From the NCBI GenBank assembly GCA_027068765.1, contig JAMOMC010000182.1, positions 2,955 to 66,954 on the forward strand: a stretch of 64,000 nucleotides of DNA, given 5' to 3'. Under the pieces are notes generated by a model, which ran no database searches, was not told the DNA's origin, and saw nothing but the letters and a program-made list of their open reading frames with translations. The position numbers and the translations under genes are program-made. This DNA is from Campylobacterales bacterium. Lineage in GTDB: Bacteria; Campylobacterota; Campylobacteria; Campylobacterales; QNZT01. This document shows, piece after piece, positions 1 to 64,000 of the stretch; position 1 is the first letter of the stretch, and every line of letters starts with the position of its first letter.

Positions 1-3000
1 GATGATACACTAAAAGGTGATACAGCTACAAATATCATTGATGCAAAAGGTGGTGATGACACACTTATCACAACAGCTGGTAATGATCTTTTAAAAGGTG
101 GAGTTGGAAACGACACAATAATAGGTGATGCAGATGATGGTGTAGATACTATTGATGGTGAAGGTGGTAGTGGTGATACAATTGATTATAGTGCTTTAAA
201 CAATAAGATTGAACTCACTTTAGATAGCTCAAATAATGCAACTGTCTATATAGATGGTGGAGATAATGATGTTATAAGAAATGTTGAAAATATAAAAGGT
301 GGAACACTAGGAGATACAATTAGTGGTGATCTTTTTTCAAACACTTTAGAGGGAAATGGTGGTGAAGATACATTTTTTGGAGCAGGTGGAGATGATTATC
401 TTTTGGGTGGTAGTGAAAATGATTTTTTAAGTGGTGGTAGTGGTGATGACACACTTGATGGTGGAGTAGGTGATGATACACTCTATGGTGGTATTGGAAA
501 TGATACCATAGATGGTGGAGCTGGAGAGAGAGATATATTGGATTTTTCTACTACTACAACTGGAGTTAGTGTAGATTTAAGCAGTGAGAGTGAACAGTTT
601 ATAAGTTTGGCAGAGGGTAGTGATAGCATAAAAAATGTAGAGGATATTTTAGGCTCTTTCTTTGATGATACTCTAAAAGGAAGTAGTGAGAAAAATATCT
701 TAAGTGGTGGTATTGGAGATGATACATTTGAGGCAAATGATGGAGATGACACTCTTTATGGTGGAGCTGGAGATGATTGGTTTATAGCTACTAATAAAGA
801 TGATGGTACAGATTTATTAGAGGGTGGAAGTGGTTATGATACGGCTGATTTTTCTAGATTAAGTGAAACAATTTCTGTAAATTTAAATGATTTGGGTGAT
901 GGTACAATTGTAGTTAATGGCGGAGATACAGATACACTTAGAAGTATAGAGAATGTTATTGGGTCTATCTCTGAAAATACAATCATAGGAGATGATCAAA
1001 ATAATATACTTGTGGGTAATATCGCAGATGATTATATCGATGGTAGAGGCGGAGATGATACATTAAAAGGAGAGGGTGGAGATGATACTCTTCTTGGTGG
1101 AGATGGTGATGACTTGCTTGAAGGTGGAGATGGTGATGATACTTTAAAAGGTGAAGCTGGAGATGATACATTAAGAGGAGATGCTGGTGATGATACTCTT
1201 AGTGGAGGAAGTGGAGATGATTTTATAGATGGTGGAAGCGGTGTTAATACCCTTACATTTGAAGACTCTTTAGGTGAGATAAATATAAATATAAGTAACT
1301 CCAACCAACAAGATAGCGGTGAGGGAGATGATAAAGTTATAAATATCGACAATGTTATTGGCTCTAACCAAAATGATACCATAGAGGGTAGTAGTGGTGA
1401 TAATATCCTTGATGGTAGAGATGGCAATGATAGTGTAAGTTATCTTGGTGCAAATAGTGGTATTAGTATCAATTTAGCAGATACAAATGCACAAGATACA
1501 AACTATGGTGTTGATACTCTTTTAAATTTTGAAAATATTATAGGTTCTCTTTATGGTGATACACTTAGAGGAGATGCGGGTACAAATATAATAGATGCTT
1601 ATGATGGAGATGATTTAATCATAGCAACTGATGGTAGTGATAGGATAGATGGGGGAGCTGGGTCTTTGGATACTGTTGATTATAGTTTAACAGCCAAAGA
1701 GATAGATATAAAATTATCAGGTACAAGCTTCTCTACTGTAAATGTAAATGGTGGAGATAACGACACTATACGAAATATTGAAAATATCACAGGTAGTAGT
1801 CTAAATGACACAATAAGTGGTGATAATTTTGATAATAAGCTTTTAGGCTTTTTGGGAGATGATACACTATCAGGTTCTAGTGGAGATGATTATCTTGATG
1901 GTGGAGCTGGTGAAGATAGTGTTGATTATAGCTTGGCTACAAATAGTATTAATGTTGATCTATCTCAAAGCAGTGAACAAAATATCGGTGGTGGTGAGGA
2001 TAGTGACACATTGATAAATATTGAAAATATTATTGCTTCAAACTATGATGATACACTCATAGGGGATGATAATATCAATACAATTTTTGGTAGAGATGGA
2101 GATGATTTAATCATTGGAAAAGATGGTGATGATAATCTTTTTGGAGAGAGTGGAGATGATACCTTTAAAGCAACAGATGCAAATGATGGTGCTGATACAG
2201 TTGATGGAGGAAGTGGTGTAAATAGTGTTGATTATTCAAGCTTAAATAGCTCTATCTCACTTACACTAGATGAAGCAACTTTTACATCTGTAACAGTTGA
2301 TGGAGGAGATAGTGATAGTATAAGAAATATTCAAAATGTTATTGGCTCAAAAGTTAATGATAATATCGTTGGAGATAACAGTTCGAATAATCTTTTAGGA
2401 GATGATGGAGATGATACACTTCTTGGTAGAGGTGGAGATGATCTGCTTTTGGGTGGAGTTGGAGATGATACTTTAAGCGGAGATGTTGGAGATGACACAC
2501 TTTTTGGAGAGAGTGGAGATGATACACTTTTTGGAGATTTGGGAGATGATAGAGTTGATGGTGGAGTTGGAATTGATACTATCACTTATCAAAATGCTAC
2601 AACCTCTATAGATGTGAGTTTGAGAGAAAATATCGAACAAAATACAGGTACATCAACAGGCTTTGATACAATTTTAAATATAGAAAATTTAACAGGCTCT
2701 GCACAAAATGATACACTCCAAGGTAGTAGTGGTGATAATGTTATAGATGGAGCAGGAGGAGATGATACTATAACTTATAAAGATGCATCTTTAGGAGTTA
2801 ATGTTGATTTATCTCTAACTACAGCACAAAATACAAATGATGGATTAGACACCATTTTAAACATAGAAAATCTAACAGGCTCTTTGCAAACTGATACACT
2901 AATTGGAAATGATGGTGACAATATAATCAGTGGTAATGATGGTGATGATACACTAGAAGGTGGAGATGGTGATGATACATTAAGAGGAGATGAGGGTGAT

Positions 3001-6000
3001 GATCTCTTTTTAAGTGGTTTGGGTGCGGATGTTTTTGATGGTGGGGCATCTTTTGGTGACATGGTAGATTACAGTAGTAGTTCAAATGCTATATCTTTAA
3101 CATTAAACAGTAGCTCAAATGCAACTGTATCAATTGTTAATGAAGCAGATGATACTTTAAAAAATATAGAAAATGTTATAGGTTCATCATCAGATGATAG
3201 CATCGTTGGTGATTTAAACAGTAACTATCTTGATGGTAGCTTGGGAGATGATACTTTAAAAGGTGGCTTAGGAGATGATACACTTGATGGTGGCTTAGGA
3301 GATGATACACTAAGTGGAAATGGTGGAGATGATTTACTTGATGGAGGGCTTGGAGAAAATAGTGTAGATTATAGCTCCTCTACAAATAGTGTTAATGTTG
3401 ATTTGTCACAGAGTGTTTCTCAATATATAGGTGATAGTGAAGGTAGTGATACTTTAGTAAATATACAAAATATCATAGGCTCTACAAAAGATGATACATT
3501 TATAGGAGATAGTTCTGAAAATAAGATAGAAGCAAATAGTGGAAATGATACCTTTATCACAACAGATATAAACGATGGAAGTGATACTCTTGATGGTGGG
3601 CTAGGTAGTGATACTATAGATTTATCTGCTGTTAATAAAGCTATAGAGTTAGAGTTAAAAGAGAGTATCAATACAACTGTAATTATAGAAGATGGCGACA
3701 ATGACACAATTGTAAATATTGAAAATGTAAAAGGTGGAAGCCTAAATGATACTTTGCAAGGAGATAGTTTATCAAATACTTTGATAGGAAACGATGGAGA
3801 TGATACTATTGAAGGTGGTTTGGGTAATGATAAGTTAGAGGGTAGTTTGGGTGAAGATACTGTAAGTTTTGAGAATTCAAGTAACAATATAAGTATAAAT
3901 TTAAAAGATATAACGGCTCAAAATACAGGTGATGGAGTTGATACGATTGAAGGTTTTGAAAATATTTTAGGTTCTTCTAACAATGATACTATCCAAGGAG
4001 ATAGCTCTGATAATACTCTTGATGGAGGAGTTGGTGAAGATAGTGTTAGTTTTTTAAACTCAACATCAAGTGTAACAGCAAACTTAGATACAGAACTTTC
4101 AACTGGTGATGGAAGTGATACTATCTTAAATTTTGAAAATATCATAGGCTCTACTAATGCAGATACATTAACAGGTGATGATGAAGTTAATATAATTGAT
4201 GGAAATCTTGGAAATGATGTTATAGATGGTGGACTTGGTGCTGATAGATTAATAGGTGGAGAGGGGAATGATCTTTTTATCGGTAATAGCTTTTTAGGTG
4301 ATGTTATAGATGGTGGACTTGGAAGCAACGATAGAGTTGATTACTCTTCTCTTATTGATAGTGTTACTCTTGATTTAGATGGTACAACTGATGTTGTAGT
4401 AACAAGTGATGCAAATATTCATACTATTAAAAATGTTGAAAATATTACAGGTGGTAGTGGAGATGATACTTTAAGTGGAGATGATAATAAAAATATCTTA
4501 GAAGGTGGAAGTGGAGCTGATACACTTAAAGGTGAATTAAACGAAGATAGTTTATATGGTGGAGCTGATAGTGATAAACTTTATGGTGGAAGTGGAAATG
4601 ATCTTTTAAGAGGAGATGATGGAGATGATGAACTTTATGGTAATAGCGATAATGATGAGCTTTATGGTGGAGTTGGAAATGATATCTTAGATGGTGGAGA
4701 TGGAGCTGATATCATTCGTGGAGAGAGTGGGGATGATATTTTAAAAGGTGGAGCTGGAGATGATAAGCTTTATGGTGGAGATGAGAGTGCTGATAGTGGT
4801 ATAGATACTGCTGATTATAGCTTAGCTTTAAAGTCTATGAGTGTAGATTTGGCTGATGGAAATAGTGAAGGAAGTGCTAGTAGTGATGACCAAGGAAGTG
4901 ATAAACTTTATGGCATAGAGAATGTCATAGGCTCAAATAGTGAAGATGATTTAATTAGAGGAAACTCCTCTTCAAATTTGCTTGAAGGCATGGGTGGAGA
5001 TGATATACTTTTTGGTAGAGATGGAGATGATACTTTAAGAGGTGGTAATGGAGATGATACACTACAAGGAGAGAGTGGAGCTGATACATTAGAAGGAGAT
5101 GCAGGAGCTGATACATTTATAACCACAGATGCAAATGATGGGAGTGATGATATCGATGGTGGAGCTGATAGTGATACTATTGATTATAGCGCACTTGGTG
5201 TAGTTAATCAAATTGAGGTAGATTTAGCTGATGGAGTAGTTTCTAGTGTAAATATAAATGGTGGTGATAGTGATAGTGTTATAAATATCGAAAATGTTAT
5301 AGGTACAAGTGGAGATGATACGATTGCTGGAAATAGTGATGATAATACTCTTATGGGGAAAGATGGAGCTGATACATTATCTGGTGAAGCGGGAGCTGAT
5401 TTTATCTATGGTGGTGATAGTGCGGTTGATAATAGTACAGATGATACAGTTAGTTATGCTTACTTACAAACTCAAAGTATCAATGTAGATTTATCTACTT
5501 CAGATGCAGCCGTGGCAAATAGCACTGATATAGATAAATTATATGGTATTGAAAATGTTATAGGTGGAGATGCTAGTGATACTATAAAAGGTTCAAATGT
5601 CTCAAATACTCTAATTGGTGGAGATGGTGATGATACTTTAAGTGGACTTGGTGGAGATGACCAACTTCTTGGAGGAGAAGGAAGTGATACGGCTGATTAT
5701 AGTGATGAGGGTCAAATTGTTGCAACTACCTCAAGTGTAACTATAGGAGCTGATACAGATATATTAACCTCTATTGAAAATATCACAGGTTCACAAATAG
5801 GAGATGACGAAATCACGGGAGATGTAAATGAGAATACTCTTTTAGGTCTTGGTGGAGATGATACCATAGATGGTGGAGATGGAGTTGATTATATCGCTGG
5901 TGGAGATGGAGCTGATACATTAATAGGTGGAGCTGGTGGAGATATCTTAGAAGGTGGAGCTGGTGATGATATCTTTTTACAAGCAGATGGATATGCAGAT

Positions 6001-9000
6001 GATGATATAGATGGAGGAGATGGAGTTGATAGTGTAGATTATAGCACTACTTCAGTAGCTGGTGTGGAAGTGACATTAGATGGGGCATCTACATCTGTTG
6101 TAACTATAGGAGCTGATACTCAAAATATAGTTAATATCGAAAATATAATAGGCTCAAACCAAGATGATACAATCACTGGTGACTCTTTTAGAAATATCTT
6201 ATCTGGAAATGATGGAAATGATACAATCTTAGGAGCAGATGGAGATGATGTTATAGATGGAGGAGCAGGAGCTGATAATCTACGAGGCGGTAAAGGTGAT
6301 GATTTTATAGATGGTGGAGCTGATGATGATCAAATTTATGGAGATGATGATAGTGATACACTTTTAGGAAATATAGGTGATGACTGGATTGAAGGTGGAG
6401 CTGGTGAAGATACATTGTTGGGTGGAGATGGAGATGATACTTTAATTGGTGGAGCTGACAATGATAAGATTTATGGTGGAGTTGATAATGATACTGTAGA
6501 TTATAGTAGTGAAATCTCATCGGTTAGTGTATCATTGACAGATGCTTTTGCAACTGGAGCTGATATAGGGTATGACAATCTATATGATCTTGAAAATATA
6601 ACAGGTGGTAGTGGAGATGACACTATTAAAGGTGATTTAGGTGTTAATACTTTAAAAGGTGGAGCAGGGGATGATACTGTTATCGCAGGAAGTGGTGATG
6701 ATATTATCGATGGTGGAGCAGGTGAGAGTGATTTACTTGATTATTCAGAGTTAACTCTTAGTGATGCAGATGGAATCACAGTTGATTTAGCACTCACAAC
6801 CGCTCAACTCATTCATGTAGATTATGGAAATGACACTATAAGTAACATTGAAAATATTATAGGCTCAGATGCTACGGACTTTATAAGAGGTGATAACAAA
6901 GCAAATAACTTACAAGGTGGAGCAGATAACGATACACTTTATGGTGAAGGTGGTGATGATACACTTCGTGGCGGAACGGGAGATGATACTTTTAGAGGAG
7001 GAGCAGGCGAAGATACTATATATGGAAATGCTGGAACTGCTGATTTGATTGATTACTCATATGAAACAAACATAATAGATGCAAACCTTGATAGTGGAGA
7101 TGTTAGTATCGCTGGAGCATTAGAAGATAGTATAAGTGGAATTGAAAACTATCTAGGTTCAAGTGGTATAGATATAGTTATAGGAAATTCTAGTGCAAAT
7201 AAGATTGAGACTGAGAGTGGAAACGATACACTAAAGGGAAGTTTAGGAAGTGATATCTTAGATGGTGGAGCTGATGAAGATACGGTTGATTATAGTGGAT
7301 ATAGCTACAGTGTAACAGTAGATCTTGATAGTGATGATAATGATGTAAATGGCAATGTAGGAACAGCTCTTGATTCACAAGCTACAACAGACAATCTTTT
7401 AAGTATTGAAAATATAGTAGGAAGTGCTGGGAGTGATGTGTTGGAAGGCTCATTTGGTGTAAATACTATAATGGCTGGAAGTGGAAATGATACACTTATA
7501 GGATTAGAGGGGGCTGATAGGCTTATTGGTGAAGATGGGGTTGATACTATTGACTTTTCACAAGCAACCAATGGGATAGAAGTGAACCTTTTGGCTACTC
7601 AAACAGATGGTACTGATACAACTTATAGAGTACAAAATGATGGTTTTGGAAATAGAGAGTTTGTAGATAGTGTTGAAAATATCATAGGAACTGATCAAGT
7701 TGATATTATCATAGGTGATAATGCAGATAACTCTATAAGTGGAGGAGCATCTGATGATACACTAAGTGGTAAAGGTGGAAGTGATACTCTTAGTGGTGGA
7801 GCTGGTAATGATACTTTTAGTGGTGGAGCTGGTGATGATATCATTGATGGAGAAGCGGGAAGTAACAATGTTTTGGATTATAAAAACTCTAGTTCAGCCA
7901 TAAAAGCTGATCTTTCAAACTCTATTGTAACTGGTGAGGGAGCTGATAGTGTTAGCAATATCCAAGATATTTTAGGCTCAATTTATGATGATACTATCAT
8001 AGGCGATAGCGGAGTTAATACTCTAAAAGGTGATGATGGAAGTGATACTATAAAAGGTCTTGGTGGTATTGATACTCTCATGGGAGAAAATGGAGAAGAT
8101 TTTTTACAAGGTGGACTTGATGGTGATAGCTTAGATGGAGGAGCTGATAATGACTGGGCTGATTATAGCTATATAAGTGATACAACTGAGATAAATGCAG
8201 ATCTTTCAAATACAAGAGTAGAAGAGTTAGCAAATGCTTCAAACTTTGATACAACTATAAATATAGAAAATGTCAAAGGAAGTAAAAATGATGATATTAT
8301 CAAAGGTGATGATAATTTTCTTATAGATAATACACTTGATGGATATGATGGAGATGACACACTTATAGCTTCACAAGGTAAAGATATATTTGATGGAGGA
8401 GATGGGGCTGATGTGCTTGATTTTAATCTTGCTACAAACAGAGTTATAGTTGATTTGGCCTCTGGAACTATCAGTGATGATGGATATCAAAATGCTACAG
8501 TTGCAGTTGAAGATAGAGTCTCAAATATAGAAAAAATCATAGCAACTGGGTTTGATGATACCCTTTATGGAAATACTCTCTCAAATACTTTAGTTGGTGG
8601 TGAGGGAGCTGATGTTATAGATGCAAAAGAAGGTGATGATGTTATAGAAGGTGAAGCTGGAATTGATACTCTTAGTGCAGGTAGTGGTACAGATATAGTT
8701 TATGGTGGAGATGATGGAGATACAATCTTTGGAATCTCTGGGGCAAATGAGCTTTTTGGAGAGAGTGGAGATGATACTTTTTTTACAGGAAGTGGAAATG
8801 ATACAATAACTGGTGGATTAGGAAGTGATACTTTAAGTTATGCATATAAAATAAGTGGAATAGTTGCAACTCTAAGAGATGGATCGGCTGATAATTTTGG
8901 AGATATAAGTGCTGGTAGTGAAGGAGTAGATAGATTAAAAGATCATATAGAAATCATTCGTGCAACAAATGAAGTTGATATTTTAAAAGGGTTTGATGGT

Positions 9001-12000
9001 AGTGCAATTGGTGGGAACAGCTATGATGATACTTTTTATGCTAGAGGAGATAATGATACACTTTGGGGTGGTATAGGAGATGATGTTCTTTTTGGAGATG
9101 GTGGAAATGATATTATCAAAGGACAAGAGGGTGCTGACACGATAGATGGTGGTACTGGTGACAATGATATTCTTAGCTTTGATGAAGATAGTATAGATAG
9201 TGGTGTTGAAGTTTATTTGGATGGTAGTAGAGGTGCTGAGGTTATAAATGATGGGTATGGTACACAAGATGTAGTTGTAAATATAGAAGATATCATAGGA
9301 TCAAAATTTGGTGACACTATAAAAGGTGATGCTAATGAAAATACCATTTTAGGAAATGGTGGAGATGATCTTTTAATCGCTAGTGGTGGTAATGATGTTA
9401 TAGTTGGTGGTGAAGATAATGAGATTAATGGAGATACAATCAGTTTTGCTGATAATACTACTGATATTTATGTTCGTCTTGATAATAGTAATGTTACAAC
9501 TGGAATAGCTTCTATCACTGATGTGGAAAATGTTATTGGATCCAATTATAATGATGATATTTTTGGAGATACACAAGATAATACTCTTGATGGTGGTTTA
9601 GGCAGTGATGCAATTTATGGCGGAGATGGAGATGATACTTTAATAGGTGGAGATGGAAATGATGCTTTAAATGGTGGAGATGGAATAGATAGTTATGATG
9701 GTGGAGATGGTAGTGATGGAATAGGATTTGGGTGGGGTGCTGTTAATGTTGATTTGGCTGGTGGTGATGTTTTTGATGATGGTTATGGAAATGAGGAATT
9801 AAATTCTATAACAAATATTGAAAATATTTCTGGAAATAATGGAGATGATATACTGCAAGGAGATGTTGAGAATAATATTATTAGAGGTAATAATGGTCAA
9901 GATTTTTTAAATGGTCGTGATGGAGATGATCTACTTCAAGGTGGCGAAAATGAAGATATTTTAGTTGGAGGAGATGGAGATGACAATCTTCAAGGTGGAG
10001 AGCAAAATGATACACTCTATGGTGGTAAAGGTGTAGATATTATAAATGGTGGAGATGAGGTAGATACAGTAGCTTTTGATAATCTTTATGGTGAAGATGA
10101 TTATACACAAAATATAGAAGTTGATTTGTCTATAAACAGTGTTATAAATGATGGTTATGGAACTTCAGATACTTTAATCTCAATAGAGCAAGTTCAAGGC
10201 TCAAATTATGCAGATACTTTAAGTGGTAGTATAAATGGTGATAAACTTTTTGGTAATGGTGGGGATGATACTATCTATTTATCAGATGGTTTAGATGAAG
10301 TTGATGGAGGAGATGGGAATGATTGGCTTGGTTTAGAGAAAGTTAGTTTAGGTGGGGCAACATTTGAATTAAATTTTGATAAAAATACAAGTAATTTTGA
10401 AAATATCATAGGTGGGAGTGCAGGTGAAAATGTTGATGGAACTGATGGGGATAATATCTTTTTAATGAATGGTGGAAATGATGAAGTTTATGCAAAAGAT
10501 GGTGACGATATTATCGTTTTAGGTGATGGAAATGATAGGTTTATTAACTCTAGTGGATCAGATACGATGATTGGTGGGGCTGGTGTTGATAGATTGGAAA
10601 CACATTGGGGTACAGCAAATAATGGAATAAATTTTCAGATTAAAGATTTAAGTGGAAATTTTACAACTACAACTTCAAAAACTGTTGATGGGGTTATTTA
10701 TGATTTTTATGAGTTTACAGATGCAACTGGCGATACTGATTTTATTGCAAAAGCGGATGTAAAAGGGGCTGATTTTGAAAATATTTACACAAAAAATTAT
10801 GGTACTTATAACGATACTATAAGTTTTGATGATAATGATAATGTTATTTCCACTTATGATGGAGATGATATTATTTACGGTTGGGGTGGAGATGATGATA
10901 TTGATGCTGGAAGTGGTGCAGATTATGCACGTGGTGGAGATGGTGTAGATATAATTCGTGGTGGTGATAATGATGATACTATCTTTGGAGATAGTGGAGC
11001 TGATAGACTTTATGGTGATGGAAACAGAGATACACTTTATGGTGGAGATGATGATGATATATTAGAAGGTGGATTAGGTGATGATATACTTTTTGGAGAA
11101 GTTGGAGCTGATACTTTAGGAGGAGGAGCTGGAAATGACACTCTTTATAGTGATGAAGGAGTTGATGTAATAGACGGTGGAGCTGATGAGGATACGGTTG
11201 TATTTTCTGAAGGTACATTAGGAGTAGAGGCTATAGTAAATGGAGTTTCAGTAGATGCATTTGGCAATATTGAAAATTTATCAAATATTGAAAATTTAAT
11301 AGGTACAACTAAAAATGATACTTTTACAGGAGATGCAAATACAAATACTCTAATTAGTGGTGATGGAGATGATATATTAAATATTACAGCAGGAGAAGAT
11401 TATATTGATGGTGGGGTTGGAGTTGATAAGATAGTTTTAGCTGATGTTGATACAGTAGTAAATATCTCAAACACTATAGATAATCTTACATATGATTCAA
11501 ATACACAGACAGTTTTACGAATTGAAAATGTAGATGGTGGATTAGGTAATGATGATGTGACTGGAAATGTATTTGATAATATTTTAGTTGGTAACGGTGG
11601 TAATGATATATTAAAAGGGAATGAGGGAGATGATACTTTAAGTGGTGGAGTGGGAGCTGATACTCTTATAGGAAATAGTGGAACAAATACTCTTGATGGT
11701 GGAGCTGGGTTAGATGATTGGGCATTTTATGATGAAGCAAGCAACGATGTTACAGTAGATTTAACAGCTGGGAGTGCATCGGGTTATGGTGTAGATACTC
11801 TAACGGCTATTGAGCATATTAAATTTGGAATCGCAAATGATATAGCTTATGGTGATGGACTATCTAATAGCTTAGTTGGAAATGGTGGAGATGATACACT
11901 TTATGGAAATGGTGGAGATGATTATTTAGAGGGTGGAGCTGGAAAAGATACTTTAAGTGGTGGAGTTGGTGTAAATGAGCTTTTAGGAAATGGTGGAGAT

Positions 12001-12850
12001 GATACTTTTATCATATCTGGAGGTACAGATGTGATAGATGGTGGTGGTGCTAGTGATACAGTTGATTTTTCAACTGGTGTGGCTATTGATTTGACACTAG
12101 AGGGCTCTACAAATGTTACAACTGGTACAACTACACTTAAAAATGTTGAAAATGTTATAGGTACAGCTGGAAACGACATTATAAGAGGAGATAGTGAAGA
12201 TAATAGCCTTGAAGGTAAAAGTGGAGATGATACTCTAAGTGGTGGAATTGGTACAAATATTTTAAATGGTGGAGATGGTAGTGATTGGGTTGATTATAGT
12301 GGTGCTAATGCAGTTGATATAAATTTAAGAGATGATAGTGGTAGTGGAGTAGGAGTAGATACACTTACAAGTATTGAAAATGTTATAGGTTCATCAAATG
12401 ATGATATATTTAGAGGTCAAGCAGCTGAAGTAAATGAGTTTAGAGGTGAAAGTGGAAATGATACACTTTCATATGACAATGCAACAAATAGTGTAACGAT
12501 AGACTTAACCAATAATCAAGCTACAAATGATGGTGGTGGAGCTATTGATAATTTTTCATCTATTGAAAAATTAATAGGTTCAAGTTATGTAGATAGTTTT
12601 AGTGGGGATGTTACAGGTATTGAGATTGATGGTGGTGGGAGTAGTGATAGTGTAGATTATAGCTTAGAGAGTGCTTTAAATATTACATTTGGTTCAATAG
12701 ATAGTGTAAGTGATGGAGTAAATACAGATACTATAACAGAGGTAGAAACTTTCATAGCTTCAGCCAATGGGGATAATATTTATGTAGATGCAACTGCAAA
12801 TCTGAAAGCTATTGATGCTGGTGGTGGAGATGATACACTTCATTTTACCT
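1..12850 (+). repeat. RTX beta-roll module array inside the giant CDS (variable 60-120 aa modules)
   Basis: The motif pair recurs throughout: a run of GGxGxDxLx nonapeptides, then xxVDYSxxxxxIxVDL, then DTLxNIENxxGS. The last clear nonapeptide (AGGGDDTLHF) is near nt 12,830. Confidence 0.8.
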
Positions 12851-15800
12851 CTACAGCAAATGGTGATACACTAACTTTAAGTAACTCTTTGAGCAATCTT
12901 GAAAATGTGGTATTAGATGGTAGTGCAGATACAAATGTAGATGTAAGTAACCATAGTGTGGCTTTAAATATCAGTGGAAATAGTGGTGATAATGTTATAA
13001 CAATAGATAGTGAGATAGATACTATAGATGCAATAAGTGGAGTTGATACACTTAAATTAAATGCAAATAATTTAAATCTAGCAAATATAGACTATAACAA
13101 CATAGATATAGTTGATGTAGATGTAAATGATGCGACTATAAATAGTGCAAAACTAAATAATCAAACTTTAGATTTTGTAGGAGCTGGCAAAGTGACTTTT
13201 ACAGCAGGTACAAGTGCTAACAATAACTATGCAAATATAACAAACTCACTTACAAATGGGCTTATAATGATAGTAGCCTCAACACTTACTTTAGCTGGTG
13301 GTGATAATCTAGGAAGTATTAACAAAATTGATGTAACGGCAGGAACTTTTACATTAGATGCATCTAAGTTAGATGGTAAAACGATAGATATAGGTGATAT
13401 TGGAAATGTAGTGATAAATGCTCAAAATGGAGAGGATTTATCAAATCTTACACTGAGTGGTAGTGGAAATGTGACAATAAATTTAGCAGATGGTACAGCT
13501 ACACTAGATGCAAGTGGTATAGATACATCATCTTTTACAGGTTCAATAACTATAAATGATGGAGATGGAGCTGATAGTATAACAGGCTCACCATATGGAG
13601 ATACAATTGCCTTAGACAGTGCACCAACACTTATAAATGGAAGCAGTGGAAATGATACACTTATTATAAAAGAGAGTATGGATTTAAGAGTTACTGCACT
13701 TGATAGTATTGAGGATATAGTTGTAAATAGTGGCAAGATACTTACTCTAACATCAGACCAAGCAACTGCCTTAAACTCACTCACAGGAGTTGGTAGTGTT
13801 TATGTAGATGTTGTGACTGACAATGCCGATTTATCGAGTGTTGCTACAACAGGAGCTGATAATACTGCTATATTTACTCAAACTAGAGATTTTACATCTG
13901 GGGATTTTGGAACTATTAATAAGGTTGAAATTCAAAATGGTACAACAACCGTAACAGATGATATATTAGGAGAGACAAGAACAGTTAATGGAGCAGGATC
14001 TATTGTAGTTGAAGTTAATGGAAACTCAGATGCGAATTTTGCAAACTTAACTCTTGATGATTCAGCTAATGAAGTGGTAAGATTTACAGGAAGTTCTACT
14101 TTTAGTGGTGATTTTGTAGACTCTTATGTTGAGGTTATAAGTGGAGTTACTTTAACAACAACAGCACTAATTGCTGATGGAGTTACCGTATCAAATAGTG
14201 GAACTATCAAAGTAACCAATCTTGAAACTAAAACAGATGCAGATATATCTCTTATAAATGGAGATGTAGAGGTAGATTCAAACAGCGATGTAATTTTTAG
14301 TGGAAAGTTTGGAGTAGCAGATGTAACAGTAATTTCAAATACACTAACTCTTGGCATGACAAATGATGCAGACTATGGTACAGGGACTAAAACTATAAAT
14401 GTCGGAGCAACTCTAAATGGTACAGCCGCACTTTTGAGTGATAAAACGATATCAAATAGTGGAACAGTTGATATAACAGATTTAGATAGTACATTAGATG
14501 CTGATTTTTCAAATATAGATAACACAAAAACAGCCACATGGGATAGTGCAATCGATATTTTTACAGGTGAATTAAATGGTACAGATGTAACAATTAGTGC
14601 AGGAAAAATGACTATAACTGAAACAAAACTTGACGAGTCAGAGATAACTGGAGCTGGTAGTATAGATGTAGAAGTTACAGCAAACTCAGATCAAGATTTT
14701 GCAAATTTACAACTTGATACTCCATCAAATGAGACAATTATATTTAAAACAAACAACTCTACATTTATTGGAAACTTTCAAAATTCTAGTGTAAATATAG
14801 ATGGAGTTATACTAAGTGTTGATGCGGATATAATTAACAATGTTGATGTTACAAATACAGGTACAGCAGATATAACAAATCTTGAAGGTGCAACTGCAAT
14901 TGATTTGACTAAAATTATTGGCGGAGATGTAGATGCTGATTGGAGTGGAGATGCTATATTTACAGGTAATCTTGGAAGTGCAGATTTAACTGTATCTAGC
15001 GGTACTATGACGATTGATGATAGTGCAGTTATAACTGGTGCTTCAAGTATAAATGTAGATGGTACAGTGATTGTAAATGCTTCTAAAGTAGATGGTGATA
15101 CTATAAGTGGAACTGGAATACTAACGGTTAATAATCTTGATGCAACAACCAACATGGACTTTTCAACTCTTACAACTACAACTATAAATACTGATTGGAG
15201 TGGAACTGCTACAGCATATACAGGAAATCTTACAAATGTAGATATTTTAAGTATATCAAGTGGAACTATGATTGTAGCAGATACAACATTAGGCTTAACA
15301 ACAGTTAATGGAACTGGAGCATTAACACTAACAGTAGATGATGGAACATTAGAGAGTTTAGCTAATGTTGCAAATACAGGAATATTAACTCTTGATTTGG
15401 CTGACACAATTGATTTGAGTACAAAAACTGATTTAGGCAATGTTGATGCTTATATAGTTGCAGGTGCAGAAACATTAACTCTACTTGATTCTCAAATAGA
15501 TGCAAACAGTGCCACAGGAGGTGGAAGTTTAGTTATCAAAACAGATACAACAAATGTTGATTTAAGTTTAGTTGCAAGTGGATTAAATACTACAATGCAA
15601 TTTGTAGGAGATGCCACTTACATAGGAGATACTACAAATATTGATAATTTTGTTATAGATAATGCTATAACACTTACAATAGCTGAAGATAAAGTTGAAG
15701 CTAAAAGTGTTACAGGAGCGGGTTCTATAGTAGTTGAAGTGGATGGTGATTTAGGTACTAATTTTGTAGATTTAGCTCTTGACACTCCTTCAAATGAAAC

Positions 15801-18800
15801 GATAAAGTTTATAGCTGATAGTACATTTAGTGGTGATTTTGTAGACTCTACTGTTGAGGTAGACTCTACTGTAACATTAACTACAACAATCGCTACAATA
15901 GATGGCAAAAGTGCTACAAATAACGGAATTATAAAAGTGACAAACTTGGAGACAAAAGCAAATGCTGATATCTCGGCAATAGGTGGAGATGTAGAGGTTG
16001 ATTCAAATACAACAGTTACTTTTATAGGTAAGTTTGGTAATGCTGATGTAACAGTAAGTAGTGGAACATTGACTTTAGGCATGAGTACTAATGCTGATTA
16101 TGGGATAGGAGTTAAAACAGTAGATAGTGGAGCAACTCTACAAGCTAAAGCATCACTTTTAAGTACAGAAAATATTATAAATAGTGGAACAGTTGATATA
16201 ACAGATTTAGATAGTACACTAGATGCTGATTTTTCAAATATAACAGGCACAAAAACAGCCACATGGGATAGTGCAACCAATGATTTTATAGGAGATTTAA
16301 ATGATACAAGTGTAACAATTAGTGCAGGGAAGATGACAATAACTGAAACAAAACTTGGAGATAGTATTATAACTGGAGCTGGTAGTATAGATGTAGAAGT
16401 TACAGCAAATTCAAGTAAAGATTTTGTAAATTTAGCTCTAACTACTGCAACAAGTGAGACAATTATATTTAAAACAAACAACTCTATATTTACTGGAAAT
16501 TTTCGAGATTCTAATGTTAGTGTAGAGGGAGTTACTCTAAATGTTAACTCAACGATAGTTGATGGAGTAGATATAACAAATACAGGAGTTGTAAATGTTG
16601 CTAATTTACAAAACTCTTTTGCAATTGATTTAACAAGTATTAGTGGAGGAGTTGTAAATGCTGATTGGAGTGGGAATGCTACATTTACAGGAGATTTAAG
16701 TACATCAAATTTGACGGTAAGTACTGGTGTTATGACAATTGATAATGGTGCTACAATAGCAGATGCTTCATCTATCGTTGTAAATACTGTTATGGAAGCA
16801 GATGCTACTAAAATAAGTGGTGATACAATTTCAGGAACTGGTACACTAAATGTCAATAACTTAGATAGTAAATTAGATGCAAGTTTTACAAACTTAACAA
16901 CAGATACTCTAAATGTTGATTGGAATAGCCTAACTGCAACATATGCAGGAGATCTTGATAATGTTGATACTCTTAGTATATCTGGTGGTATCATGAGTGT
17001 AGCTGATACAATACTTGGCTCAACTTCGGTTATAGGAAGTGGTGCATTAACTATAATTGTAAATGATGCTATTTTAGTAGATATTACAAATGTTGCGAAT
17101 ACAGGAGCTTTAACTCTTGATTTGGCTGAGAGTATTGATTTAAGTGCAAGAAGTGATTTGGCAAATGTTGATACATTCTCAATAGCAAACTCAAAAATAC
17201 TTACTCTAACAGATGACTTAGTTGATACAAAAATAGTTGATGGCAGTGGTAGAGTTCTTATAAAAGTAGATGATAGTTCACTTGATAGTGATTTATCTGG
17301 AGTTGATAATGCTACTTTGGTTACTTTGGATTTGGCAGATGATATTAATTTAACAGCTGCTAGTAACATGGATAAAGTAGATACTTTTAATATCGCAAAT
17401 ACAAAAACTCTTACTATCAATGATGAACAAGTAGGCACAACTGAACTTGACGGTGGTGGAGAGATGCTTATCGTGATGAATAATAGTGTAGATTTTGATT
17501 TAACAAACTTAACTAAAACATCAGGAACTATAAAGGCATCAGCACAAGGAAGTGTTGATTTGAGTGCTGAAGTTACTACACAAGTAGATAGTTTTGAGAT
17601 AACAGGAGCAAATGATTTAACACTTACAGATGCACAAACTGGCACAAAAATAGTTGATGGTGCAGGTGATTTCACAGTTAAAGTAGATGATACATCACTC
17701 GATACAACTTTTACAGGAGTTGCAAATACAGGAACACTTACTTTGGATCTAAATGATGATATTTTATTAGATGCAAAAGATATTAGTAAAGTAGATATTT
17801 TTGATATAGCCAACACAAAATCAGCAACTCTATTAGATACTCAAGCACAAAATATCACTCTTGAAGGTGGTGGAGAGATAGTTGTAAAAGTAGATAATGA
17901 AGCCCAATTTGATGTAGATAGTATCATAAAAACAAGTGGGACAATCAAAGCTCAAATAGATGCAGATGTTGATTTGAGTAGCGAAACCACTACAAAAGTA
18001 GATAGTTTTGATATAGCTGGAACAAATGAGTTAACATTAACAGATAATCAAGTGGTAACAAACACAATCACAGGTGCATCAGGAGGAAAATTAATTGTAA
18101 AAGTTGATAATGGAACTTTAGCAACTGATTTTTCAAATGTAAGTAGTAGTGGAGATATAACATTGGATTTGGTGAGTTTGATTGATTTGAGTCTGAATAC
18201 TAACTTGGTAAAAGTAGATGTTTACAACATCGCAAATAAACTCACCATCAAAGATAGTGATGTAACTGGTAAAGTTGTAACAGGAGATACTTTTGATTTG
18301 GTTATAGAAACCTCTTCTGTTGATGTTGATTTAACAAATGTTGCAGTTGGTGTTAATACAACAATGCAGTTTGTAAGTAGTGTTATTTATGTAGGAGATA
18401 CAACAAATATAGATGAGATTTTAGTAGATGGTGGAGAAACTTTAACTATCTCTATAGATAAGATAGACTCTAAAACTGTAACAAACAGCGGAACAATAGA
18501 GGTAACAAACCTAGATACAAAAACAGATGCGGATCTATCACTCATAGATGGAACAACAATAGCAACATCAAACACAAATGTAACATTTACAGGAAATTTA
18601 GGCACAGTTGCATTAACAGTAGATGGTAGTACAACATTTACAGCAGATGCTAGTGTTGTAAGTGGAAAAAGTATTACAAACAGCGGAACAGTAGCTATTA
18701 CAAATCTTGATGGAACACTAAATGCAGACTTATCAACAATAACAGGCACAAAAACAGTTACATGGGATATAGACAGTGGAGTTTTTATAGGAGATTTAAG

Positions 18801-21800
18801 TGATGCTACAGTTACAGTAGCTAGTGGAACATTAACAGCAGATGTAAATAAACTAAGTGGAAAAAATATTAGTGGGGCAGGTAATGTAGTTGTGGATAAC
18901 CTTGATACTCTTTCAACTGCTAACTTATCAACAATTACAACTACAACCTTAAATGCAAAATCAAATGGTAATGTAACATTTACAGGAGATTTAGCAACTG
19001 CAAGTCTAGAAGTAACAGCTGGAACTTTTACAGTTACAGATGATGTTTTAGGTGCAAATGCTGTTACAGGTGTTGGTTCAATTGTTGTTTTAGTTAATGG
19101 AGATTCAGCTCAAAACTTTAATACAATAAATGCAACACTAAATGAGACTATACAATTTACAACAGATTCAACATTTACAGGAGATTTTTCTAATGCAGAT
19201 AGTGTTAGTGTAGATAGTGGAAGAACTTTAACATTAACTGATGATAGAGCAGCTGGATATACTATCACAGGTAATGGTAATACAAAAGTACAAATAGATA
19301 CAAGCTCATCAGATGCATTTGCAAATATTCAAACGCTAGGAGCAAATATTGCAGAGTTTACGGCAACATCAACTTTTAGTGGAGATTTGACAAATTTTAA
19401 TTCTGTAGAAGTTAGTGGAGGTATTTTAACTATAGCTGATAGTATTTTAGGTGCAAATGCTACTACAGGAGCTGGTGCAATTGTTGTTTTAGTTGATGGT
19501 AATTCATCACAAGATTTTAATAACTTAAGTTTAAGTGGAACAGAAACTATACAATTTACTGCAAGTTCAACTTTTACAGGTGATTTTAGAAACTCGCAAA
19601 TTTTAGTAGACAGTGGACAAACTTTAACTACTTCCATAGATAAGATAGATAGTAAAACTGTAACAAACAATGGAACAATAGAGATAACAAATCTAGATAC
19701 AAAAACAGATGCAGATCTTTCATTAATAGATGGAACAGCAATAGCAACATCAAACACAGATGTAACATTTATTGGAAATTTAGGAACAGTTGCATTAACA
19801 GTAAATGGCAGTACAACATTTACAGCAGATGCAGGTATTGTAAGTGGTAAGAGTATCACAAACAGTGGAACGGTAGATATTACAAATCTTGATGGAACAT
19901 TAGATGCAGATTTATTAACAATATCTGGTACAAAAACTGCCACTTGGGATGGTACAGGAATATTTATAGGAGATTTAAGTGATGCTACGGTCACGGTGGC
20001 TAGTGGGACATTAACAGCAGATGCAAGTAAACTAAGTGGAAAAAGTATTAGTGGTGTAGGAGCTGTAGTTGTAGATAATCTTGATGATTTTTTAAATGCT
20101 GATTTAGGAGCAATTACGACTACAACTCTAAATGCTGATTGGAGCGGAACTGCAATATATAATGGAAATCTTACAAATGTTGACACTTTAAATATATCAA
20201 GTGGAGTTATGAGTGTAGCTGATACAACACTTGGATTTACTTTAGTTACTGGTGGTGGAGGTTTGACACTAACGGTAAATGATGTAACATTGGAGAGTTT
20301 AGCTAATGTCTCAAATACTGGAACTTTAACTCTTGATTTAGCTGAAACAATTGATCTTAGTGCAAAAGTTGACTTAGGCAATGTTGATGTTTATAATATT
20401 GCAAATACAAAAACTTTAACTTTACTTGATACTCAAATAGATGCAAATAGTGCTACAGGAGCAGGAAGTTTAGTTATAAAAACTGATACAACAAGTGTTG
20501 ATTTAAGTTTAGTTGCAATTGGAGTTAATACAACAATGCAGTTTGTAGAAGATATAACTTATACAGGAGATACAACAAATATAGATGAGATTTTAGTAGA
20601 TAGTGGAAAAGCTTTAACTATATCTATAGGTAAGATAGATGGAAAAAGTGTAACAAACAGTGGAACGATAGAAGTGACAGATTTAGATACAAAAGCAGAT
20701 GCAGATTTATCACTGATAGATGGAACAGTAACAGCAACATCAAACACAGATGTAACATTTACTGGTGATTTAGGAGCAGTTGCATTGACAGTAGATAATA
20801 GTACAACATTTACAGCAGATGCAAGTATCGTAAGTGGTAAAAGTATTACAAACAGTGGATCTGTAGCTATAACAAACCTTGATGGGACTCTAAATGCAGA
20901 CCTTTCAACAATAACAGGAGTTAAAACAGCTACATGGAATGGTGCAACTGCAACTTTTACAGGAGATTTAAGTGATGCTACAATTACAGTAAATGGTGGA
21001 ATATTAACAGCAGATGTAAGTAAATTAAGTGGAAAAAGTATCAGTGGAGCAGGAGCTGTAGTTGTAGATAATCTTAATACTCTTTCAACTGCTGATTTAT
21101 CAACCATCATAACAACTTTAAATGCAAAATCAAATGCTAATGTAACATTTACTGGTAATTTAGGAAGTGCAGACTTAGAGGTAACGGCTGGAACTTTTAC
21201 AGTAGATGAGAGTATTTTAGGGGGCAATAGTGTGAGTGGAAGTGGAGGGATTGTTATCGATGTATATGGTAGTTTATCACAAGATTATAGTACAATTGCA
21301 ACTTCTTTGACATCTGAAATTAAGTTTAGAGCAAATTCTGAATTTACTGGTGATTTTGGAAATATAGATACTATTGAAGTCTATAGTTCAAATAGATTAA
21401 CACTTACAGATGATGTACTTGGCACTCATAATATTATTGGAGCAGGTAGTGTGACTGTTCAAATTGATTCAAACTCTTCTAATCTTTTTACAAATGTCCT
21501 AACAACAGGGGCATCGGTGACAAATATTGCAGAGTTTACGGCGACATCTACTTTTAGTGGAAGTTTGGCAAAATTTAAAAGTATTGAAGTGAGTGCTGGA
21601 GAACTTAGCATCGCTGATACTATCATTCAAAGTGTGATAGATGGTCCTGGAAGTATTACTGGTGCTGGAAAGATTAAGGTGACTATAGCTAATGATTCAG
21701 CTATTGATTTAACAGATATTGGTGTTGGTGCGAGTGATGAGAGTGTTGAGTTTACAGCTGACTCTACTTTTAGTGGAGATTTTGGAAATACAGGAACTAT

Positions 21801-22602
21801 AACTGTAGCAAGTGGTACTTTAACAGTTGATGACTCTATATTAGGTACAAATGCAGTAAGTGGAGCTGGAAATATTGTTATAAATGCAGATGATTCAAAT
21901 GCTGATTTATCAAATATCTCGGTATTTGGGTCAATAACTATAAATACCACAGCCACTAGTGACACTATAATAGGTAGTGGGCAAAATGATACTATCAATA
22001 TAGAAGCTCTAAATTTAACTTCTGCTGATGCAATAGATACAGCAGGTGGAGTAGATATATTAAATATTACAACAGCAGGTATAAGTGATGCTACAAATGT
22101 TACAGTAGAAACTATAAATCTAACAAATGGTACAAACGATATAGTAGTTGGAACTGGTATAGGTACAGTAAATGGAGCTGCTGGAGCTGATACATTTACA
22201 CTTGATTTTTCAAATGTTGCAACATTAAATGCTAGTGGAGGAGTTGATATAGTAAATCTAACAGGAAGTGCAACTGTAGTAGTCGATGGTGATAATTTTG
22301 GTGGAGCAATTGGGGCAAATGGTATAGAAGTATTAGATTTGACTGATTTAAATGCGGGTAGTGGATTTAATGCAGACAATAGTATAGAGTTTGAATTTAC
22401 TACTAGTTTGATTGAGAGTTTAGTTGGAAATACTACAGGAGATTTGACAATAAAATTAACAGCAGACCAAGCTGAAGATATACAGTTTACTGATAGTGGA
22501 GGACAGGTACATGATACTACAGCTTCTGGTTTATCTGAAATTATAGATGCTGGAGTGTACGCTTTAGATGCAGATACAAATATAATTATAGATATTATAT
22601 AA
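1..22602 (+). CDS. Giant secreted RTX-type calcium-binding repeat protein, putative T1SS adhesin (5'-partial; at least 7,533 codons in window)
   Basis: Frame 1 is open from nt 1 to the TAA at 22600-22602. There is no stop in 1-402, and the track's M at 403 is an internal TTG codon. The first ~4,150 aa hold many GGxGxDx(L/I)x nonapeptide runs (e.g. GGAGDDTLYGG, GGDGDDTLRGDEGDD). These alternate with about 40 (counted by eye) modules of the form VDYS...VDL...DTLxNIEN(V/I)IGSxxxDT(L/I)xG. The last ~3,300 aa are long Thr/Asp/Asn/Ser/Gly/Ile-rich repeats. No Cys was noticed anywhere in the translation. Confidence 0.9.
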   Translation, partial: DDTLKGDTATNIIDAKGGDDTLITTAGNDLLKGGVGNDTIIGDADDGVDTIDGEGGSGDTIDYSALNNKIELTLDSSNNATVYIDGGDNDVIRNVENIKGGTLGDTISGDLFSNTLEGNGGEDTFFGAGGDDYLLGGSENDFLSGGSGDDTLDGGVGDDTLYGGIGNDTIDGGAGERDILDFSTTTTGVSVDLSSESEQFISLAEGSDSIKNVEDILGSFFDDTLKGSSEKNILSGGIGDDTFEANDGDDTLYGGAGDDWFIATNKDDGTDLLEGGSGYDTADFSRLSETISVNLNDLGDGTIVVNGGDTDTLRSIENVIGSISENTIIGDDQNNILVGNIADDYIDGRGGDDTLKGEGGDDTLLGGDGDDLLEGGDGDDTLKGEAGDDTLRGDAGDDTLSGGSGDDFIDGGSGVNTLTFEDSLGEININISNSNQQDSGEGDDKVINIDNVIGSNQNDTIEGSSGDNILDGRDGNDSVSYLGANSGISINLADTNAQDTNYGVDTLLNFENIIGSLYGDTLRGDAGTNIIDAYDGDDLIIATDGSDRIDGGAGSLDTVDYSLTAKEIDIKLSGTSFSTVNVNGGDNDTIRNIENITGSSLNDTISGDNFDNKLLGFLGDDTLSGSSGDDYLDGGAGEDSVDYSLATNSINVDLSQSSEQNIGGGEDSDTLINIENIIASNYDDTLIGDDNINTIFGRDGDDLIIGKDGDDNLFGESGDDTFKATDANDGADTVDGGSGVNSVDYSSLNSSISLTLDEATFTSVTVDGGDSDSIRNIQNVIGSKVNDNIVGDNSSNNLLGDDGDDTLLGRGGDDLLLGGVGDDTLSGDVGDDTLFGESGDDTLFGDLGDDRVDGGVGIDTITYQNATTSIDVSLRENIEQNTGTSTGFDTILNIENLTGSAQNDTLQGSSGDNVIDGAGGDDTITYKDASLGVNVDLSLTTAQNTNDGLDTILNIENLTGSLQTDTLIGNDGDNIISGNDGDDTLEGGDGDDTLRGDEGDDLFLSGLGADVFDGGASFGDMVDYSSSSNAISLTLNSSSNATVSIVNEADDTLKNIENVIGSSSDDSIVGDLNSNYLDGSLGDDTLKGGLGDDTLDGGLGDDTLSGNGGDDLLDGGLGENSVDYSSSTNSVNVDLSQSVSQYIGDSEGSDTLVNIQNIIGSTKDDTFIGDSSENKIEANSGNDTFITTDINDGSDTLDGGLGSDTIDLSAVNKAIELELKESINTTVIIEDGDNDTIVNIENVKGGSLNDTLQGDSLSNTLIGNDGDDTIEGGLGNDKLEGSLGEDTVSFENSSNNISINLKDITAQNTGDGVDTIEGFENILGSSNNDTIQGDSSDNTLDGGVGEDSVSFLNSTSSVTANLDTELSTGDGSDTILNFENIIGSTNADTLTGDDEVNIIDGNLGNDVIDGGLGADRLIGGEGNDLFIGNSFLGDVIDGGLGSNDRVDYSSLIDSVTLDLDGTTDVVVTSDANIHTIKNVENITGGSGDDTLSGDDNKNILEGGSGADTLKGELNEDSLYGGADSDKLYGGSGNDLLRGDDGDDELYGNSDNDELYGGVGNDILDGGDGADIIRGESGDDILKGGAGDDKLYGGDESADSGIDTADYSLALKSMSVDLADGNSEGSASSDDQGSDKLYGIENVIGSNSEDDLIRGNSSSNLLEGMGGDDILFGRDGDDTLRGGNGDDTLQGESGADTLEGDAGADTFITTDANDGSDDIDGGADSDTIDYSALGVVNQIEVDLADGVVSSVNINGGDSDSVINIENVIGTSGDDTIAGNSDDNTLMGKDGADTLSGEAGADFIYGGDSAVDNSTDDTVSYAYLQTQSINVDLSTSDAAVANSTDIDKLYGIENVIGGDASDTIKGSNVSNTLIGGDGDDTLSGLGGDDQLLGGEGSDTADYSDEGQIVATTSSVTIGADTDILTSIENITGSQIGDDEITGDVNENTLLGLGGDDTIDGGDGVDYIAGGDGADTLIGGAGGDILEGGAGDDIFLQADGYADDDIDGGDGVDSVDYSTTSVAGVEVTLDGASTSVVTIGADTQNIVNIENIIGSNQDDTITGDSFRNILSGNDGNDTILGADGDDVIDGGAGADNLRGGKGDDFIDGGADDDQIYGDDDSDTLLGNIGDDWIEGGAGEDTLLGGDGDDTLIGGADNDKIYGGVDNDTVDYSSEISSVSVSLTDAFATGADIGYDNLYDLENITGGSGDDTIKGDLGVNTLKGGAGDDTVIAGSGDDIIDGGAGESDLLDYSELTLSDADGITVDLALTTAQLIHVDYGNDTISNIENIIGSDATDFIRGDNKANNLQGGADNDTLYGEGGDDTLRGGTGDDTFRGGAGEDTIYGNAGTADLIDYSYETNIIDANLDSGDVSIAGALEDSISGIENYLGSSGIDIVIGNSSANKIETESGNDTLKGSLGSDILDGGADEDTVDYSGYSYSVTVDLDSDDNDVNGNVGTALDSQATTDNLLSIENIVGSAGSDVLEGSFGVNTIMAGSGNDTLIGLEGADRLIGEDGVDTIDFSQATNGIEVNLLATQTDGTDTTYRVQNDGFGNREFVDSVENIIGTDQVDIIIGDNADNSISGGASDDTLSGKGGSDTLSGGAGNDTFSGGAGDDIIDGEAGSNNVLDYKNSSSAIKADLSNSIVTGEGADSVSNIQDILGSIYDDTIIGDSGVNTLKGDDGSDTIKGLGGIDTLMGENGEDFLQGGLDGDSLDGGADNDWADYSYISDTTEINADLSNTRVEELANASNFDTTINIENVKGSKNDDIIKGDDNFLIDNTLDGYDGDDTLIASQGKDIFDGGDGADVLDFNLATNRVIVDLASGTISDDGYQNATVAVEDRVSNIEKIIATGFDDTLYGNTLSNTLVGGEGADVIDAKEGDDVIEGEAGIDTLSAGSGTDIVYGGDDGDTIFGISGANELFGESGDDTFFTGSGNDTITGGLGSDTLSYAYKISGIVATLRDGSADNFGDISAGSEGVDRLKDHIEIIRATNEVDILKGFDGSAIGGNSYDDTFYARGDNDTLWGGIGDDVLFGDGGNDIIKGQEGADTIDGGTGDNDILSFDEDSIDSGVEVYLDGSRGAEVINDGYGTQDVVVNIEDIIGSKFGDTIKGDANENTILGNGGDDLLIASGGNDVIVGGEDNEINGDTISFADNTTDIYVRLDNSNVTTGIASITDVENVIGSNYNDDIFGDTQDNTLDGGLGSDAIYGGDGDDTLIGGDGNDALNGGDGIDSYDGGDGSDGIGFGWGAVNVDLAGGDVFDDGYGNEELNSITNIENISGNNGDDILQGDVENNIIRGNNGQDFLNGRDGDDLLQGGENEDILVGGDGDDNLQGGEQNDTLYGGKGVDIINGGDEVDTVAFDNLYGEDDYTQNIEVDLSINSVINDGYGTSDTLISIEQVQGSNYADTLSGSINGDKLFGNGGDDTIYLSDGLDEVDGGDGNDWLGLEKVSLGGATFELNFDKNTSNFENIIGGSAGENVDGTDGDNIFLMNGGNDEVYAKDGDDIIVLGDGNDRFINSSGSDTMIGGAGVDRLETHWGTANNGINFQIKDLSGNFTTTTSKTVDGVIYDFYEFTDATGDTDFIAKADVKGADFENIYTKNYGTYNDTISFDDNDNVISTYDGDDIIYGWGGDDDIDAGSGADYARGGDGVDIIRGGDNDDTIFGDSGADRLYGDGNRDTLYGGDDDDILEGGLGDDILFGEVGADTLGGGAGNDTLYSDEGVDVIDGGADEDTVVFSEGTLGVEAIVNGVSVDAFGNIENLSNIENLIGTTKNDTFTGDANTNTLISGDGDDILNITAGEDYIDGGVGVDKIVLADVDTVVNISNTIDNLTYDSNTQTVLRIENVDGGLGNDDVTGNVFDNILVGNGGNDILKGNEGDDTLSGGVGADTLIGNSGTNTLDGGAGLDDWAFYDEASNDVTVDLTAGSASGYGVDTLTAIEHIKFGIANDIAYGDGLSNSLVGNGGDDTLYGNGGDDYLEGGAGKDTLSGGVGVNELLGNGGDDTFIISGGTDVIDGGGASDTVDFSTGVAIDLTLEGSTNVTTGTTTLKNVENVIGTAGNDIIRGDSEDNSLEGKSGDDTLSGGIGTNILNGGDGSDWVDYSGANAVDINLRDDSGSGVGVDTLTSIENVIGSSNDDIFRGQAAEVNEFRGESGNDTLSYDNATNSVTIDLTNNQATNDGGGAIDNFSSIEKLIGSSYVDSFSGDVTGIEIDGGGSSDSVDYSLESALNITFGSIDSVSDGVNTDTITEVETFIASANGDNIYVDATANLKAIDAGGGDDTLHFTSTANGDTLTLSNSLSNLENVVLDGSADTNVDVSNHSVALNISGNSGDNVITIDSEIDTIDAISGVDTLKLNANNLNLANIDYNNIDIVDVDVNDATINSAKLNNQTLDFVGAGKVTFTAGTSANNNYANITNSLTNGLIMIVASTLTLAGGDNLGSINKIDVTAGTFTLDASKLDGKTIDIGDIGNVVINAQNGEDLSNLTLSGSGNVTINLADGTATLDASGIDTSSFTGSITINDGDGADSITGSPYGDTIALDSAPTLINGSSGNDTLIIKESMDLRVTALDSIEDIVVNSGKILTLTSDQATALNSLTGVGSVYVDVVTDNADLSSVATTGADNTAIFTQTRDFTSGDFGTINKVEIQNGTTTVTDDILGETRTVNGAGSIVVEVNGNSDANFANLTLDDSANEVVRFTGSSTFSGDFVDSYVEVISGVTLTTTALIADGVTVSNSGTIKVTNLETKTDADISLINGDVEVDSNSDVIFSGKFGVADVTVISNTLTLGMTNDADYGTGTKTINVGATLNGTAALLSDKTISNSGTVDITDLDSTLDADFSNIDNTKTATWDSAIDIFTGELNGTDVTISAGKMTITETKLDESEITGAGSIDVEVTANSDQDFANLQLDTPSNETIIFKTNNSTFIGNFQNSSVNIDGVILSVDADIINNVDVTNTGTADITNLEGATAIDLTKIIGGDVDADWSGDAIFTGNLGSADLTVSSGTMTIDDSAVITGASSINVDGTVIVNASKVDGDTISGTGILTVNNLDATTNMDFSTLTTTTINTDWSGTATAYTGNLTNVDILSISSGTMIVADTTLGLTTVNGTGALTLTVDDGTLESLANVANTGILTLDLADTIDLSTKTDLGNVDAYIVAGAETLTLLDSQIDANSATGGGSLVIKTDTTNVDLSLVASGLNTTMQFVGDATYIGDTTNIDNFVIDNAITLTIAEDKVEAKSVTGAGSIVVEVDGDLGTNFVDLALDTPSNETIKFIADSTFSGDFVDSTVEVDSTVTLTTTIATIDGKSATNNGIIKVTNLETKANADISAIGGDVEVDSNTTVTFIGKFGNADVTVSSGTLTLGMSTNADYGIGVKTVDSGATLQAKASLLSTENIINSGTVDITDLDSTLDADFSNITGTKTATWDSATNDFIGDLNDTSVTISAGKMTITETKLGDSIITGAGSIDVEVTANSSKDFVNLALTTATSETIIFKTNNSIFTGNFRDSNVSVEGVTLNVNSTIVDGVDITNTGVVNVANLQNSFAIDLTSISGGVVNADWSGNATFTGDLSTSNLTVSTGVMTIDNGATIADASSIVVNTVMEADATKISGDTISGTGTLNVNNLDSKLDASFTNLTTDTLNVDWNSLTATYAGDLDNVDTLSISGGIMSVADTILGSTSVIGSGALTIIVNDAILVDITNVANTGALTLDLAESIDLSARSDLANVDTFSIANSKILTLTDDLVDTKIVDGSGRVLIKVDDSSLDSDLSGVDNATLVTLDLADDINLTAASNMDKVDTFNIANTKTLTINDEQVGTTELDGGGEMLIVMNNSVDFDLTNLTKTSGTIKASAQGSVDLSAEVTTQVDSFEITGANDLTLTDAQTGTKIVDGAGDFTVKVDDTSLDTTFTGVANTGTLTLDLNDDILLDAKDISKVDIFDIANTKSATLLDTQAQNITLEGGGEIVVKVDNEAQFDVDSIIKTSGTIKAQIDADVDLSSETTTKVDSFDIAGTNELTLTDNQVVTNTITGASGGKLIVKVDNGTLATDFSNVSSSGDITLDLVSLIDLSLNTNLVKVDVYNIANKLTIKDSDVTGKVVTGDTFDLVIETSSVDVDLTNVAVGVNTTMQFVSSVIYVGDTTNIDEILVDGGETLTISIDKIDSKTVTNSGTIEVTNLDTKTDADLSLIDGTTIATSNTNVTFTGNLGTVALTVDGSTTFTADASVVSGKSITNSGTVAITNLDGTLNADLSTITGTKTVTWDIDSGVFIGDLSDATVTVASGTLTADVNKLSGKNISGAGNVVVDNLDTLSTANLSTITTTTLNAKSNGNVTFTGDLATASLEVTAGTFTVTDDVLGANAVTGVGSIVVLVNGDSAQNFNTINATLNETIQFTTDSTFTGDFSNADSVSVDSGRTLTLTDDRAAGYTITGNGNTKVQIDTSSSDAFANIQTLGANIAEFTATSTFSGDLTNFNSVEVSGGILTIADSILGANATTGAGAIVVLVDGNSSQDFNNLSLSGTETIQFTASSTFTGDFRNSQILVDSGQTLTTSIDKIDSKTVTNNGTIEITNLDTKTDADLSLIDGTAIATSNTDVTFIGNLGTVALTVNGSTTFTADAGIVSGKSITNSGTVDITNLDGTLDADLLTISGTKTATWDGTGIFIGDLSDATVTVASGTLTADASKLSGKSISGVGAVVVDNLDDFLNADLGAITTTTLNADWSGTAIYNGNLTNVDTLNISSGVMSVADTTLGFTLVTGGGGLTLTVNDVTLESLANVSNTGTLTLDLAETIDLSAKVDLGNVDVYNIANTKTLTLLDTQIDANSATGAGSLVIKTDTTSVDLSLVAIGVNTTMQFVEDITYTGDTTNIDEILVDSGKALTISIGKIDGKSVTNSGTIEVTDLDTKADADLSLIDGTVTATSNTDVTFTGDLGAVALTVDNSTTFTADASIVSGKSITNSGSVAITNLDGTLNADLSTITGVKTATWNGATATFTGDLSDATITVNGGILTADVSKLSGKSISGAGAVVVDNLNTLSTADLSTIITTLNAKSNANVTFTGNLGSADLEVTAGTFTVDESILGGNSVSGSGGIVIDVYGSLSQDYSTIATSLTSEIKFRANSEFTGDFGNIDTIEVYSSNRLTLTDDVLGTHNIIGAGSVTVQIDSNSSNLFTNVLTTGASVTNIAEFTATSTFSGSLAKFKSIEVSAGELSIADTIIQSVIDGPGSITGAGKIKVTIANDSAIDLTDIGVGASDESVEFTADSTFSGDFGNTGTITVASGTLTVDDSILGTNAVSGAGNIVINADDSNADLSNISVFGSITINTTATSDTIIGSGQNDTINIEALNLTSADAIDTAGGVDILNITTAGISDATNVTVETINLTNGTNDIVVGTGIGTVNGAAGADTFTLDFSNVATLNASGGVDIVNLTGSATVVVDGDNFGGAIGANGIEVLDLTDLNAGSGFNADNSIEFEFTTSLIESLVGNTTGDLTIKLTADQAEDIQFTDSGGQVHDTTASGLSEIIDAGVYALDADTNIIIDII
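13990..17290 (+). repeat. Tandem duplication of a 1,725-nt (575-aa) super-repeat inside the giant CDS
   Basis: Copy 1 starts at GGAGCAGGATCTATTGTAGTTGAAGT (13990). Copy 2 starts at GGAGCGGGTTCTATAGTAGTTGAAGT (15715), an offset of exactly 1,725 nt. The proteins align colinearly (GAGSIVVEVNGNSDANFANL... vs GAGSIVVEVDGDLGTNFVDL...), roughly two-thirds identical by eye, until copy 2 merges into the 69-aa array. Confidence 0.8.
17113..18350 (+). repeat. Array of ~69-aa (207-nt) repeats organised as 138-aa double units, inside the giant CDS
   Basis: Units begin with TLDLAESIDLSARSDLANVDTFSIANSK, TLDLADDINLTAASNMDKVDTFNIANTK, TLDLNDDILLDAKDISKVDIFDIANTK and TLDLVSLIDLSLNTNLVKVDVYNIANK. Interleaved half-units follow the pattern xVDLSxExTTxVDSFxIxGxNxLTLTD. 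Confidence 0.7.
18352..21625 (+). repeat. Mosaic long repeats (2,172-nt offset between outer copies, plus a partial middle copy) inside the giant CDS
   Basis: GTTAATACAACAATGCAGTTTGTA occurs at 18352 and 20524, an offset of 2,172 nt (724 aa). The stretch LVDxGxxLTxSIxKIDxKxVTNxGTIExTxLDTKxDADLSLIDGT...TADAxxVSGKSITNSG occurs three times, starting about 18421, 19601 and 20591, at roughly 85-90% nucleotide identity by eye. Confidence 0.75.
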
Positions 22603-22633
22603 CAAGGTTTATAGGTTCACCTATAAACCTTGT
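22602..22633. terminator. Bidirectional rho-independent-type terminator between convergent genes
   Basis: A perfect 14-bp stem, ACAAGGTTTATAGG (22602-22615) pairing with CCTATAAACCTTGT (22620-22633), has a 4-nt loop (TTCA). It is flanked by A/T runs on both sides. It sits exactly between the giant CDS stop (22602) and the minus-strand stop (22635). Confidence 0.7.
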
Positions 22634-22634
22634 T

Positions 22635-23900
22635 TTAAGATAGTAGACTTTTTCTATTTTCCATTTTTTGAAGTACAAAATCAACATGAGTTTTTAACAT
22701 ATAATACTCATTTTTGTAAGATAGAGGGACATTAACTTGATTTCTTATTTCATTTTGAAGATCTTTCATATCACTTATACTATTTGTCAAATCTTGTGAA
22801 TTGTGTTTTTCCCACATCTTTTCATGCTTATCTAGCTCTTTATACCATCTGTAAATTTTTGAGCGAATTCTCCATCTATATATTGGGAAAAAACCTTTAA
22901 AAAGAGGTAGCAAAAGTGTAAGTATAGGAATTAGCATAATCTTAAATCTATCTATATTTGATGCGATCCAATATGGAAAATTTTTTTCTAAAAAGCTATC
23001 TCCTTTTAGTAGATAAGATTTTGCTTGCTCATTTATTGGGAGTTCAAGGTAGTTAGTTGAAGGGAAACCGTCATTTCTATCGTTTTCAATTTTTACAATT
23101 TTTGCAAAAAGTCGCACCAATGTATCATCAACATTTTTTGAAACAAGTAAATTTGCAGTTGTAGCTAAAAGAGTTATATTTGATTTTGGAATGTTGTCTT
23201 TTAGACTTATTCCTCCTTCAGGTATTTTTATAGAGTGAAGATAAGGAAATTTCTCCTCGTAAGCTTTAACTCTTTTTAGTGAGATAGCTTGAAAATTTGT
23301 ATCTTTTAAAATATCTAATATCATAGGAGAGGAGGCTGATAAAACAGAGAAAAAAGCATCTATTTTTAACTCTTTTAGAGCTTTATAGGAGTCTGTAAAA
23401 TTTAAATATTTGATTTTATCATTACTAAATGTAAGCTCATTTGCTTCAAAGATTTTTGAAACTAATAGATTTGTTCCACTTCCTTTTGAACCTATAGATA
23501 TATGAAGATTTTGAAGTTCACTTATATATTCAATTTTTTTATATGATTTTTTCTTAAAAAGCCATAAAGGTTCAAAATAGATACTAGCAATTGATTCCAA
23601 GCTATTAGATGCATCTTTACTTGCTACTCCACCTTGGACAAATCCGATGTCGACTTTCCCTTTTTTTAATAGTTCAAGGCTCTCATAAGATCCTGCACTT
23701 TCAATTATTTTTAGACTTACTCCATACTCTTGGAGTAGTTTTTTATATCTTTTTGCATACTCAAAATATACTCCATTTTTATCTCCTGTTGCAATTGTTA
23801 GCGTTTTACTTGGTGGGGGTTTTATAAACTTAGAAGTTATCCAAAAAAGTCCAATTATCAGTAGAAGAATTGGAAACCAAACTTTAAAAAATTCTTTCAA
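22635..23900 (-). CDS. TAXI-family TRAP-type solute-binding protein homologue with N- and C-terminal membrane segments
   Basis: An N-terminal TM segment is followed by [19 protein letters not shown]...[24 protein letters not shown], which resembles the TAXI/NMT1-like receptor signature. The C-terminus has a TM segment ([14 protein letters not shown]) plus a ~90-aa charged tail. Confidence 0.6.
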
Positions 23901-25021
23901 GAAATATCTCTTTTATTATAAAAATCTTTTTTAAAAACTTGAAAATTATTATTTAAGATAGCCTCTCTAGACTCTGCTGTCAAAGTTAAATAGTAGTGCA
24001 AATTATGCAGACTAGCTAACCTAAAGTATGTAAGCTCACCTGCTCTAAAAAGATGATTCATATAACCTCTTGAATAATTTTTACAAGTGTAACATAAGCA
24101 TTTTTCATCTATTGGCGTATCGCTTAGTTTATGGCGTGCTCCTTTTATATTTATCTTTCCAAAGGATGTAAATAGAGTTCCATTTCTAGCATTTCTAGTT
24201 GGCATAACACAATCAAACATATCAATACCTCTATCGATATTTTCAATTAAATCTTCTGGTGTTCCAACTCCCATTAGGTATCTTGGTTTATCTTTTGGTA
24301 AAAATGGTGTGGTAAATTCTACTGTATCATACATATCTTGGTTTGCTTCACCAACACTAAGTCCACCAATTGCAAAACCATCAAAATTAAACTCTGTTAA
24401 CTGTGTTGCAGATAATTTTCTAAACTCTTTATCTATGCCTCCTTGGACTATCGCAAAAAGAGATTGGTGAGTGTGGATGCCTTTTTCTTTTTGTTTGTTA
24501 TGGTATAAAATAGATTTTTTTGCCCAAGCAGTTGTTCTTTGTATAGATAACTCTATCCTCTGTTTTATTGCTGGAAGTGCTATAAGATCATCTAAAACCA
24601 TCATGATGTCTGAGTTTAAGTTGTACTGAATATCTAAAACTTTTTCAGGTGTAAAGTAGTGAAGTGAACCATCTATATGACTTTTAAATGTTATGCCGTT
24701 ATCATCTTGTTTGCTCATTTTTGAGAGTGAAAAAGCTTGAAAACCTCCACTATCTGTTAAAAAACTATTTGGATAGTTAGCAAACTTATGAAGTCCACCA
24801 AGCTCTTTTATAGTTTTATCTGTTGGTCTGAGATAAAGATGATAAGTGTTTGCCAAAATTATATCTGTTTTTAGATGAGCAGTCATATCAAAACTATCAA
24901 GTGCTTTAACCGATCCTTGTGTACCAACTGGCATAAAAACAGGTGTTTTTATAGTTGAAGAGGCTGTTTTTATAGTGCAAGCTCTTGCATTACCATCTAC
25001 TTTGTCTAAATTAAAGTGCAT
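23897..25021 (-). CDS. tgt: Queuine tRNA-ribosyltransferase
   Basis: The match is full-length: [44 protein letters not shown]. The zinc-site region [17 protein letters not shown] is also present. Confidence 0.95.
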
Positions 25022-25064
25022 TTTACTCTCTATTTTTTTAATAGATTATAGTGCAATTTTTTTA

Positions 25065-25433
25065 TTAACTTGCTTTTTTTTGCTCTTGGGTATTGTTGTT
25101 TGTATTTGAAAAAAATCCGTTAGAGACTTTTAAACATTGTTTTGTGATGTCACTTATCTCTTTATGGGTTAATGGCCAAGTGCGAAGTTTATAAATCTCA
25201 TCCTCTTTTTTTATGATGCTATAATCTTCTAATATAACAGATGCAAACTTTTCAACTATTGTCTCATAATGTTTTAAGTCATGTTTATACTCAAAGATAT
25301 AGATAAGTCTAGCTATCTGCTCTTTTGTACCCCAGCCATCATTTTTAATCAGATATAAAATAGTTGCAGGTACAAAAATATCATTCGCTCTTATACGAGA
25401 GGTTATAAAGTTTGTAAGATGTTGATAGTGCAT
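25065..25433 (-). CDS. Hypothetical protein (122 aa)
   Basis: This is a clean ORF in an intergenic-sized slot, on the same strand as its neighbours. No motif was recognised. Confidence 0.5.
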   Translation of the reverse strand: MHYQHLTNFITSRIRANDIFVPATILYLIKNDGWGTKEQIARLIYIFEYKHDLKHYETIVEKFASVILEDYSIIKKEDEIYKLRTWPLTHKEISDITKQCLKVSNGFFSNTNNNTQEQKKAS

Positions 25434-25535
25434 AGAAACTCCTTATTTATAAGGATACACCAATTTTTGGTTATTTGAAAAGTTTTATTGACAAAAGAGT
25501 TGGAAAAGTTAATAAAGTGTATATAAGAGTAACAC

Positions 25536-26183
25536 TTATGGTAAAAGAACTCTTATTATCTGTTGTATTGGTGTAAATATAATTGTTGAGAGTGGGGTTG
25601 CGATGATGATAATTAAAAATATCATACCATATTTTGAAATTTTACTAAAAAACTCTTCAACTCTATAATTTCCAAACTTTGCAAAAAGATGTGCAAGTGC
25701 ATGTGAGCCATCAAGTGGAGGAATTGGGAAGAGATTGAAGATGCCTAATACTACATTGTAGATAACAGTATATGTTAAAAAAGCTTGAATAAAATAGCTA
25801 AAAAGTGTGCTTGGTGGTGAAAGGTAGATAAGTATAAATGAAGCTATCAAAGCTAGTGCAAAATTAAAAGCAATTCCTGCAAGACTTACAGCGATTGCAC
25901 CGTTATAACCTCCATTTTCTATGACAGTTTTTATATTTATAGGTACAGGTTTTGCCCAGCCAAAAAGAAATCCAGCTCCTGAAAAATGAAGCATTGCAGG
26001 AACCAAAATAGTTCCTATTGGATCTATATGTACAATTGGATTTATGCTTAATCTCTTTTGGTTTTTAGCCGTGTTGTCTCCATACTTGTATGCTACAAGA
26101 CCATGCATTATCTCATGTCCTATTATTGCGATTGCAAGGGCTAAAATTATGCTGATTATATCTATAACATCGGTTGTATTCAT
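25536..26183 (-). CDS. Site-2 protease family (peptidase M50) zinc metalloprotease
   Basis: It is a polytopic membrane protein with HEIMH (HExxH) in the first TM region and NLFPIPPLDGSH downstream. Confidence 0.8.
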   Translation of the reverse strand: MNTTDVIDIISIILALAIAIIGHEIMHGLVAYKYGDNTAKNQKRLSINPIVHIDPIGTILVPAMLHFSGAGFLFGWAKPVPINIKTVIENGGYNGAIAVSLAGIAFNFALALIASFILIYLSPPSTLFSYFIQAFLTYTVIYNVVLGIFNLFPIPPLDGSHALAHLFAKFGNYRVEEFFSKISKYGMIFLIIIIATPLSTIIFTPIQQIIRVLLP

Positions 26184-26187
26184 AAAC

Positions 26188-26961
26188 TTACTCTAGGGAG
26201 CTATTTAAATCTATATACTCTTTACTATCTGCAACTGTATCTACAAACTTTCCAATTCTGCTCCATCTTATTTCATAGTTTTCATCCCATGAAAAGTAGA
26301 TAAACCAAGGTTTCCCTTCAACTAATCTATATGGGATTTGTCCCCAAAATCTACTATCATTTGAGTGATCTCTGTTATCACCCATCATAAAAAAGTGGTC
26401 ATCTTCAACTTTAGTTGGAGGGAAATTAAAAATTTGTTGAGGGTAGATGCCATTGTTTGTAATACTCTCATCAATTTGGATTCCAGGGTGCTTTTTCATG
26501 TATGGATTTTTTACCCATAAAACCCCGTTCATATCTACAATATCCTCTTTTGGATAATTCTCTCTTATATACTCATCTCCCTCATGTGGTTTTAGAAAGA
26601 GGACTTTATCTCTAATTGCAATTATATCTCCACCAACTGCAACACATCTTTTTACAAAGTGTGTTTTTTCATTTAAGGGGTATCTAAAAACTACTATATC
26701 ACCTCTTTTAGGTCTCTCTCCTTCCCATAAGTGACCATTTCCATTAAAATCTGGTAAAACAGGAACCTCTATCCAAGGAATATGAGGTATAGGTAACCCA
26801 TAAGCAAATTTCTTTACAAAAAGATGATCTCCTATGAGTTGTGATCTTTTCATAGAACCACTAGGAATTACAAAAGCTTGTGCTATAAAAAATATTATAA
26901 AAAGGACTATTACTATTGTGCCTGTCCAACTATTTGAAAAATCAAGAATTTTTTTTAACAT
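26188..26961 (-). CDS. lepB: Signal peptidase I
   Basis: An N-terminal TM segment is followed by the PSGSMKRS (Ser box), VKRCVAVGGD and GDNRDHSNDSRFWG boxes. Confidence 0.93.
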   Translation of the reverse strand: MLKKILDFSNSWTGTIVIVLFIIFFIAQAFVIPSGSMKRSQLIGDHLFVKKFAYGLPIPHIPWIEVPVLPDFNGNGHLWEGERPKRGDIVVFRYPLNEKTHFVKRCVAVGGDIIAIRDKVLFLKPHEGDEYIRENYPKEDIVDMNGVLWVKNPYMKKHPGIQIDESITNNGIYPQQIFNFPPTKVEDDHFFMMGDNRDHSNDSRFWGQIPYRLVEGKPWFIYFSWDENYEIRWSRIGKFVDTVADSKEYIDLNSSLE

Positions 26962-26963
26962 AC

Positions 26964-27803
26964 TTATCTGCTCCTTGCAGCTTTTATACTATTTTCTAAT
27001 AACATGGCAATTGTCATAGGACCAACTCCGCCAGGAACAGGTGTTATAAATGAGCATTTTGGACTAACTTCATCATATGCAACATCCCCTACTAGCTTAC
27101 CATTTTCAAGACGGTTAATACCTATATCTATTACTATTGCACCATCTTTTACCATATCTTTGGTTATTAAGTTTGCTCTACCTACTCCTACTATTAAAAG
27201 GTCAGCTCTTTTTGTATGAGCTTTTAACTCTTTTGTATATATGTGGCAGATATCTACAGATGCATTTGCATTTAAAAGAAGGTTCATCATAGGTTTTCCG
27301 ACGATATTGCTAGCTCCAACGATGCAGACATCTAAACCTTTTGGTTCAATCTTATAAGCTTTTAACAATTTCATAACACCAAGAGGAGTGCAAGGTGTGA
27401 AAGTATCTAAATTTAGTACAAGTTTCCCTACATTAAATGGGTGAAAACCATCTACATCTTTTTTTTCACATACAGCTTGGAGTACTTTTGTTGTATCTAT
27501 ATGTTTTGGGAGTGGGAGTTGTATTAAAATTCCATCTATATTTGGATTTTTATTCATCATTCCTATAGTCTCTAAAATTTTATCTTGTGAGATATCATCA
27601 GGCATCTTATGAATGATAGAGTAAATCCCTACCTCTTCACAAGCTTTCTCTTTCATCCTAACATATGTGTGACTCGCACTATCATCACCTATAACCACCA
27701 CAGCAAGACCAGGTGTAATACCTTTTGCTTTGAGAGTTTTTATATCCTCTTTTGCTTTTGCTTTTATCTTTAAGGAGAGTGCTTTACCATCCAAAATTTG
27801 CAT
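26964..27803 (-). CDS. folD: Bifunctional methylenetetrahydrofolate dehydrogenase/cyclohydrolase
   Basis: Full-length FolD pattern: ILDGKALS, PGLAVVVIGDDSASHTYVRMKEKAC, ILIQLPLP, VDGFHPFNVG, TPVPGGVGPMT. Confidence 0.95.
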   Translation of the reverse strand: MQILDGKALSLKIKAKAKEDIKTLKAKGITPGLAVVVIGDDSASHTYVRMKEKACEEVGIYSIIHKMPDDISQDKILETIGMMNKNPNIDGILIQLPLPKHIDTTKVLQAVCEKKDVDGFHPFNVGKLVLNLDTFTPCTPLGVMKLLKAYKIEPKGLDVCIVGASNIVGKPMMNLLLNANASVDICHIYTKELKAHTKRADLLIVGVGRANLITKDMVKDGAIVIDIGINRLENGKLVGDVAYDEVSPKCSFITPVPGGVGPMTIAMLLENSIKAARSR

Positions 27804-27872
27804 ATAAATTACCTAGAACCTTTATAAAATTTTAGGTAGTATATCGCACAAAGCTTTTAGTAAGGGTGTTTA

Positions 27873-28208
27873 GTGAAAATTGTTATTTTGATTTTACTAC
27901 TTTTTTTTTCAAATGCAAATGCAAAAGATAGTTTCTTATCAAATGATGAGTATGCCAAAATGTTATATAAAAACCCAAGAGGCATAGGATGCAATCTCTG
28001 CCATGGAGAAAAAGGTGAAGGGTTGGTTATATCTTCTTATATCAAAGGAGATAAAAAGATTTCATTAATGGCTCCTAGAATCAACAATTTATCTATGAGA
28101 AGGTTTACAAAAGCATTAGAAAAAGGTAAAAGACTTATGCCTGAGTATTTTCTAACCCAGCAAGAGAAAGCTTATTTGTATTATTATTTAACAAAACAAA
28201 AAAATTAA
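27873..28208 (+). CDS. Small monohaem c-type cytochrome (periplasmic)
   Basis: It has a GTG start and a signal peptide (MKIVILILLLFFSNANA). There is a single CNLCH haem-binding motif followed by GEKGEG. Confidence 0.6.
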   Translation: MKIVILILLLFFSNANAKDSFLSNDEYAKMLYKNPRGIGCNLCHGEKGEGLVISSYIKGDKKISLMAPRINNLSMRRFTKALEKGKRLMPEYFLTQQEKAYLYYYLTKQKN

Positions 28209-28218
28209 AAGGTTGTAA

Positions 28219-29502
28219 ATGTTTATAGATAGAAGTAAAGAGGCTTTTAAAGAGGCTAAAGAGGTAATCCCAGGAGGTGTAGATTCACCAGTTCGTGCTT
28301 TTAAAAGTGTTGGAGGGACTCCTGTTTTTATAGACAAAGGTGAGGGGGCTTATCTTGTTGATATTGATGGAAATAGATATATCGATTTCGTCCAAAGTTG
28401 GGGGCCTTTGATTTTTGGGCATTGTGATAAAGATATAGAAGATGCAGTAATTTCTAGTGTTAAAAAAGGGCTTAGTTTTGGTGCTCCAACTGAGGTTGAG
28501 ACTTTATTAGCTACTGAGATATGTTCTATGTTTGATGGCATTGACAAAGTTCGATTTGTAAGTTCAGGAACTGAAGCTGTTATGTCAGCAATTCGTTTAG
28601 CTCGTGGCTTTACAAATAGAGATGATATTGTGAAGTTTGAGGGCTGTTACCATGGTCATAGTGACTCTTTGCTTGTTCAAGCTGGAAGTGGGGCGGTTAC
28701 TTTTGGTACACCATCTTCTCCTGGAGTTCCATCTGATTTAACAAAACATACACTTTTAGCAAAATATAATGATATCCAGAGTGTAAAAAAATGTTTTGAA
28801 AATTCTAGTGATATATCGTGTATCATCATAGAGCCAATTGCTGGAAATATGGGTTTAGTTCCAGCAGATGAAGAGTTTTTAAAAGCTCTTAGAGTTATCT
28901 GTGATGAAAATGGAGCACTTTTAATTTTTGATGAAGTTATGAGTGGTTTTCGTGCTAGTTTAAAAGGTGCTTGCGGGTTGGTTGATGTTAAGCCTGATAT
29001 TGTAACATTTGGTAAAGTTATCGGTGGTGGGATGCCTGTTGGTGCATTTTGTGCAAGTGGGGAGATTATGGATAGATTATCTCCTGATGGACCAATTTAT
29101 CAAGCAGGTACACTTAGTGGAAATCCAATTGCTATGAGTGCAGGATTAGCATCTTTAAAAAAGTTAAAAACTACAGCTAATCTTCACAATGAACTCTCTA
29201 AAAAAGCTAAAAAATTGATGGAAGGTTTTAGTGAGAGTGCAAAGAGTGCAGGTATACCTTTGCAAACTGATGTTAGAGGAAGTATGTTTGGTTTTTTCTT
29301 TAATGAAAACGGAGTTAAAAATTTTGATGATGCACTAAAATCTGACACTGATAGATTTGCACTATTTCACCAAAAGATGCTAAAAAATGGAATTTATTTT
29401 GCTTGTAGTCAGTTTGAAACTGGTTTTATATCAACAGCTATGAGTGAAGAGATGATTGATGAAGTTATAGAAGTTTCTAAAAAAGTTTTTAAAGAGCTTT
29501 AG
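28219..29502 (+). CDS. hemL: Glutamate-1-semialdehyde 2,1-aminomutase
   Basis: Full-length match: [37 protein letters not shown] (PLP-lysine region). Confidence 0.95.
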
Positions 29503-29798
29503 TGGAAAATAAAAAAAAGCCAAAATATGGAGTGTTTATCAATGGAGCTGAACAACTCTCAATTGGTATATCTATGGTTGTTGCAGTTGCAGCAGGTGTA
29601 GGTGTTGGTATCTTGATGAAAAAATATTTAGGATATGATTGGCTCCTTTTTCTAGGTATTTTCTGGGGATTAGCGGCTGCATTTTTAAATGTGAAAAGAG
29701 CTTATGATAAACAAGTAAAAGAGTTAGATAAGCTAAAAGATGACCCAAAATACAGACATGCTAAAAAAGATTATCAAGAACAAAATGATAAAAATTAA
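29502..29798 (+). CDS. Small two-TM membrane protein, AtpZ/AtpI-like
   Basis: The GTG start overlaps the hemL stop by 1 nt. It has two hydrophobic helices (ISMVVAVAAGVGVGILM and WLLFLGIFWGLAAAFLNV) followed by a basic tail, as in the AtpZ/AtpI family. Confidence 0.45.
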   Translation: MENKKKPKYGVFINGAEQLSIGISMVVAVAAGVGVGILMKKYLGYDWLLFLGIFWGLAAAFLNVKRAYDKQVKELDKLKDDPKYRHAKKDYQEQNDKN

Positions 29799-30288
29799 AA
29801 ATTTTGTAATCATCTTTGTTACCCTTGATATCGCTCTTATCTCTTTTTCTATCTATAAAGGAGATAATTTTCTTATAAGCTCTCAAAGTGCTTTTTTTGC
29901 TTCACTTTTAGTTACTTTGGCTTCATTTTTTGGATATAAAAAAATGGTAGAGAAGAAGATTGAGATAGGAGATATTCCTAAAGAGGATAGAGATGATATA
30001 GAGATACTAGAAGATAAACACGATTTATATAATAAAGATAGAGATTTAAAAGAGGTTATTAAAGAGGAGAGAGCAAAAATAACAAATCTAAAATCTACTG
30101 CTGTAAACCTTGGAAAAAGTATAACTGGTGCAACATCTATCTTTAGGATTTTATCTTATGGTGTGCTTTTCTTGTCATTTTTATATCTAAATAACAATAA
30201 TCTTTTAAATATTGGAGCTTATTTGATTGGATTGGCTGTTGTGCCTATTGGAGTTTTGTTATCTATATTTTTATCTTTGGCTAAGTAG
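29740..30288 (+). CDS. Hypothetical membrane protein (start uncertain; ATGs at 29740, 29758, 29785)
   Basis: Predicted TM helices lie at both ends and a charged central region (KEDRDDIEILEDKHD) sits between them. The ORF overlaps the upstream gene's 3' end. Confidence 0.5.
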   Translation: MTQNTDMLKKIIKNKMIKIKNFVIIFVTLDIALISFSIYKGDNFLISSQSAFFASLLVTLASFFGYKKMVEKKIEIGDIPKEDRDDIEILEDKHDLYNKDRDLKEVIKEERAKITNLKSTAVNLGKSITGATSIFRILSYGVLFLSFLYLNNNNLLNIGAYLIGLAVVPIGVLLSIFLSLAK

Positions 30289-30301
30289 CCAAAGATGACT
30301 T
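30275..30301. terminator. Hairpin between convergent genes (putative bidirectional terminator)
   Basis: An 8-bp stem, CTTTGGCT (30275-30282) pairing with AGCCAAAG (30287-30294), has the loop AAGT. A T-run follows at 30296-30301. It lies between the stops at 30288 (+) and 30303 (-). Confidence 0.45.
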
Positions 30302-30302
30302 T

Positions 30303-30572
30303 TTAACCTCTAATTTCTAAACTTTTTATAACTTCTGTATATCTTTGGAAGTCTTTTGATTTTAAGTATCTTAAAAGTCTTTTTCTCTGACCTACAAGCT
30401 TTAACAGACCAAGTCTTGAGCTGTGATCTTTTTTATTTACTTTTAGATGCTCTGTTAGGTAGATAATTCTATTTGTTAAAAGTGCTACTTGAACTTCTGG
30501 AGAACCTGTATCATTCTCACCTCTGCTAAATTTCTTAATGATCTCGGATTTTTTCGCCGTATCTAAAGCCAT
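30303..30572 (-). CDS. rpsO: 30S ribosomal protein S15
   Basis: Full-length 89-aa S15: [40 protein letters not shown]. Confidence 0.95.
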
Positions 30573-30641
30573 TTTTGACCTCCTGATTGGTATTTTTTTT
30601 AAATGGAGAGATGATTATACACATATAAACAAAAAAACTCC

Positions 30642-31208
30642 TTAGTCTAATAGACCATTTTTATAATTCCACTCCGCTTTTTTATTTCCATTTTCAAAAT
30701 ACTCAATTGATAGACCGTTTAGTTTTCCATTTTTGTATTTTAGTTTGTATTGTGGTTTTCCATTTGGGTAAAAAATTGTGCTTCTTCCATTTTTTACACT
30801 ATTTTTGTAGTTGTATTTTGCTTTTAGTTTTCCATTTTTATACTCTTTTGAGATTCCATTTAGCATCTCATTTTCATAATTTAATTCATATTGTAGATTT
30901 CCATTTTCATCATATCTTGAAGTTATTCCCGACTGTTTACCATTTTTAAAGTTTATATCAGAGATTTTTCTGCCGTTTTTATCATATTTTGTACTAACCC
31001 CATTTAAGATGTCATTTTTAAAGTTCCATTTTGCTTTTTTTTCACCATTTTTATAATACTCTGTTGTGATACCATTTTTTTCACCATTTTGATAGTTGTA
31101 CTCAAACTTTAATCCTCCTGTATCAAAATACTCTTTTGATACTTTAGCTTCCAATGATAGTGCCAGAAGTGCTGATATAGTGATGCTAATACAGAGTTTT
31201 TTACTCAT
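30642..31208 (-). CDS. MORN-repeat (YwqK-like) secreted protein
   Basis: A signal peptide is followed by about 7 tandem ~23-aa repeats of the type Y(Y/F)xNGxxKxxxNYKNGxLNGxS. Confidence 0.6.
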   Translation of the reverse strand: MSKKLCISITISALLALSLEAKVSKEYFDTGGLKFEYNYQNGEKNGITTEYYKNGEKKAKWNFKNDILNGVSTKYDKNGRKISDINFKNGKQSGITSRYDENGNLQYELNYENEMLNGISKEYKNGKLKAKYNYKNSVKNGRSTIFYPNGKPQYKLKYKNGKLNGLSIEYFENGNKKAEWNYKNGLLD

Positions 31209-31289
31209 ATTTTAATCCTTAGTTTTAATATTGCTCTATTTTATCAAATTATTTTAATAATTATATTATATCATGATGCTTAAAGGATT

Positions 31290-31670
31290 ATGATTATGGA
31301 AAATAGAATTTTTTTACTCTCTCTTGGGACTCTTATGTTTATTTTTTTAGGGTGTGCATCTAAAAATCCTCCATTGCAAGATATATCAGATGCAAAGATG
31401 GCAATTTTAGATGCAAAAGATGCAGGAGCTAAAACTCTTGCATCTGATATGTTTAAAAATGCTGAACAAAAATATCAAAATATGCAAAAATTAATGCAAG
31501 AGGAGAAGTATATAGATGCAAAGTATGCTGCACAAAAAGCTTATATACAAGCAAAACTAGCAAATACTATCTCTAAAAACATAAAGATACAGCAAGAAAT
31601 AGATGAACTTATGAGTGAGATAAGAGTGATAAAAAAAGATTTTGCAATACTACCTAAGGATGAAAAATGA
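31290..31670 (+). CDS. DUF4398-like lipoprotein
   Basis: It has a lipobox (FLGC) followed by a helical region (AKMAILDAKDAGAKTLASDMFKNAEQKY...), as in DUF4398 proteins that precede OmpA-family genes. Confidence 0.5.
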   Translation: MIMENRIFLLSLGTLMFIFLGCASKNPPLQDISDAKMAILDAKDAGAKTLASDMFKNAEQKYQNMQKLMQEEKYIDAKYAAQKAYIQAKLANTISKNIKIQQEIDELMSEIRVIKKDFAILPKDEK

Positions 31671-32500
31671 GATTTAAGATAGGGTTGACTTTAATTGTAA
31701 GTGTTGTGTTTTTAGGTTGTAGTCAAAAGGTTGATGATTTTGTTGTATTAAAAAAAGCACAAAAAGATTATCTTCTTATAAAAGAAGATAAAGAGATAAA
31801 TGAATATGCATCTAAAGAGCTTTTTAAAGCTACAAAGATATTTAACTCTAGTAAAAGTGTTGAAGATAAAAAGGAGGCAGAGCATTTAGCTTTTATGTTA
31901 AAAGCTCAGATCGAGATTGCAAAACAGAGTGCTAGAGATAAGGAGCTTAAAAGAGAGCTTGAAAAGCTTAAAACCGCAAAAATAAAAGCACTTTTAGATG
32001 AGAAAGATAGTGAACTTCTTTTACTAAAAAAAGAGGCACAAAAAGCAAAATTAGAGGCTAAGATGACATTAGAGAAGTTAGAAGCTTTAAAAGAGTTAAA
32101 TGCTAAAGAGACAAACAGAGGGTTAGTTTTGACACTTGGAGATGTCTTATTTGAGACTGGTAGGTCAAATTTGCTTGATGGCTCTATGCGGGCAATTTTG
32201 AAACTCTCAGAGTTTTTGATAGATAACCCTGAGAGATCTGTGCTTATAGAGGGACATACTGATGATGTTGGAACTCTTACTTCAAATCTTGATCTATCTC
32301 TAAGAAGAGCCGCTTCTGTAGAGAAGGCATTGATTGAGAGAGGTGTCTCTTCTTCAAGATTGTTAGTAAAAGGGTATGGTGAGATGTATCCTGTTGCTAC
32401 AAATAGTGATGAAAGTGGGAGGCAGAGAAATAGAAGAGTTGAGATAGTCATTTTAGAAGAGGGTGTAGATCCATTAGAGATGGTGTTAGAAAATAGATAA
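31667..32500 (+). CDS. OmpA-family peptidoglycan-binding lipoprotein
   Basis: It has a lipobox (VFLGC) and a coiled-coil middle. The C-terminal OmpA/MotB domain reads LTLGDVLFETGRSNL...IEGHTDDVG...NLDLSLRRAASV...GRQRNRRVEIVI. The start overlaps the upstream gene by 4 nt. Confidence 0.85.
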   Translation: MRFKIGLTLIVSVVFLGCSQKVDDFVVLKKAQKDYLLIKEDKEINEYASKELFKATKIFNSSKSVEDKKEAEHLAFMLKAQIEIAKQSARDKELKRELEKLKTAKIKALLDEKDSELLLLKKEAQKAKLEAKMTLEKLEALKELNAKETNRGLVLTLGDVLFETGRSNLLDGSMRAILKLSEFLIDNPERSVLIEGHTDDVGTLTSNLDLSLRRAASVEKALIERGVSSSRLLVKGYGEMYPVATNSDESGRQRNRRVEIVILEEGVDPLEMVLENR

Positions 32501-32508
32501 CTTCAAAA

Positions 32509-32529
32509 AATGCTACTTTTAGTAGCATT
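32509..32529 (+). terminator. Hairpin after the OmpA-family gene
   Basis: A 9-bp stem, AATGCTACT (32509-32517) pairing with AGTAGCATT (32521-32529), has the loop TTT. There is no clear downstream T-tract. Confidence 0.35.
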
Positions 32530-32688
32530 ACTTCGAGTATAGTTAAATTTTACTATTAAAATAATTTAATATTTATTCATATTCATTAACTATATTTAAT
32601 CTAGTCTTTTTTCATTATTTTTTAAATTAAATCATATTGAATTTTTTACGATTTACCTTAAATAATTTAAATATTTAAGGATAAAAAG

Positions 32689-34509
32689 ATGCATCTATTT
32701 TATAGTTTTTTAATTTTAATAGGATTAGTAATTTCAGGTTGTAATGGAGGAAGTAAAGAGCCTCAAAAAATCAAAGTTGAAGTTGATGGAGAAAATAAAC
32801 AAGAGGTTTCACAAGATATTAAAGAGGAAGTTAAAGAAGAAAAGTTTGAAGAGAGTTCTATAAAAATTCTTCCACATTTTCCACCAAGCTTAGAAAATAT
32901 TGCTTCAGATACTTTTGATTCATCTTTTGAGAGTGAGAGTAGAAACTACTCTTTAGTTGGTGGAGCATCTTTTGATATAGATGAGAGAAGAAGTGGAGAG
33001 AGATCTATAAAACTTCAAAATACTAATGATGCTATAAATATATACAATATCCCTGTAAAAGAAGGATCTTGGTATATGTTTTCAGGATATATGAAAGTTA
33101 AATCACTTCCTAGTGATGTAATTCGTTTTTATATAGGATATACAAATAATGGTGAGCATATTCACTCAGTTGCATTTCCGCTCATATCCACTGCAAAGAC
33201 TGGTGTTTGGGAAGAGTTCAATATGCCTCTTTATATTCAAAAAGGTAAAAATATTACAGATGTGAAGTTGATTATTCGAAATGTTGGTGAGCCTGATTTT
33301 AAAGCGGGGGTAATTTCTGATGTTTGGATAGATGATTTGAGTCTTCACAAAGTAAAAGATAGTGCACATCTTTTTGGATTTACAAAACCATCTATTAAAA
33401 AAAGTTTCAATGGCTCAAGAGTAAAGGTTGATAACTTAGGAAATTTTGAAGTAAAAACCGATCAAAAGTATGAATCATTTTTCCCTCTAATTGTCTATCC
33501 AGCAGGAGCATATGAGAGTTGGAAAAAATACAAACAAAAAGGTTTTAATGCCATAATGTGCCACAATCCAGTAGATGGAAAAGGTGCTGTAGATGCTGGG
33601 ATGTATTGGGTTTGGGATCTTTATAGTTATGGGGTAAATGATTTAAGTGGTGATGGGTTTGATCGTTTTGTTGCAGAGTATGATAAGTTAAAAAGAGAAA
33701 ATCCTGAAGTTTTAGATAAGTTACTCTACTTTTATTGGGACAATGAGGCATATTTTGTTTTTGATAGTTTTAAAATCTACTCAGATAAGATAAAAACTAT
33801 GGATGTAGATGTAAATGGAGATAGAAATAGACCTATTTTTATGCATCTTGATTTTACAGCTGGAAATAAAAACTATCACAATGATGTTTTTGAACTTATA
33901 GATATTCAAGGGACATATGCTAATCCTCTTTTATATCAAGAGAATGATAGGCTTAGTTATTCATACGATTTTAAAGGAAACTATAATGCTGAATTTGCAA
34001 ACTTTTCTATGTTTGAAAATATCTCAAATACAAAAATACCAAAAACTATTTTTGTCATAAATTCCCCTCAAGATGCAAATTTGGAAAATACTATTTTTGC
34101 TGCATTAGCTAGAGGAGGAAAAGGTTTTGCTTACTGGAAAGATAGTGGTTCACAACCTGCAATTGAAACAAGACCTTGGTGGAATGATTTTTCAAATATT
34201 AGTAGTAAAATAGAGAAGTTAAAACCTCTTTTAAGGTTAGCTCATTGGACTAATTGGGAGCTTTTGTATACTTTAAAAGATGATGAAGATGGTATAGTTG
34301 TTGGAAAGAGAGATTATGGCTCTAAAAGATGCATGATAGTTGCTAGCAGATCCAATAAGAGTGAAAGTGTAACATTTACAACCAAAGATAGAGAGATAAA
34401 AGAGGTGTATGATTTTTTTGATAATAAAGTTGCATCAACTGGAGTAGGGCATAGTTTTACTCTTTTATTTGCTCCCTTACAAAGTGGGGTTTACTGTTGG
34501 GATAAGTAG
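32689..34509 (+). CDS. Large lipoprotein, possible carbohydrate-binding beta-sandwich plus unknown C-terminal domain
   Basis: It has a lipobox (VISGC) and a Lys/Glu-rich linker. A region with the flavour of a CBM4_9/galactose-binding-like fold follows (GGASFDIDERRSGERSIKLQN...GSWYMFSGYMKV...VWIDDLSL). The function is not established. Confidence 0.6.
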   Translation: MHLFYSFLILIGLVISGCNGGSKEPQKIKVEVDGENKQEVSQDIKEEVKEEKFEESSIKILPHFPPSLENIASDTFDSSFESESRNYSLVGGASFDIDERRSGERSIKLQNTNDAINIYNIPVKEGSWYMFSGYMKVKSLPSDVIRFYIGYTNNGEHIHSVAFPLISTAKTGVWEEFNMPLYIQKGKNITDVKLIIRNVGEPDFKAGVISDVWIDDLSLHKVKDSAHLFGFTKPSIKKSFNGSRVKVDNLGNFEVKTDQKYESFFPLIVYPAGAYESWKKYKQKGFNAIMCHNPVDGKGAVDAGMYWVWDLYSYGVNDLSGDGFDRFVAEYDKLKRENPEVLDKLLYFYWDNEAYFVFDSFKIYSDKIKTMDVDVNGDRNRPIFMHLDFTAGNKNYHNDVFELIDIQGTYANPLLYQENDRLSYSYDFKGNYNAEFANFSMFENISNTKIPKTIFVINSPQDANLENTIFAALARGGKGFAYWKDSGSQPAIETRPWWNDFSNISSKIEKLKPLLRLAHWTNWELLYTLKDDEDGIVVGKRDYGSKRCMIVASRSNKSESVTFTTKDREIKEVYDFFDNKVASTGVGHSFTLLFAPLQSGVYCWDK

Positions 34510-35579
34510 CTTTTTGCTACTTCTACCGCTTTTTTAGCATCTATTTTACCGTATGCTCTATACTCATTAAAACCATTTGCATCATAGCTAACATCACCAA
34601 TTTTATCTGCTGTTTGGATTAAGATATCTCTTATCTCATCTGGAGTTAGATTTGGATTTACACTTATCATCAAAGCTACAACACCTGCTACTATAGGTGC
34701 TGCAAAACTTGTACCGTCAATAAAAGAGTAGTTATTGCTTAGACCTCTTTGTAATGTATTTCCAAATGAACCACTATCGTCAATTGCTAAAATACCAAGT
34801 ATATTAGTGTCTCCTCCAGGGGCCAATAAGTCTATATTTTTTCCATAGTTTGAGTAGAAAGCTATATCATTGTACTCATTACTAGCTCCTACACCTATAA
34901 CAGATGCAAGCTCTGATTCATCGTTAATTTGCTCTGCATCTAAACTATATCCACCAAGTGGGCTATTTCCACTAGCAAAGATGACTGTGATACCTCCATC
35001 TTTTAGTTCTTTAATTTTTTGTGCAACTATTTGAGATACATTTTCAGTTCCCCAACTACAGTTTATAACCTTTGCACCAGCATTTTTTGCATACTCAAAT
35101 GCTTTGATAATATGAGCATCATTATCTTGTAGCTGCTGTATTAAGATTAATTTTGCTTTTGGAGCTGCACCTACTAATCCTGTTGCATTTATAGGAGATG
35201 CTATAAAACCAGCAACACTCAAGCCATGAGATGCATCATCTGTTCTGTTTGGGATATATCCACTTGGATTATCTATACTATAAAAATCTATGATATTCTC
35301 TTTTAAGTCTTGATGGCTTATCTCAAAATAGTTATCAATGACAGCAACCTTAACTCCCTCTCCTTTTGTAATTTTCCAGGCACTTTCTATATTTATGTGA
35401 GATTTTGGAGAGATATTAAAATTTTCTACTAAAGTATCACTTTGTTTAAAATGCCAAGCATATTTATAGTAAGGCTCATTTTCTATAGTTAGTTCATTAC
35501 TATCTATCGGCTTTTTATCACATGCTAAAAATTGCAATAGAGTTGTTATGAAGATAACTTTTAAAGAAAATTTTATCAT
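34491..35579 (-). CDS. Subtilisin-like serine protease (peptidase S8) lipoprotein, lacking a cis prodomain
   Basis: The lipobox is LQFLAC. Catalytic boxes are VKVAVIDN (Asp), ASHGLSVAG (His), FASGNS (Asn) and DGTSFAAPIVAGVVAL (Ser). Confidence 0.9.
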   Translation of the reverse strand: MIKFSLKVIFITTLLQFLACDKKPIDSNELTIENEPYYKYAWHFKQSDTLVENFNISPKSHINIESAWKITKGEGVKVAVIDNYFEISHQDLKENIIDFYSIDNPSGYIPNRTDDASHGLSVAGFIASPINATGLVGAAPKAKLILIQQLQDNDAHIIKAFEYAKNAGAKVINCSWGTENVSQIVAQKIKELKDGGITVIFASGNSPLGGYSLDAEQINDESELASVIGVGASNEYNDIAFYSNYGKNIDLLAPGGDTNILGILAIDDSGSFGNTLQRGLSNNYSFIDGTSFAAPIVAGVVALMISVNPNLTPDEIRDILIQTADKIGDVSYDANGFNEYRAYGKIDAKKAVEVAKSYLSQQ

Positions 35580-35956
35580 CTTCTATATCGTTTTTTTATA
35601 AAATTAGGGTGTGCTATGGTGATTGTCTTTTCTAAATATAGTTTTTGAGATATTTCAAATATATCATCACTCTTTTTTAATTTTATTAAAAAGATATTTG
35701 AACTTAGGGACTCTGTATTTTTAAAAGAGTATTTTATAAAAGTCTTTTCACATTCTGTTCTAGAGTTACATTTTACTAAAATCTCATCTCTTACACCAAC
35801 TTTTTGACCAGCACTGTTTTTATAATAAAAAGTTCCATCTGTCACATCTCTTTGCTCTTTAAGCTTAGTTAGTTTTACTTTTTTGCCATACTCATAGTAG
35901 TATACATCAGAAAAAAGTGTACTATATAAAAATATACTTAATAAAAATTGCTTCAA
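35576..35956 (-). CDS. Secreted small protein resembling a stand-alone subtilase prodomain (I9/fervidolysin-prodomain-like)
   Basis: It has its own signal peptide. The stretch EILVKCNS...IFLIKLKKSDDIFEISQKL...ITIAHPNF resembles the ...ilVkfk...veyaePNy pattern of S8 prodomains. Its stop overlaps the protease ATG (ATGA). Confidence 0.45.
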   Translation of the reverse strand: MKQFLLSIFLYSTLFSDVYYYEYGKKVKLTKLKEQRDVTDGTFYYKNSAGQKVGVRDEILVKCNSRTECEKTFIKYSFKNTESLSSNIFLIKLKKSDDIFEISQKLYLEKTITIAHPNFIKKRYRR

Positions 35957-36055
35957 TTCTTTTCCTAATCTTTTAAATATTTATTATTATACATAATTTA
36001 AACTTCTTTTGTTACAATTAGGACAAAATTACCCTGAATTGGAGTTATATAAACT

Positions 36056-36454
36056 ATGTTATTAACAAGGGCTAGTGAGTATGCCTTGCTCTCTTTACTT
36101 CTAATTGCTAAACAAGATGGACCAGAAGATGTTGATACTCTTTCAAAAAGATTAGGTATATCAAGAAGTTTTTTAGCAAAAATTCTCCAACTTTTAGCAA
36201 GAAAAGGCATCTTAAAATCCTCTCGTGGGGCAAAAGGTGGATTTTCACTAAATAAAAAGCCATCTGAAATATCTATAAAAACTTTGATAGAAGTTGTTGA
36301 AAAGAAACCTATTGTTGTTTTTGAGTGTTCACGAGATACCGCCCATTGCCCATCAGGAAAAGGTGATTTTTGTACGATTTGGCCATTTTTGAGTAAGTTT
36401 CAAAATAAAATTGATGATTTTTTTAAAGAGATGACACTAAAAGATATTTTATGA
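36056..36454 (+). CDS. Rrf2-family transcriptional regulator (three-Cys, probable Fe-S type)
   Basis: The N-terminal wHTH reads MLLTRASEYALLSLLLIA...LSKRLGISRSFLAKILQLLARKGILKSSRGAKGGFSL. The Cys cluster is CSRDTAHCPSGKGDFC. Confidence 0.85.
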   Translation: MLLTRASEYALLSLLLIAKQDGPEDVDTLSKRLGISRSFLAKILQLLARKGILKSSRGAKGGFSLNKKPSEISIKTLIEVVEKKPIVVFECSRDTAHCPSGKGDFCTIWPFLSKFQNKIDDFFKEMTLKDIL

Positions 36455-36489
36455 TAATATCGTAGGATATAATATCTTTAAGGATTAGT

Positions 36490-38640
36490 TTGGCTAGAAA
36501 AAATGCTAGTGCTTTAAATATCTTTATGCGACTGCTTGCACCAATTGCTAAAGTTAAAGATTTGACAATGGTCTTTTTTGTCATTGCTATTTTAGCAATT
36601 ATCATAGTGCCTTTGCCTAGTGTTTTTTTAGATTTTTTCCTTACTATCTCTTTGGCTCTTTCGGTTTTGATACTGATGATAGCTTTATATGTCCCAAAAC
36701 CAACTGATCTTACCACTTTTCCTACTATTATCTTGATTGTTACACTTTTTCGCCTCTCTTTAAATATCGCAACTACAAGGATGATTTTATCAAATGGACA
36801 TGAAGGTCCTGATGCTGTTAGTGAAATTATTAGTAGTTTTGGAGAGTTTGTTGTTGGTGGAAATTATGTAATTGGTGTTATTGTTTTTATTATATTGGTT
36901 CTTATAAATTTTATGGTTATTACTAAAGGATCTACTAGAGTTGCTGAAGTTGCAGCTAGATTTACACTAGATGCAATGCCTGGGAAACAGATGGCAATAG
37001 ATGCAGATTTAAATGCTGGTTTGATTGATGAAAAAACGGCACGAGAGAGAAGAGAAGAGATTTTGCAAGAGGCAAACTTTTATGGAGCGATGGATGGTTC
37101 TAGTAAGTTTGTTAAAGGGGATGCGGTTGCTGGTATTATCATCACTATCATTAATTTAACTGGTGGATTTTTGATAGGTATGTTTCAGTTTGATATGAGT
37201 GCTGCGGATAGTGCATCTACTTTTACTATTTTAACTATTGGAGATGGATTGGTTTCTCAACTTCCTGCTCTTATTATGTCGACCGCTACGGGTATTATTA
37301 TAACTAGAAGTAACAAAGGGAGTGAAGGGTTTGCTGATGGGGCTGTTGATCAGCTTATTGGGGATTATAAGACTCTTTTTATTGTTGGACTTATCTTGAT
37401 GATGTTTGCAGCTGTTCCTGGTCTTCCTACATTTTCTCTTGGTTTTGTTGGGCTTATCTTTCTTACAATGGGATATTTTGTTAAATTTTCTGGAGAGATT
37501 GAAGAGGTAAGTGTTGATGAAGATGAGGAAGAAGACACAAAAAAAAGCACACAAGAGAAAAAATCTCCAACAGAACTGAGAGAAGAGGAGGAGAAAACTT
37601 TAGCAGATATTTTAAAACAAGAGGTTTTAGAGTTGGAGCTTGGTTATCAGCTCATTCGTTTAGCAGACCCAGCTATGCAGGGAGATTTACTTGAAAGAAT
37701 TAAAAGTATGCGAAGAAAAATTGCAACTGATTACGGTTTTTTAATTCCTCAGGTTAGAATTCGTGATAATCTGCATTTATCTCCAAATCACTATCAACTT
37801 CTTTTAAAAGGTGTTGAAATAGGGAGTGGGGAAATCTATCCTGATAAATTTATGGCAATGGATAGTGGTTTGGTTAGTGAAGAGATGGCAGGGACTAAAA
37901 CTAAAGAGCCTGCATTTGGCTTAGATGCAATTTGGGTTGATACAGCTTTGAAAGAGGAAGCTATCACCAAAGGTTATACGGTTGTTGACCCTTCAACTGT
38001 AATCTCCACGCATATAAGTGAGTTGGTTAAAAAATATGCTCCAGAGCTTTTAACAAGACAAGATGTAAATGAGTTGATTGAAAATGTAAAAAAGAGCCAC
38101 TTGGTTGTTGTTGAGGATACTTTAAAGGTCGCGACAGTCGGACTTGTGCAGAGAATTTTAAAAGAGCTTTTGGCTGAGAAGATACCGATAAAAGATATGC
38201 TAACAATCTTAGAGACTATCAGTGATGTTGCAGAAGTTACTAAAAATACAGATATAATTGTAGAACAAGTGAGAGCAAAACTCTCTCGTGTTATAACAAA
38301 ACTTTATAAAGATGAGAGTGGAGTTTTGAAACTTTTAACTTTTGCGGCTCCAACTGAACAGAAACTTCTTGAACATTTGCAAGAGAAAGAGGGGTTAAAA
38401 GATTTGCTTTTAAACATAGGTCAGATAAACTCTCTTGTGCAAAAAGTAAGTGATGAAGCGGCTAAGATTTTACAAATGGGTGTGGCTCCTGTTATCTTGA
38501 TAGTAGATCCAAATCTAAGAAAATCATTAGCAGAAATTTTTGCAAAATTTAATTTAGAAGTAGTAGTTCTCTCTCACGCAGAAGTTGACCCGACAACCAC
38601 ATTTGAAGTGTTAGGTTCTGTTGATGTGGCGGAACTTTAA
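36490..38640 (+). CDS. flhA: Flagellar type III export apparatus protein FlhA
   Basis: The TTG start sits 5 nt after AAGGA. It is a FHIPEP family member with an N-terminal polytopic region, DAMPGKQMAIDADL and FYGAMDGSSKFVKGDA, plus a large cytoplasmic C-domain. Confidence 0.93.
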   Translation: MARKNASALNIFMRLLAPIAKVKDLTMVFFVIAILAIIIVPLPSVFLDFFLTISLALSVLILMIALYVPKPTDLTTFPTIILIVTLFRLSLNIATTRMILSNGHEGPDAVSEIISSFGEFVVGGNYVIGVIVFIILVLINFMVITKGSTRVAEVAARFTLDAMPGKQMAIDADLNAGLIDEKTARERREEILQEANFYGAMDGSSKFVKGDAVAGIIITIINLTGGFLIGMFQFDMSAADSASTFTILTIGDGLVSQLPALIMSTATGIIITRSNKGSEGFADGAVDQLIGDYKTLFIVGLILMMFAAVPGLPTFSLGFVGLIFLTMGYFVKFSGEIEEVSVDEDEEEDTKKSTQEKKSPTELREEEEKTLADILKQEVLELELGYQLIRLADPAMQGDLLERIKSMRRKIATDYGFLIPQVRIRDNLHLSPNHYQLLLKGVEIGSGEIYPDKFMAMDSGLVSEEMAGTKTKEPAFGLDAIWVDTALKEEAITKGYTVVDPSTVISTHISELVKKYAPELLTRQDVNELIENVKKSHLVVVEDTLKVATVGLVQRILKELLAEKIPIKDMLTILETISDVAEVTKNTDIIVEQVRAKLSRVITKLYKDESGVLKLLTFAAPTEQKLLEHLQEKEGLKDLLLNIGQINSLVQKVSDEAAKILQMGVAPVILIVDPNLRKSLAEIFAKFNLEVVVLSHAEVDPTTTFEVLGSVDVAEL

Positions 38641-38649
38641 GGAGTAAAA

Positions 38650-39678
38650 GTGAAAGTTTTTCATCTCTCACATATTGATTTAGATGGGTATAGTTGTCAA
38701 CTTATAACAAAAAGGTGTTTTGAGGATATAAGTTATTATAACTCAAACTATGGAAAAGAGATAGACCAGAGAATTGAACAGATGCTTTTGGATATTGAAA
38801 AAGTTGGAAGTGAAAAAAATCTTATTTTGATTACTGATTTAAATCTCACCCTAAAACAAGCAAAAACATTGACTTCATTAGTAGATGCATCTCATAAAGA
38901 TATAGAGATACTTTTATTAGATCATCATAAAACTGGTCAAGATTGTGCAAGTTTGTATGATTGGTATCATCTTGATGTAAAGCGATGTGCTACAAAGATA
39001 ACATATGATTATTTTTTAGAAAAAGGCTACGATATAGCTGATATGGGAAAATATGTAGATGTTGTAAATGCTGTTGATATTTGGCTTAGTGATAGTGAGT
39101 ATTTTGAGCTTGGTAAGGTGTTTATGCGGATAGTCTCAGGAGCAAGAGAGGTAAATAGAATGCTTTTTTGTGAAAAAAACAGTGAGTATATCTTCTCTTT
39201 GTTGGAGGGTGCTTTTTTATATCTTGACAAAGAAGATGCAAATATAGCTCTTGATAACAATCTTCACTCTCTTAAAAAGAGTTATTTTAGAAAAGATAGA
39301 GATGATACTTTGGAAAATCTAATCTCACACTTTGTAGTCTCCATGCTTAGTGAGAAAAAAGAGCATCTTAGTGTTACTTATGGTAAGTATCGAGGAGTTT
39401 TAACTTATTCTATTGGGAATACTTCGATTATTGGAAATGAGTTTTTAGTTACAAATCCTGATTTTGACTTTTTTATGGATATAAATGGACGAAAAAATGT
39501 AAGTATGAGGGCTAATAATAAAGCTGATGTAAGTGCAATTTGTAAAAAACTTTTTAATGGCGGAGGTCATGCAAATGCCAGTGGTGGCAGGTTTGATGAT
39601 TTTAAAGACTCATTTATATATGAAGATATTAAAGAGCAGGTACAAGATATTATGATAATAGGAGAAAATAGTGAATAA
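38650..39678 (+). CDS. DHH-family phosphoesterase
   Basis: It has a GTG start. Motifs are HIDLDGYSC, LLLDHHKTG (DHH) and GGGHANASGG (DHHA1). Confidence 0.7.
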   Translation: MKVFHLSHIDLDGYSCQLITKRCFEDISYYNSNYGKEIDQRIEQMLLDIEKVGSEKNLILITDLNLTLKQAKTLTSLVDASHKDIEILLLDHHKTGQDCASLYDWYHLDVKRCATKITYDYFLEKGYDIADMGKYVDVVNAVDIWLSDSEYFELGKVFMRIVSGAREVNRMLFCEKNSEYIFSLLEGAFLYLDKEDANIALDNNLHSLKKSYFRKDRDDTLENLISHFVVSMLSEKKEHLSVTYGKYRGVLTYSIGNTSIIGNEFLVTNPDFDFFMDINGRKNVSMRANNKADVSAICKKLFNGGGHANASGGRFDDFKDSFIYEDIKEQVQDIMIIGENSE

Positions 39679-39910
39679 GATAAAAGATTTAGAAGAAGAA
39701 GTGCAGGATTTGACAATTCATTTAGCTGATATGTTGGAAGCAGTTTTATACTTTGGGGGTGTGAAAGAAGGAAAGATTGAAGAGGCTGTAAAAGCATATA
39801 TAGATGCTCTTGATGAAGTGTTTGAAGATGACGATGGTGAGATGGGATATAAAGAGGTTGTTGTGGTGGTTGAACATTTAAAAAGAGCTAAATCAGAGCT
39901 TTTTTCTTAA
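39671..39910 (+). CDS. Hypothetical small acidic protein (79 aa)
   Basis: The GTG start overlaps the DHH gene by 8 nt. It is a helical, acidic sequence with no recognised motif. Confidence 0.4.
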   Translation: MNKIKDLEEEVQDLTIHLADMLEAVLYFGGVKEGKIEEAVKAYIDALDEVFEDDDGEMGYKEVVVVVEHLKRAKSELFS

Positions 39911-40213
39911 AAAATATAGTCCAAGTTTTTATGTAAAAATGCATAAAAACTATATAAGTAAAGAGTGATTTTTATAAAATCTTCTTAAGAATACTTCTAG
40001 ATATAAGGGAAAGGTATTTTTTTAAGAATAATGACTTATATCATCTTAAAGACTAACCCAATAGAGTTTTAGAATTTAATGTATTTAATATCTATGATAA
40101 GAGAATTTTAAAGTTTCTTAAATTAAATTATATTTTTTTTATAAATTTCTTAAAAATAGAGAAAATTAGGGGTATGAAGAGTTTAAAAAGCTTAATTAAT
40201 AAACAAAAATAGA

Positions 40214-40254
40214 AAGATATTTTTAATAAGAGTCTTTTATATTAAAAATATCTT
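40214..40254. promoter_or_regulatory. 15-bp perfect inverted repeat (candidate operator or hairpin) upstream of the distal cytochrome promoter
   Basis: AAGATATTTTTAATA (40214-40228) and TATTAAAAATATCTT (40240-40254) are exact reverse complements separated by 11 nt. Confidence 0.35.
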
Positions 40255-40299
40255 AAAATAATAAATAAGTATTGTTATTCAGGTATTTAATTATTATTT

Positions 40300-40356
40300 A
40301 ATCTTATATTTTAATTTTTAATTTTTAGTAATTTGTCATGACTATCCTATTATAAT
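40300..40356 (+). promoter_or_regulatory. Paralogue-type promoter P1: AATCTTATAT box plus TATAAT, 51-nt offset
   Basis: AATCTTATAT is at 40300 and TATAAT at 40351-40356. The same box, -10 element and 51-nt offset occur upstream of the other two cytochrome genes. Here it lies about 460 nt upstream of the ATG. Confidence 0.45.
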
Positions 40357-40690
40357 TACATCAGAATTCTGTTTTAACGGGTTCTGGTTTAATTCAGTTT
40401 ATTAGACAGAGAGTAGTTTTATTTTATTTAATCTTAAATAGAAGATTTCGCAAGATTTAATGTTTTAAAATGTGAGCTTTAAAGGCATTAAATTTATCGA
40501 AAGTAAGTATTGTAGGTTGTTTGCACAAAGATATAGCTATAAAAATAGCAGAGTTTTGTTTGTGGTTTTCATAAAATAATTAAAATAATTTAATAATTTC
40601 TTTAATTAATAAAACTATTTAATATTTTAAATATAAGTATTGCTAATATTTGTTTGATAAAACATGGATTAAAAAAGGTAAAACAGCGCA

Positions 40691-40719
40691 TTGACTATTT
40701 ATTTATAGATGGATATAGA
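40691..40719 (+). promoter_or_regulatory. Possible proximal sigma70-like promoter for cytochrome 1
   Basis: TTGACT (40691-40696), a 17-nt spacer, then TATAGA (40714-40719). Two 7-bp hairpins follow in the leader: 40740-46 with 40754-60, and 40767-73 with 40779-85. Confidence 0.3.
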
Positions 40720-40814
40720 TGGTTGTTAGTAGATAGGTTAGCTAATCTTTAAAATTAGCTTAAACACAAGTACGTTTTGTACTTGAATTCATATAATATA
40801 AGGAGCGATATATT

Positions 40815-42902
40815 ATGAAAAAAAATAAGAGATCGTTTGTACAATCTTTTGGTTTAGCACTATTTTTTTTAATGGCTAGTGTTACTTTTAGTTCGGCAAA
40901 TGTACCAGCACCTCCGGTGAATCAAACAATAGGTATTCCAGATACTACTTTTGCAAACTTAAGTAAGTTGAATTGTGCTTATTGTCATGCACCTGAAAAA
41001 TTAACAGCAGCGGAAATAGCTGAAATGGGTTGGACTTTTGATAGACCAACAATGAAGCCTGGTATCATAGCAGATCGTCATCATGCTAGAGTTATAAACG
41101 AGATGATTATGGGTGAAAAAACACAAGCACCATTTGGTACACCAGGTGATCCTTATGTATGTTTATCTTGTCATAAGATTGAATGGAACGAAGCGACTAT
41201 GACTAATGAGTTGATTCCTAATTTCAAAGATTGCCAAAATTGTCACTTTCAAGTGGATGGTGCTACGGTTCATCATTTAACAGAGATGGCACAAGCGTTA
41301 AACTGTAAACATTGTCATGGTGCTAGAATAAATAATCCAAATGAAGGACATTTTGTTCCACTTGGTAGAACACCGACTCTTTTTACTCCAAGAACTAGTA
41401 AAGGAGAAGGACCAGGTGGTCAAGGTGCTTGTACATACTGTCATAATTCAGGAGTGGATACGGCATCTGGTATCGCTGTAAACGAAAATTCTGTAAATCA
41501 CCATAATACTGGTATAGGTCAACCAGGAATTTCAGATATAAGTTGTGATCTTTGTCATGATAGAGCTGGTACTGAGTGGGCAATTCGTCGTTGTGAAAGT
41601 TGTCATGGTATAAGCTCAATTCACAATATCCAAGCTGATTCTAATGGAGATGGACAGATAATAGTAGGACAAGAGTTAAGATACTTTGGTCATATTGGTA
41701 ATGATCCAAATGATTGTAAAGGTTGTCACAACAATTTAGAAGTTGGACAAAATGGTTTAGGTGCTCCTGAGTCTGGTCCAGTTATTCCTCAAATCTCAGA
41801 TATGAGTGAATTTAAAATAGTTGCTGGTGTTGCTACTTCTATCACAGTTACTGGGTTAGCCTTTACAAATCAAATAAGTGGTAGAGTTTTACAATCTACT
41901 ATTACAGTTACTAATTTGGATAATATTGTTGTAGCAGAGTTAACACCTAGTTCTATCTCTGAATCTACTATGATAGTAACTATTCCAAGTAGTTTAGAAG
42001 CTGGAAGTTACTATATTCGTGCAAAAAAAGGACCAAAAGATAGTAATCCTATGAATTTGGTAATTGTGCCTAAAGTAGTTATTAGTGATGTAAGTACAAA
42101 TAATAGTGTATTTACTATTGCAGGTAGCGGTTTTGGTAAATATTTAAATGCTGCGGAAGCAAATACACATGTTACTATAGCTGGAACTAAGTGTAGTATC
42201 GATTCTTGGACTAGTAGTCAAATTGTTACACAATGTTCATCAAGATGTGGCTCTTTAGTAGTTAATAGTATTTTTGGAAGTGCTACTTACACAATTGATT
42301 GTGAAGGTGGTGGAGACAATAACAATGATTATCAAAGAGGGTATGATGCAGCTCAAGATGCGGCATTTGCAGAAGGAAATGGCGATAAGTGTAGCGGTAA
42401 AGCTTGGAATATAGATGCTAGCTTAAACTATGACACAAGATATAATCAAGGTTATACAGATGGTTATGTAGTTGCTTATGATACAGGCTGGGAAAGTAGT
42501 TGTGGAAATGGCGGGAACGATGGTTCAAGTTATGAAGATGGTTACGAAGCAGCTTATGATGCGGCATTTGCAGAAGGAAATGGCGATAAGTGTAGCGGTA
42601 AAGCTTGGAATATAGATGCTAACTTAAACTATGACACAAGATATAATCAAGGTTATACAGATGGTTATGTAGTTGCCTATGATACAGGCTGGGAGAGTAG
42701 CTGTGGTGACAACAATAACGGAAGTTATGAAGATGGTGTCACAGCAGCTTATGATGCTGGTTATGCTGAGGGTAAAAGTGACTCTTGTGGAGGCAAAACT
42801 TGGAGTATAGGAATTGAACTTGCTTATGATACTCCATATAACGACGGTTATGCATTTGGCTATGTAAAAGCCTATGATGAAGGCTGGGAAAGTTGTAGAT
42901 AG
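40815..42902 (+). CDS. Secreted octahaem c-type cytochrome, paralogue 1 (8 CxxCH + 2 Ig/IPT-like domains + 3 C-terminal YDW repeats)
   Basis: AGGAG sits 9 nt upstream of the ATG, and there is a signal peptide (...VTFSSA/NVPAPP). CxxCH motifs start at C54, C116, C140, C164, C206, C244, C260 and C301. Conserved extra His occur in DRHH, VHH, EGH, NHH, SIH and FGH. IPT/TIG-like segments span roughly aa 325-418 and 419-496. Three ~58-aa repeats span aa 506-563, 573-630 and 637-694. Confidence 0.9.
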   Translation: MKKNKRSFVQSFGLALFFLMASVTFSSANVPAPPVNQTIGIPDTTFANLSKLNCAYCHAPEKLTAAEIAEMGWTFDRPTMKPGIIADRHHARVINEMIMGEKTQAPFGTPGDPYVCLSCHKIEWNEATMTNELIPNFKDCQNCHFQVDGATVHHLTEMAQALNCKHCHGARINNPNEGHFVPLGRTPTLFTPRTSKGEGPGGQGACTYCHNSGVDTASGIAVNENSVNHHNTGIGQPGISDISCDLCHDRAGTEWAIRRCESCHGISSIHNIQADSNGDGQIIVGQELRYFGHIGNDPNDCKGCHNNLEVGQNGLGAPESGPVIPQISDMSEFKIVAGVATSITVTGLAFTNQISGRVLQSTITVTNLDNIVVAELTPSSISESTMIVTIPSSLEAGSYYIRAKKGPKDSNPMNLVIVPKVVISDVSTNNSVFTIAGSGFGKYLNAAEANTHVTIAGTKCSIDSWTSSQIVTQCSSRCGSLVVNSIFGSATYTIDCEGGGDNNNDYQRGYDAAQDAAFAEGNGDKCSGKAWNIDASLNYDTRYNQGYTDGYVVAYDTGWESSCGNGGNDGSSYEDGYEAAYDAAFAEGNGDKCSGKAWNIDANLNYDTRYNQGYTDGYVVAYDTGWESSCGDNNNGSYEDGVTAAYDAGYAEGKSDSCGGKTWSIGIELAYDTPYNDGYAFGYVKAYDEGWESCR
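42330..42896 (+). repeat. Three copies of the ~58-aa C-terminal YDW/two-Cys repeat (paralogue 1)
   Basis: Consensus: YxxGYxAAxDAAFAEGNGDKCSGKAWNIDAxLNYDTRYNQGYTDGYVVAYDTGWESSC. Copies 1 and 2 have a 201-nt period. Confidence 0.85.
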
Positions 42903-42907
42903 CGGTT

Positions 42908-42937
42908 GGGGTAGATTTATTTACCCCTATTTTTTTA
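42908..42937 (+). terminator. Rho-independent terminator after cytochrome 1
   Basis: GGGGTA (42908-13) pairs with TACCCC (42922-27), followed by a T-run (42930-37). Confidence 0.65.
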
Positions 42938-43058
42938 CTTATATTGGGAGTGCTAAATGCACTCTCATTACTTAAACTTCAAAAATTAAATACTTTCATA
43001 TAAATGACTATAATTTAACTATAGTTAATAGACTAAATAGAGCTTTCAATTATAAATT

Positions 43059-43115
43059 AATCTTATATATTAGTTGATAAATTTTACTAAAATATCATCA
43101 ATTTATTATTATAAT
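43059..43115 (+). promoter_or_regulatory. Paralogue-type promoter P2
   Basis: AATCTTATAT is at 43059 and TATAAT at 43110-43115 (51-nt offset). Between box and -10, 30 of 41 positions match P3. A 14-bp palindrome, TTAACTATAGTTAA, lies just upstream at 43015-43028. Confidence 0.5.
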
Positions 43116-43164
43116 TATCTTGGATAATCTTTGGTTTTAATAAATTTATATGAGGAAATACAAT

Positions 43165-45249
43165 ATGAGAAAAAACGGCATAAAAATATTTAGAGTTAAA
43201 GCAATTCTATTTTTATTAATAATTAGTTTTACTTTTAGTTTTGCTAGAGTACCGCCACCACCTCCTGCAACAGTAAATCAAAATATAGGTATTCCCGATA
43301 CAACTTTTAAAAACTTAACTAAATTAAATTGTGCATATTGTCATGCACCAGAGAAATTGACACAACAGCAGAGAAATGAGATGGGTTGGACTTTTGATAA
43401 ACCAGAGACTAAACCTGGTGTTTTGGCAGATCGACACCACAATAAAGTAATAAAAGGTGTAATTATACCAAAAGGAACACAAGCACCTTTTGGAACAATT
43501 GGTGAGCCTTATGTATGTCTCTCTTGTCATAAAAGTGAATGGAATGAAGCTAATATGCGTTATGAATTGTCTAATAATTTTAAAGATTGCCAAAATTGTC
43601 ATATACACAATGAAAATGTTACAGTTCACCATTTAACTGCAAAAGCTCAGGCTCTTGATTGTAAACACTGTCACGGTGCTAGAGTTGATAATCCAAATGA
43701 TGGACATATTATTCGAACTTCTAGAAGAGGAAGTTTATCTATTCCTCGTCCCAAGAATGGAACAGGACCAAATGGCGAGGGGGCTTGTACATTTTGTCAT
43801 AAAGCAGGAGTTGATAGTGCATCTGGTATCTCAATAAATACAAATGCTATAAATCACCATAGTACAGGTATAGGTCAAGATGGAATTTCAGATCTCTCTT
43901 GCAATCTTTGTCATGATGATCAAGAAGAGGATGAGATGTGGAAATTTAAAAGATGTCAAAATTGTCATGGTATGAAATCACTTCATAGTATTCAATTTGA
44001 TTCTAATGGAGATGGACAGATAATAGTAGGACAAGAGTTAAAATACTTTGGTCATGTTGGTAATGATCCTATAGATTGTCAAGGTTGTCATGGTGGATAT
44101 TTAGCACTATTAAATCAAAATGCACTTGGAATGATGTTTCCTAATGTTGTTGCTCCAGAGATTTTAAATTTGAGTACATTTAAAATAATTGCAGGTGAAG
44201 AGGCTACTATCAGCATAAGTGGTCGAGGATTTACAAATGTTACCTATAATATAACAATGAAATCTTTTATCACTATAACTGGTAAAGACGACAAAGAGAT
44301 AAAGTTAACACCTATCTCTATCACTGAATCTTCAATTGTAGTAAAAACTCCAACTAATATAGCCCCAGGAAACTACTATCTGCATGCAAAAAAAGGTACT
44401 TATGAGAGTAATCCTATGAGTATTGTGGTTATTCCCAAAGTGTTTATTAGTGAAGTTAGTGAAAATAATAGTATATTAACTATTCAAGGTCAAGGATTTG
44501 GAAAGTATCTTGATAGCATTGGTACAAATACTAAAATATCACTAGAGAACTCAAAGTGTAGTGTTGAGTCTTGGAGTGATACCCAAATTGTTGCAAAATG
44601 CTCTACTAAATGTGGTTCATTAGTAGTTGATAGTGTTTTTGGAAGTGATACTTATATAGTTGATTGTAATGTTGGCATAGGAGATTATGAGAGAGGTTAT
44701 CAAGCAGCAGGAGATGTGGCATTTGCAGAGGGAAATGGTGATAAATGTAGCGGTAAAGTTTGGAATTTAGATGCTGATTTAAATTATGATACAAAATATA
44801 ATCAAGGCTATACGGATGGATATGTAGTTGCTTATGATGTAGGCTGGGAGAGTAGTTGTGGAGATGATAATTCAAGTTATGGAGATGGTTATAAAGCATC
44901 TTATGATATAGCATTTGCAGAAGGAAATGGAGATAAGTGTAGTGCTAAAGTTTGGAATATAGATGCTAATTTAAATTATGATACAAAATATAATCAAGGC
45001 TATACAGATGGATATGTAGTTGCTTATGATGTGGGCTGGGAGAGTAGCTGCCAAGGAGACAATAACGGAAGTTATGAAGATGGTGTTAAAGCAGCTTATG
45101 ATGCTGGTTATACTGAGGGTAAAAGTGACTCTTGTGGGGGCAAAATTTGGAATATAGAAGCCAGGCTTACTTACGATACACTATACAACGATGGTTATGC
45201 ATTTGGCTATGTAAAAGCTTATGATGAAGGTTGGGAGAGTTGTAGATAG
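43165..45249 (+). CDS. Secreted octahaem c-type cytochrome, paralogue 2 (alternative start 43150)
   Basis: The ATG at 43165 has AGGA 8 nt upstream, while the ATG at 43150 aligns with the start of paralogue 3. There are eight CxxCH motifs (CAYCH, CLSCH, CQNCH, CKHCH, CTFCH, CNLCH, CQNCH, CQGCH), two IPT-like domains and three C-terminal repeats. Confidence 0.9.
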   Translation: MRKNGIKIFRVKAILFLLIISFTFSFARVPPPPPATVNQNIGIPDTTFKNLTKLNCAYCHAPEKLTQQQRNEMGWTFDKPETKPGVLADRHHNKVIKGVIIPKGTQAPFGTIGEPYVCLSCHKSEWNEANMRYELSNNFKDCQNCHIHNENVTVHHLTAKAQALDCKHCHGARVDNPNDGHIIRTSRRGSLSIPRPKNGTGPNGEGACTFCHKAGVDSASGISINTNAINHHSTGIGQDGISDLSCNLCHDDQEEDEMWKFKRCQNCHGMKSLHSIQFDSNGDGQIIVGQELKYFGHVGNDPIDCQGCHGGYLALLNQNALGMMFPNVVAPEILNLSTFKIIAGEEATISISGRGFTNVTYNITMKSFITITGKDDKEIKLTPISITESSIVVKTPTNIAPGNYYLHAKKGTYESNPMSIVVIPKVFISEVSENNSILTIQGQGFGKYLDSIGTNTKISLENSKCSVESWSDTQIVAKCSTKCGSLVVDSVFGSDTYIVDCNVGIGDYERGYQAAGDVAFAEGNGDKCSGKVWNLDADLNYDTKYNQGYTDGYVVAYDVGWESSCGDDNSSYGDGYKASYDIAFAEGNGDKCSAKVWNIDANLNYDTKYNQGYTDGYVVAYDVGWESSCQGDNNGSYEDGVKAAYDAGYTEGKSDSCGGKIWNIEARLTYDTLYNDGYAFGYVKAYDEGWESCR
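44686..45246 (+). repeat. Three copies of the C-terminal YDW/two-Cys repeat (paralogue 2)
   Basis: The three copies begin YERGYQAAGDVAFAEGNGDKCSGKVWNLDADLNYDTKYNQGYTDGYVVAYDVGWESSC, YGDGYKASYDIAFAEGNGDKCSAKVWNIDAN... and YEDGVKAAYDAGYTEGKSDSCGGKIWNIEARLTYDTLYNDGYAFGYVKAYDEGWESC. Confidence 0.85.
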
Positions 45250-45261
45250 TGCTTGAGAGGG

Positions 45262-45284
45262 GGGGAGGTTTTATAGCTCTCCCC
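45262..45284 (+). terminator. Putative terminator hairpin after cytochrome 2
   Basis: GGGGAG (45262-67) pairs with CTCCCC (45279-84) inside a G7 run, with an 11-nt loop. The downstream T-tract is weak. Confidence 0.45.
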
Positions 45285-45371
45285 TTAATCTTTAAAATAA
45301 AATATATTTTATATAAATAGTTATAAAATAAACATAAACAATAAAACAGAAAAAGTTTTCACTTATAAATT

Positions 45372-45428
45372 AATCTTATATATTAATTTTTGAATTTTAC
45401 AAGAGTATCATCTGTTTCTTATTATAAT
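45372..45428 (+). promoter_or_regulatory. Paralogue-type promoter P3
   Basis: AATCTTATAT is at 45372 and TATAAT at 45423-45428 (51-nt offset). The ATG is 34 nt downstream of the -10 element. Confidence 0.5.
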
Positions 45429-45461
45429 ATGTTATAACTATAGCATAAGGAAAAATCTATT

Positions 45462-47330
45462 ATGACAAAAGATTATAAAACTCTTGTACCATCTTTTGTT
45501 ATATGGTTTTTTTTAGCTATTTCTACAGTTAGTTTTGCTGCTCCTCCTCCAACAGTAAAACAAAATATCGGTATTGCTGATACAACATTTGAAAATTTAA
45601 CTAAACTAAATTGTGCATATTGCCATGCACCTGAAAAGTTAACAATTAAACAGAGAGAAGAAATGGGTTGGACTTTTGATATTCCAGAGTTAAAACCAGG
45701 TATTTTAGCAGATCGTCACCATGCAAAACTAAGAGATGGTGTGATTATGGATGAAAATACTCAGGCACCTTTTGGAACTGCTGGAGAGGTTTATACCTGT
45801 TTCTCTTGTCATAAAGTTGAGTGGAGTGATCTTAGTTTAAGATATGAGTTATCTGATAATTTTAAAGATTGTCACAATTGTCATAAAGAGCAAAATGGTG
45901 CTACTGTTCACCACTTAACACCACAAGCACAAACCCTTAATTGTAAACATTGTCACGGAGATAGGATTGATAACCCAAACAGTGGACACTATATTCCATA
46001 TGATAAAACCCCAACTAATTTTACCCCTAGAACTAGCAGAGGAAAAGGACCAAATGGTGAGGGTGCTTGTACTTTTTGTCATAAAGCAGGGGTAGATAAT
46101 GCATCTGGAGTTGTTGTAAATTCTAATGCTATAAATCACCATAGTACAGGTATTGGTCAAGGAGGAGTTTCTAAGCTTCACTGTACTTTATGTCACGATA
46201 GTAGTGCAGGTACTGATTGGGCTATTCGTAAATGTCAAAATTGTCATAGTATAGATTCTCTTCATAGTATTCAAGCTGATTCCAATGGAGATGGTGTTAT
46301 AAAAATAGGAGAAGAGTTGCCATATTTTGGTCATATTGGCAATGAACAGGCAGATTGTAAAGGGTGTCATACTGGATATTTTGAGATGGAAAATGCTTTA
46401 GATATGATTACAAAAGCTTCTATAACTCCAGAAATCTTAAATTTAAGTACATTTAAAATTGTTTTGGGAGTTGATACTGCTGTAAGAGTTAATGGATCGG
46501 CATTAACTGATGTATTATCCAATAAGAGAGTTAAATCTGTTGTAACTATGGCGGATAAAGATGGTAAAGAGATTGAGCTAACACCTGATTTTGCTTCTGA
46601 ATCTTCACTTACTATTACAGTTCCAAATACTCTGAGTCTTGGAAATTACTATCTTCGTGTAAAAAAAGGTTTTAAAAGTAGTAATCCTATAAATGTAGTT
46701 GTTATACCTAGTGTGAGTATTGATAAGGTAGATGTCTCAAATGAGCTATTAGTTGTTCAAGGTCAAGGTTTTGGTAAACATATGTATGGATTAGATTCAA
46801 AGACTAAAATATCATTAGATGAGTCGATATGTAGTGTTGACTCTTGGAGTGACAATAAAATTGTAGCCGAATGTAGCTTGGAATGTGGAGCATTGGTTAT
46901 AGATAGTGTTTTTGGAAAAAGCACCTATATGGTTGATTGTATTGATAGTAGTGATAACTATCAAAAAGGGTATGACTCATCTTATAAATTAGCATTTAAC
47001 CAAGGAAATAGTGATAGATGTGAAGGCAGAACTTGGAGTATAGATGCTAACTTAAAATATGATACAAGATTTAACCAAGGTTATGCGGATGGATATGTAT
47101 ATGCATATGATGAAGGTTGGGAGAGTGATTGTTCAGGGATTGATAATGGTGATTTTGAAGTAGGATATGAAGCGGCACAAGATGCAGGATTTACTAAAGG
47201 TAGTTATGATAAATGTAGTGGTAAAAATTGGAATATAGAAGTTTTGTTGAGATATGATACTAAATATGAACAAGGATATAGTGAAGGATATATAGAGGCT
47301 TATGATGAAGGTTGGGAGAGCTGTAATTAG
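45462..47330 (+). CDS. Secreted octahaem c-type cytochrome, paralogue 3 (2 C-terminal repeats)
   Basis: It has an AAGGA RBS and a signal peptide (...STVSFA/APPP). There are eight CxxCH motifs (CAYCH, CFSCH, CHNCH, CKHCH, CTFCH, CTLCH, CQNCH, CKGCH), two IPT-like domains and two repeats. No terminator precedes the next gene. Confidence 0.9.
   Translation: MTKDYKTLVPSFVIWFFLAISTVSFAAPPPTVKQNIGIADTTFENLTKLNCAYCHAPEKLTIKQREEMGWTFDIPELKPGILADRHHAKLRDGVIMDENTQAPFGTAGEVYTCFSCHKVEWSDLSLRYELSDNFKDCHNCHKEQNGATVHHLTPQAQTLNCKHCHGDRIDNPNSGHYIPYDKTPTNFTPRTSRGKGPNGEGACTFCHKAGVDNASGVVVNSNAINHHSTGIGQGGVSKLHCTLCHDSSAGTDWAIRKCQNCHSIDSLHSIQADSNGDGVIKIGEELPYFGHIGNEQADCKGCHTGYFEMENALDMITKASITPEILNLSTFKIVLGVDTAVRVNGSALTDVLSNKRVKSVVTMADKDGKEIELTPDFASESSLTITVPNTLSLGNYYLRVKKGFKSSNPINVVVIPSVSIDKVDVSNELLVVQGQGFGKHMYGLDSKTKISLDESICSVDSWSDNKIVAECSLECGALVIDSVFGKSTYMVDCIDSSDNYQKGYDSSYKLAFNQGNSDRCEGRTWSIDANLKYDTRFNQGYADGYVYAYDEGWESDCSGIDNGDFEVGYEAAQDAGFTKGSYDKCSGKNWNIEVLLRYDTKYEQGYSEGYIEAYDEGWESCN
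46959..47327 (+). repeat. Two copies of the C-terminal YDW/two-Cys repeat (paralogue 3)
   Basis: The two copies are YQKGYDSSYKLAFNQGNSDRCEGRTWSIDANLKYDTRFNQGYADGYVYAYDEGWESDC and FEVGYEAAQDAGFTKGSYDKCSGKNWNIEVLLRYDTKYEQGYSEGYIEAYDEGWESC. Confidence 0.85.
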
Positions 47331-47357
47331 CAGTTTTAAAAAATTTAGGAGAATATT

Positions 47358-49199
47358 GTGTTAAAAAATATATGTAAAATGGCTTTTGCTATTTTGATGA
47401 TAGTATCTTTTTCTCATACAGCTCTTTTAGCTAAAGAGTCTATAATAGTTGGGTTTTATAAGGATTTGAGTAGTAGTGAAAGGGTATTGATTGAAAATAG
47501 TGGAGGAGTGATTAAACATACTTATAAGTTGATTCCAGCTATCTCTATGGAGATAGCAAAGGAGCGTATTGAAAAATTAAAAGGCTACTCTTTTGTAAAA
47601 TATATAGAAGAAGATAAAAGTGTTGTCTCAATAAAAAAGTTATCTAAAAAATCTCAAAGAGCTTATCAAAACTCTTTTTTTCAAAATGATATTTCAGGTG
47701 ATGAGTATCAAAATAGCTTGGGAGTTTCCAAGATAAATAGTAAAGTAGCTCATGATAAAAATATCACAGGTAAAGGTGTAAAAATTGCTATTTTGGACTC
47801 TGGAATAAACTACAATCATCAAGATTTAAAAGATAACTATAGTGGTGGACATAATTTTATAATGGATGCAAACTCTTCTGACCCATATGATGATGGTTGG
47901 AATACTCACGGAACTCATATGGCAGGAATAATTGCTGCAAAAAATAATGGAGTAGGTGTAGTTGGTGTTGCACCTTCAGCCTCTATATATGCTGTAAAAG
48001 TGTTAGATTATAATGGTTTTGGAATGGTTAGTGATGTAATTGCTGGTATTGAGTGGGCTGTGTCTAACGATATGGATATAGCAAATATTAGCATTTCAGG
48101 TATTGATTCAGATGTGTTAGAGGCTACTTGTGATGCGGCACAAGATGAGGGATTATTGATAATTGCATCTGCTGGAAACAGTTATGGTGAAAGTGCCTTG
48201 TTTCCAGCATCTTATGACTCAGTTGTTGCTGTTGGTAGTGTTGATGCTGAAAATAAATTAGGTTTTTTCTCACCTATCGATACAGCAGTAGAGATAGTTG
48301 CTCCTGGTTTAGATATTTTGTCAACTTCAAAAGATAATGGATACGATATTATGAGTGGCACTTCTCAATCAACTGCTTTTGTTAGTGGTGTGGCTGCTTT
48401 GATAATTTCATCTGGTGTGCGTGATATTAACGAAGATGGTGAGATAAATAACTTGGATGTAAGAGAAAAACTACAAATCTCTGCATTAGATTTGGGTGAG
48501 ATTGGTCGTGATGATAAATTTGGATATGGATTGGTAGATGCAAATAGTTCACTTTTTGTCTCTTCTTTACCTATACTTACTGAGGATACATACGAGCAAG
48601 GTTATAAAGATGCACAAGATGCAGGTTTTGCAGAAGGCAGAGATGACTCATGCGGATATAAGATATGGAATATAGATGCAAATTTAACATATGATACTAA
48701 ATATAATGATGGTTATGCAGTTGGTTACATAGAAGCCTATGATAAAGGCTGGGAGAGTTGTAAAAATGTAGATAACAACTCTAGTGACAACAATAATTCT
48801 AGTTATGATGATGGCTTTAAATCTGCTCAAGATGCGGGTTTTACAGATGGTAAAAATGATTCTTGTGGCAATGATGTCTGGAGTATAGGAGTTTTTCTAA
48901 GTTTTGATACAGACTATGATATAGGTTATGCAGATGGATATATAAAAGCTTATGATGATGGCTGGGAGAGTTGTAGAAGTGACGAGGATAAACTTAGTTA
49001 TGATGAGGGTTTTAAAGCTTCCATAGAGATAGGGGCTAAAAAAGGAAAAAGTGACTCTTGTGCCAATAGGGCTTGGAGCATTGATGTGGAGCTAGATTAT
49101 AACACTAGATATAACGAAGGTTATGCAGATGGTTATATAAAATCTTATGATGAAGCTTGGGAGAGTGATAAGAGTGATTGTTCTGAACAATCGGAATAA
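47358..49199 (+). CDS. Subtilisin-like serine protease (S8) with I9-like propeptide and three C-terminal YDW/two-Cys repeats
   Basis: The GTG start lies 6 nt after AGGAG and 28 nt after the cytochrome 3 stop. It has a signal peptide and a propeptide-like segment (IIVGFYKD...YSFVKYIEEDKSV). Catalytic boxes are VKIAILDSG (D147), HGTHMAG (H184), SAGNS (N274) and SGTSQSTAFVSG (S336). Repeats span aa 412-468, 483-539 and 548-608. Confidence 0.9.
   Translation: MLKNICKMAFAILMIVSFSHTALLAKESIIVGFYKDLSSSERVLIENSGGVIKHTYKLIPAISMEIAKERIEKLKGYSFVKYIEEDKSVVSIKKLSKKSQRAYQNSFFQNDISGDEYQNSLGVSKINSKVAHDKNITGKGVKIAILDSGINYNHQDLKDNYSGGHNFIMDANSSDPYDDGWNTHGTHMAGIIAAKNNGVGVVGVAPSASIYAVKVLDYNGFGMVSDVIAGIEWAVSNDMDIANISISGIDSDVLEATCDAAQDEGLLIIASAGNSYGESALFPASYDSVVAVGSVDAENKLGFFSPIDTAVEIVAPGLDILSTSKDNGYDIMSGTSQSTAFVSGVAALIISSGVRDINEDGEINNLDVREKLQISALDLGEIGRDDKFGYGLVDANSSLFVSSLPILTEDTYEQGYKDAQDAGFAEGRDDSCGYKIWNIDANLTYDTKYNDGYAVGYIEAYDKGWESCKNVDNNSSDNNNSSYDDGFKSAQDAGFTDGKNDSCGNDVWSIGVFLSFDTDYDIGYADGYIKAYDDGWESCRSDEDKLSYDEGFKASIEIGAKKGKSDSCANRAWSIDVELDYNTRYNEGYADGYIKSYDEAWESDKSDCSEQSE
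48591..49181 (+). repeat. Three copies of the YDW/two-Cys repeat on the protease
   Basis: The three copies begin YEQGYKDAQDAGFAEGRDDSCGYKIWNIDANLTYDTKYNDGYAVGYIEAYDKGWESC, YDDGFKSAQDAGFTDGKNDSCGNDVWSIGVFLSFDTDYDIGYADGYIKAYDDGWESC and YDEGFKASIEIGAKKGKSDSCANRAWSIDVELDYNTRYNEGYADGYIKSYDEAWESDKSDC. Confidence 0.85.
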
Positions 49200-49229
49200 T
49201 ATTTTATTAAAATTAGGAGATAAAAATAT

Positions 49230-50255
49230 ATGAGTATAATTAAAAATAAGAGTAATGGTTTGTTGATTTTGGGTTTTAGTGTTTTAATTTCAGGTGTTTT
49301 AAATGCATCTGTCAAAGTAGACAACAATACAACAGTTACAGAGCAAAAAACTGTTTTTACAGAAATTGTAGCTACCGTTAATGGAGAAAATATTTATAAA
49401 AGCCAATTAGATAAATTGATAAAAAAAGAGTTAAGAAACGATAGTATATTAAAATCTTCAGGTACAAATAGTGCTCAAGAGAGTGTATTAAGACATACAA
49501 TTCTCAATAAGTTAATTGAAAAAGAGATTTTAAAACAAGCTAGCTTAAAAGAGCCTATTTTAGATATTGATAAGAAGATAAAAGAGGATATTGCTACAAT
49601 CAAAGAGAAATATGGAAGTATTGAAAAATATAAATCTTATCTGCAAGATATGTCAGATGAAGAGTTTAACACTCTTTTGAAAAATAAAGTACAAATGAAA
49701 GAGTATCTTAAAAAACAAGGAGTTGTTAATCCAGATATTCCAGAAGAAGAGATAAAAAAGTTTTATGGTGATGGAACAGGAAGTTTTAAAGTAGAAGAGC
49801 TTATAAAGGCTAAACAGATTTTACTTCTTTTTAAAGCAGATATAAATGAAGATGAAAAAAATAAGATTAAAGAGAAAGCAGAAAAGTTAAGAGAGCAAAT
49901 TGCAAATGGAGCAGATTTTTCAAAATTAGCAAAAGAGCATTCACAAAGTGGAGAAGCTAATGCAACTGTAGCAGGAGATCTAGGAATTGTTAAAAAAGGT
50001 TATATGCCAAAAGAGTTTGATGAAGTTGCATTTGCTATGAAAAAAGGAGAGTTAAGTAAAGTTTTTGCTTCTAAATTTGGATATCATATCGTCAAAGTTA
50101 CTGATAGGCGAGAGGCTGGAGTTACTCCTTATGAAGATGTAAAAGATTTTATTCGTAAATTTTTACAAGAGAAAGAGACAGTAAAGATGTTAGATGCTCT
50201 TAAAAAGAGACTTAAGTCTGAAGCAAAAGTTGAAATAATGTTAGATAAAAAGTAG
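49230..50255 (+). CDS. Periplasmic SurA/PpiC-type (parvulin) peptidyl-prolyl isomerase
   Basis: AGGAG sits 10 nt upstream of the ATG, and there is a signal peptide. A SurA_N-like helical N-terminal part is followed by the parvulin domain: KAKQILL...FSKLAKEHSQ...GDLGIVKKGYMPKEFDEVAF...GELSKVFASKFGYHIVKV. Confidence 0.85.
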   Translation: MSIIKNKSNGLLILGFSVLISGVLNASVKVDNNTTVTEQKTVFTEIVATVNGENIYKSQLDKLIKKELRNDSILKSSGTNSAQESVLRHTILNKLIEKEILKQASLKEPILDIDKKIKEDIATIKEKYGSIEKYKSYLQDMSDEEFNTLLKNKVQMKEYLKKQGVVNPDIPEEEIKKFYGDGTGSFKVEELIKAKQILLLFKADINEDEKNKIKEKAEKLREQIANGADFSKLAKEHSQSGEANATVAGDLGIVKKGYMPKEFDEVAFAMKKGELSKVFASKFGYHIVKVTDRREAGVTPYEDVKDFIRKFLQEKETVKMLDALKKRLKSEAKVEIMLDKK

Positions 50256-50280
50256 TATTTAGCTTGATAAACTAACATAA

Positions 50281-50311
50281 CTTGACAATACTAGACTCAA
50301 TGTTGTATAAT
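50281..50311 (+). promoter_or_regulatory. clpB promoter with overlapping HAIR-like (HspR-type) inverted repeat
   Basis: TTGACA (50282-87), an 18-nt spacer, then TATAAT (50306-11). CTTGACA-N7-ACTCAAT (50281-50301) matches the HAIR consensus CTTGAGT-N7-ACTCAAG at 11 of 14 positions. Confidence 0.45.
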
Positions 50312-50340
50312 AGTGAAAACTATTTAATTAAGGAGACAAC

Positions 50341-52920
50341 ATGAGTAAAGAGTTATTTGATAAACTAACAAATGCTTTAAATGAAGCAGTCCAAAGTGCA
50401 ATTTCTTTAGCACTTCATAGTAAAAACCAAGAGGTGCAGCCACTGCATCTTCTCTGGGGACAAATTACAAATACAAGCTCACTTTTAAATCAAGCACTAA
50501 ATAAGATGAGTATTGACAAATCAGCACTTTCGCTTGAACTAAAAAGTGAAGTGGAAAAATTTCCAAAAGTCTCATCTGTTACAAAAGAAAATATTAAACT
50601 TTCACGCCAATTGGTAGAGTCTTTGCAAAAATCAGAAGCATTAATGGTTCAAAATGGAGATAAATTTATCTCTGTTGATACTTGGATTTTAGCAAACCTT
50701 GACAATGTACAGATAAAACCATCACTCTCAAAGTTTGTAGATTTATTGGAGCTTAAAAAGACACTTGAAGCCATTAGAGGTGGGAGAAAAATCGATTCAG
50801 CTAGTGGTGATGAGAAATTAGAAGCACTTGAAAAATATGGAATTGATTTAACTAAAAAAGCAATTGAAAATGAGCTAGATCCAGTGATTGGAAGAGATGA
50901 AGAGATACAGAGAATGATGCAGATACTAATTCGTAAAACTAAAAACAATCCTATACTTCTAGGAGAACCTGGTGTTGGTAAAACTGCTCTTGCCGAGGGC
51001 TTGGCACAAAAGATTGCAGATAAAGATGTACCGCTTTCACTTCAAAATAAAAAAGTCATCTCTTTAGATATGAGTACTTTAATAGCAGGTGCAAAGTATC
51101 GTGGTGAGTTTGAAGATCGTTTAAAAGCTGTTATTGAAGAGGTTAAAAAAGATGGAAATATTATACTTTTTATAGATGAGATTCATACAATTGTAGGAGC
51201 AGGGGCAAGTGAGGGGAGTATGGATGCTGCAAATATCTTAAAACCAGCTTTAGCTCGTGGAGAGCTTCATACCATTGGAGCTACCACACTTAAAGAGTAT
51301 AGAAAGTATTTTGAAAAAGATGCAGCACTTGGTAGAAGATTTCAGCCTATAAAAGTTGAAGAGCCTAGTCAAAATGAAGCTTTACAAATTATGAGAGGAA
51401 TTAAAGAGCGTCTTGAGGCTCACCATAATGTACAAATTTTAGATAGTGCACTGATAGCTGCTGTTAAGTTAAGTAGTAGATATATAACAAATAGATATTT
51501 ACCCGATAAGTCGATTGATCTTATTGATGAAGCTGCAGCTGAGCTTAAGATGCAAATTGAGTCTGAGCCTTTTGAGCTTAGCCGTACAAAAAGAGAAGTT
51601 GAGACTTTGAAAGTTGAAAAAGAAGCACTTTTGATGGAAAAAAATGCCAAAAATAGTGATAGATTAGAGATGATAGAAAAGGAGATTGCAGACCTTGAAG
51701 AGAAGAGGTTATCTCTTCAAACTCAATTTGAAAATGAGAAGAGTGTTTTTAAAGAGATAGCAGAGCAAAAAAGTAAGATTGATGAGTTAAAAAGAGAGAG
51801 CGATATTGCAAAAAGAGATGGTGACTTTAATAAAGCGGCTGAAATTGAGTATAGTGAAATTCCAAAAATAGAGGATAAATCTAAAGAGTTAAACTTAAAA
51901 TGGGAACAGATGCAAATAGGTGGAGTACTTTTAAAAAATAGTGTTGATGATGAGATGATTGCCACTATTGTTAGCAAATGGACTTCTATTCCTGTAAATA
52001 AGATGCTTCAAAGTGACAAGCAGAGAATACTTGGTGTTGAAGATGAGCTTAAAAAAAGAGTCATAGGTCAAGATAGTGCATTAAAAGCAATTTCAAGGGC
52101 TATTAAAAGAAATAAAGCTGGACTTTCAGATGAAAATAGGCCAATTGGGAGCTTTATGTTCTTAGGTCCAACTGGTGTAGGTAAAACTGAAAGTGCAAAA
52201 GCATTAGCTACATTTTTGTTTGATAGTGATAAGTTGCTTATTAGATTTGATATGAGTGAATATATGGAAAAACATGCTGTGAGTCGTCTTGTTGGTGCTC
52301 CTCCTGGATATGTTGGTTATGATGAGGGTGGACAACTAACAGAAGCGGTTAGAACAAAACCATATAGTGTAATTTTATTTGATGAGATTGAAAAAGCTCA
52401 TCCAGATGTTTTTAATATACTGCTTCAAGTTCTTGATGATGGAAGATTAACAGATAATAAAGGTGTGACGGTTGATTTTAAAAATACGATTATTATTCTC
52501 ACTTCAAATATAGCGAGTGATAAAATCATGGGAGAGAGTGATACACAAAAGCGAGAAAAAGCAGTTCGTGATGAGCTTAAGTTACATTTTAAACCAGAGT
52601 TTTTAAATAGGCTTGATGATATAGTGATTTTTAATCCTCTTGGATTAAAAGAGATAACTTCGATTGTGGATATAATTATAAAATCACTTCAAGATAAATT
52701 AAGTCAAAGAGATATATCTTTGGAGATTAGCTTGGAGGCAAAAGAGCTTATTGGTGAAGCTGGGTTTGATCCAGTTTATGGGGCTAGACCTTTGAAAAGG
52801 GCGGTTTATGAGATGATTGAAGATAAGCTTGCTGAGATGATTTTAGAAGATAAGATTGTAGAGGGAAGTAAGGTTAATGTCAAAAGAGATGCGGATAGAC
52901 TTGTTTTTGATGTAGTTTAG
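50341..52920 (+). CDS. clpB: ATP-dependent chaperone/disaggregase ClpB
   Basis: It is 859 aa with a Clp_N region and two AAA+ modules (GEPGVGKTA and GPTGVGKTE Walker A). A long coiled-coil middle domain lies between them. Confidence 0.95.
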
Positions 52921-53963
52921 ATAATCGTTTTTATATGGTTAAAGCTCTGTTTGGCGATTAGATTTATATCTTTATTATCTATTTGTATCACTGTGTCATC
53001 TACCCCTAATGGACCATAAAGCGAGGGGTTGGTGGCATTAAATAGAGCTATTACAGGTGTTAGTGAAGCACTTGCTAGATGCATAGGTCCAGTATCTGCG
53101 GAGATAAAAATATCTAATGCTGAGAAAATTTTTGCTAAATCTCTTAAGTTTGAAGATGAGATAAATGGCAAATTAGGGAGTAGGGCTTTTTTCTCATCAG
53201 GTGGTAAAATGTCTATAAAAATGGTATTACTATCAATCTCTTTTAGCTCTTTTAAAAACTCTATCCACCAACTATCTTTAATCTTTTTTTCACCTCTTGC
53301 ATCTCTAAAGATACCAACAATTTTTGATGAAGTCTTAAGATTTAGAGCCTCTTTAAGCATTTTTATGCCTTCATCTCTCTCTTTTTTAGATAATGCTATA
53401 TCTAAATACTTAGTATACTCTTTTTCCTCTCCTTCAAAAACACTCATCAAAGCTAAAGGCTTTAGTGCTTCGTGTGATATGTTTTTTGGGTATATTGCAA
53501 ATCTATTTAGAGGTAACCAAGTGTTTGTATTATAAAAACCAAGTTTTAAGTTAGCTTTGATTAAAAAAGTTGCAATATTTGAGCTTACAGATACTGAAAC
53601 TGGGGATATTAATAGGTCATAGTTGTTTTTATTTATCTCTTTTATCTTTTTGAAAAGTTTTATAGGGTTTTTTGTAAGCTCTCTTGGTAGGGCATATACA
53701 TTTTCAATATTTGGCATCTCTTTGATAATTGGTATTGTAAAAGGAGCACCAACCAATACATCTACTTTTGCATCTGGTATTTTTTTTTCAAGTGCTCTTA
53801 TCAAGGGGGTGAGAAATATAATATTTCCAATTCTATAATTAACACGAACTATGAGAACTCTTTTTATGTAAAAGGGATTAATTGTTATGTTAGTGTTTTT
53901 TTGATTTGATAGTTTTGAAAGAGCTAGGTTTAAAAAAGCTCTTAATCTTTTTCTTATACTCAT
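52917..53963 (-). CDS. Glycosyltransferase family 9 (heptosyltransferase-like)
   Basis: [24 protein letters not shown]...AKVDVLVG at the N-terminus and [13 protein letters not shown] near the C-terminus. Confidence 0.75.
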
Positions 53964-55678
53964 TTTTTAATACCATGTAGATGTTTAAACTCTTCGCAGT
54001 TTTTCAAAAGAGAGCTGTTTGTCCCCTCACAAACGATACGACCATCTTTTAAAACTATAATCTTATCTGCTTTTTCTATGGTGTTTAATCTATGAGCTAT
54101 TATAAATGTTATCTTATCTTTTGAGATATTTTCAAGTGCATCTGTGATTTTTTTCTCACTTTTTGTATCAAGTGCAGATGTTGCTTCATCAAAAATTAAG
54201 ATTTGAGGGTCTCTATATATTGCTCTTGCTATTGCAATTCTCTGTCTTTGTCCTCCTGAGAGATTTGTCCCAAACTCATTTATATTTGTATCAACACCTT
54301 TTTCTAAATCTTCTATAAATTCCCAAGCATTTGCTTGTTTTAAAGAGTCTATAACTTTTTGTTTATTTATCTCTAATCCATAAGCAACATTTTTAGAAAT
54401 ACTATCATTCATAATATAGACTCTTTGAGTTACAATTGAGATATTTTTTCTTAAACTTTTTAACTTTAACTCTCTTATATTGATACCATCAAATAAAATT
54501 TCCCCACTAGAGGTATCATAAAAACGAAGAAGTAGATTTACGATGGAGCTTTTTCCACCACCACTATTTCCTACAAGTGCAATTTTTTCTCCTTTTTTAG
54601 CTTGTAAAGATATATTATTTAGTGCATATTTGTCATCATATTTTAGTGATACATTTTTAAAACTTATATTTTTAATCTTCTGTTTTATCTCTTTTGTTCC
54701 ATCTTTTATGTTTGAGTTTCTATCTAATATAAAGAAGATTCTCTCACTAGCAGCTACTGCATCTTGGAGTTGATTGTAGAGTTTGGCAACTGATTTTATC
54801 GGAGTATAGAGCATAAAAAGAGCTGTTAAAAATGAGAAAAAGCTACCTACACTCATATCTCCATTTATAACCTCTCTTCCACCATAAAAGACAATAAGAG
54901 CAGCTGCAAACCCACCAAGTATCTCCATCATCGGACTTACAAGCTCATTGGTTCGTACAGCTTTTCTGCTTATCTTATTTATCTTTTGATTCTCTTGTTT
55001 GAAAATCTCTAACTCATAGCTTTCAACTGCATTTGCCTTTATCATCTCTATATTGTTAAATATCTCACTAAGTTTTGATGTTAAATCTGATATCTTCTCT
55101 TGTAAAGAGAATGATAAAGCTTTCATCTTTTTAGCCAAAATTGAGAGAGGCTTAAAGCTAAGAGGTAAAAATACAATTGATATAAAAGCCATCATAGGAT
55201 TTAGATAAAAGATATACCCCAAAAGCATAACAATAATCAAAGACTCTCGAAGCAGATGCGGTATGATATTTGAAACAATTAGTTTTACTCTCTCTATATC
55301 ATTGACACTTCTACTTATGAGTTCTCCACTTCTAAATTTATGAAAAAAATCCATCTCAAATGATAATATTTTACTAAGTACTTCATCTCTTAATCTTCTA
55401 ACAATATCCAAGCCTATATAAGATGCATAATAAATCTGAAGATATTTACCTATACTTTTTAGTGCATAAACAAAGACTAAAGCGATAGGTAGTAGATATA
55501 AAAGTTGTTCATTTTTCTCTATAAAAATTTTATCTAAAACAGGTTTTATCATATAAGCTGTTAGTGTTGTACCAACTGCTGCCATAATCATACCAGTTAT
55601 TGATATCGCAAATTGAAGTTTATAATCTTTAAAGTATGGTAAAAATCTTTTAAAAAAAAGTTTTAATTCTTTGTTCAA
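53960..55678 (-). CDS. msbA: ABC transporter permease/ATPase, lipid A/LPS-core flippase MsbA-like
   Basis: A six-TM exporter domain is joined to an NBD with GNSGGGKSS (Walker A), LSGGQRQRIAIARA (signature) and ILIFDEATSALD (Walker B). It is embedded in the LOS cluster. Confidence 0.65.
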   Translation of the reverse strand: MNKELKLFFKRFLPYFKDYKLQFAISITGMIMAAVGTTLTAYMIKPVLDKIFIEKNEQLLYLLPIALVFVYALKSIGKYLQIYYASYIGLDIVRRLRDEVLSKILSFEMDFFHKFRSGELISRSVNDIERVKLIVSNIIPHLLRESLIIVMLLGYIFYLNPMMAFISIVFLPLSFKPLSILAKKMKALSFSLQEKISDLTSKLSEIFNNIEMIKANAVESYELEIFKQENQKINKISRKAVRTNELVSPMMEILGGFAAALIVFYGGREVINGDMSVGSFFSFLTALFMLYTPIKSVAKLYNQLQDAVAASERIFFILDRNSNIKDGTKEIKQKIKNISFKNVSLKYDDKYALNNISLQAKKGEKIALVGNSGGGKSSIVNLLLRFYDTSSGEILFDGINIRELKLKSLRKNISIVTQRVYIMNDSISKNVAYGLEINKQKVIDSLKQANAWEFIEDLEKGVDTNINEFGTNLSGGQRQRIAIARAIYRDPQILIFDEATSALDTKSEKKITDALENISKDKITFIIAHRLNTIEKADKIIVLKDGRIVCEGTNSSLLKNCEEFKHLHGIKK

Positions 55679-55690
55679 TATCTTCTCAAC

Positions 55691-56650
55691 TTATATTTTT
55701 TTAGCCATTATAGCATTTCTTAAATTTTTCTCCTCTTTTAACACTTCATCTACCAAGATAAGCTCCATACATTCGTTAGTTTTTAAAGGACACTCTCTTT
55801 TCATACAAGGTGAACATTTAAGCTCGTGTCGAATAATTTTACTATGTCTATTTTCCCATTGGGATGTTTCAATATGTTTTGTAGGACCAAATAGACAAAT
55901 AGTAGGAATTTTATAAGCTGAAGCGATATGCATAGGTCCACTATCTGCTGTTATAAACATAGATAATCCTCCTATATTTTCACAAAGCTCTTGTATGGTT
56001 GTTTTACCTGCTAAGTTTGAGATATTTTTTATACCTTCATCTATTAAAATTTTCTCTATATCATCTGCTATATCTTTTTCACTTTCACTTCCAAAAATGA
56101 TAATATCATATAAAGAGCTTAAGCTTTTTGCAACTTTGGCAAATCTTTTTGGAAACCATTGTTTTGCACTTCCATAAGTTGCTCCTGGGTTTATACCAAG
56201 AGTTGGTTTTTTAAATTTTTTTGGTTTATGATATAGTTTTAACTCATGTGCATCCAAGTTTACATCTAGAGATTTATTAATAAAATCATTGTATCTTTTA
56301 ACTTGATGTATCTGTTTTTTTGAGTATCTTTTATATCTAAATTTTCTTTTTGAAGATGAAAAAAAGAGAAACAATTTTGAAAAAAAGACTCTTCTAAATG
56401 AGAGAGTTAAATCAAACTCTCCTAAAGATTTTACAATTTTAAATAGTCTGATAAATCTAAATTTGGCACTTTTGCTATTGTCTAAAACGATTTTTTCTAC
56501 ATTTGGATGGTTTTTTAGAGTGCTTATTGAGACAAAAGAGCCAAAAAGGGTTAGCTTTGCATCTGGATAAGTTTTTACTATATTTTCAACCGCAGGAGTT
56601 GCCATCACACTATCACCTAACCAAGTTGGGAGCTCTATGAGGATTCTCAT
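55691..56650 (-). CDS. waaF: ADP-heptose:LPS heptosyltransferase II
   Basis: The N-terminus MRILIELPTWLGDSVMATPA matches the Campylobacter-type WaaF start. ITADSGPMHIASA is also present. Confidence 0.7.
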   Translation of the reverse strand: MRILIELPTWLGDSVMATPAVENIVKTYPDAKLTLFGSFVSISTLKNHPNVEKIVLDNSKSAKFRFIRLFKIVKSLGEFDLTLSFRRVFFSKLFLFFSSSKRKFRYKRYSKKQIHQVKRYNDFINKSLDVNLDAHELKLYHKPKKFKKPTLGINPGATYGSAKQWFPKRFAKVAKSLSSLYDIIIFGSESEKDIADDIEKILIDEGIKNISNLAGKTTIQELCENIGGLSMFITADSGPMHIASAYKIPTICLFGPTKHIETSQWENRHSKIIRHELKCSPCMKRECPLKTNECMELILVDEVLKEEKNLRNAIMAKKI

Positions 56651-57555
56651 TTTATTAACTCTAATAATCTATTTTCTATCTTAAGGTAAAAGTCTCTATC
56701 GTAGTTTTTTGGTAGTTCAAAATTATTTTGCATCTTATCATCACTTATTGTTGCCCATCTTTTAGAACTTGAAAATAAATCTTCTCCAAAAAATGATAAA
56801 GTTTTTTTATTGATTAAACCTGCTAGATGCATAGGCCCTGTTGAAGTGCTAACAAATAGTTTACAAGTTGCAATAAATTGAGTAAAATCCCATAAGGAGT
56901 TAAAATCATCTCTAATAGATGCATTAAAATCAAGCTTTTTTTCAATATACTCTTTTGAATCTCTATCATCAGGACCAAAAGTAAAGATAACATCTATTAT
57001 TTTACTAGCACTTTTGGCTAAATTAAGATAATCATCAAGTGTTAAATTTCCATCACTACTACCACCAAAACCTGGATGAAAAATGATAAAGTTTTTAGGT
57101 TTACTCTGGATTTGAAGTAGTGGAGTGGTAAACTCTAATTTTAAATTCTTGTCAAATGCTTTTAATAAATCAAGATTATATTCCCACTCTTTTTTTTTAA
57201 CTTCACTTCTTCTTTGTTTTATTTTTTTATTAAAAAAGATTTGAGCTATCTTTGTAGAGGGAGCAATTCTAATTGGAATACGAGCTAAAAATAGAGTTAA
57301 CCCAAGATTAAAATCTATATATCCACTAATACTTATATCAAATTTATATCTGCTTAATCTTTTTAAAAGTACTAAATTATCAGAAGTATACTCAATAACA
57401 TCATCTATAAAATCAAGTTTTTTTGCTAGTTGAACATTGATGCTAGAGACAAGCATAATGATGTTGTGATTTGTTTGCTTCTTTAATACTTTGCACATTG
57501 GAAGTGCAGTGATGAAATCTCCTATTTTATCGTGTCTTGTTATGAGAATATTCAT
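56647..57555 (-). CDS. Glycosyltransferase family 9
   Basis: ILITRHDKIGDFITALPMCKVL and STSTGPMHLAG. It overlaps both neighbours by 4 nt. Confidence 0.7.
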   Translation of the reverse strand: MNILITRHDKIGDFITALPMCKVLKKQTNHNIIMLVSSINVQLAKKLDFIDDVIEYTSDNLVLLKRLSRYKFDISISGYIDFNLGLTLFLARIPIRIAPSTKIAQIFFNKKIKQRRSEVKKKEWEYNLDLLKAFDKNLKLEFTTPLLQIQSKPKNFIIFHPGFGGSSDGNLTLDDYLNLAKSASKIIDVIFTFGPDDRDSKEYIEKKLDFNASIRDDFNSLWDFTQFIATCKLFVSTSTGPMHLAGLINKKTLSFFGEDLFSSSKRWATISDDKMQNNFELPKNYDRDFYLKIENRLLELIK

Positions 57556-58307
57556 TTTAGCTCTTTGTTTAATTCGTATAATTTCATATATTTATAAAAG
57601 TTTGTTACTGCATGAGAGACTGATATTAGTAGTCCAACATAGCCATCTAAAAATCCTTTTTTTAGTATATATGTTTTAAAAAATGAAAATGTTGCATTTA
57701 AAACTGCCTTGGTTGGAGTTGAAGATTTCTTCCTAATATTTTGTTTTGCAAAAATTTCAGAGTAATAGTCTGCTTTTTGGATAAATTGGCTAATTGAGTT
57801 ATAAGGGTAGTGTTTTAACTCTCCATCAATTGTGATTATGTTTAAATCTTTTATCATAATCTTCTCATGTACCATATTATTATTAAATGCTGTTACTGTT
57901 TTGTTGTAGATTCTTATAATTTTCTCTTCACTCCAGCCACAATGCTCTATCTTTTTACTTTTATAGTAGTTGGATCTTTTTATCTCATAAACAGCTAAAT
58001 TATCTAATTTTAATTTTTCAATATTTTTAAACATCTCTTTACTTATCACTTCATCGGAATCTAAAGAGAATATCCACTCATTTTTTGCAAATGAAGCGGC
58101 TTTGTTTTTTGTAGGACCAAAACCTAAAAACTCTCCTTCAATAATCTTAACATTTTTATATTTTTGTGCTATTTTTTTTGTATTGTCGCTTGAATCATTT
58201 AAGTATAAGATTACTTCATCAAACTCTTTTAGGCTATTGAGTGAGCTTTGAAGACTTTGATCTGCATTTTTAGCAATCATAACTATAGATATTTTATCAA
58301 TCAACAA
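57552..58307 (-). CDS. Glycosyltransferase family 2 (LOS core)
   Basis: GT-A pattern: ISIVMIAKNADQSL...LNDSSDNT...SLDSDEV. Confidence 0.75.
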   Translation of the reverse strand: MLIDKISIVMIAKNADQSLQSSLNSLKEFDEVILYLNDSSDNTKKIAQKYKNVKIIEGEFLGFGPTKNKAASFAKNEWIFSLDSDEVISKEMFKNIEKLKLDNLAVYEIKRSNYYKSKKIEHCGWSEEKIIRIYNKTVTAFNNNMVHEKIMIKDLNIITIDGELKHYPYNSISQFIQKADYYSEIFAKQNIRKKSSTPTKAVLNATFSFFKTYILKKGFLDGYVGLLISVSHAVTNFYKYMKLYELNKELK

Positions 58308-59040
58308 CTTTTTCTCCTTTTAGTTTTTTCTTTAGATTTTTAAAATTTTTATGTTTTTGTGAGTAGTAAAGAGCTGTTTTTATACAATTTTTTGGATCTT
58401 TACCTAAAAGTTTTGAATACTCTTCTACAATTGTACTTAAATCCTCGTCTTTTGCCCAGAGTTTAGAGAAATTTCTTAGCCTCTCATTTAGAGTTAGTTT
58501 TTTAAATTTCATTCTATTTATATCAACAATTTTAAATTCAAAATTTTTACCTAATCTTTTTATTAAAATATTTCCAGGAGAGTAATCAAGATGCAGTATA
58601 GAGTTTTGATGCAACTTAAATGTAAATTTTGCAAAGTCTTTAAATATCTCCTTTTTATCTTCAAAATTTTTATCAAGCAGTGGTTCTCTTATGGTAAAAT
58701 CAAAATTAAATTTTTCACTTATAAAGTAACTTTCATCAAGTAGCTCAAATTTTTTAAACTCAATATATCCTATAGGTTTAGGGGTGAAATCTATAATTTT
58801 TATACTATTTTCATAAGACTTTTGAGCTTTAGAGTTTTTAAAGTAGCTATAAGCTATCTTATTTAATAGATGCGGAATTTTAAAAGATTTTACAACATAT
58901 TTTCTATTTTGGTAGGAGATAATTTTTATTTCGTTTCTAGCTCTATGTATAAAAGAGCTATTTTTTGAAAAGTATTCTCTTATATTCAAAATGAAATTTT
59001 TATAAGATTTATCTTGTTTATATATGAGATATTTATGCAT
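58297..59040 (-). CDS. Lipopolysaccharide kinase (Kdo/WaaP) family protein
   Basis: The kinase catalytic loop ILHLDYSPGNILI (HxDxxxxN) and KIVDINRM are present. It sits in the LOS cluster. Confidence 0.55.
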   Translation of the reverse strand: MHKYLIYKQDKSYKNFILNIREYFSKNSSFIHRARNEIKIISYQNRKYVVKSFKIPHLLNKIAYSYFKNSKAQKSYENSIKIIDFTPKPIGYIEFKKFELLDESYFISEKFNFDFTIREPLLDKNFEDKKEIFKDFAKFTFKLHQNSILHLDYSPGNILIKRLGKNFEFKIVDINRMKFKKLTLNERLRNFSKLWAKDEDLSTIVEEYSKLLGKDPKNCIKTALYYSQKHKNFKNLKKKLKGEKVVD

Positions 59041-59041
59041 G

Positions 59042-60052
59042 TTATAGTGTCGAATATCTTTTTAGTGGACTTTGTATAATAGATGTTGTCTGTAAAAAAT
59101 CTTGACACAATTTAACTGTTTTAACTCTAAAAGTAATTTCATCTAAGTTTATTACAAATGATTCAATTTTGCTTTTATCAAACATGACATTTAGTGTAAA
59201 TAGGGCTGTTGAGAAAAAAGATATGATATGTTTTGGATAAACTTGGTTTTTTAGAAAAAATATTTCTATTGGCATGGTAGTGTCTTTTATGATAAAATTA
59301 TCGTTTACTAAATCTTTTAATTCTTTATGTAAAATTTCGGTTCTATGTGGCATGTAGATGATTTTTTTATTTTTATATCTGTTTATTATCTGTCTTATGT
59401 AATATATATACTTTTCTTTAGTAACTATATTTCCTTGTGTTAAGTTTTGTCCAAGCAGATATATAGTGTCATCATGATGTTTGTGGGATAAAAATCTTTT
59501 TTTTACATTATTAAATGTATGTTTGACAATAATTTCATTATTGAGTTGTTTTAGGTTAAATATCGTGAAAAAATTTATATCTTTTTTTATCTTTGCTTTT
59601 AAGCCAAAAAGTAAAAATCTTAACTCTTTTAGTCTTAATTTTCTTTTATGAAAGTAGGTACTTATCGTTTTATGTGTGATAATAGTTGCTGTTCCATCGT
59701 CCATCAAGTATGATTGTTTATACTCTAAATTAGCCAATAATGATTTAAAAATTGTACCAAAATCACCGATAAAAATTGTTTCATACTTATTTTGTTGTAA
59801 TGATTTTATAAGTTTAACATATTTGAAAAATTTTGATTTTTTATTATCTTCTATTTCGATGATTTTACTCCAAATATTGTCCAAATTAAATATATCAACC
59901 ATGTTTTTAATTTGTTCTATATTTTTACTTCCAGCATTATGGATAATAACTAATATATTTTGTGTTGTATTAAAGTGTCTACTTGCTTCATATGCATTCA
60001 TAATTTGTAAAGGTGAGCGAACAATAAATAAGTTATGCATTATGTTTTCCAA
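59042..60052 (-). CDS. Hypothetical protein, possible glycosyltransferase (faint GT52-like flavour)
   Basis: The N-terminal LFIVRSPLQIMNAYEA and the motif YLMDDGTAT are seen. The call rests mainly on context. Confidence 0.3.
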   Translation of the reverse strand: MENIMHNLFIVRSPLQIMNAYEASRHFNTTQNILVIIHNAGSKNIEQIKNMVDIFNLDNIWSKIIEIEDNKKSKFFKYVKLIKSLQQNKYETIFIGDFGTIFKSLLANLEYKQSYLMDDGTATIITHKTISTYFHKRKLRLKELRFLLFGLKAKIKKDINFFTIFNLKQLNNEIIVKHTFNNVKKRFLSHKHHDDTIYLLGQNLTQGNIVTKEKYIYYIRQIINRYKNKKIIYMPHRTEILHKELKDLVNDNFIIKDTTMPIEIFFLKNQVYPKHIISFFSTALFTLNVMFDKSKIESFVINLDEITFRVKTVKLCQDFLQTTSIIQSPLKRYSTL

Positions 60053-61271
60053 TTTTATTAGATTTATCTTCTTGTATTTTTTGTCTGATAATTATTCCAC
60101 TCATTAGTGCAAAAAGTGCTAATGAGAACTGTTTTCGAAAAGGAACATCTACGAAAAAGACTAAAAGAAAGGTCATGATTAAAATAATTTTTATATTGTT
60201 TATTATGTTATTTTTAATTGAAATACTCATCAAAAAATAGAAGATCGCCAAAAAAGATATCAATCCTAAAAGACCAATTTGTGCTACAATTTCAATGTAC
60301 TGTCCGTGAAAATAGACTATCATATTTTTAAGATGACAAGTTGAAAACCTCTCATCACTATCCATAGTATCTCTTAAATATTCTAAATGATCACCCAGTC
60401 CAATACCAATTATGGGATGCTCTTTTACAATCTCATAAGTTATTACCCAAGTAAAAGCTCTACCTCCTAAAGAGTTACAATAATTCTCTTCTACGAGAGT
60501 TTGTACAATATCGCTTTTTATAAAATTTATTCTCTGTTTAAAAGTATCATTAAATGTATAAAATGTTCCTATTAGAATTGTTGATAAAATTAAAGCGATA
60601 CTTATAGCTCTTATCTTATGTTTAAAATTATTAATTAATAGTAAAAAAATTCCTACAACAAGTATTACCTGACCTGTTCGTCCAATCCCTAAAAATAGTA
60701 TACCTGTAAATAAAATTGCTAAAAATATATGTAGAAAAATCACTCTTTTATCTTTTGAGTTAAGGGCAAAGTTTAAAGCCAAAAGAGAAGAGAATGCTAA
60801 AAAGATGCTATAAAAGACATGATACATAAATGGTGATAAACTACCAGCTGTTACCTCTTTAACTTGCCACCAATCAAAATATATTCCCCAAGAGATTATC
60901 ACACTTACACTCATGCCGGCTAAAAAAGCATATAAAATTTTGGGTATATATTCATGTTTTAAAGATGTAAATATGGGGAAAAGTATAAGTAAATACCAAT
61001 ATTTTCTTATATAATTTATACCTTCTTTCAAGTTTTGCTCTTGAGCCCAAAGCAGTGAAAGGGTGCTAAAAATTAAAAATATAATCAAAGATAAGGTAAA
61101 TTTGCACTTAAATATCTGTCTAAATTTATCTCTAAATTTTCCTTCAATAATCCAAAGTATAAATAAAAGTGCAGTAAAAGCAACTATACCAGCACGACTT
61201 AAAGGCAAGATAAAAGCATAAGCAACCACTAAATAATTAATTGTGCTATTTATATGAATTTTATTTATCAA
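60033..61271 (-). CDS. O-antigen ligase (WaaL)-like polytopic membrane protein
   Basis: It has at least 10 hydrophobic helices and a larger loop late in the protein. It is located between LOS glycosyltransferases. Confidence 0.5.
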   Translation of the reverse strand: MINKIHINSTINYLVVAYAFILPLSRAGIVAFTALLFILWIIEGKFRDKFRQIFKCKFTLSLIIFLIFSTLSLLWAQEQNLKEGINYIRKYWYLLILFPIFTSLKHEYIPKILYAFLAGMSVSVIISWGIYFDWWQVKEVTAGSLSPFMYHVFYSIFLAFSSLLALNFALNSKDKRVIFLHIFLAILFTGILFLGIGRTGQVILVVGIFLLLINNFKHKIRAISIALILSTILIGTFYTFNDTFKQRINFIKSDIVQTLVEENYCNSLGGRAFTWVITYEIVKEHPIIGIGLGDHLEYLRDTMDSDERFSTCHLKNMIVYFHGQYIEIVAQIGLLGLISFLAIFYFLMSISIKNNIINNIKIILIMTFLLVFFVDVPFRKQFSLALFALMSGIIIRQKIQEDKSNKIGKHNA

Positions 61272-62229
61272 TTTTTAACCTATTTTCTATCTCTTTAACA
61301 ATCTCTTGTGGTTTTATATTTTTTATAAAATCTGTATCTTTTATGCACATCTCTCCTCTAAATAGATATGAACCAAAATTAACTTTTGGCTTAACAACTT
61401 CAAAAGGACTTGCACTTTTGCCTATAATTGTTATAAAATTGGTATTTGTAGCTGCGGCAACGTGCATAGAAGATGAGTCAATTGTTACTAAAAGATCAAG
61501 TGTATTTATGATGTCTATAAATTCACCAACGGATGTTTTTCCAGTGAGATTTTTGACTTCTATTTTACTCTCTTTTAGCTGTTTTTCATATATTGAGTTA
61601 TTATACTTATCGTCACAATCACCTAAAAGTATGATTTTATAAGCACTATTTTTCAAAAGAGAAAAAAGTTCAAGACTCTGTTTTTGAGGATAACCTCTAG
61701 TGTCTTTGTGAGTTCCTAGAACAAATCCAATAAGTGGCTTACTTTTTTTTGTAACAAAACTTTGTTTTTGAGCATAAAGTTTCAATGGAGGTAAAAGAGT
61801 GTATTTTTCTTTTAAGTACTTGTTTATCAAGTTTGCATAGTGATTAATATAGTGCTTTGATCTATCAATTTTTAACCAAAAATCTAGAAGTATTTTTCTT
61901 TGCTCTTTATCGTATCCTATGATAGTATCTATATTTGATAGTTTAAAAATTAATGCATCCATAAATGTATTGTGAAATACCACACCTAAATCATATCTCT
62001 CTTCTCTAATACTTTTGATAAGGTTTAGTGCTTTTTTAAGCCTATTGCTACCTTTTGTGTTATCAATAATAATTTTATCTATATCATACCCTCTAAAAAT
62101 ATCTTTGCAATTATTTTTACAAACTACTGTTATTTTAGCTTTTGGATACTCTTGTTTTATAATCTGTAATGCTGGTAACATCATGATGGTATCACCTATA
62201 AATCCAGGTGTTTTTATAATTATATTCAT
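61261..62229 (-). CDS. Glycosyltransferase family 9
   Basis: IIIKTPGFIGDTIMMLPALQII...KITVVCK and TIDSSSMHVAAA. Confidence 0.7.
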   Translation of the reverse strand: MNIIIKTPGFIGDTIMMLPALQIIKQEYPKAKITVVCKNNCKDIFRGYDIDKIIIDNTKGSNRLKKALNLIKSIREERYDLGVVFHNTFMDALIFKLSNIDTIIGYDKEQRKILLDFWLKIDRSKHYINHYANLINKYLKEKYTLLPPLKLYAQKQSFVTKKSKPLIGFVLGTHKDTRGYPQKQSLELFSLLKNSAYKIILLGDCDDKYNNSIYEKQLKESKIEVKNLTGKTSVGEFIDIINTLDLLVTIDSSSMHVAAATNTNFITIIGKSASPFEVVKPKVNFGSYLFRGEMCIKDTDFIKNIKPQEIVKEIENRLKIDK

Positions 62230-63440
62230 AAGTTATTTTTTACTACATACATAAAATTTCCAGATTTAAACTTTTTGCCATATATATCGATAATCTTATC
62301 GCACTCTTGCTTTTTTAATGCTATATTTTTTGACCAATACACTTCAATAGTTTCATTTTTTTTAAATTTCATATATTTTATCTCATTTTTAAAATCAAAC
62401 TCTACTAATTTTGCATCTTTTAACAATCTTACCATAGTTTGATAAGCTTCAAATGCAGGATATTTTTTAACTCCTTGACGATTATCTATCAGACCATACC
62501 CAGGGGCCACAAGTTGATGCCAATAGACTCTTTTTATCATACCAGTAGAGAGTGCCAAAAGATAGTATTTCACCATATATAGTGCATAATTATCTAAACT
62601 TACACACTCTTTTTCACTTGTTGGAGCATAAGGAGCAGTATTTGAAATGGGCCAATTTGTCTCTGTTATGATAATTTTATTGCTACTTTTTGGACTCAAA
62701 GATACCATCGCATAAAGAAGTTTTATCTTTTTAATCAAATCCAAACCCATTTGCAAGTTTTCAGGACTTCCTCGTCTATCTACATAGAGCAGTGTACTAA
62801 ACATATCATAATGAATTTTATAAAAGTTAAAAAGAGTCCGAACAGAAAAATGATACTCAAAATCAATTACTGAAGAGCCAATGAGTTTGATATCTTTAAA
62901 CCTTGCGTCTCGTATATCTTGCACCACTTTATAAAAGCTCATATACTCATCCATAGTAAATATTGCCCATTTTTTACGATTTATGGCATTGCCTATCTGA
63001 TACTCTTTTACATCTAGAGTTTTAAAGATATTTTCAATGGACTCTTTGGCTAACTCCAAATCTTCTATATGTCTTCTATCTTGCAAAATATTTACCAAAA
63101 CATTATACTCTTTAAGGGAGTCTAAAAATGTTTTATAACATGAGAGATTTTCTATATCACTTAGTGGAATTCGTACAAGTATATCTTTAACCCCTAACTC
63201 TTTTATAAGATGTAAATCACAATCAAGACTCACACCCATCGCAAAAAAGTTTTTTGTCTCTGGCTCTTTTCTCTCCAAAAGTGCAACTAAAAAACGAACT
63301 AAGATGAGAGGAAAAAGCAAGATATTTACCCCTAGCATCTTTAAACTATCAAATATTGTCCGTTTATAAATCTCTTTTTTTGCCTTTTTATCTCTAATAG
63401 GGTAGGGTTGGTCTGAAAATTTATCCCACTCAAACATCAA
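62226..63440 (-). CDS. Hypothetical protein with clan GH-A (TIM-barrel glycoside-hydrolase)-like motif
   Basis: IIITETNWP resembles the nucleophile-Glu box (xTExGW) of GH clan A. No signal peptide is obvious. Confidence 0.3.
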   Translation of the reverse strand: MMFEWDKFSDQPYPIRDKKAKKEIYKRTIFDSLKMLGVNILLFPLILVRFLVALLERKEPETKNFFAMGVSLDCDLHLIKELGVKDILVRIPLSDIENLSCYKTFLDSLKEYNVLVNILQDRRHIEDLELAKESIENIFKTLDVKEYQIGNAINRKKWAIFTMDEYMSFYKVVQDIRDARFKDIKLIGSSVIDFEYHFSVRTLFNFYKIHYDMFSTLLYVDRRGSPENLQMGLDLIKKIKLLYAMVSLSPKSSNKIIITETNWPISNTAPYAPTSEKECVSLDNYALYMVKYYLLALSTGMIKRVYWHQLVAPGYGLIDNRQGVKKYPAFEAYQTMVRLLKDAKLVEFDFKNEIKYMKFKKNETIEVYWSKNIALKKQECDKIIDIYGKKFKSGNFMYVVKNNL

Positions 63441-64000
63441 GAAGCTCTTTTGCTAACTCTATAATTTTCTCTTCTTTAATCTGTGAGATAGAAAAATCGT
63501 TTTTATCTAGTTTGTATGGATTTACTTTTGATGGAGATTTTAAGAGTTTGTTTATTTTCGTTTCATAAATTCTTGTTGGTGGTGTTGGTCCAAAAAGGGT
63601 GATTGATGGTATATTATTTGCCCATGCTATATAGCTAGGACCTGTGTCATTTCCTATTATAAGATTGGCATCTGATATGAGTGCTTTTAACTCATCTAAG
63701 TTCATCTTTGGAAGGGTGGTTACATTTGTGGTATTTGCAGCGATAAAATCTGCATCTTTTTTTTCATCTTTGTTTCCAAAAGGTATAAGTATATTTGCTT
63801 GAAGTGAATTTGCAATAGTTATTAATTTCTCTTTTGGATAGATTCTGCTTTTCCAGTTTGCACCTATTATAAGTATAATGTTATGGTTATCTTTAGACAA
63901 AAATTTATTTTTATTTATTTGTTTGTAAAAAAGATATGGCTTTTTCTTTAATACATCATCTTTTGATATCTCAATCTCTAAAGCCTTTGAAATTAAAACT
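63430..64000 (-). CDS. waaC: Glycosyltransferase family 9, heptosyltransferase I-like (5' end beyond window)
   Basis: The minus-strand frame stays open to nt 64000 (...KKKPYLFYKQINKNKF precedes the track's TTG at 63900), so the gene is partial. The C-terminal domain has IIGNDTGPSYIAWA...TLFGPT. Confidence 0.5.
   Translation of the reverse strand, partial: VLISKALEIEISKDDVLKKKPYLFYKQINKNKFLSKDNHNIILIIGANWKSRIYPKEKLITIANSLQANILIPFGNKDEKKDADFIAANTTNVTTLPKMNLDELKALISDANLIIGNDTGPSYIAWANNIPSITLFGPTPPTRIYETKINKLLKSPSKVNPYKLDKNDFSISQIKEEKIIELAKELLDV

Follow-up and report, generated by a model that had tools for sequence, protein, structure and literature searches.

Among the routes by which microbes may move electrons over micrometres, cytochrome nanowires have the best support. 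A three-gene "nanowire assembly" operon, consisting of omcZ, ozpA and a prolyl isomerase gene, has been published and was reported to be sufficient for the production of wires in heterologous hosts (10.1101/2023.08.01.549754; 10.64898/2026.07.18.739370). In Geobacter, the protease was reported to be required for OmcZ wire formation (PMC9473688; 10.64898/2026.07.18.739370), OmcZ being cleaved after FGNSS284 (PMC9473688), and the counterpart of the isomerase was reported to be needed for OmcZ expression (10.64898/2026.07.18.739370). OmcZ-type operons are reported to be spread widely through Bacteria and Archaea (PMC9473688), the published cluster comprising diverse Bacteria, ANME, Methanoperedens archaea and Borgs. 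In the literature searched, we found neither a report of OmcZ in Campylobacterota nor an explanation of how OzpA is targeted to pro-OmcZ.

Here, we analysed a window of 64,000 nt, by which we mean the whole stretch of DNA under study. Its ClpB matched Campylobacterales MAGs at 84-86%, supporting the Campylobacterota host claimed in an earlier reading made from the letters alone (the sequence-only reading). The genome is that of an uncultured vent-type Campylobacterota, a less expected carrier of an OmcZ set; vent-type Campylobacterota are known for sulfur and hydrogen chemolithoautotrophy, not for metal respiration. With a probability of about 75%, we consider the locus described below, with its three omcZ paralogues, to belong to the published OmcZ nanowire assembly cluster and its cytochromes to mature by the mechanism that we propose. 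With all genes of the OmcZ assembly set present in vent-type Campylobacterota, the cytochrome nanowire route would extend to that group, and the electroactivity of these bacteria becomes directly testable.

Gene order of the locus and its relatives

The locus comprises five genes, all on the + strand. Three encode pre-pro-OmcZ paralogues, noted as tandem octahaem cytochromes in the sequence-only reading: cyt1 (40815..42902, 695 aa), called as an open reading frame and characterized by its eight CxxCH motifs, PDB matches and AF2/Foldseek analysis; cyt2 (43150..45249), which has 699 aa when read from the first ATG and 694 aa when read from the ATG at 43165, the latter being the version in the public collection; and cyt3 (45462..47330, 622 aa), with eight haem motifs and two Ig domains. 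They are followed by the gene of an OzpA-like S8 subtilase (47358..49199, 613 aa, GTG start) and by that of a SurA/PpiC-type peptidyl-prolyl isomerase (PPIase; 49230..50255, 341 aa), the third operon gene. The intergenic gaps are, in order, 247, 212, 27 and 30 nt; the 30 nt between subtilase and PPIase agree with the earlier count, while the 28 nt given between cyt3 and the subtilase should read 27. By this short distance, cyt3 occupies the ancestral operon position.

Upstream of cyt1 lies an AT-rich non-coding stretch of ~900 bp (39912..40814), recognized by inspection of the sequence, which contains no ORF of at least 80 aa, returned zero matches in an Rfam search and holds only weak sigma-70-like matches; it is presumably the promoter/regulatory region of cyt1. 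Just 3′ of cyt1, a terminator-like hairpin with a T-run was noted on the + strand (42908..42927, GGGGTAGATTTATTTACCCC then TATTTTTTTA), by consensus match only. No outer-membrane conduit or secretion genes were found within the 64,000-nt window, a point against the nanowire assembly reading.

A survey of neighbourhood conservation, which the sequence-only reading had proposed, recovered the order cytochrome-S8-PPIase in 44 of 70 related loci, distributed among Geobacteraceae, Gammaproteobacteria, Nitrospirota and Campylobacterales, with Geobacter and Geomobilimonas among them; the close relatives L075 and L076 also have it, and two to three omcZ-like gene copies occur among close relatives. 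The locus shares its three gene types, in identical order, with the published cluster, from which it differs by its Campylobacterota host, by the duplication or triplication of the cytochrome gene and by a tail module common to substrate and protease. As to the earlier description of the locus as lying outside Geobacter, the occurrence is confirmed but not its newness, the wide spread of such operons having been published (PMC9473688). The kind of locus is thus already known; the tail common to protease and cytochromes is undescribed.

The octahaem cytochromes

Each cytochrome contains exactly eight CxxCH motifs, and CxxCK or CxnCH variants occur in none of the three. In cyt1 the motifs lie at C54, C116, C140, C164, C206, C244, C260 and C301, identical to the positions given by the sequence-only reading, and the sites align among the paralogues. 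In an alignment of 22 sequences including G. sulfurreducens OmcZ, the eight haem sites were invariant together with the nine extra histidines previously pointed out (H89, H90, H153, H154, H179, H229, H230, H270 and H293, cyt1 numbering), and the mature N-terminal motif VPxPPVNQxxGIxDT was conserved. Judging from the alignment, the nine histidines would be enough to give each of the eight haems a bis-His ligation.

The domain organization of cyt1 consists of a signal peptide (aa 1-28), an octahaem core (aa 29-~317), two IPT/Ig domains (aa ~318-504) and a tail (aa 505-695). When cyt1 was compared with all PDB entries by phmmer, the sole matches at E values up to 10 were two OmcZ entries, 8d9m_A (E=2.4e-47, aa 86-474) and 7lq5_A (E=5.4e-27), the match spanning the haem core plus both Ig/IPT domains. 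The comparison with the OmcZ filament subunit suggested earlier was carried out with the AF2 model of cyt1, for which the OmcZ nanowire 8d9m was the top PDB match in Foldseek (E=7.4e-10, target-normalised TM 0.54, rmsd 7.6 Å), the remaining matches being IPT/Ig tandems; the pLDDT in the haem core was moderate, 60-75. The OmcZ-like reading is thus upheld both by sequence, with PDB matches limited to OmcZ, and by the best fold match. The two Ig/IPT-like segments, also noticed before, are backed by Pfam TIG matches, by an AF2 pLDDT >90 and by Foldseek matches to IPT domains.

With OmcZ (GSU2076; 7LQ5, 8D9M) the window cytochromes share the signal peptide, the Pro-rich N-terminus VPxPPVNQ, the order of the eight haem sites, the nine extra histidines, the linker after haem 8 and the two C-terminal IPT/Ig domains. 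They differ from it in having an identity of ~33%, by an insertion of ~22 aa after haem 1, by four extra Cys in the second Ig domain, by the addition of a 124-191 aa repeat tail absent from OmcZ and by the presence of three tandem paralogues instead of one. The haem 2 motif is also different, being CX14CH in OmcZ and CLSCH or CFSCH in the window cytochromes, as in most homologues. Since OmcZ reportedly goes on making wires when haem 2 is given a canonical CxxCH (10.64898/2026.07.18.739370), the missing CX14CH does not disqualify the window proteins from the OmcZ family. CX14CH at haem 2 is a trait of G. sulfurreducens rather than of the whole family, and natural paralogue sets with the canonical motif are variants at hand for nanowire expression on the Shewanella-based platform.

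Protease, isomerase and predicted maturation

The catalytic residues D147, H184, N274 and S336, which the sequence-only reading had assigned, were located in the motifs ILDSG, HGTH, AGN and GTS. The subtilase is composed of a signal peptide, an I9-like propeptide, a catalytic domain and three tail repeats; it matched Pfam Peptidase_S8 (E=1e-54), with weak matches to the I9 and Tk-SP propeptides, and its best PDB match was pro-subtilisin E 3whi (E=1e-56, alignment beginning at aa 28), also reported as the match of a Borg serine protease (10.1101/2023.08.01.549754). As in OzpA (GSU2075) and the other syntenic S8s of omcZ clusters, secretion, a propeptide and the D/H/S triad are combined with a position directly downstream of omcZ. 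The pro and catalytic regions were 40-46% identical over ~390 aa (256-305 bits) to syntenic S8s of Geobacteraceae (L052, L054, L057, L058, L064 and L069), versus 42% identity and 175 bits to mature subtilisin BPN′, and the catalytic domain alone was 45-51% identical to the Geobacteraceae proteins. The catalytic domain thus appears only modestly nearer to the syntenic S8s of Geobacteraceae than it is to subtilisin BPN′, and the assignment as OzpA rests mainly on synteny.

The PPIase is a secreted parvulin of the PpiC type, located directly after the subtilase, a position conserved in most related loci, and it combines Rotamase/Rotamase_3 (about 1e-23) with SurA_N_3 (6e-10) in Pfam, in line with the SurA/PpiC assignment made before. 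The PpiC-type PPIase gene that the sequence-only reading placed beside ozpA is indeed part of the published operon (10.1101/2023.08.01.549754; 10.64898/2026.07.18.739370).

By alignment, the OmcZ cleavage site corresponds to cyt1 N313-A317, with the equivalent position at ~A317/P318, where we infer that cyt1 is cut. It falls in a linker of cyt1 that is predicted to be protease-sensitive (aa 306-322, NNLEVGQNGLGAPESGP; 41730..41780, + strand). The AF2 pLDDT was <50 for aa 285-318, suggesting that the linker after haem 8 is probably flexible, in agreement with the earlier claim. In the mechanism that we propose, each cytochrome would be exported by Sec and its eight bis-His c-type haems attached in the periplasm, and the SurA/PpiC-type isomerase may aid the folding of a protein with a Pro-rich mature N-terminus. 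The cytochrome would exit the cell as a pro-protein of ~72-78 kDa, and the adjacent secreted subtilase would cut the flexible linker a few residues past haem 8, thereby removing both IPT/Ig domains together with the repeat tail. The freed core, of ~31 kDa as apoprotein or ~36 kDa with haems, could then form a conductive filament by polymerisation and so serve extracellular electron transfer.

Tail repeats shared by cytochromes and protease

The C-terminal repeats announced for the cytochromes are real: three copies of 58-67 aa in cyt1 (42327..42899), every copy containing two ([YFW]xx[GA])x4 segments as well as two Cys, and, by repeat analysis, three in cyt2 (44683-45246) and two in cyt3 (46956-47327), all on the + strand. 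The C-terminus of the subtilase (aa 408-613; 48579-49196, + strand) is built of three repeats of the same module, a point absent from the sequence-only reading. The repeats, of 46-67 aa, are acidic, Tyr/Gly-rich and Cys-bearing; the cyt1 tail has a pI of 4.05. Between cyt1 and cyt2 the tails were 82% identical and the cores 58%. The subtilase tail was 49-53% identical to the cytochrome tails of the window and, within a genome, 49-65% identical to its cognate cytochrome tail. Three tail subtypes were distinguished, 26-43% identical to each other, in a comparison where the cytochrome cores were 52-64% and the S8 cores 57-67% identical; in all three the pairing between cytochrome and S8 is kept, the tails always matching within a genome. 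A search of 1.84 billion representative proteins with the tail gave nine matches, only to OmcZ-like cytochromes and their S8, and no Pfam or NCBIfam family is assigned to the repeat.

Most OzpA-like proteases elsewhere carry instead a different tail of ~105 aa, without BLAST similarity to their own cytochrome and without a family match. In three loci outside Campylobacterales (L024, L041 and L053), the S8 tail consists instead of the Ig domain(s) of the cognate cytochrome, copied at 62-77% identity. Matched repeat tails and Ig-copy tails together suggest tail-matching between protease and substrate. We propose that the shared repeat tail may bring the protease and the pro-cytochromes together, either by tail-tail binding or through one shared surface partner. 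The pLDDT of the tail was 30, leaving no usable predicted structure, so that tail-tail docking is conjecture. More generally, OmcZ-maturing proteases might find their substrates via matched tails, be they repeats or Ig copies, with homotypic docking or co-anchoring setting the place and time of wire release, and the system might also give vent Campylobacterota long-range extracellular electron transfer; we put this forward tentatively and consider it less likely than not. Matched tails provide a concrete hypothesis for OzpA targeting that can be tested by deletion.

The shared tails could also be a neutral by-product of recombination between adjacent genes, by 3′-end duplication or gene conversion, with no role in docking. 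This we regard as a serious possibility, at somewhat less than even odds, considering that the genes are adjacent, that repeats are recombination-prone, that the cytochrome copy number varies between relatives and that the matching tail is missing from most OzpA-like proteases. The match is, however, old and maintained: the S8 and cytochrome repeats are only 66-73% identical in DNA, orthologous tails of L003 and L004 are 83-86% identical, compared with 58-68% to the paralogous tail, the pairing holds throughout the three repeat subtypes, and domains of two unrelated types, repeats and Ig, have come to be shared.

The tails also bear on whether wires are made at all. At 14-23 kDa with a pI of about 4, they resemble an attachment or binding module more than a disposable pro-piece, and the proteins, although true OmcZ homologues, could act at full length as secreted or surface-attached octahaem cytochromes in which the Ig domains and tail form a spacer and anchor, next to a subtilase that only self-matures or has another role. 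The direction of electron flow, which we infer, could in that case run inward, the electrons coming from minerals or from conductive vent chimneys. At the predicted cleavage site the residues are indeed not conserved (NGLGA/P in cyt1 versus FGNSS/P in OmcZ), and many hosts of the family bear the names Sedimenticola, Candidatus Thiodiazotropha, Thiohalomonadaceae or Campylobacterales, organisms that oxidise sulfur instead of reducing metals; loci with the first three names carry the assembly set as well. Set against this are the tight linkage that protease and isomerase show with the cytochrome across nearly all lineages, the presence of a linker predicted to be flexible and the reported requirement of OzpA for Geobacter wires mentioned above, which make uncut cytochromes unlikely. 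A far more remote alternative, in which the haem domain would be that of an octahaem enzyme located in the periplasm (nitrite, tetrathionate or hydroxylamine type) and would hold a catalytic penta-coordinate haem, has nothing but the haem count of eight in its favour and is effectively refuted: PDB sequence matches to such enzymes were zero at E up to 10, such folds were absent from the Foldseek matches, and CxxCK or a Cys/Lys/Tyr-ligand signature is lacking, nine invariant histidines being enough for bis-His ligation.

Whatever their function, the tails show a marginal, motif-level likeness to other repeats. Their runs of [YFW]xx[GA] place a small residue at every fourth position, as do the deca-GX3 of Yae1/Lto1 and the glycine repeats of FliH, and the S8 tail weakly matched Pfam Yae1_N (29.2 bits versus a cutoff of 27.5) and FliH. 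Deca-GX3 and FliH glycine repeats are helix-helix association motifs mediating dimerisation, and we take this likeness as a lead. The repeat module itself appears to be private to this Campylobacterales clade and fast-evolving.

The cytochrome-protease-foldase cluster and its homology to OmcZ

ORF calling placed five genes on the + strand in the region where a reading of the sequence alone had proposed a cytochrome maturation locus: the cytochrome genes cyt1 (40815-42902, 695 aa), cyt2 (43150-45249, 699 aa, with a 694-aa form in the public collection that starts at ATG 43165) and cyt3 (45462-47330, 622 aa), followed by a gene for an S8 subtilase (47358-49199, 613 aa, GTG start) and one for a SurA/PpiC isomerase, or PPIase (49230-50255, 341 aa). 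The intergenic gaps measure, in that order, 247, 212, 27 and 30 nt, and a terminator-like hairpin lies directly 3′ of cyt1. The close spacing of cyt3, S8 and PPIase points to cyt3 as the gene in the ancestral operon position, with cyt1 and cyt2 as additional copies. As had been read, each cytochrome carries exactly eight CxxCH motifs, placed where the sequence-only reading had put them; a motif scan of the three proteins gave no variant haem motifs, and they are the only multihaem ORFs within the window. Pfam assigned Cytochrome_C7 and TIG domains to the cytochromes, Peptidase_S8 (E=1e-54) to the subtilase and Rotamase and SurA_N to the isomerase; the catalytic triad and oxyanion residues of the protease (D147, H184, N274, S336) are found in canonical motifs.

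When cyt1 was searched with phmmer against all PDB sequences (E allowed up to 10), only two entries matched, both of them OmcZ, the octahaem nanowire cytochrome of Geobacter sulfurreducens. The 473-aa precursor (8d9m_A) matched with E=2.4e-47 over cyt1 aa 86-474, so that homology spans the haem region and the Ig-like domains, and the 258-aa mature form (7lq5_A) with E=5.4e-27. We aligned OmcZ residues 14-442 with cyt1, cyt2, cyt3 and 18 diverse homologues, OmcZ being rebuilt from the PDB alignment since G. sulfurreducens was not among the genome-scan returns. In this alignment all eight haem sites correspond, OmcZ included, the mature N-terminus VPxPPVNQxxGIxDT is conserved, and the nine extra histidines noticed earlier as candidate haem ligands (H89, H90, H153, H154, H179, H229, H230, H270 and H293 in cyt1 numbering) are invariant. 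The odd one out at haem 2 is OmcZ itself, with CX14CH, whereas the window proteins and most homologues have the canonical CxSCH; OmcZ engineered to canonical CXXCH at this haem is reported still to form wires (preprint, 10.64898/2026.07.18.739370). An insertion of ~22 aa after haem 1 is present in the Campylobacterales proteins and in some from Gammaproteobacteria; the clade-specific insertion of cyt1 lies at aa 59-84 (nt 40989-41066) and reads PEKLTxxxxxEMGWTFDxPxxKPG. Four extra cysteines in the second Ig domain (cyt1 aa 458-496) are likewise clade-specific.

An AF2 model of cyt1 aa 29-505, built from 44 sequences, had a mean pLDDT of 71.7, with about 60-75 in the haem part and more than 90 in the two beta-sandwich domains. 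Its top PDB match in a fold search was the OmcZ nanowire 8d9m (E=7.4e-10, TM 0.54 normalised by target), and the other strong matches were all tandem IPT/Ig structures. An octahaem enzyme of the nitrite, tetrathionate or hydroxylamine type, the identity that would have spoken against an OmcZ-like protein, was rejected, as none appeared among the PDB sequence matches (E up to 10) or the fold matches. OzpA, the protease that matures OmcZ, cuts it after FGNSS284 (PMC9473688), and the residues of cyt1 that align with this stretch, N313-A317, belong to the linker after haem 8 to which the sequence-only reading had pointed as a likely cleavage region. In the model, haem 8 and the linker (aa 285-318) have pLDDT below 50, so that a low-confidence segment falls at the position of the known OmcZ cleavage. 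If cut at the equivalent position, the predicted haem core would be a 31-32 kDa apoprotein, or 36-37 kDa with eight haems, leaving an Ig pair of about 19.5 kDa and a repeat tail of 14-21 kDa.

Gene order across genomes and proposed function

A genome scan with the cytochrome alignment, covering one genome per GTDB species, returned 70 loci, and tblastn recovered cytochrome, S8 and PPIase in that order in 44 of them, ranging from Campylobacterales to Geobacteraceae, Nitrospirota and Gammaproteobacteria. The other loci are truncated by a contig end, have S8 and PPIase arranged differently, or show just one or neither of the two genes. The full order occurs in Geobacteraceae (Geomobilimonas luticola, L064, and the Geobacter MAGs L052, L057, L058 and L069), in Desulfobulbia and other Thermodesulfobacteriota, in Nitrospirota, in the gammaproteobacterial Sedimenticola and Thiohalomonadaceae, and in Campylobacterales (MAGs L004, L005, L012 and L038, and also L001); in the Campylobacterales locus L003 the contig end falls within S8. 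Candidatus Thiodiazotropha has four loci, with the full order only in L033; in L045 the S8 is present and the PPIase was not detectable by tblastn. Two close relatives keep the cluster with varying copy number: L075 (GCA_054028235.1; 10001-17173) combines two cytochromes with S8, PPIase and ClpB and has the upstream genes of the window, and L076 (GCA_006243085.1; 2894-12324) has three cytochromes, S8 and PPIase with, unlike the window, CheB/CheR upstream. Three tandem cytochrome copies also adjoin S8 and PPIase in L032 (Nitrospirota) and L035 (an unclassified MAG), and a second Nitrospirota locus (L039) has four copies, S8 and PPIase not being detected in the stretch fetched.

Many gammaproteobacterial and some Campylobacterales loci contain in addition a small cytochrome (160-200 aa) resembling part of the OmcZ haem domain, located between omcZ and S8 or divergently upstream beside a response regulator (L007 9852-10127; L001 8137-8418; L005 3286-3567); it is absent from the window. 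In the Campylobacterales MAG L019, an internally duplicated multihaem ORF of 296 aa (6944-7834) lies directly upstream of the OmcZ-like gene, its DRHH-like and CxxCH motifs recalling the N-terminal half of OmcZ.

The protease was compared through its aa 1-407, with OzpA (GSU2075) represented by syntenic S8s of other Geobacteraceae. Identity was 54-62% (413-473 bits) to the syntenic S8s of Campylobacterales, 40-46% (256-305 bits) to those of Geobacteraceae and 42% over 275 aa (175 bits) to mature subtilisin BPN′, whose score agrees with the 187 bits given by phmmer for 1s01. Sequence alone thus sets the OzpA-like group only modestly apart from true subtilisins; the assignment of the window S8 to OzpA is carried by synteny.

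Homology, domains and gene order thus uphold the proposed OmcZ/OzpA-like system, but its kind is not new, because the three-gene omcZ operon is already described: an OmcZ nanowire assembly cluster has been reported in Methanoperedens and Borgs (10.1101/2023.08.01.549754), and a wide distribution of omcZ-ozpA operons in Bacteria and Archaea has been noted (PMC9473688). Rebuilding the cluster reportedly suffices for wires in a heterologous host (10.1101/2023.08.01.549754; 10.64898/2026.07.18.739370), and good OmcZ expression is reported to need the isomerase (10.64898/2026.07.18.739370). By analogy with Geobacter, the pro-cytochromes would be exported by Sec and loaded with haem, folded with the aid of the isomerase and secreted; S8 would cut after haem 8, and the freed core would polymerise into a conductive filament. 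We put at 0.75 the probability that the cluster functions as an OmcZ-type set of pro-cytochromes, protease and foldase in the manner of the Geobacter one. Within the literature searched, no report of an OmcZ homologue in Campylobacterota was found, although the homologue survey of Gu et al. 2023 may list some; among papers naming both, those examined dealt with OmcE (in Campylobacterota) and with omcZ (in Desulfobacterota). What marks this cluster as a variant is the paralogue set and a subtype-matched tail common to protease and cytochromes.

Matched tails of protease and cytochromes

The C-terminus of S8 (aa 408-613), which had escaped the sequence-only reading, consists of three copies of the repeat that forms the cytochrome tails. 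Each unit comprises two stretches of [YFW]xx[GA] turns, the first with four turns and the second ending in GWES, with a one-Cys loop between them and another Cys after the second; Tyr and Gly abound in the tails, which are acidic, with a pI of about 4.05. Pfam and NCBIfam gave no family for them, only marginal matches to Yae1_N, FliH (glycine-repeat type), MciZ and Alvin_2107, and AF2 prediction from seven sequences (pLDDT 30) gave no assignable fold. Against 1.84 billion representative proteins, phmmer returned nine matches, of which two were true, an OmcZ-like cytochrome (P0144) and an S8 (P0145), so that the module seems confined to this system. The other matches were low-complexity GYxxGY or other unrelated repeat proteins.

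Three tail subtypes were distinguished: A in the window (58-67 aa per unit), B, Cys-poor, in L003 and L004, and C in L038 and L019 (about 46 aa per unit). The protease has the subtype of its cytochromes in every genome with both genes readable; in L019 S8 was not found in the stretch fetched. Within a genome, the S8 tail is 49-65% identical to the cognate cytochrome tail, against 26-43% across subtypes, while across genomes cytochrome cores share 52-64% and S8 cores 57-67%. The S8 and cytochrome repeats are 66-73% identical in DNA, and identity between the orthologous tails of L003 and L004 is 83-86%, but 58-68% in the paralogous pair; judging by these values, the pairing is old and not a fresh duplication.

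OzpA-like proteases of other lineages usually end in a tail about 105 aa long that shows no similarity to their cytochrome, and a Pfam search with this tail gave nothing. Three loci outside Campylobacterales parallel the common tail of the window, their S8 (L024 9932-11446; L041 9642-11132; L053 2571-4310) ending in a copy, 62-77% identical, of the cognate cytochrome's last Ig domain(s). With the Campylobacterales repeats and these Ig copies, the sharing of a C-terminal module by protease and substrate has thus arisen with two unrelated domain types. The matched tails hint that protease and substrate may co-localise, through homotypic docking or one shared anchor, an idea that we hold as tentative and rather doubtful. 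The rival explanation is neutral recombination between adjacent genes, which would match the tails of neighbours with no role in docking.

Host and surroundings of the cluster

The ClpB of the window is 84-86% identical to proteins named as from Epsilonproteobacteria or Campylobacterales MAGs and shares 73-76% identity with its counterparts in Nitrosophilus, Nitratiruptor and Hydrogenimonas. The flanking genes are housekeeping genes (Rrf2, FlhA and a DHH protein upstream; ClpB, heptosyltransferases and an ABC exporter downstream), and no Rfam matches were obtained within the window. Upstream of cyt1 lies a very AT-rich non-coding stretch of about 900 bp (39912-40814), with no Rfam match and no clear promoter, preceded by a 79-aa ORF (39671-39911) that was called in L075 too. 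A second S8 subtilase (34491-35579, − strand, 362 aa), at the same place in L075, is unrelated, being 26% identical to that of the cluster, and a small 111-aa ORF (27873-28208, + strand) has one CxxCH motif and no Pfam match. Over 1-12000 the GC skew is unusually strong (+0.40 to +0.54). A giant ORF (403-22602, + strand), at least 7399 aa long, is full of RTX calcium-binding nonapeptide repeats over its first roughly 3000 or more residues, which Pfam matched to HemolysinCabind (E=4e-199).
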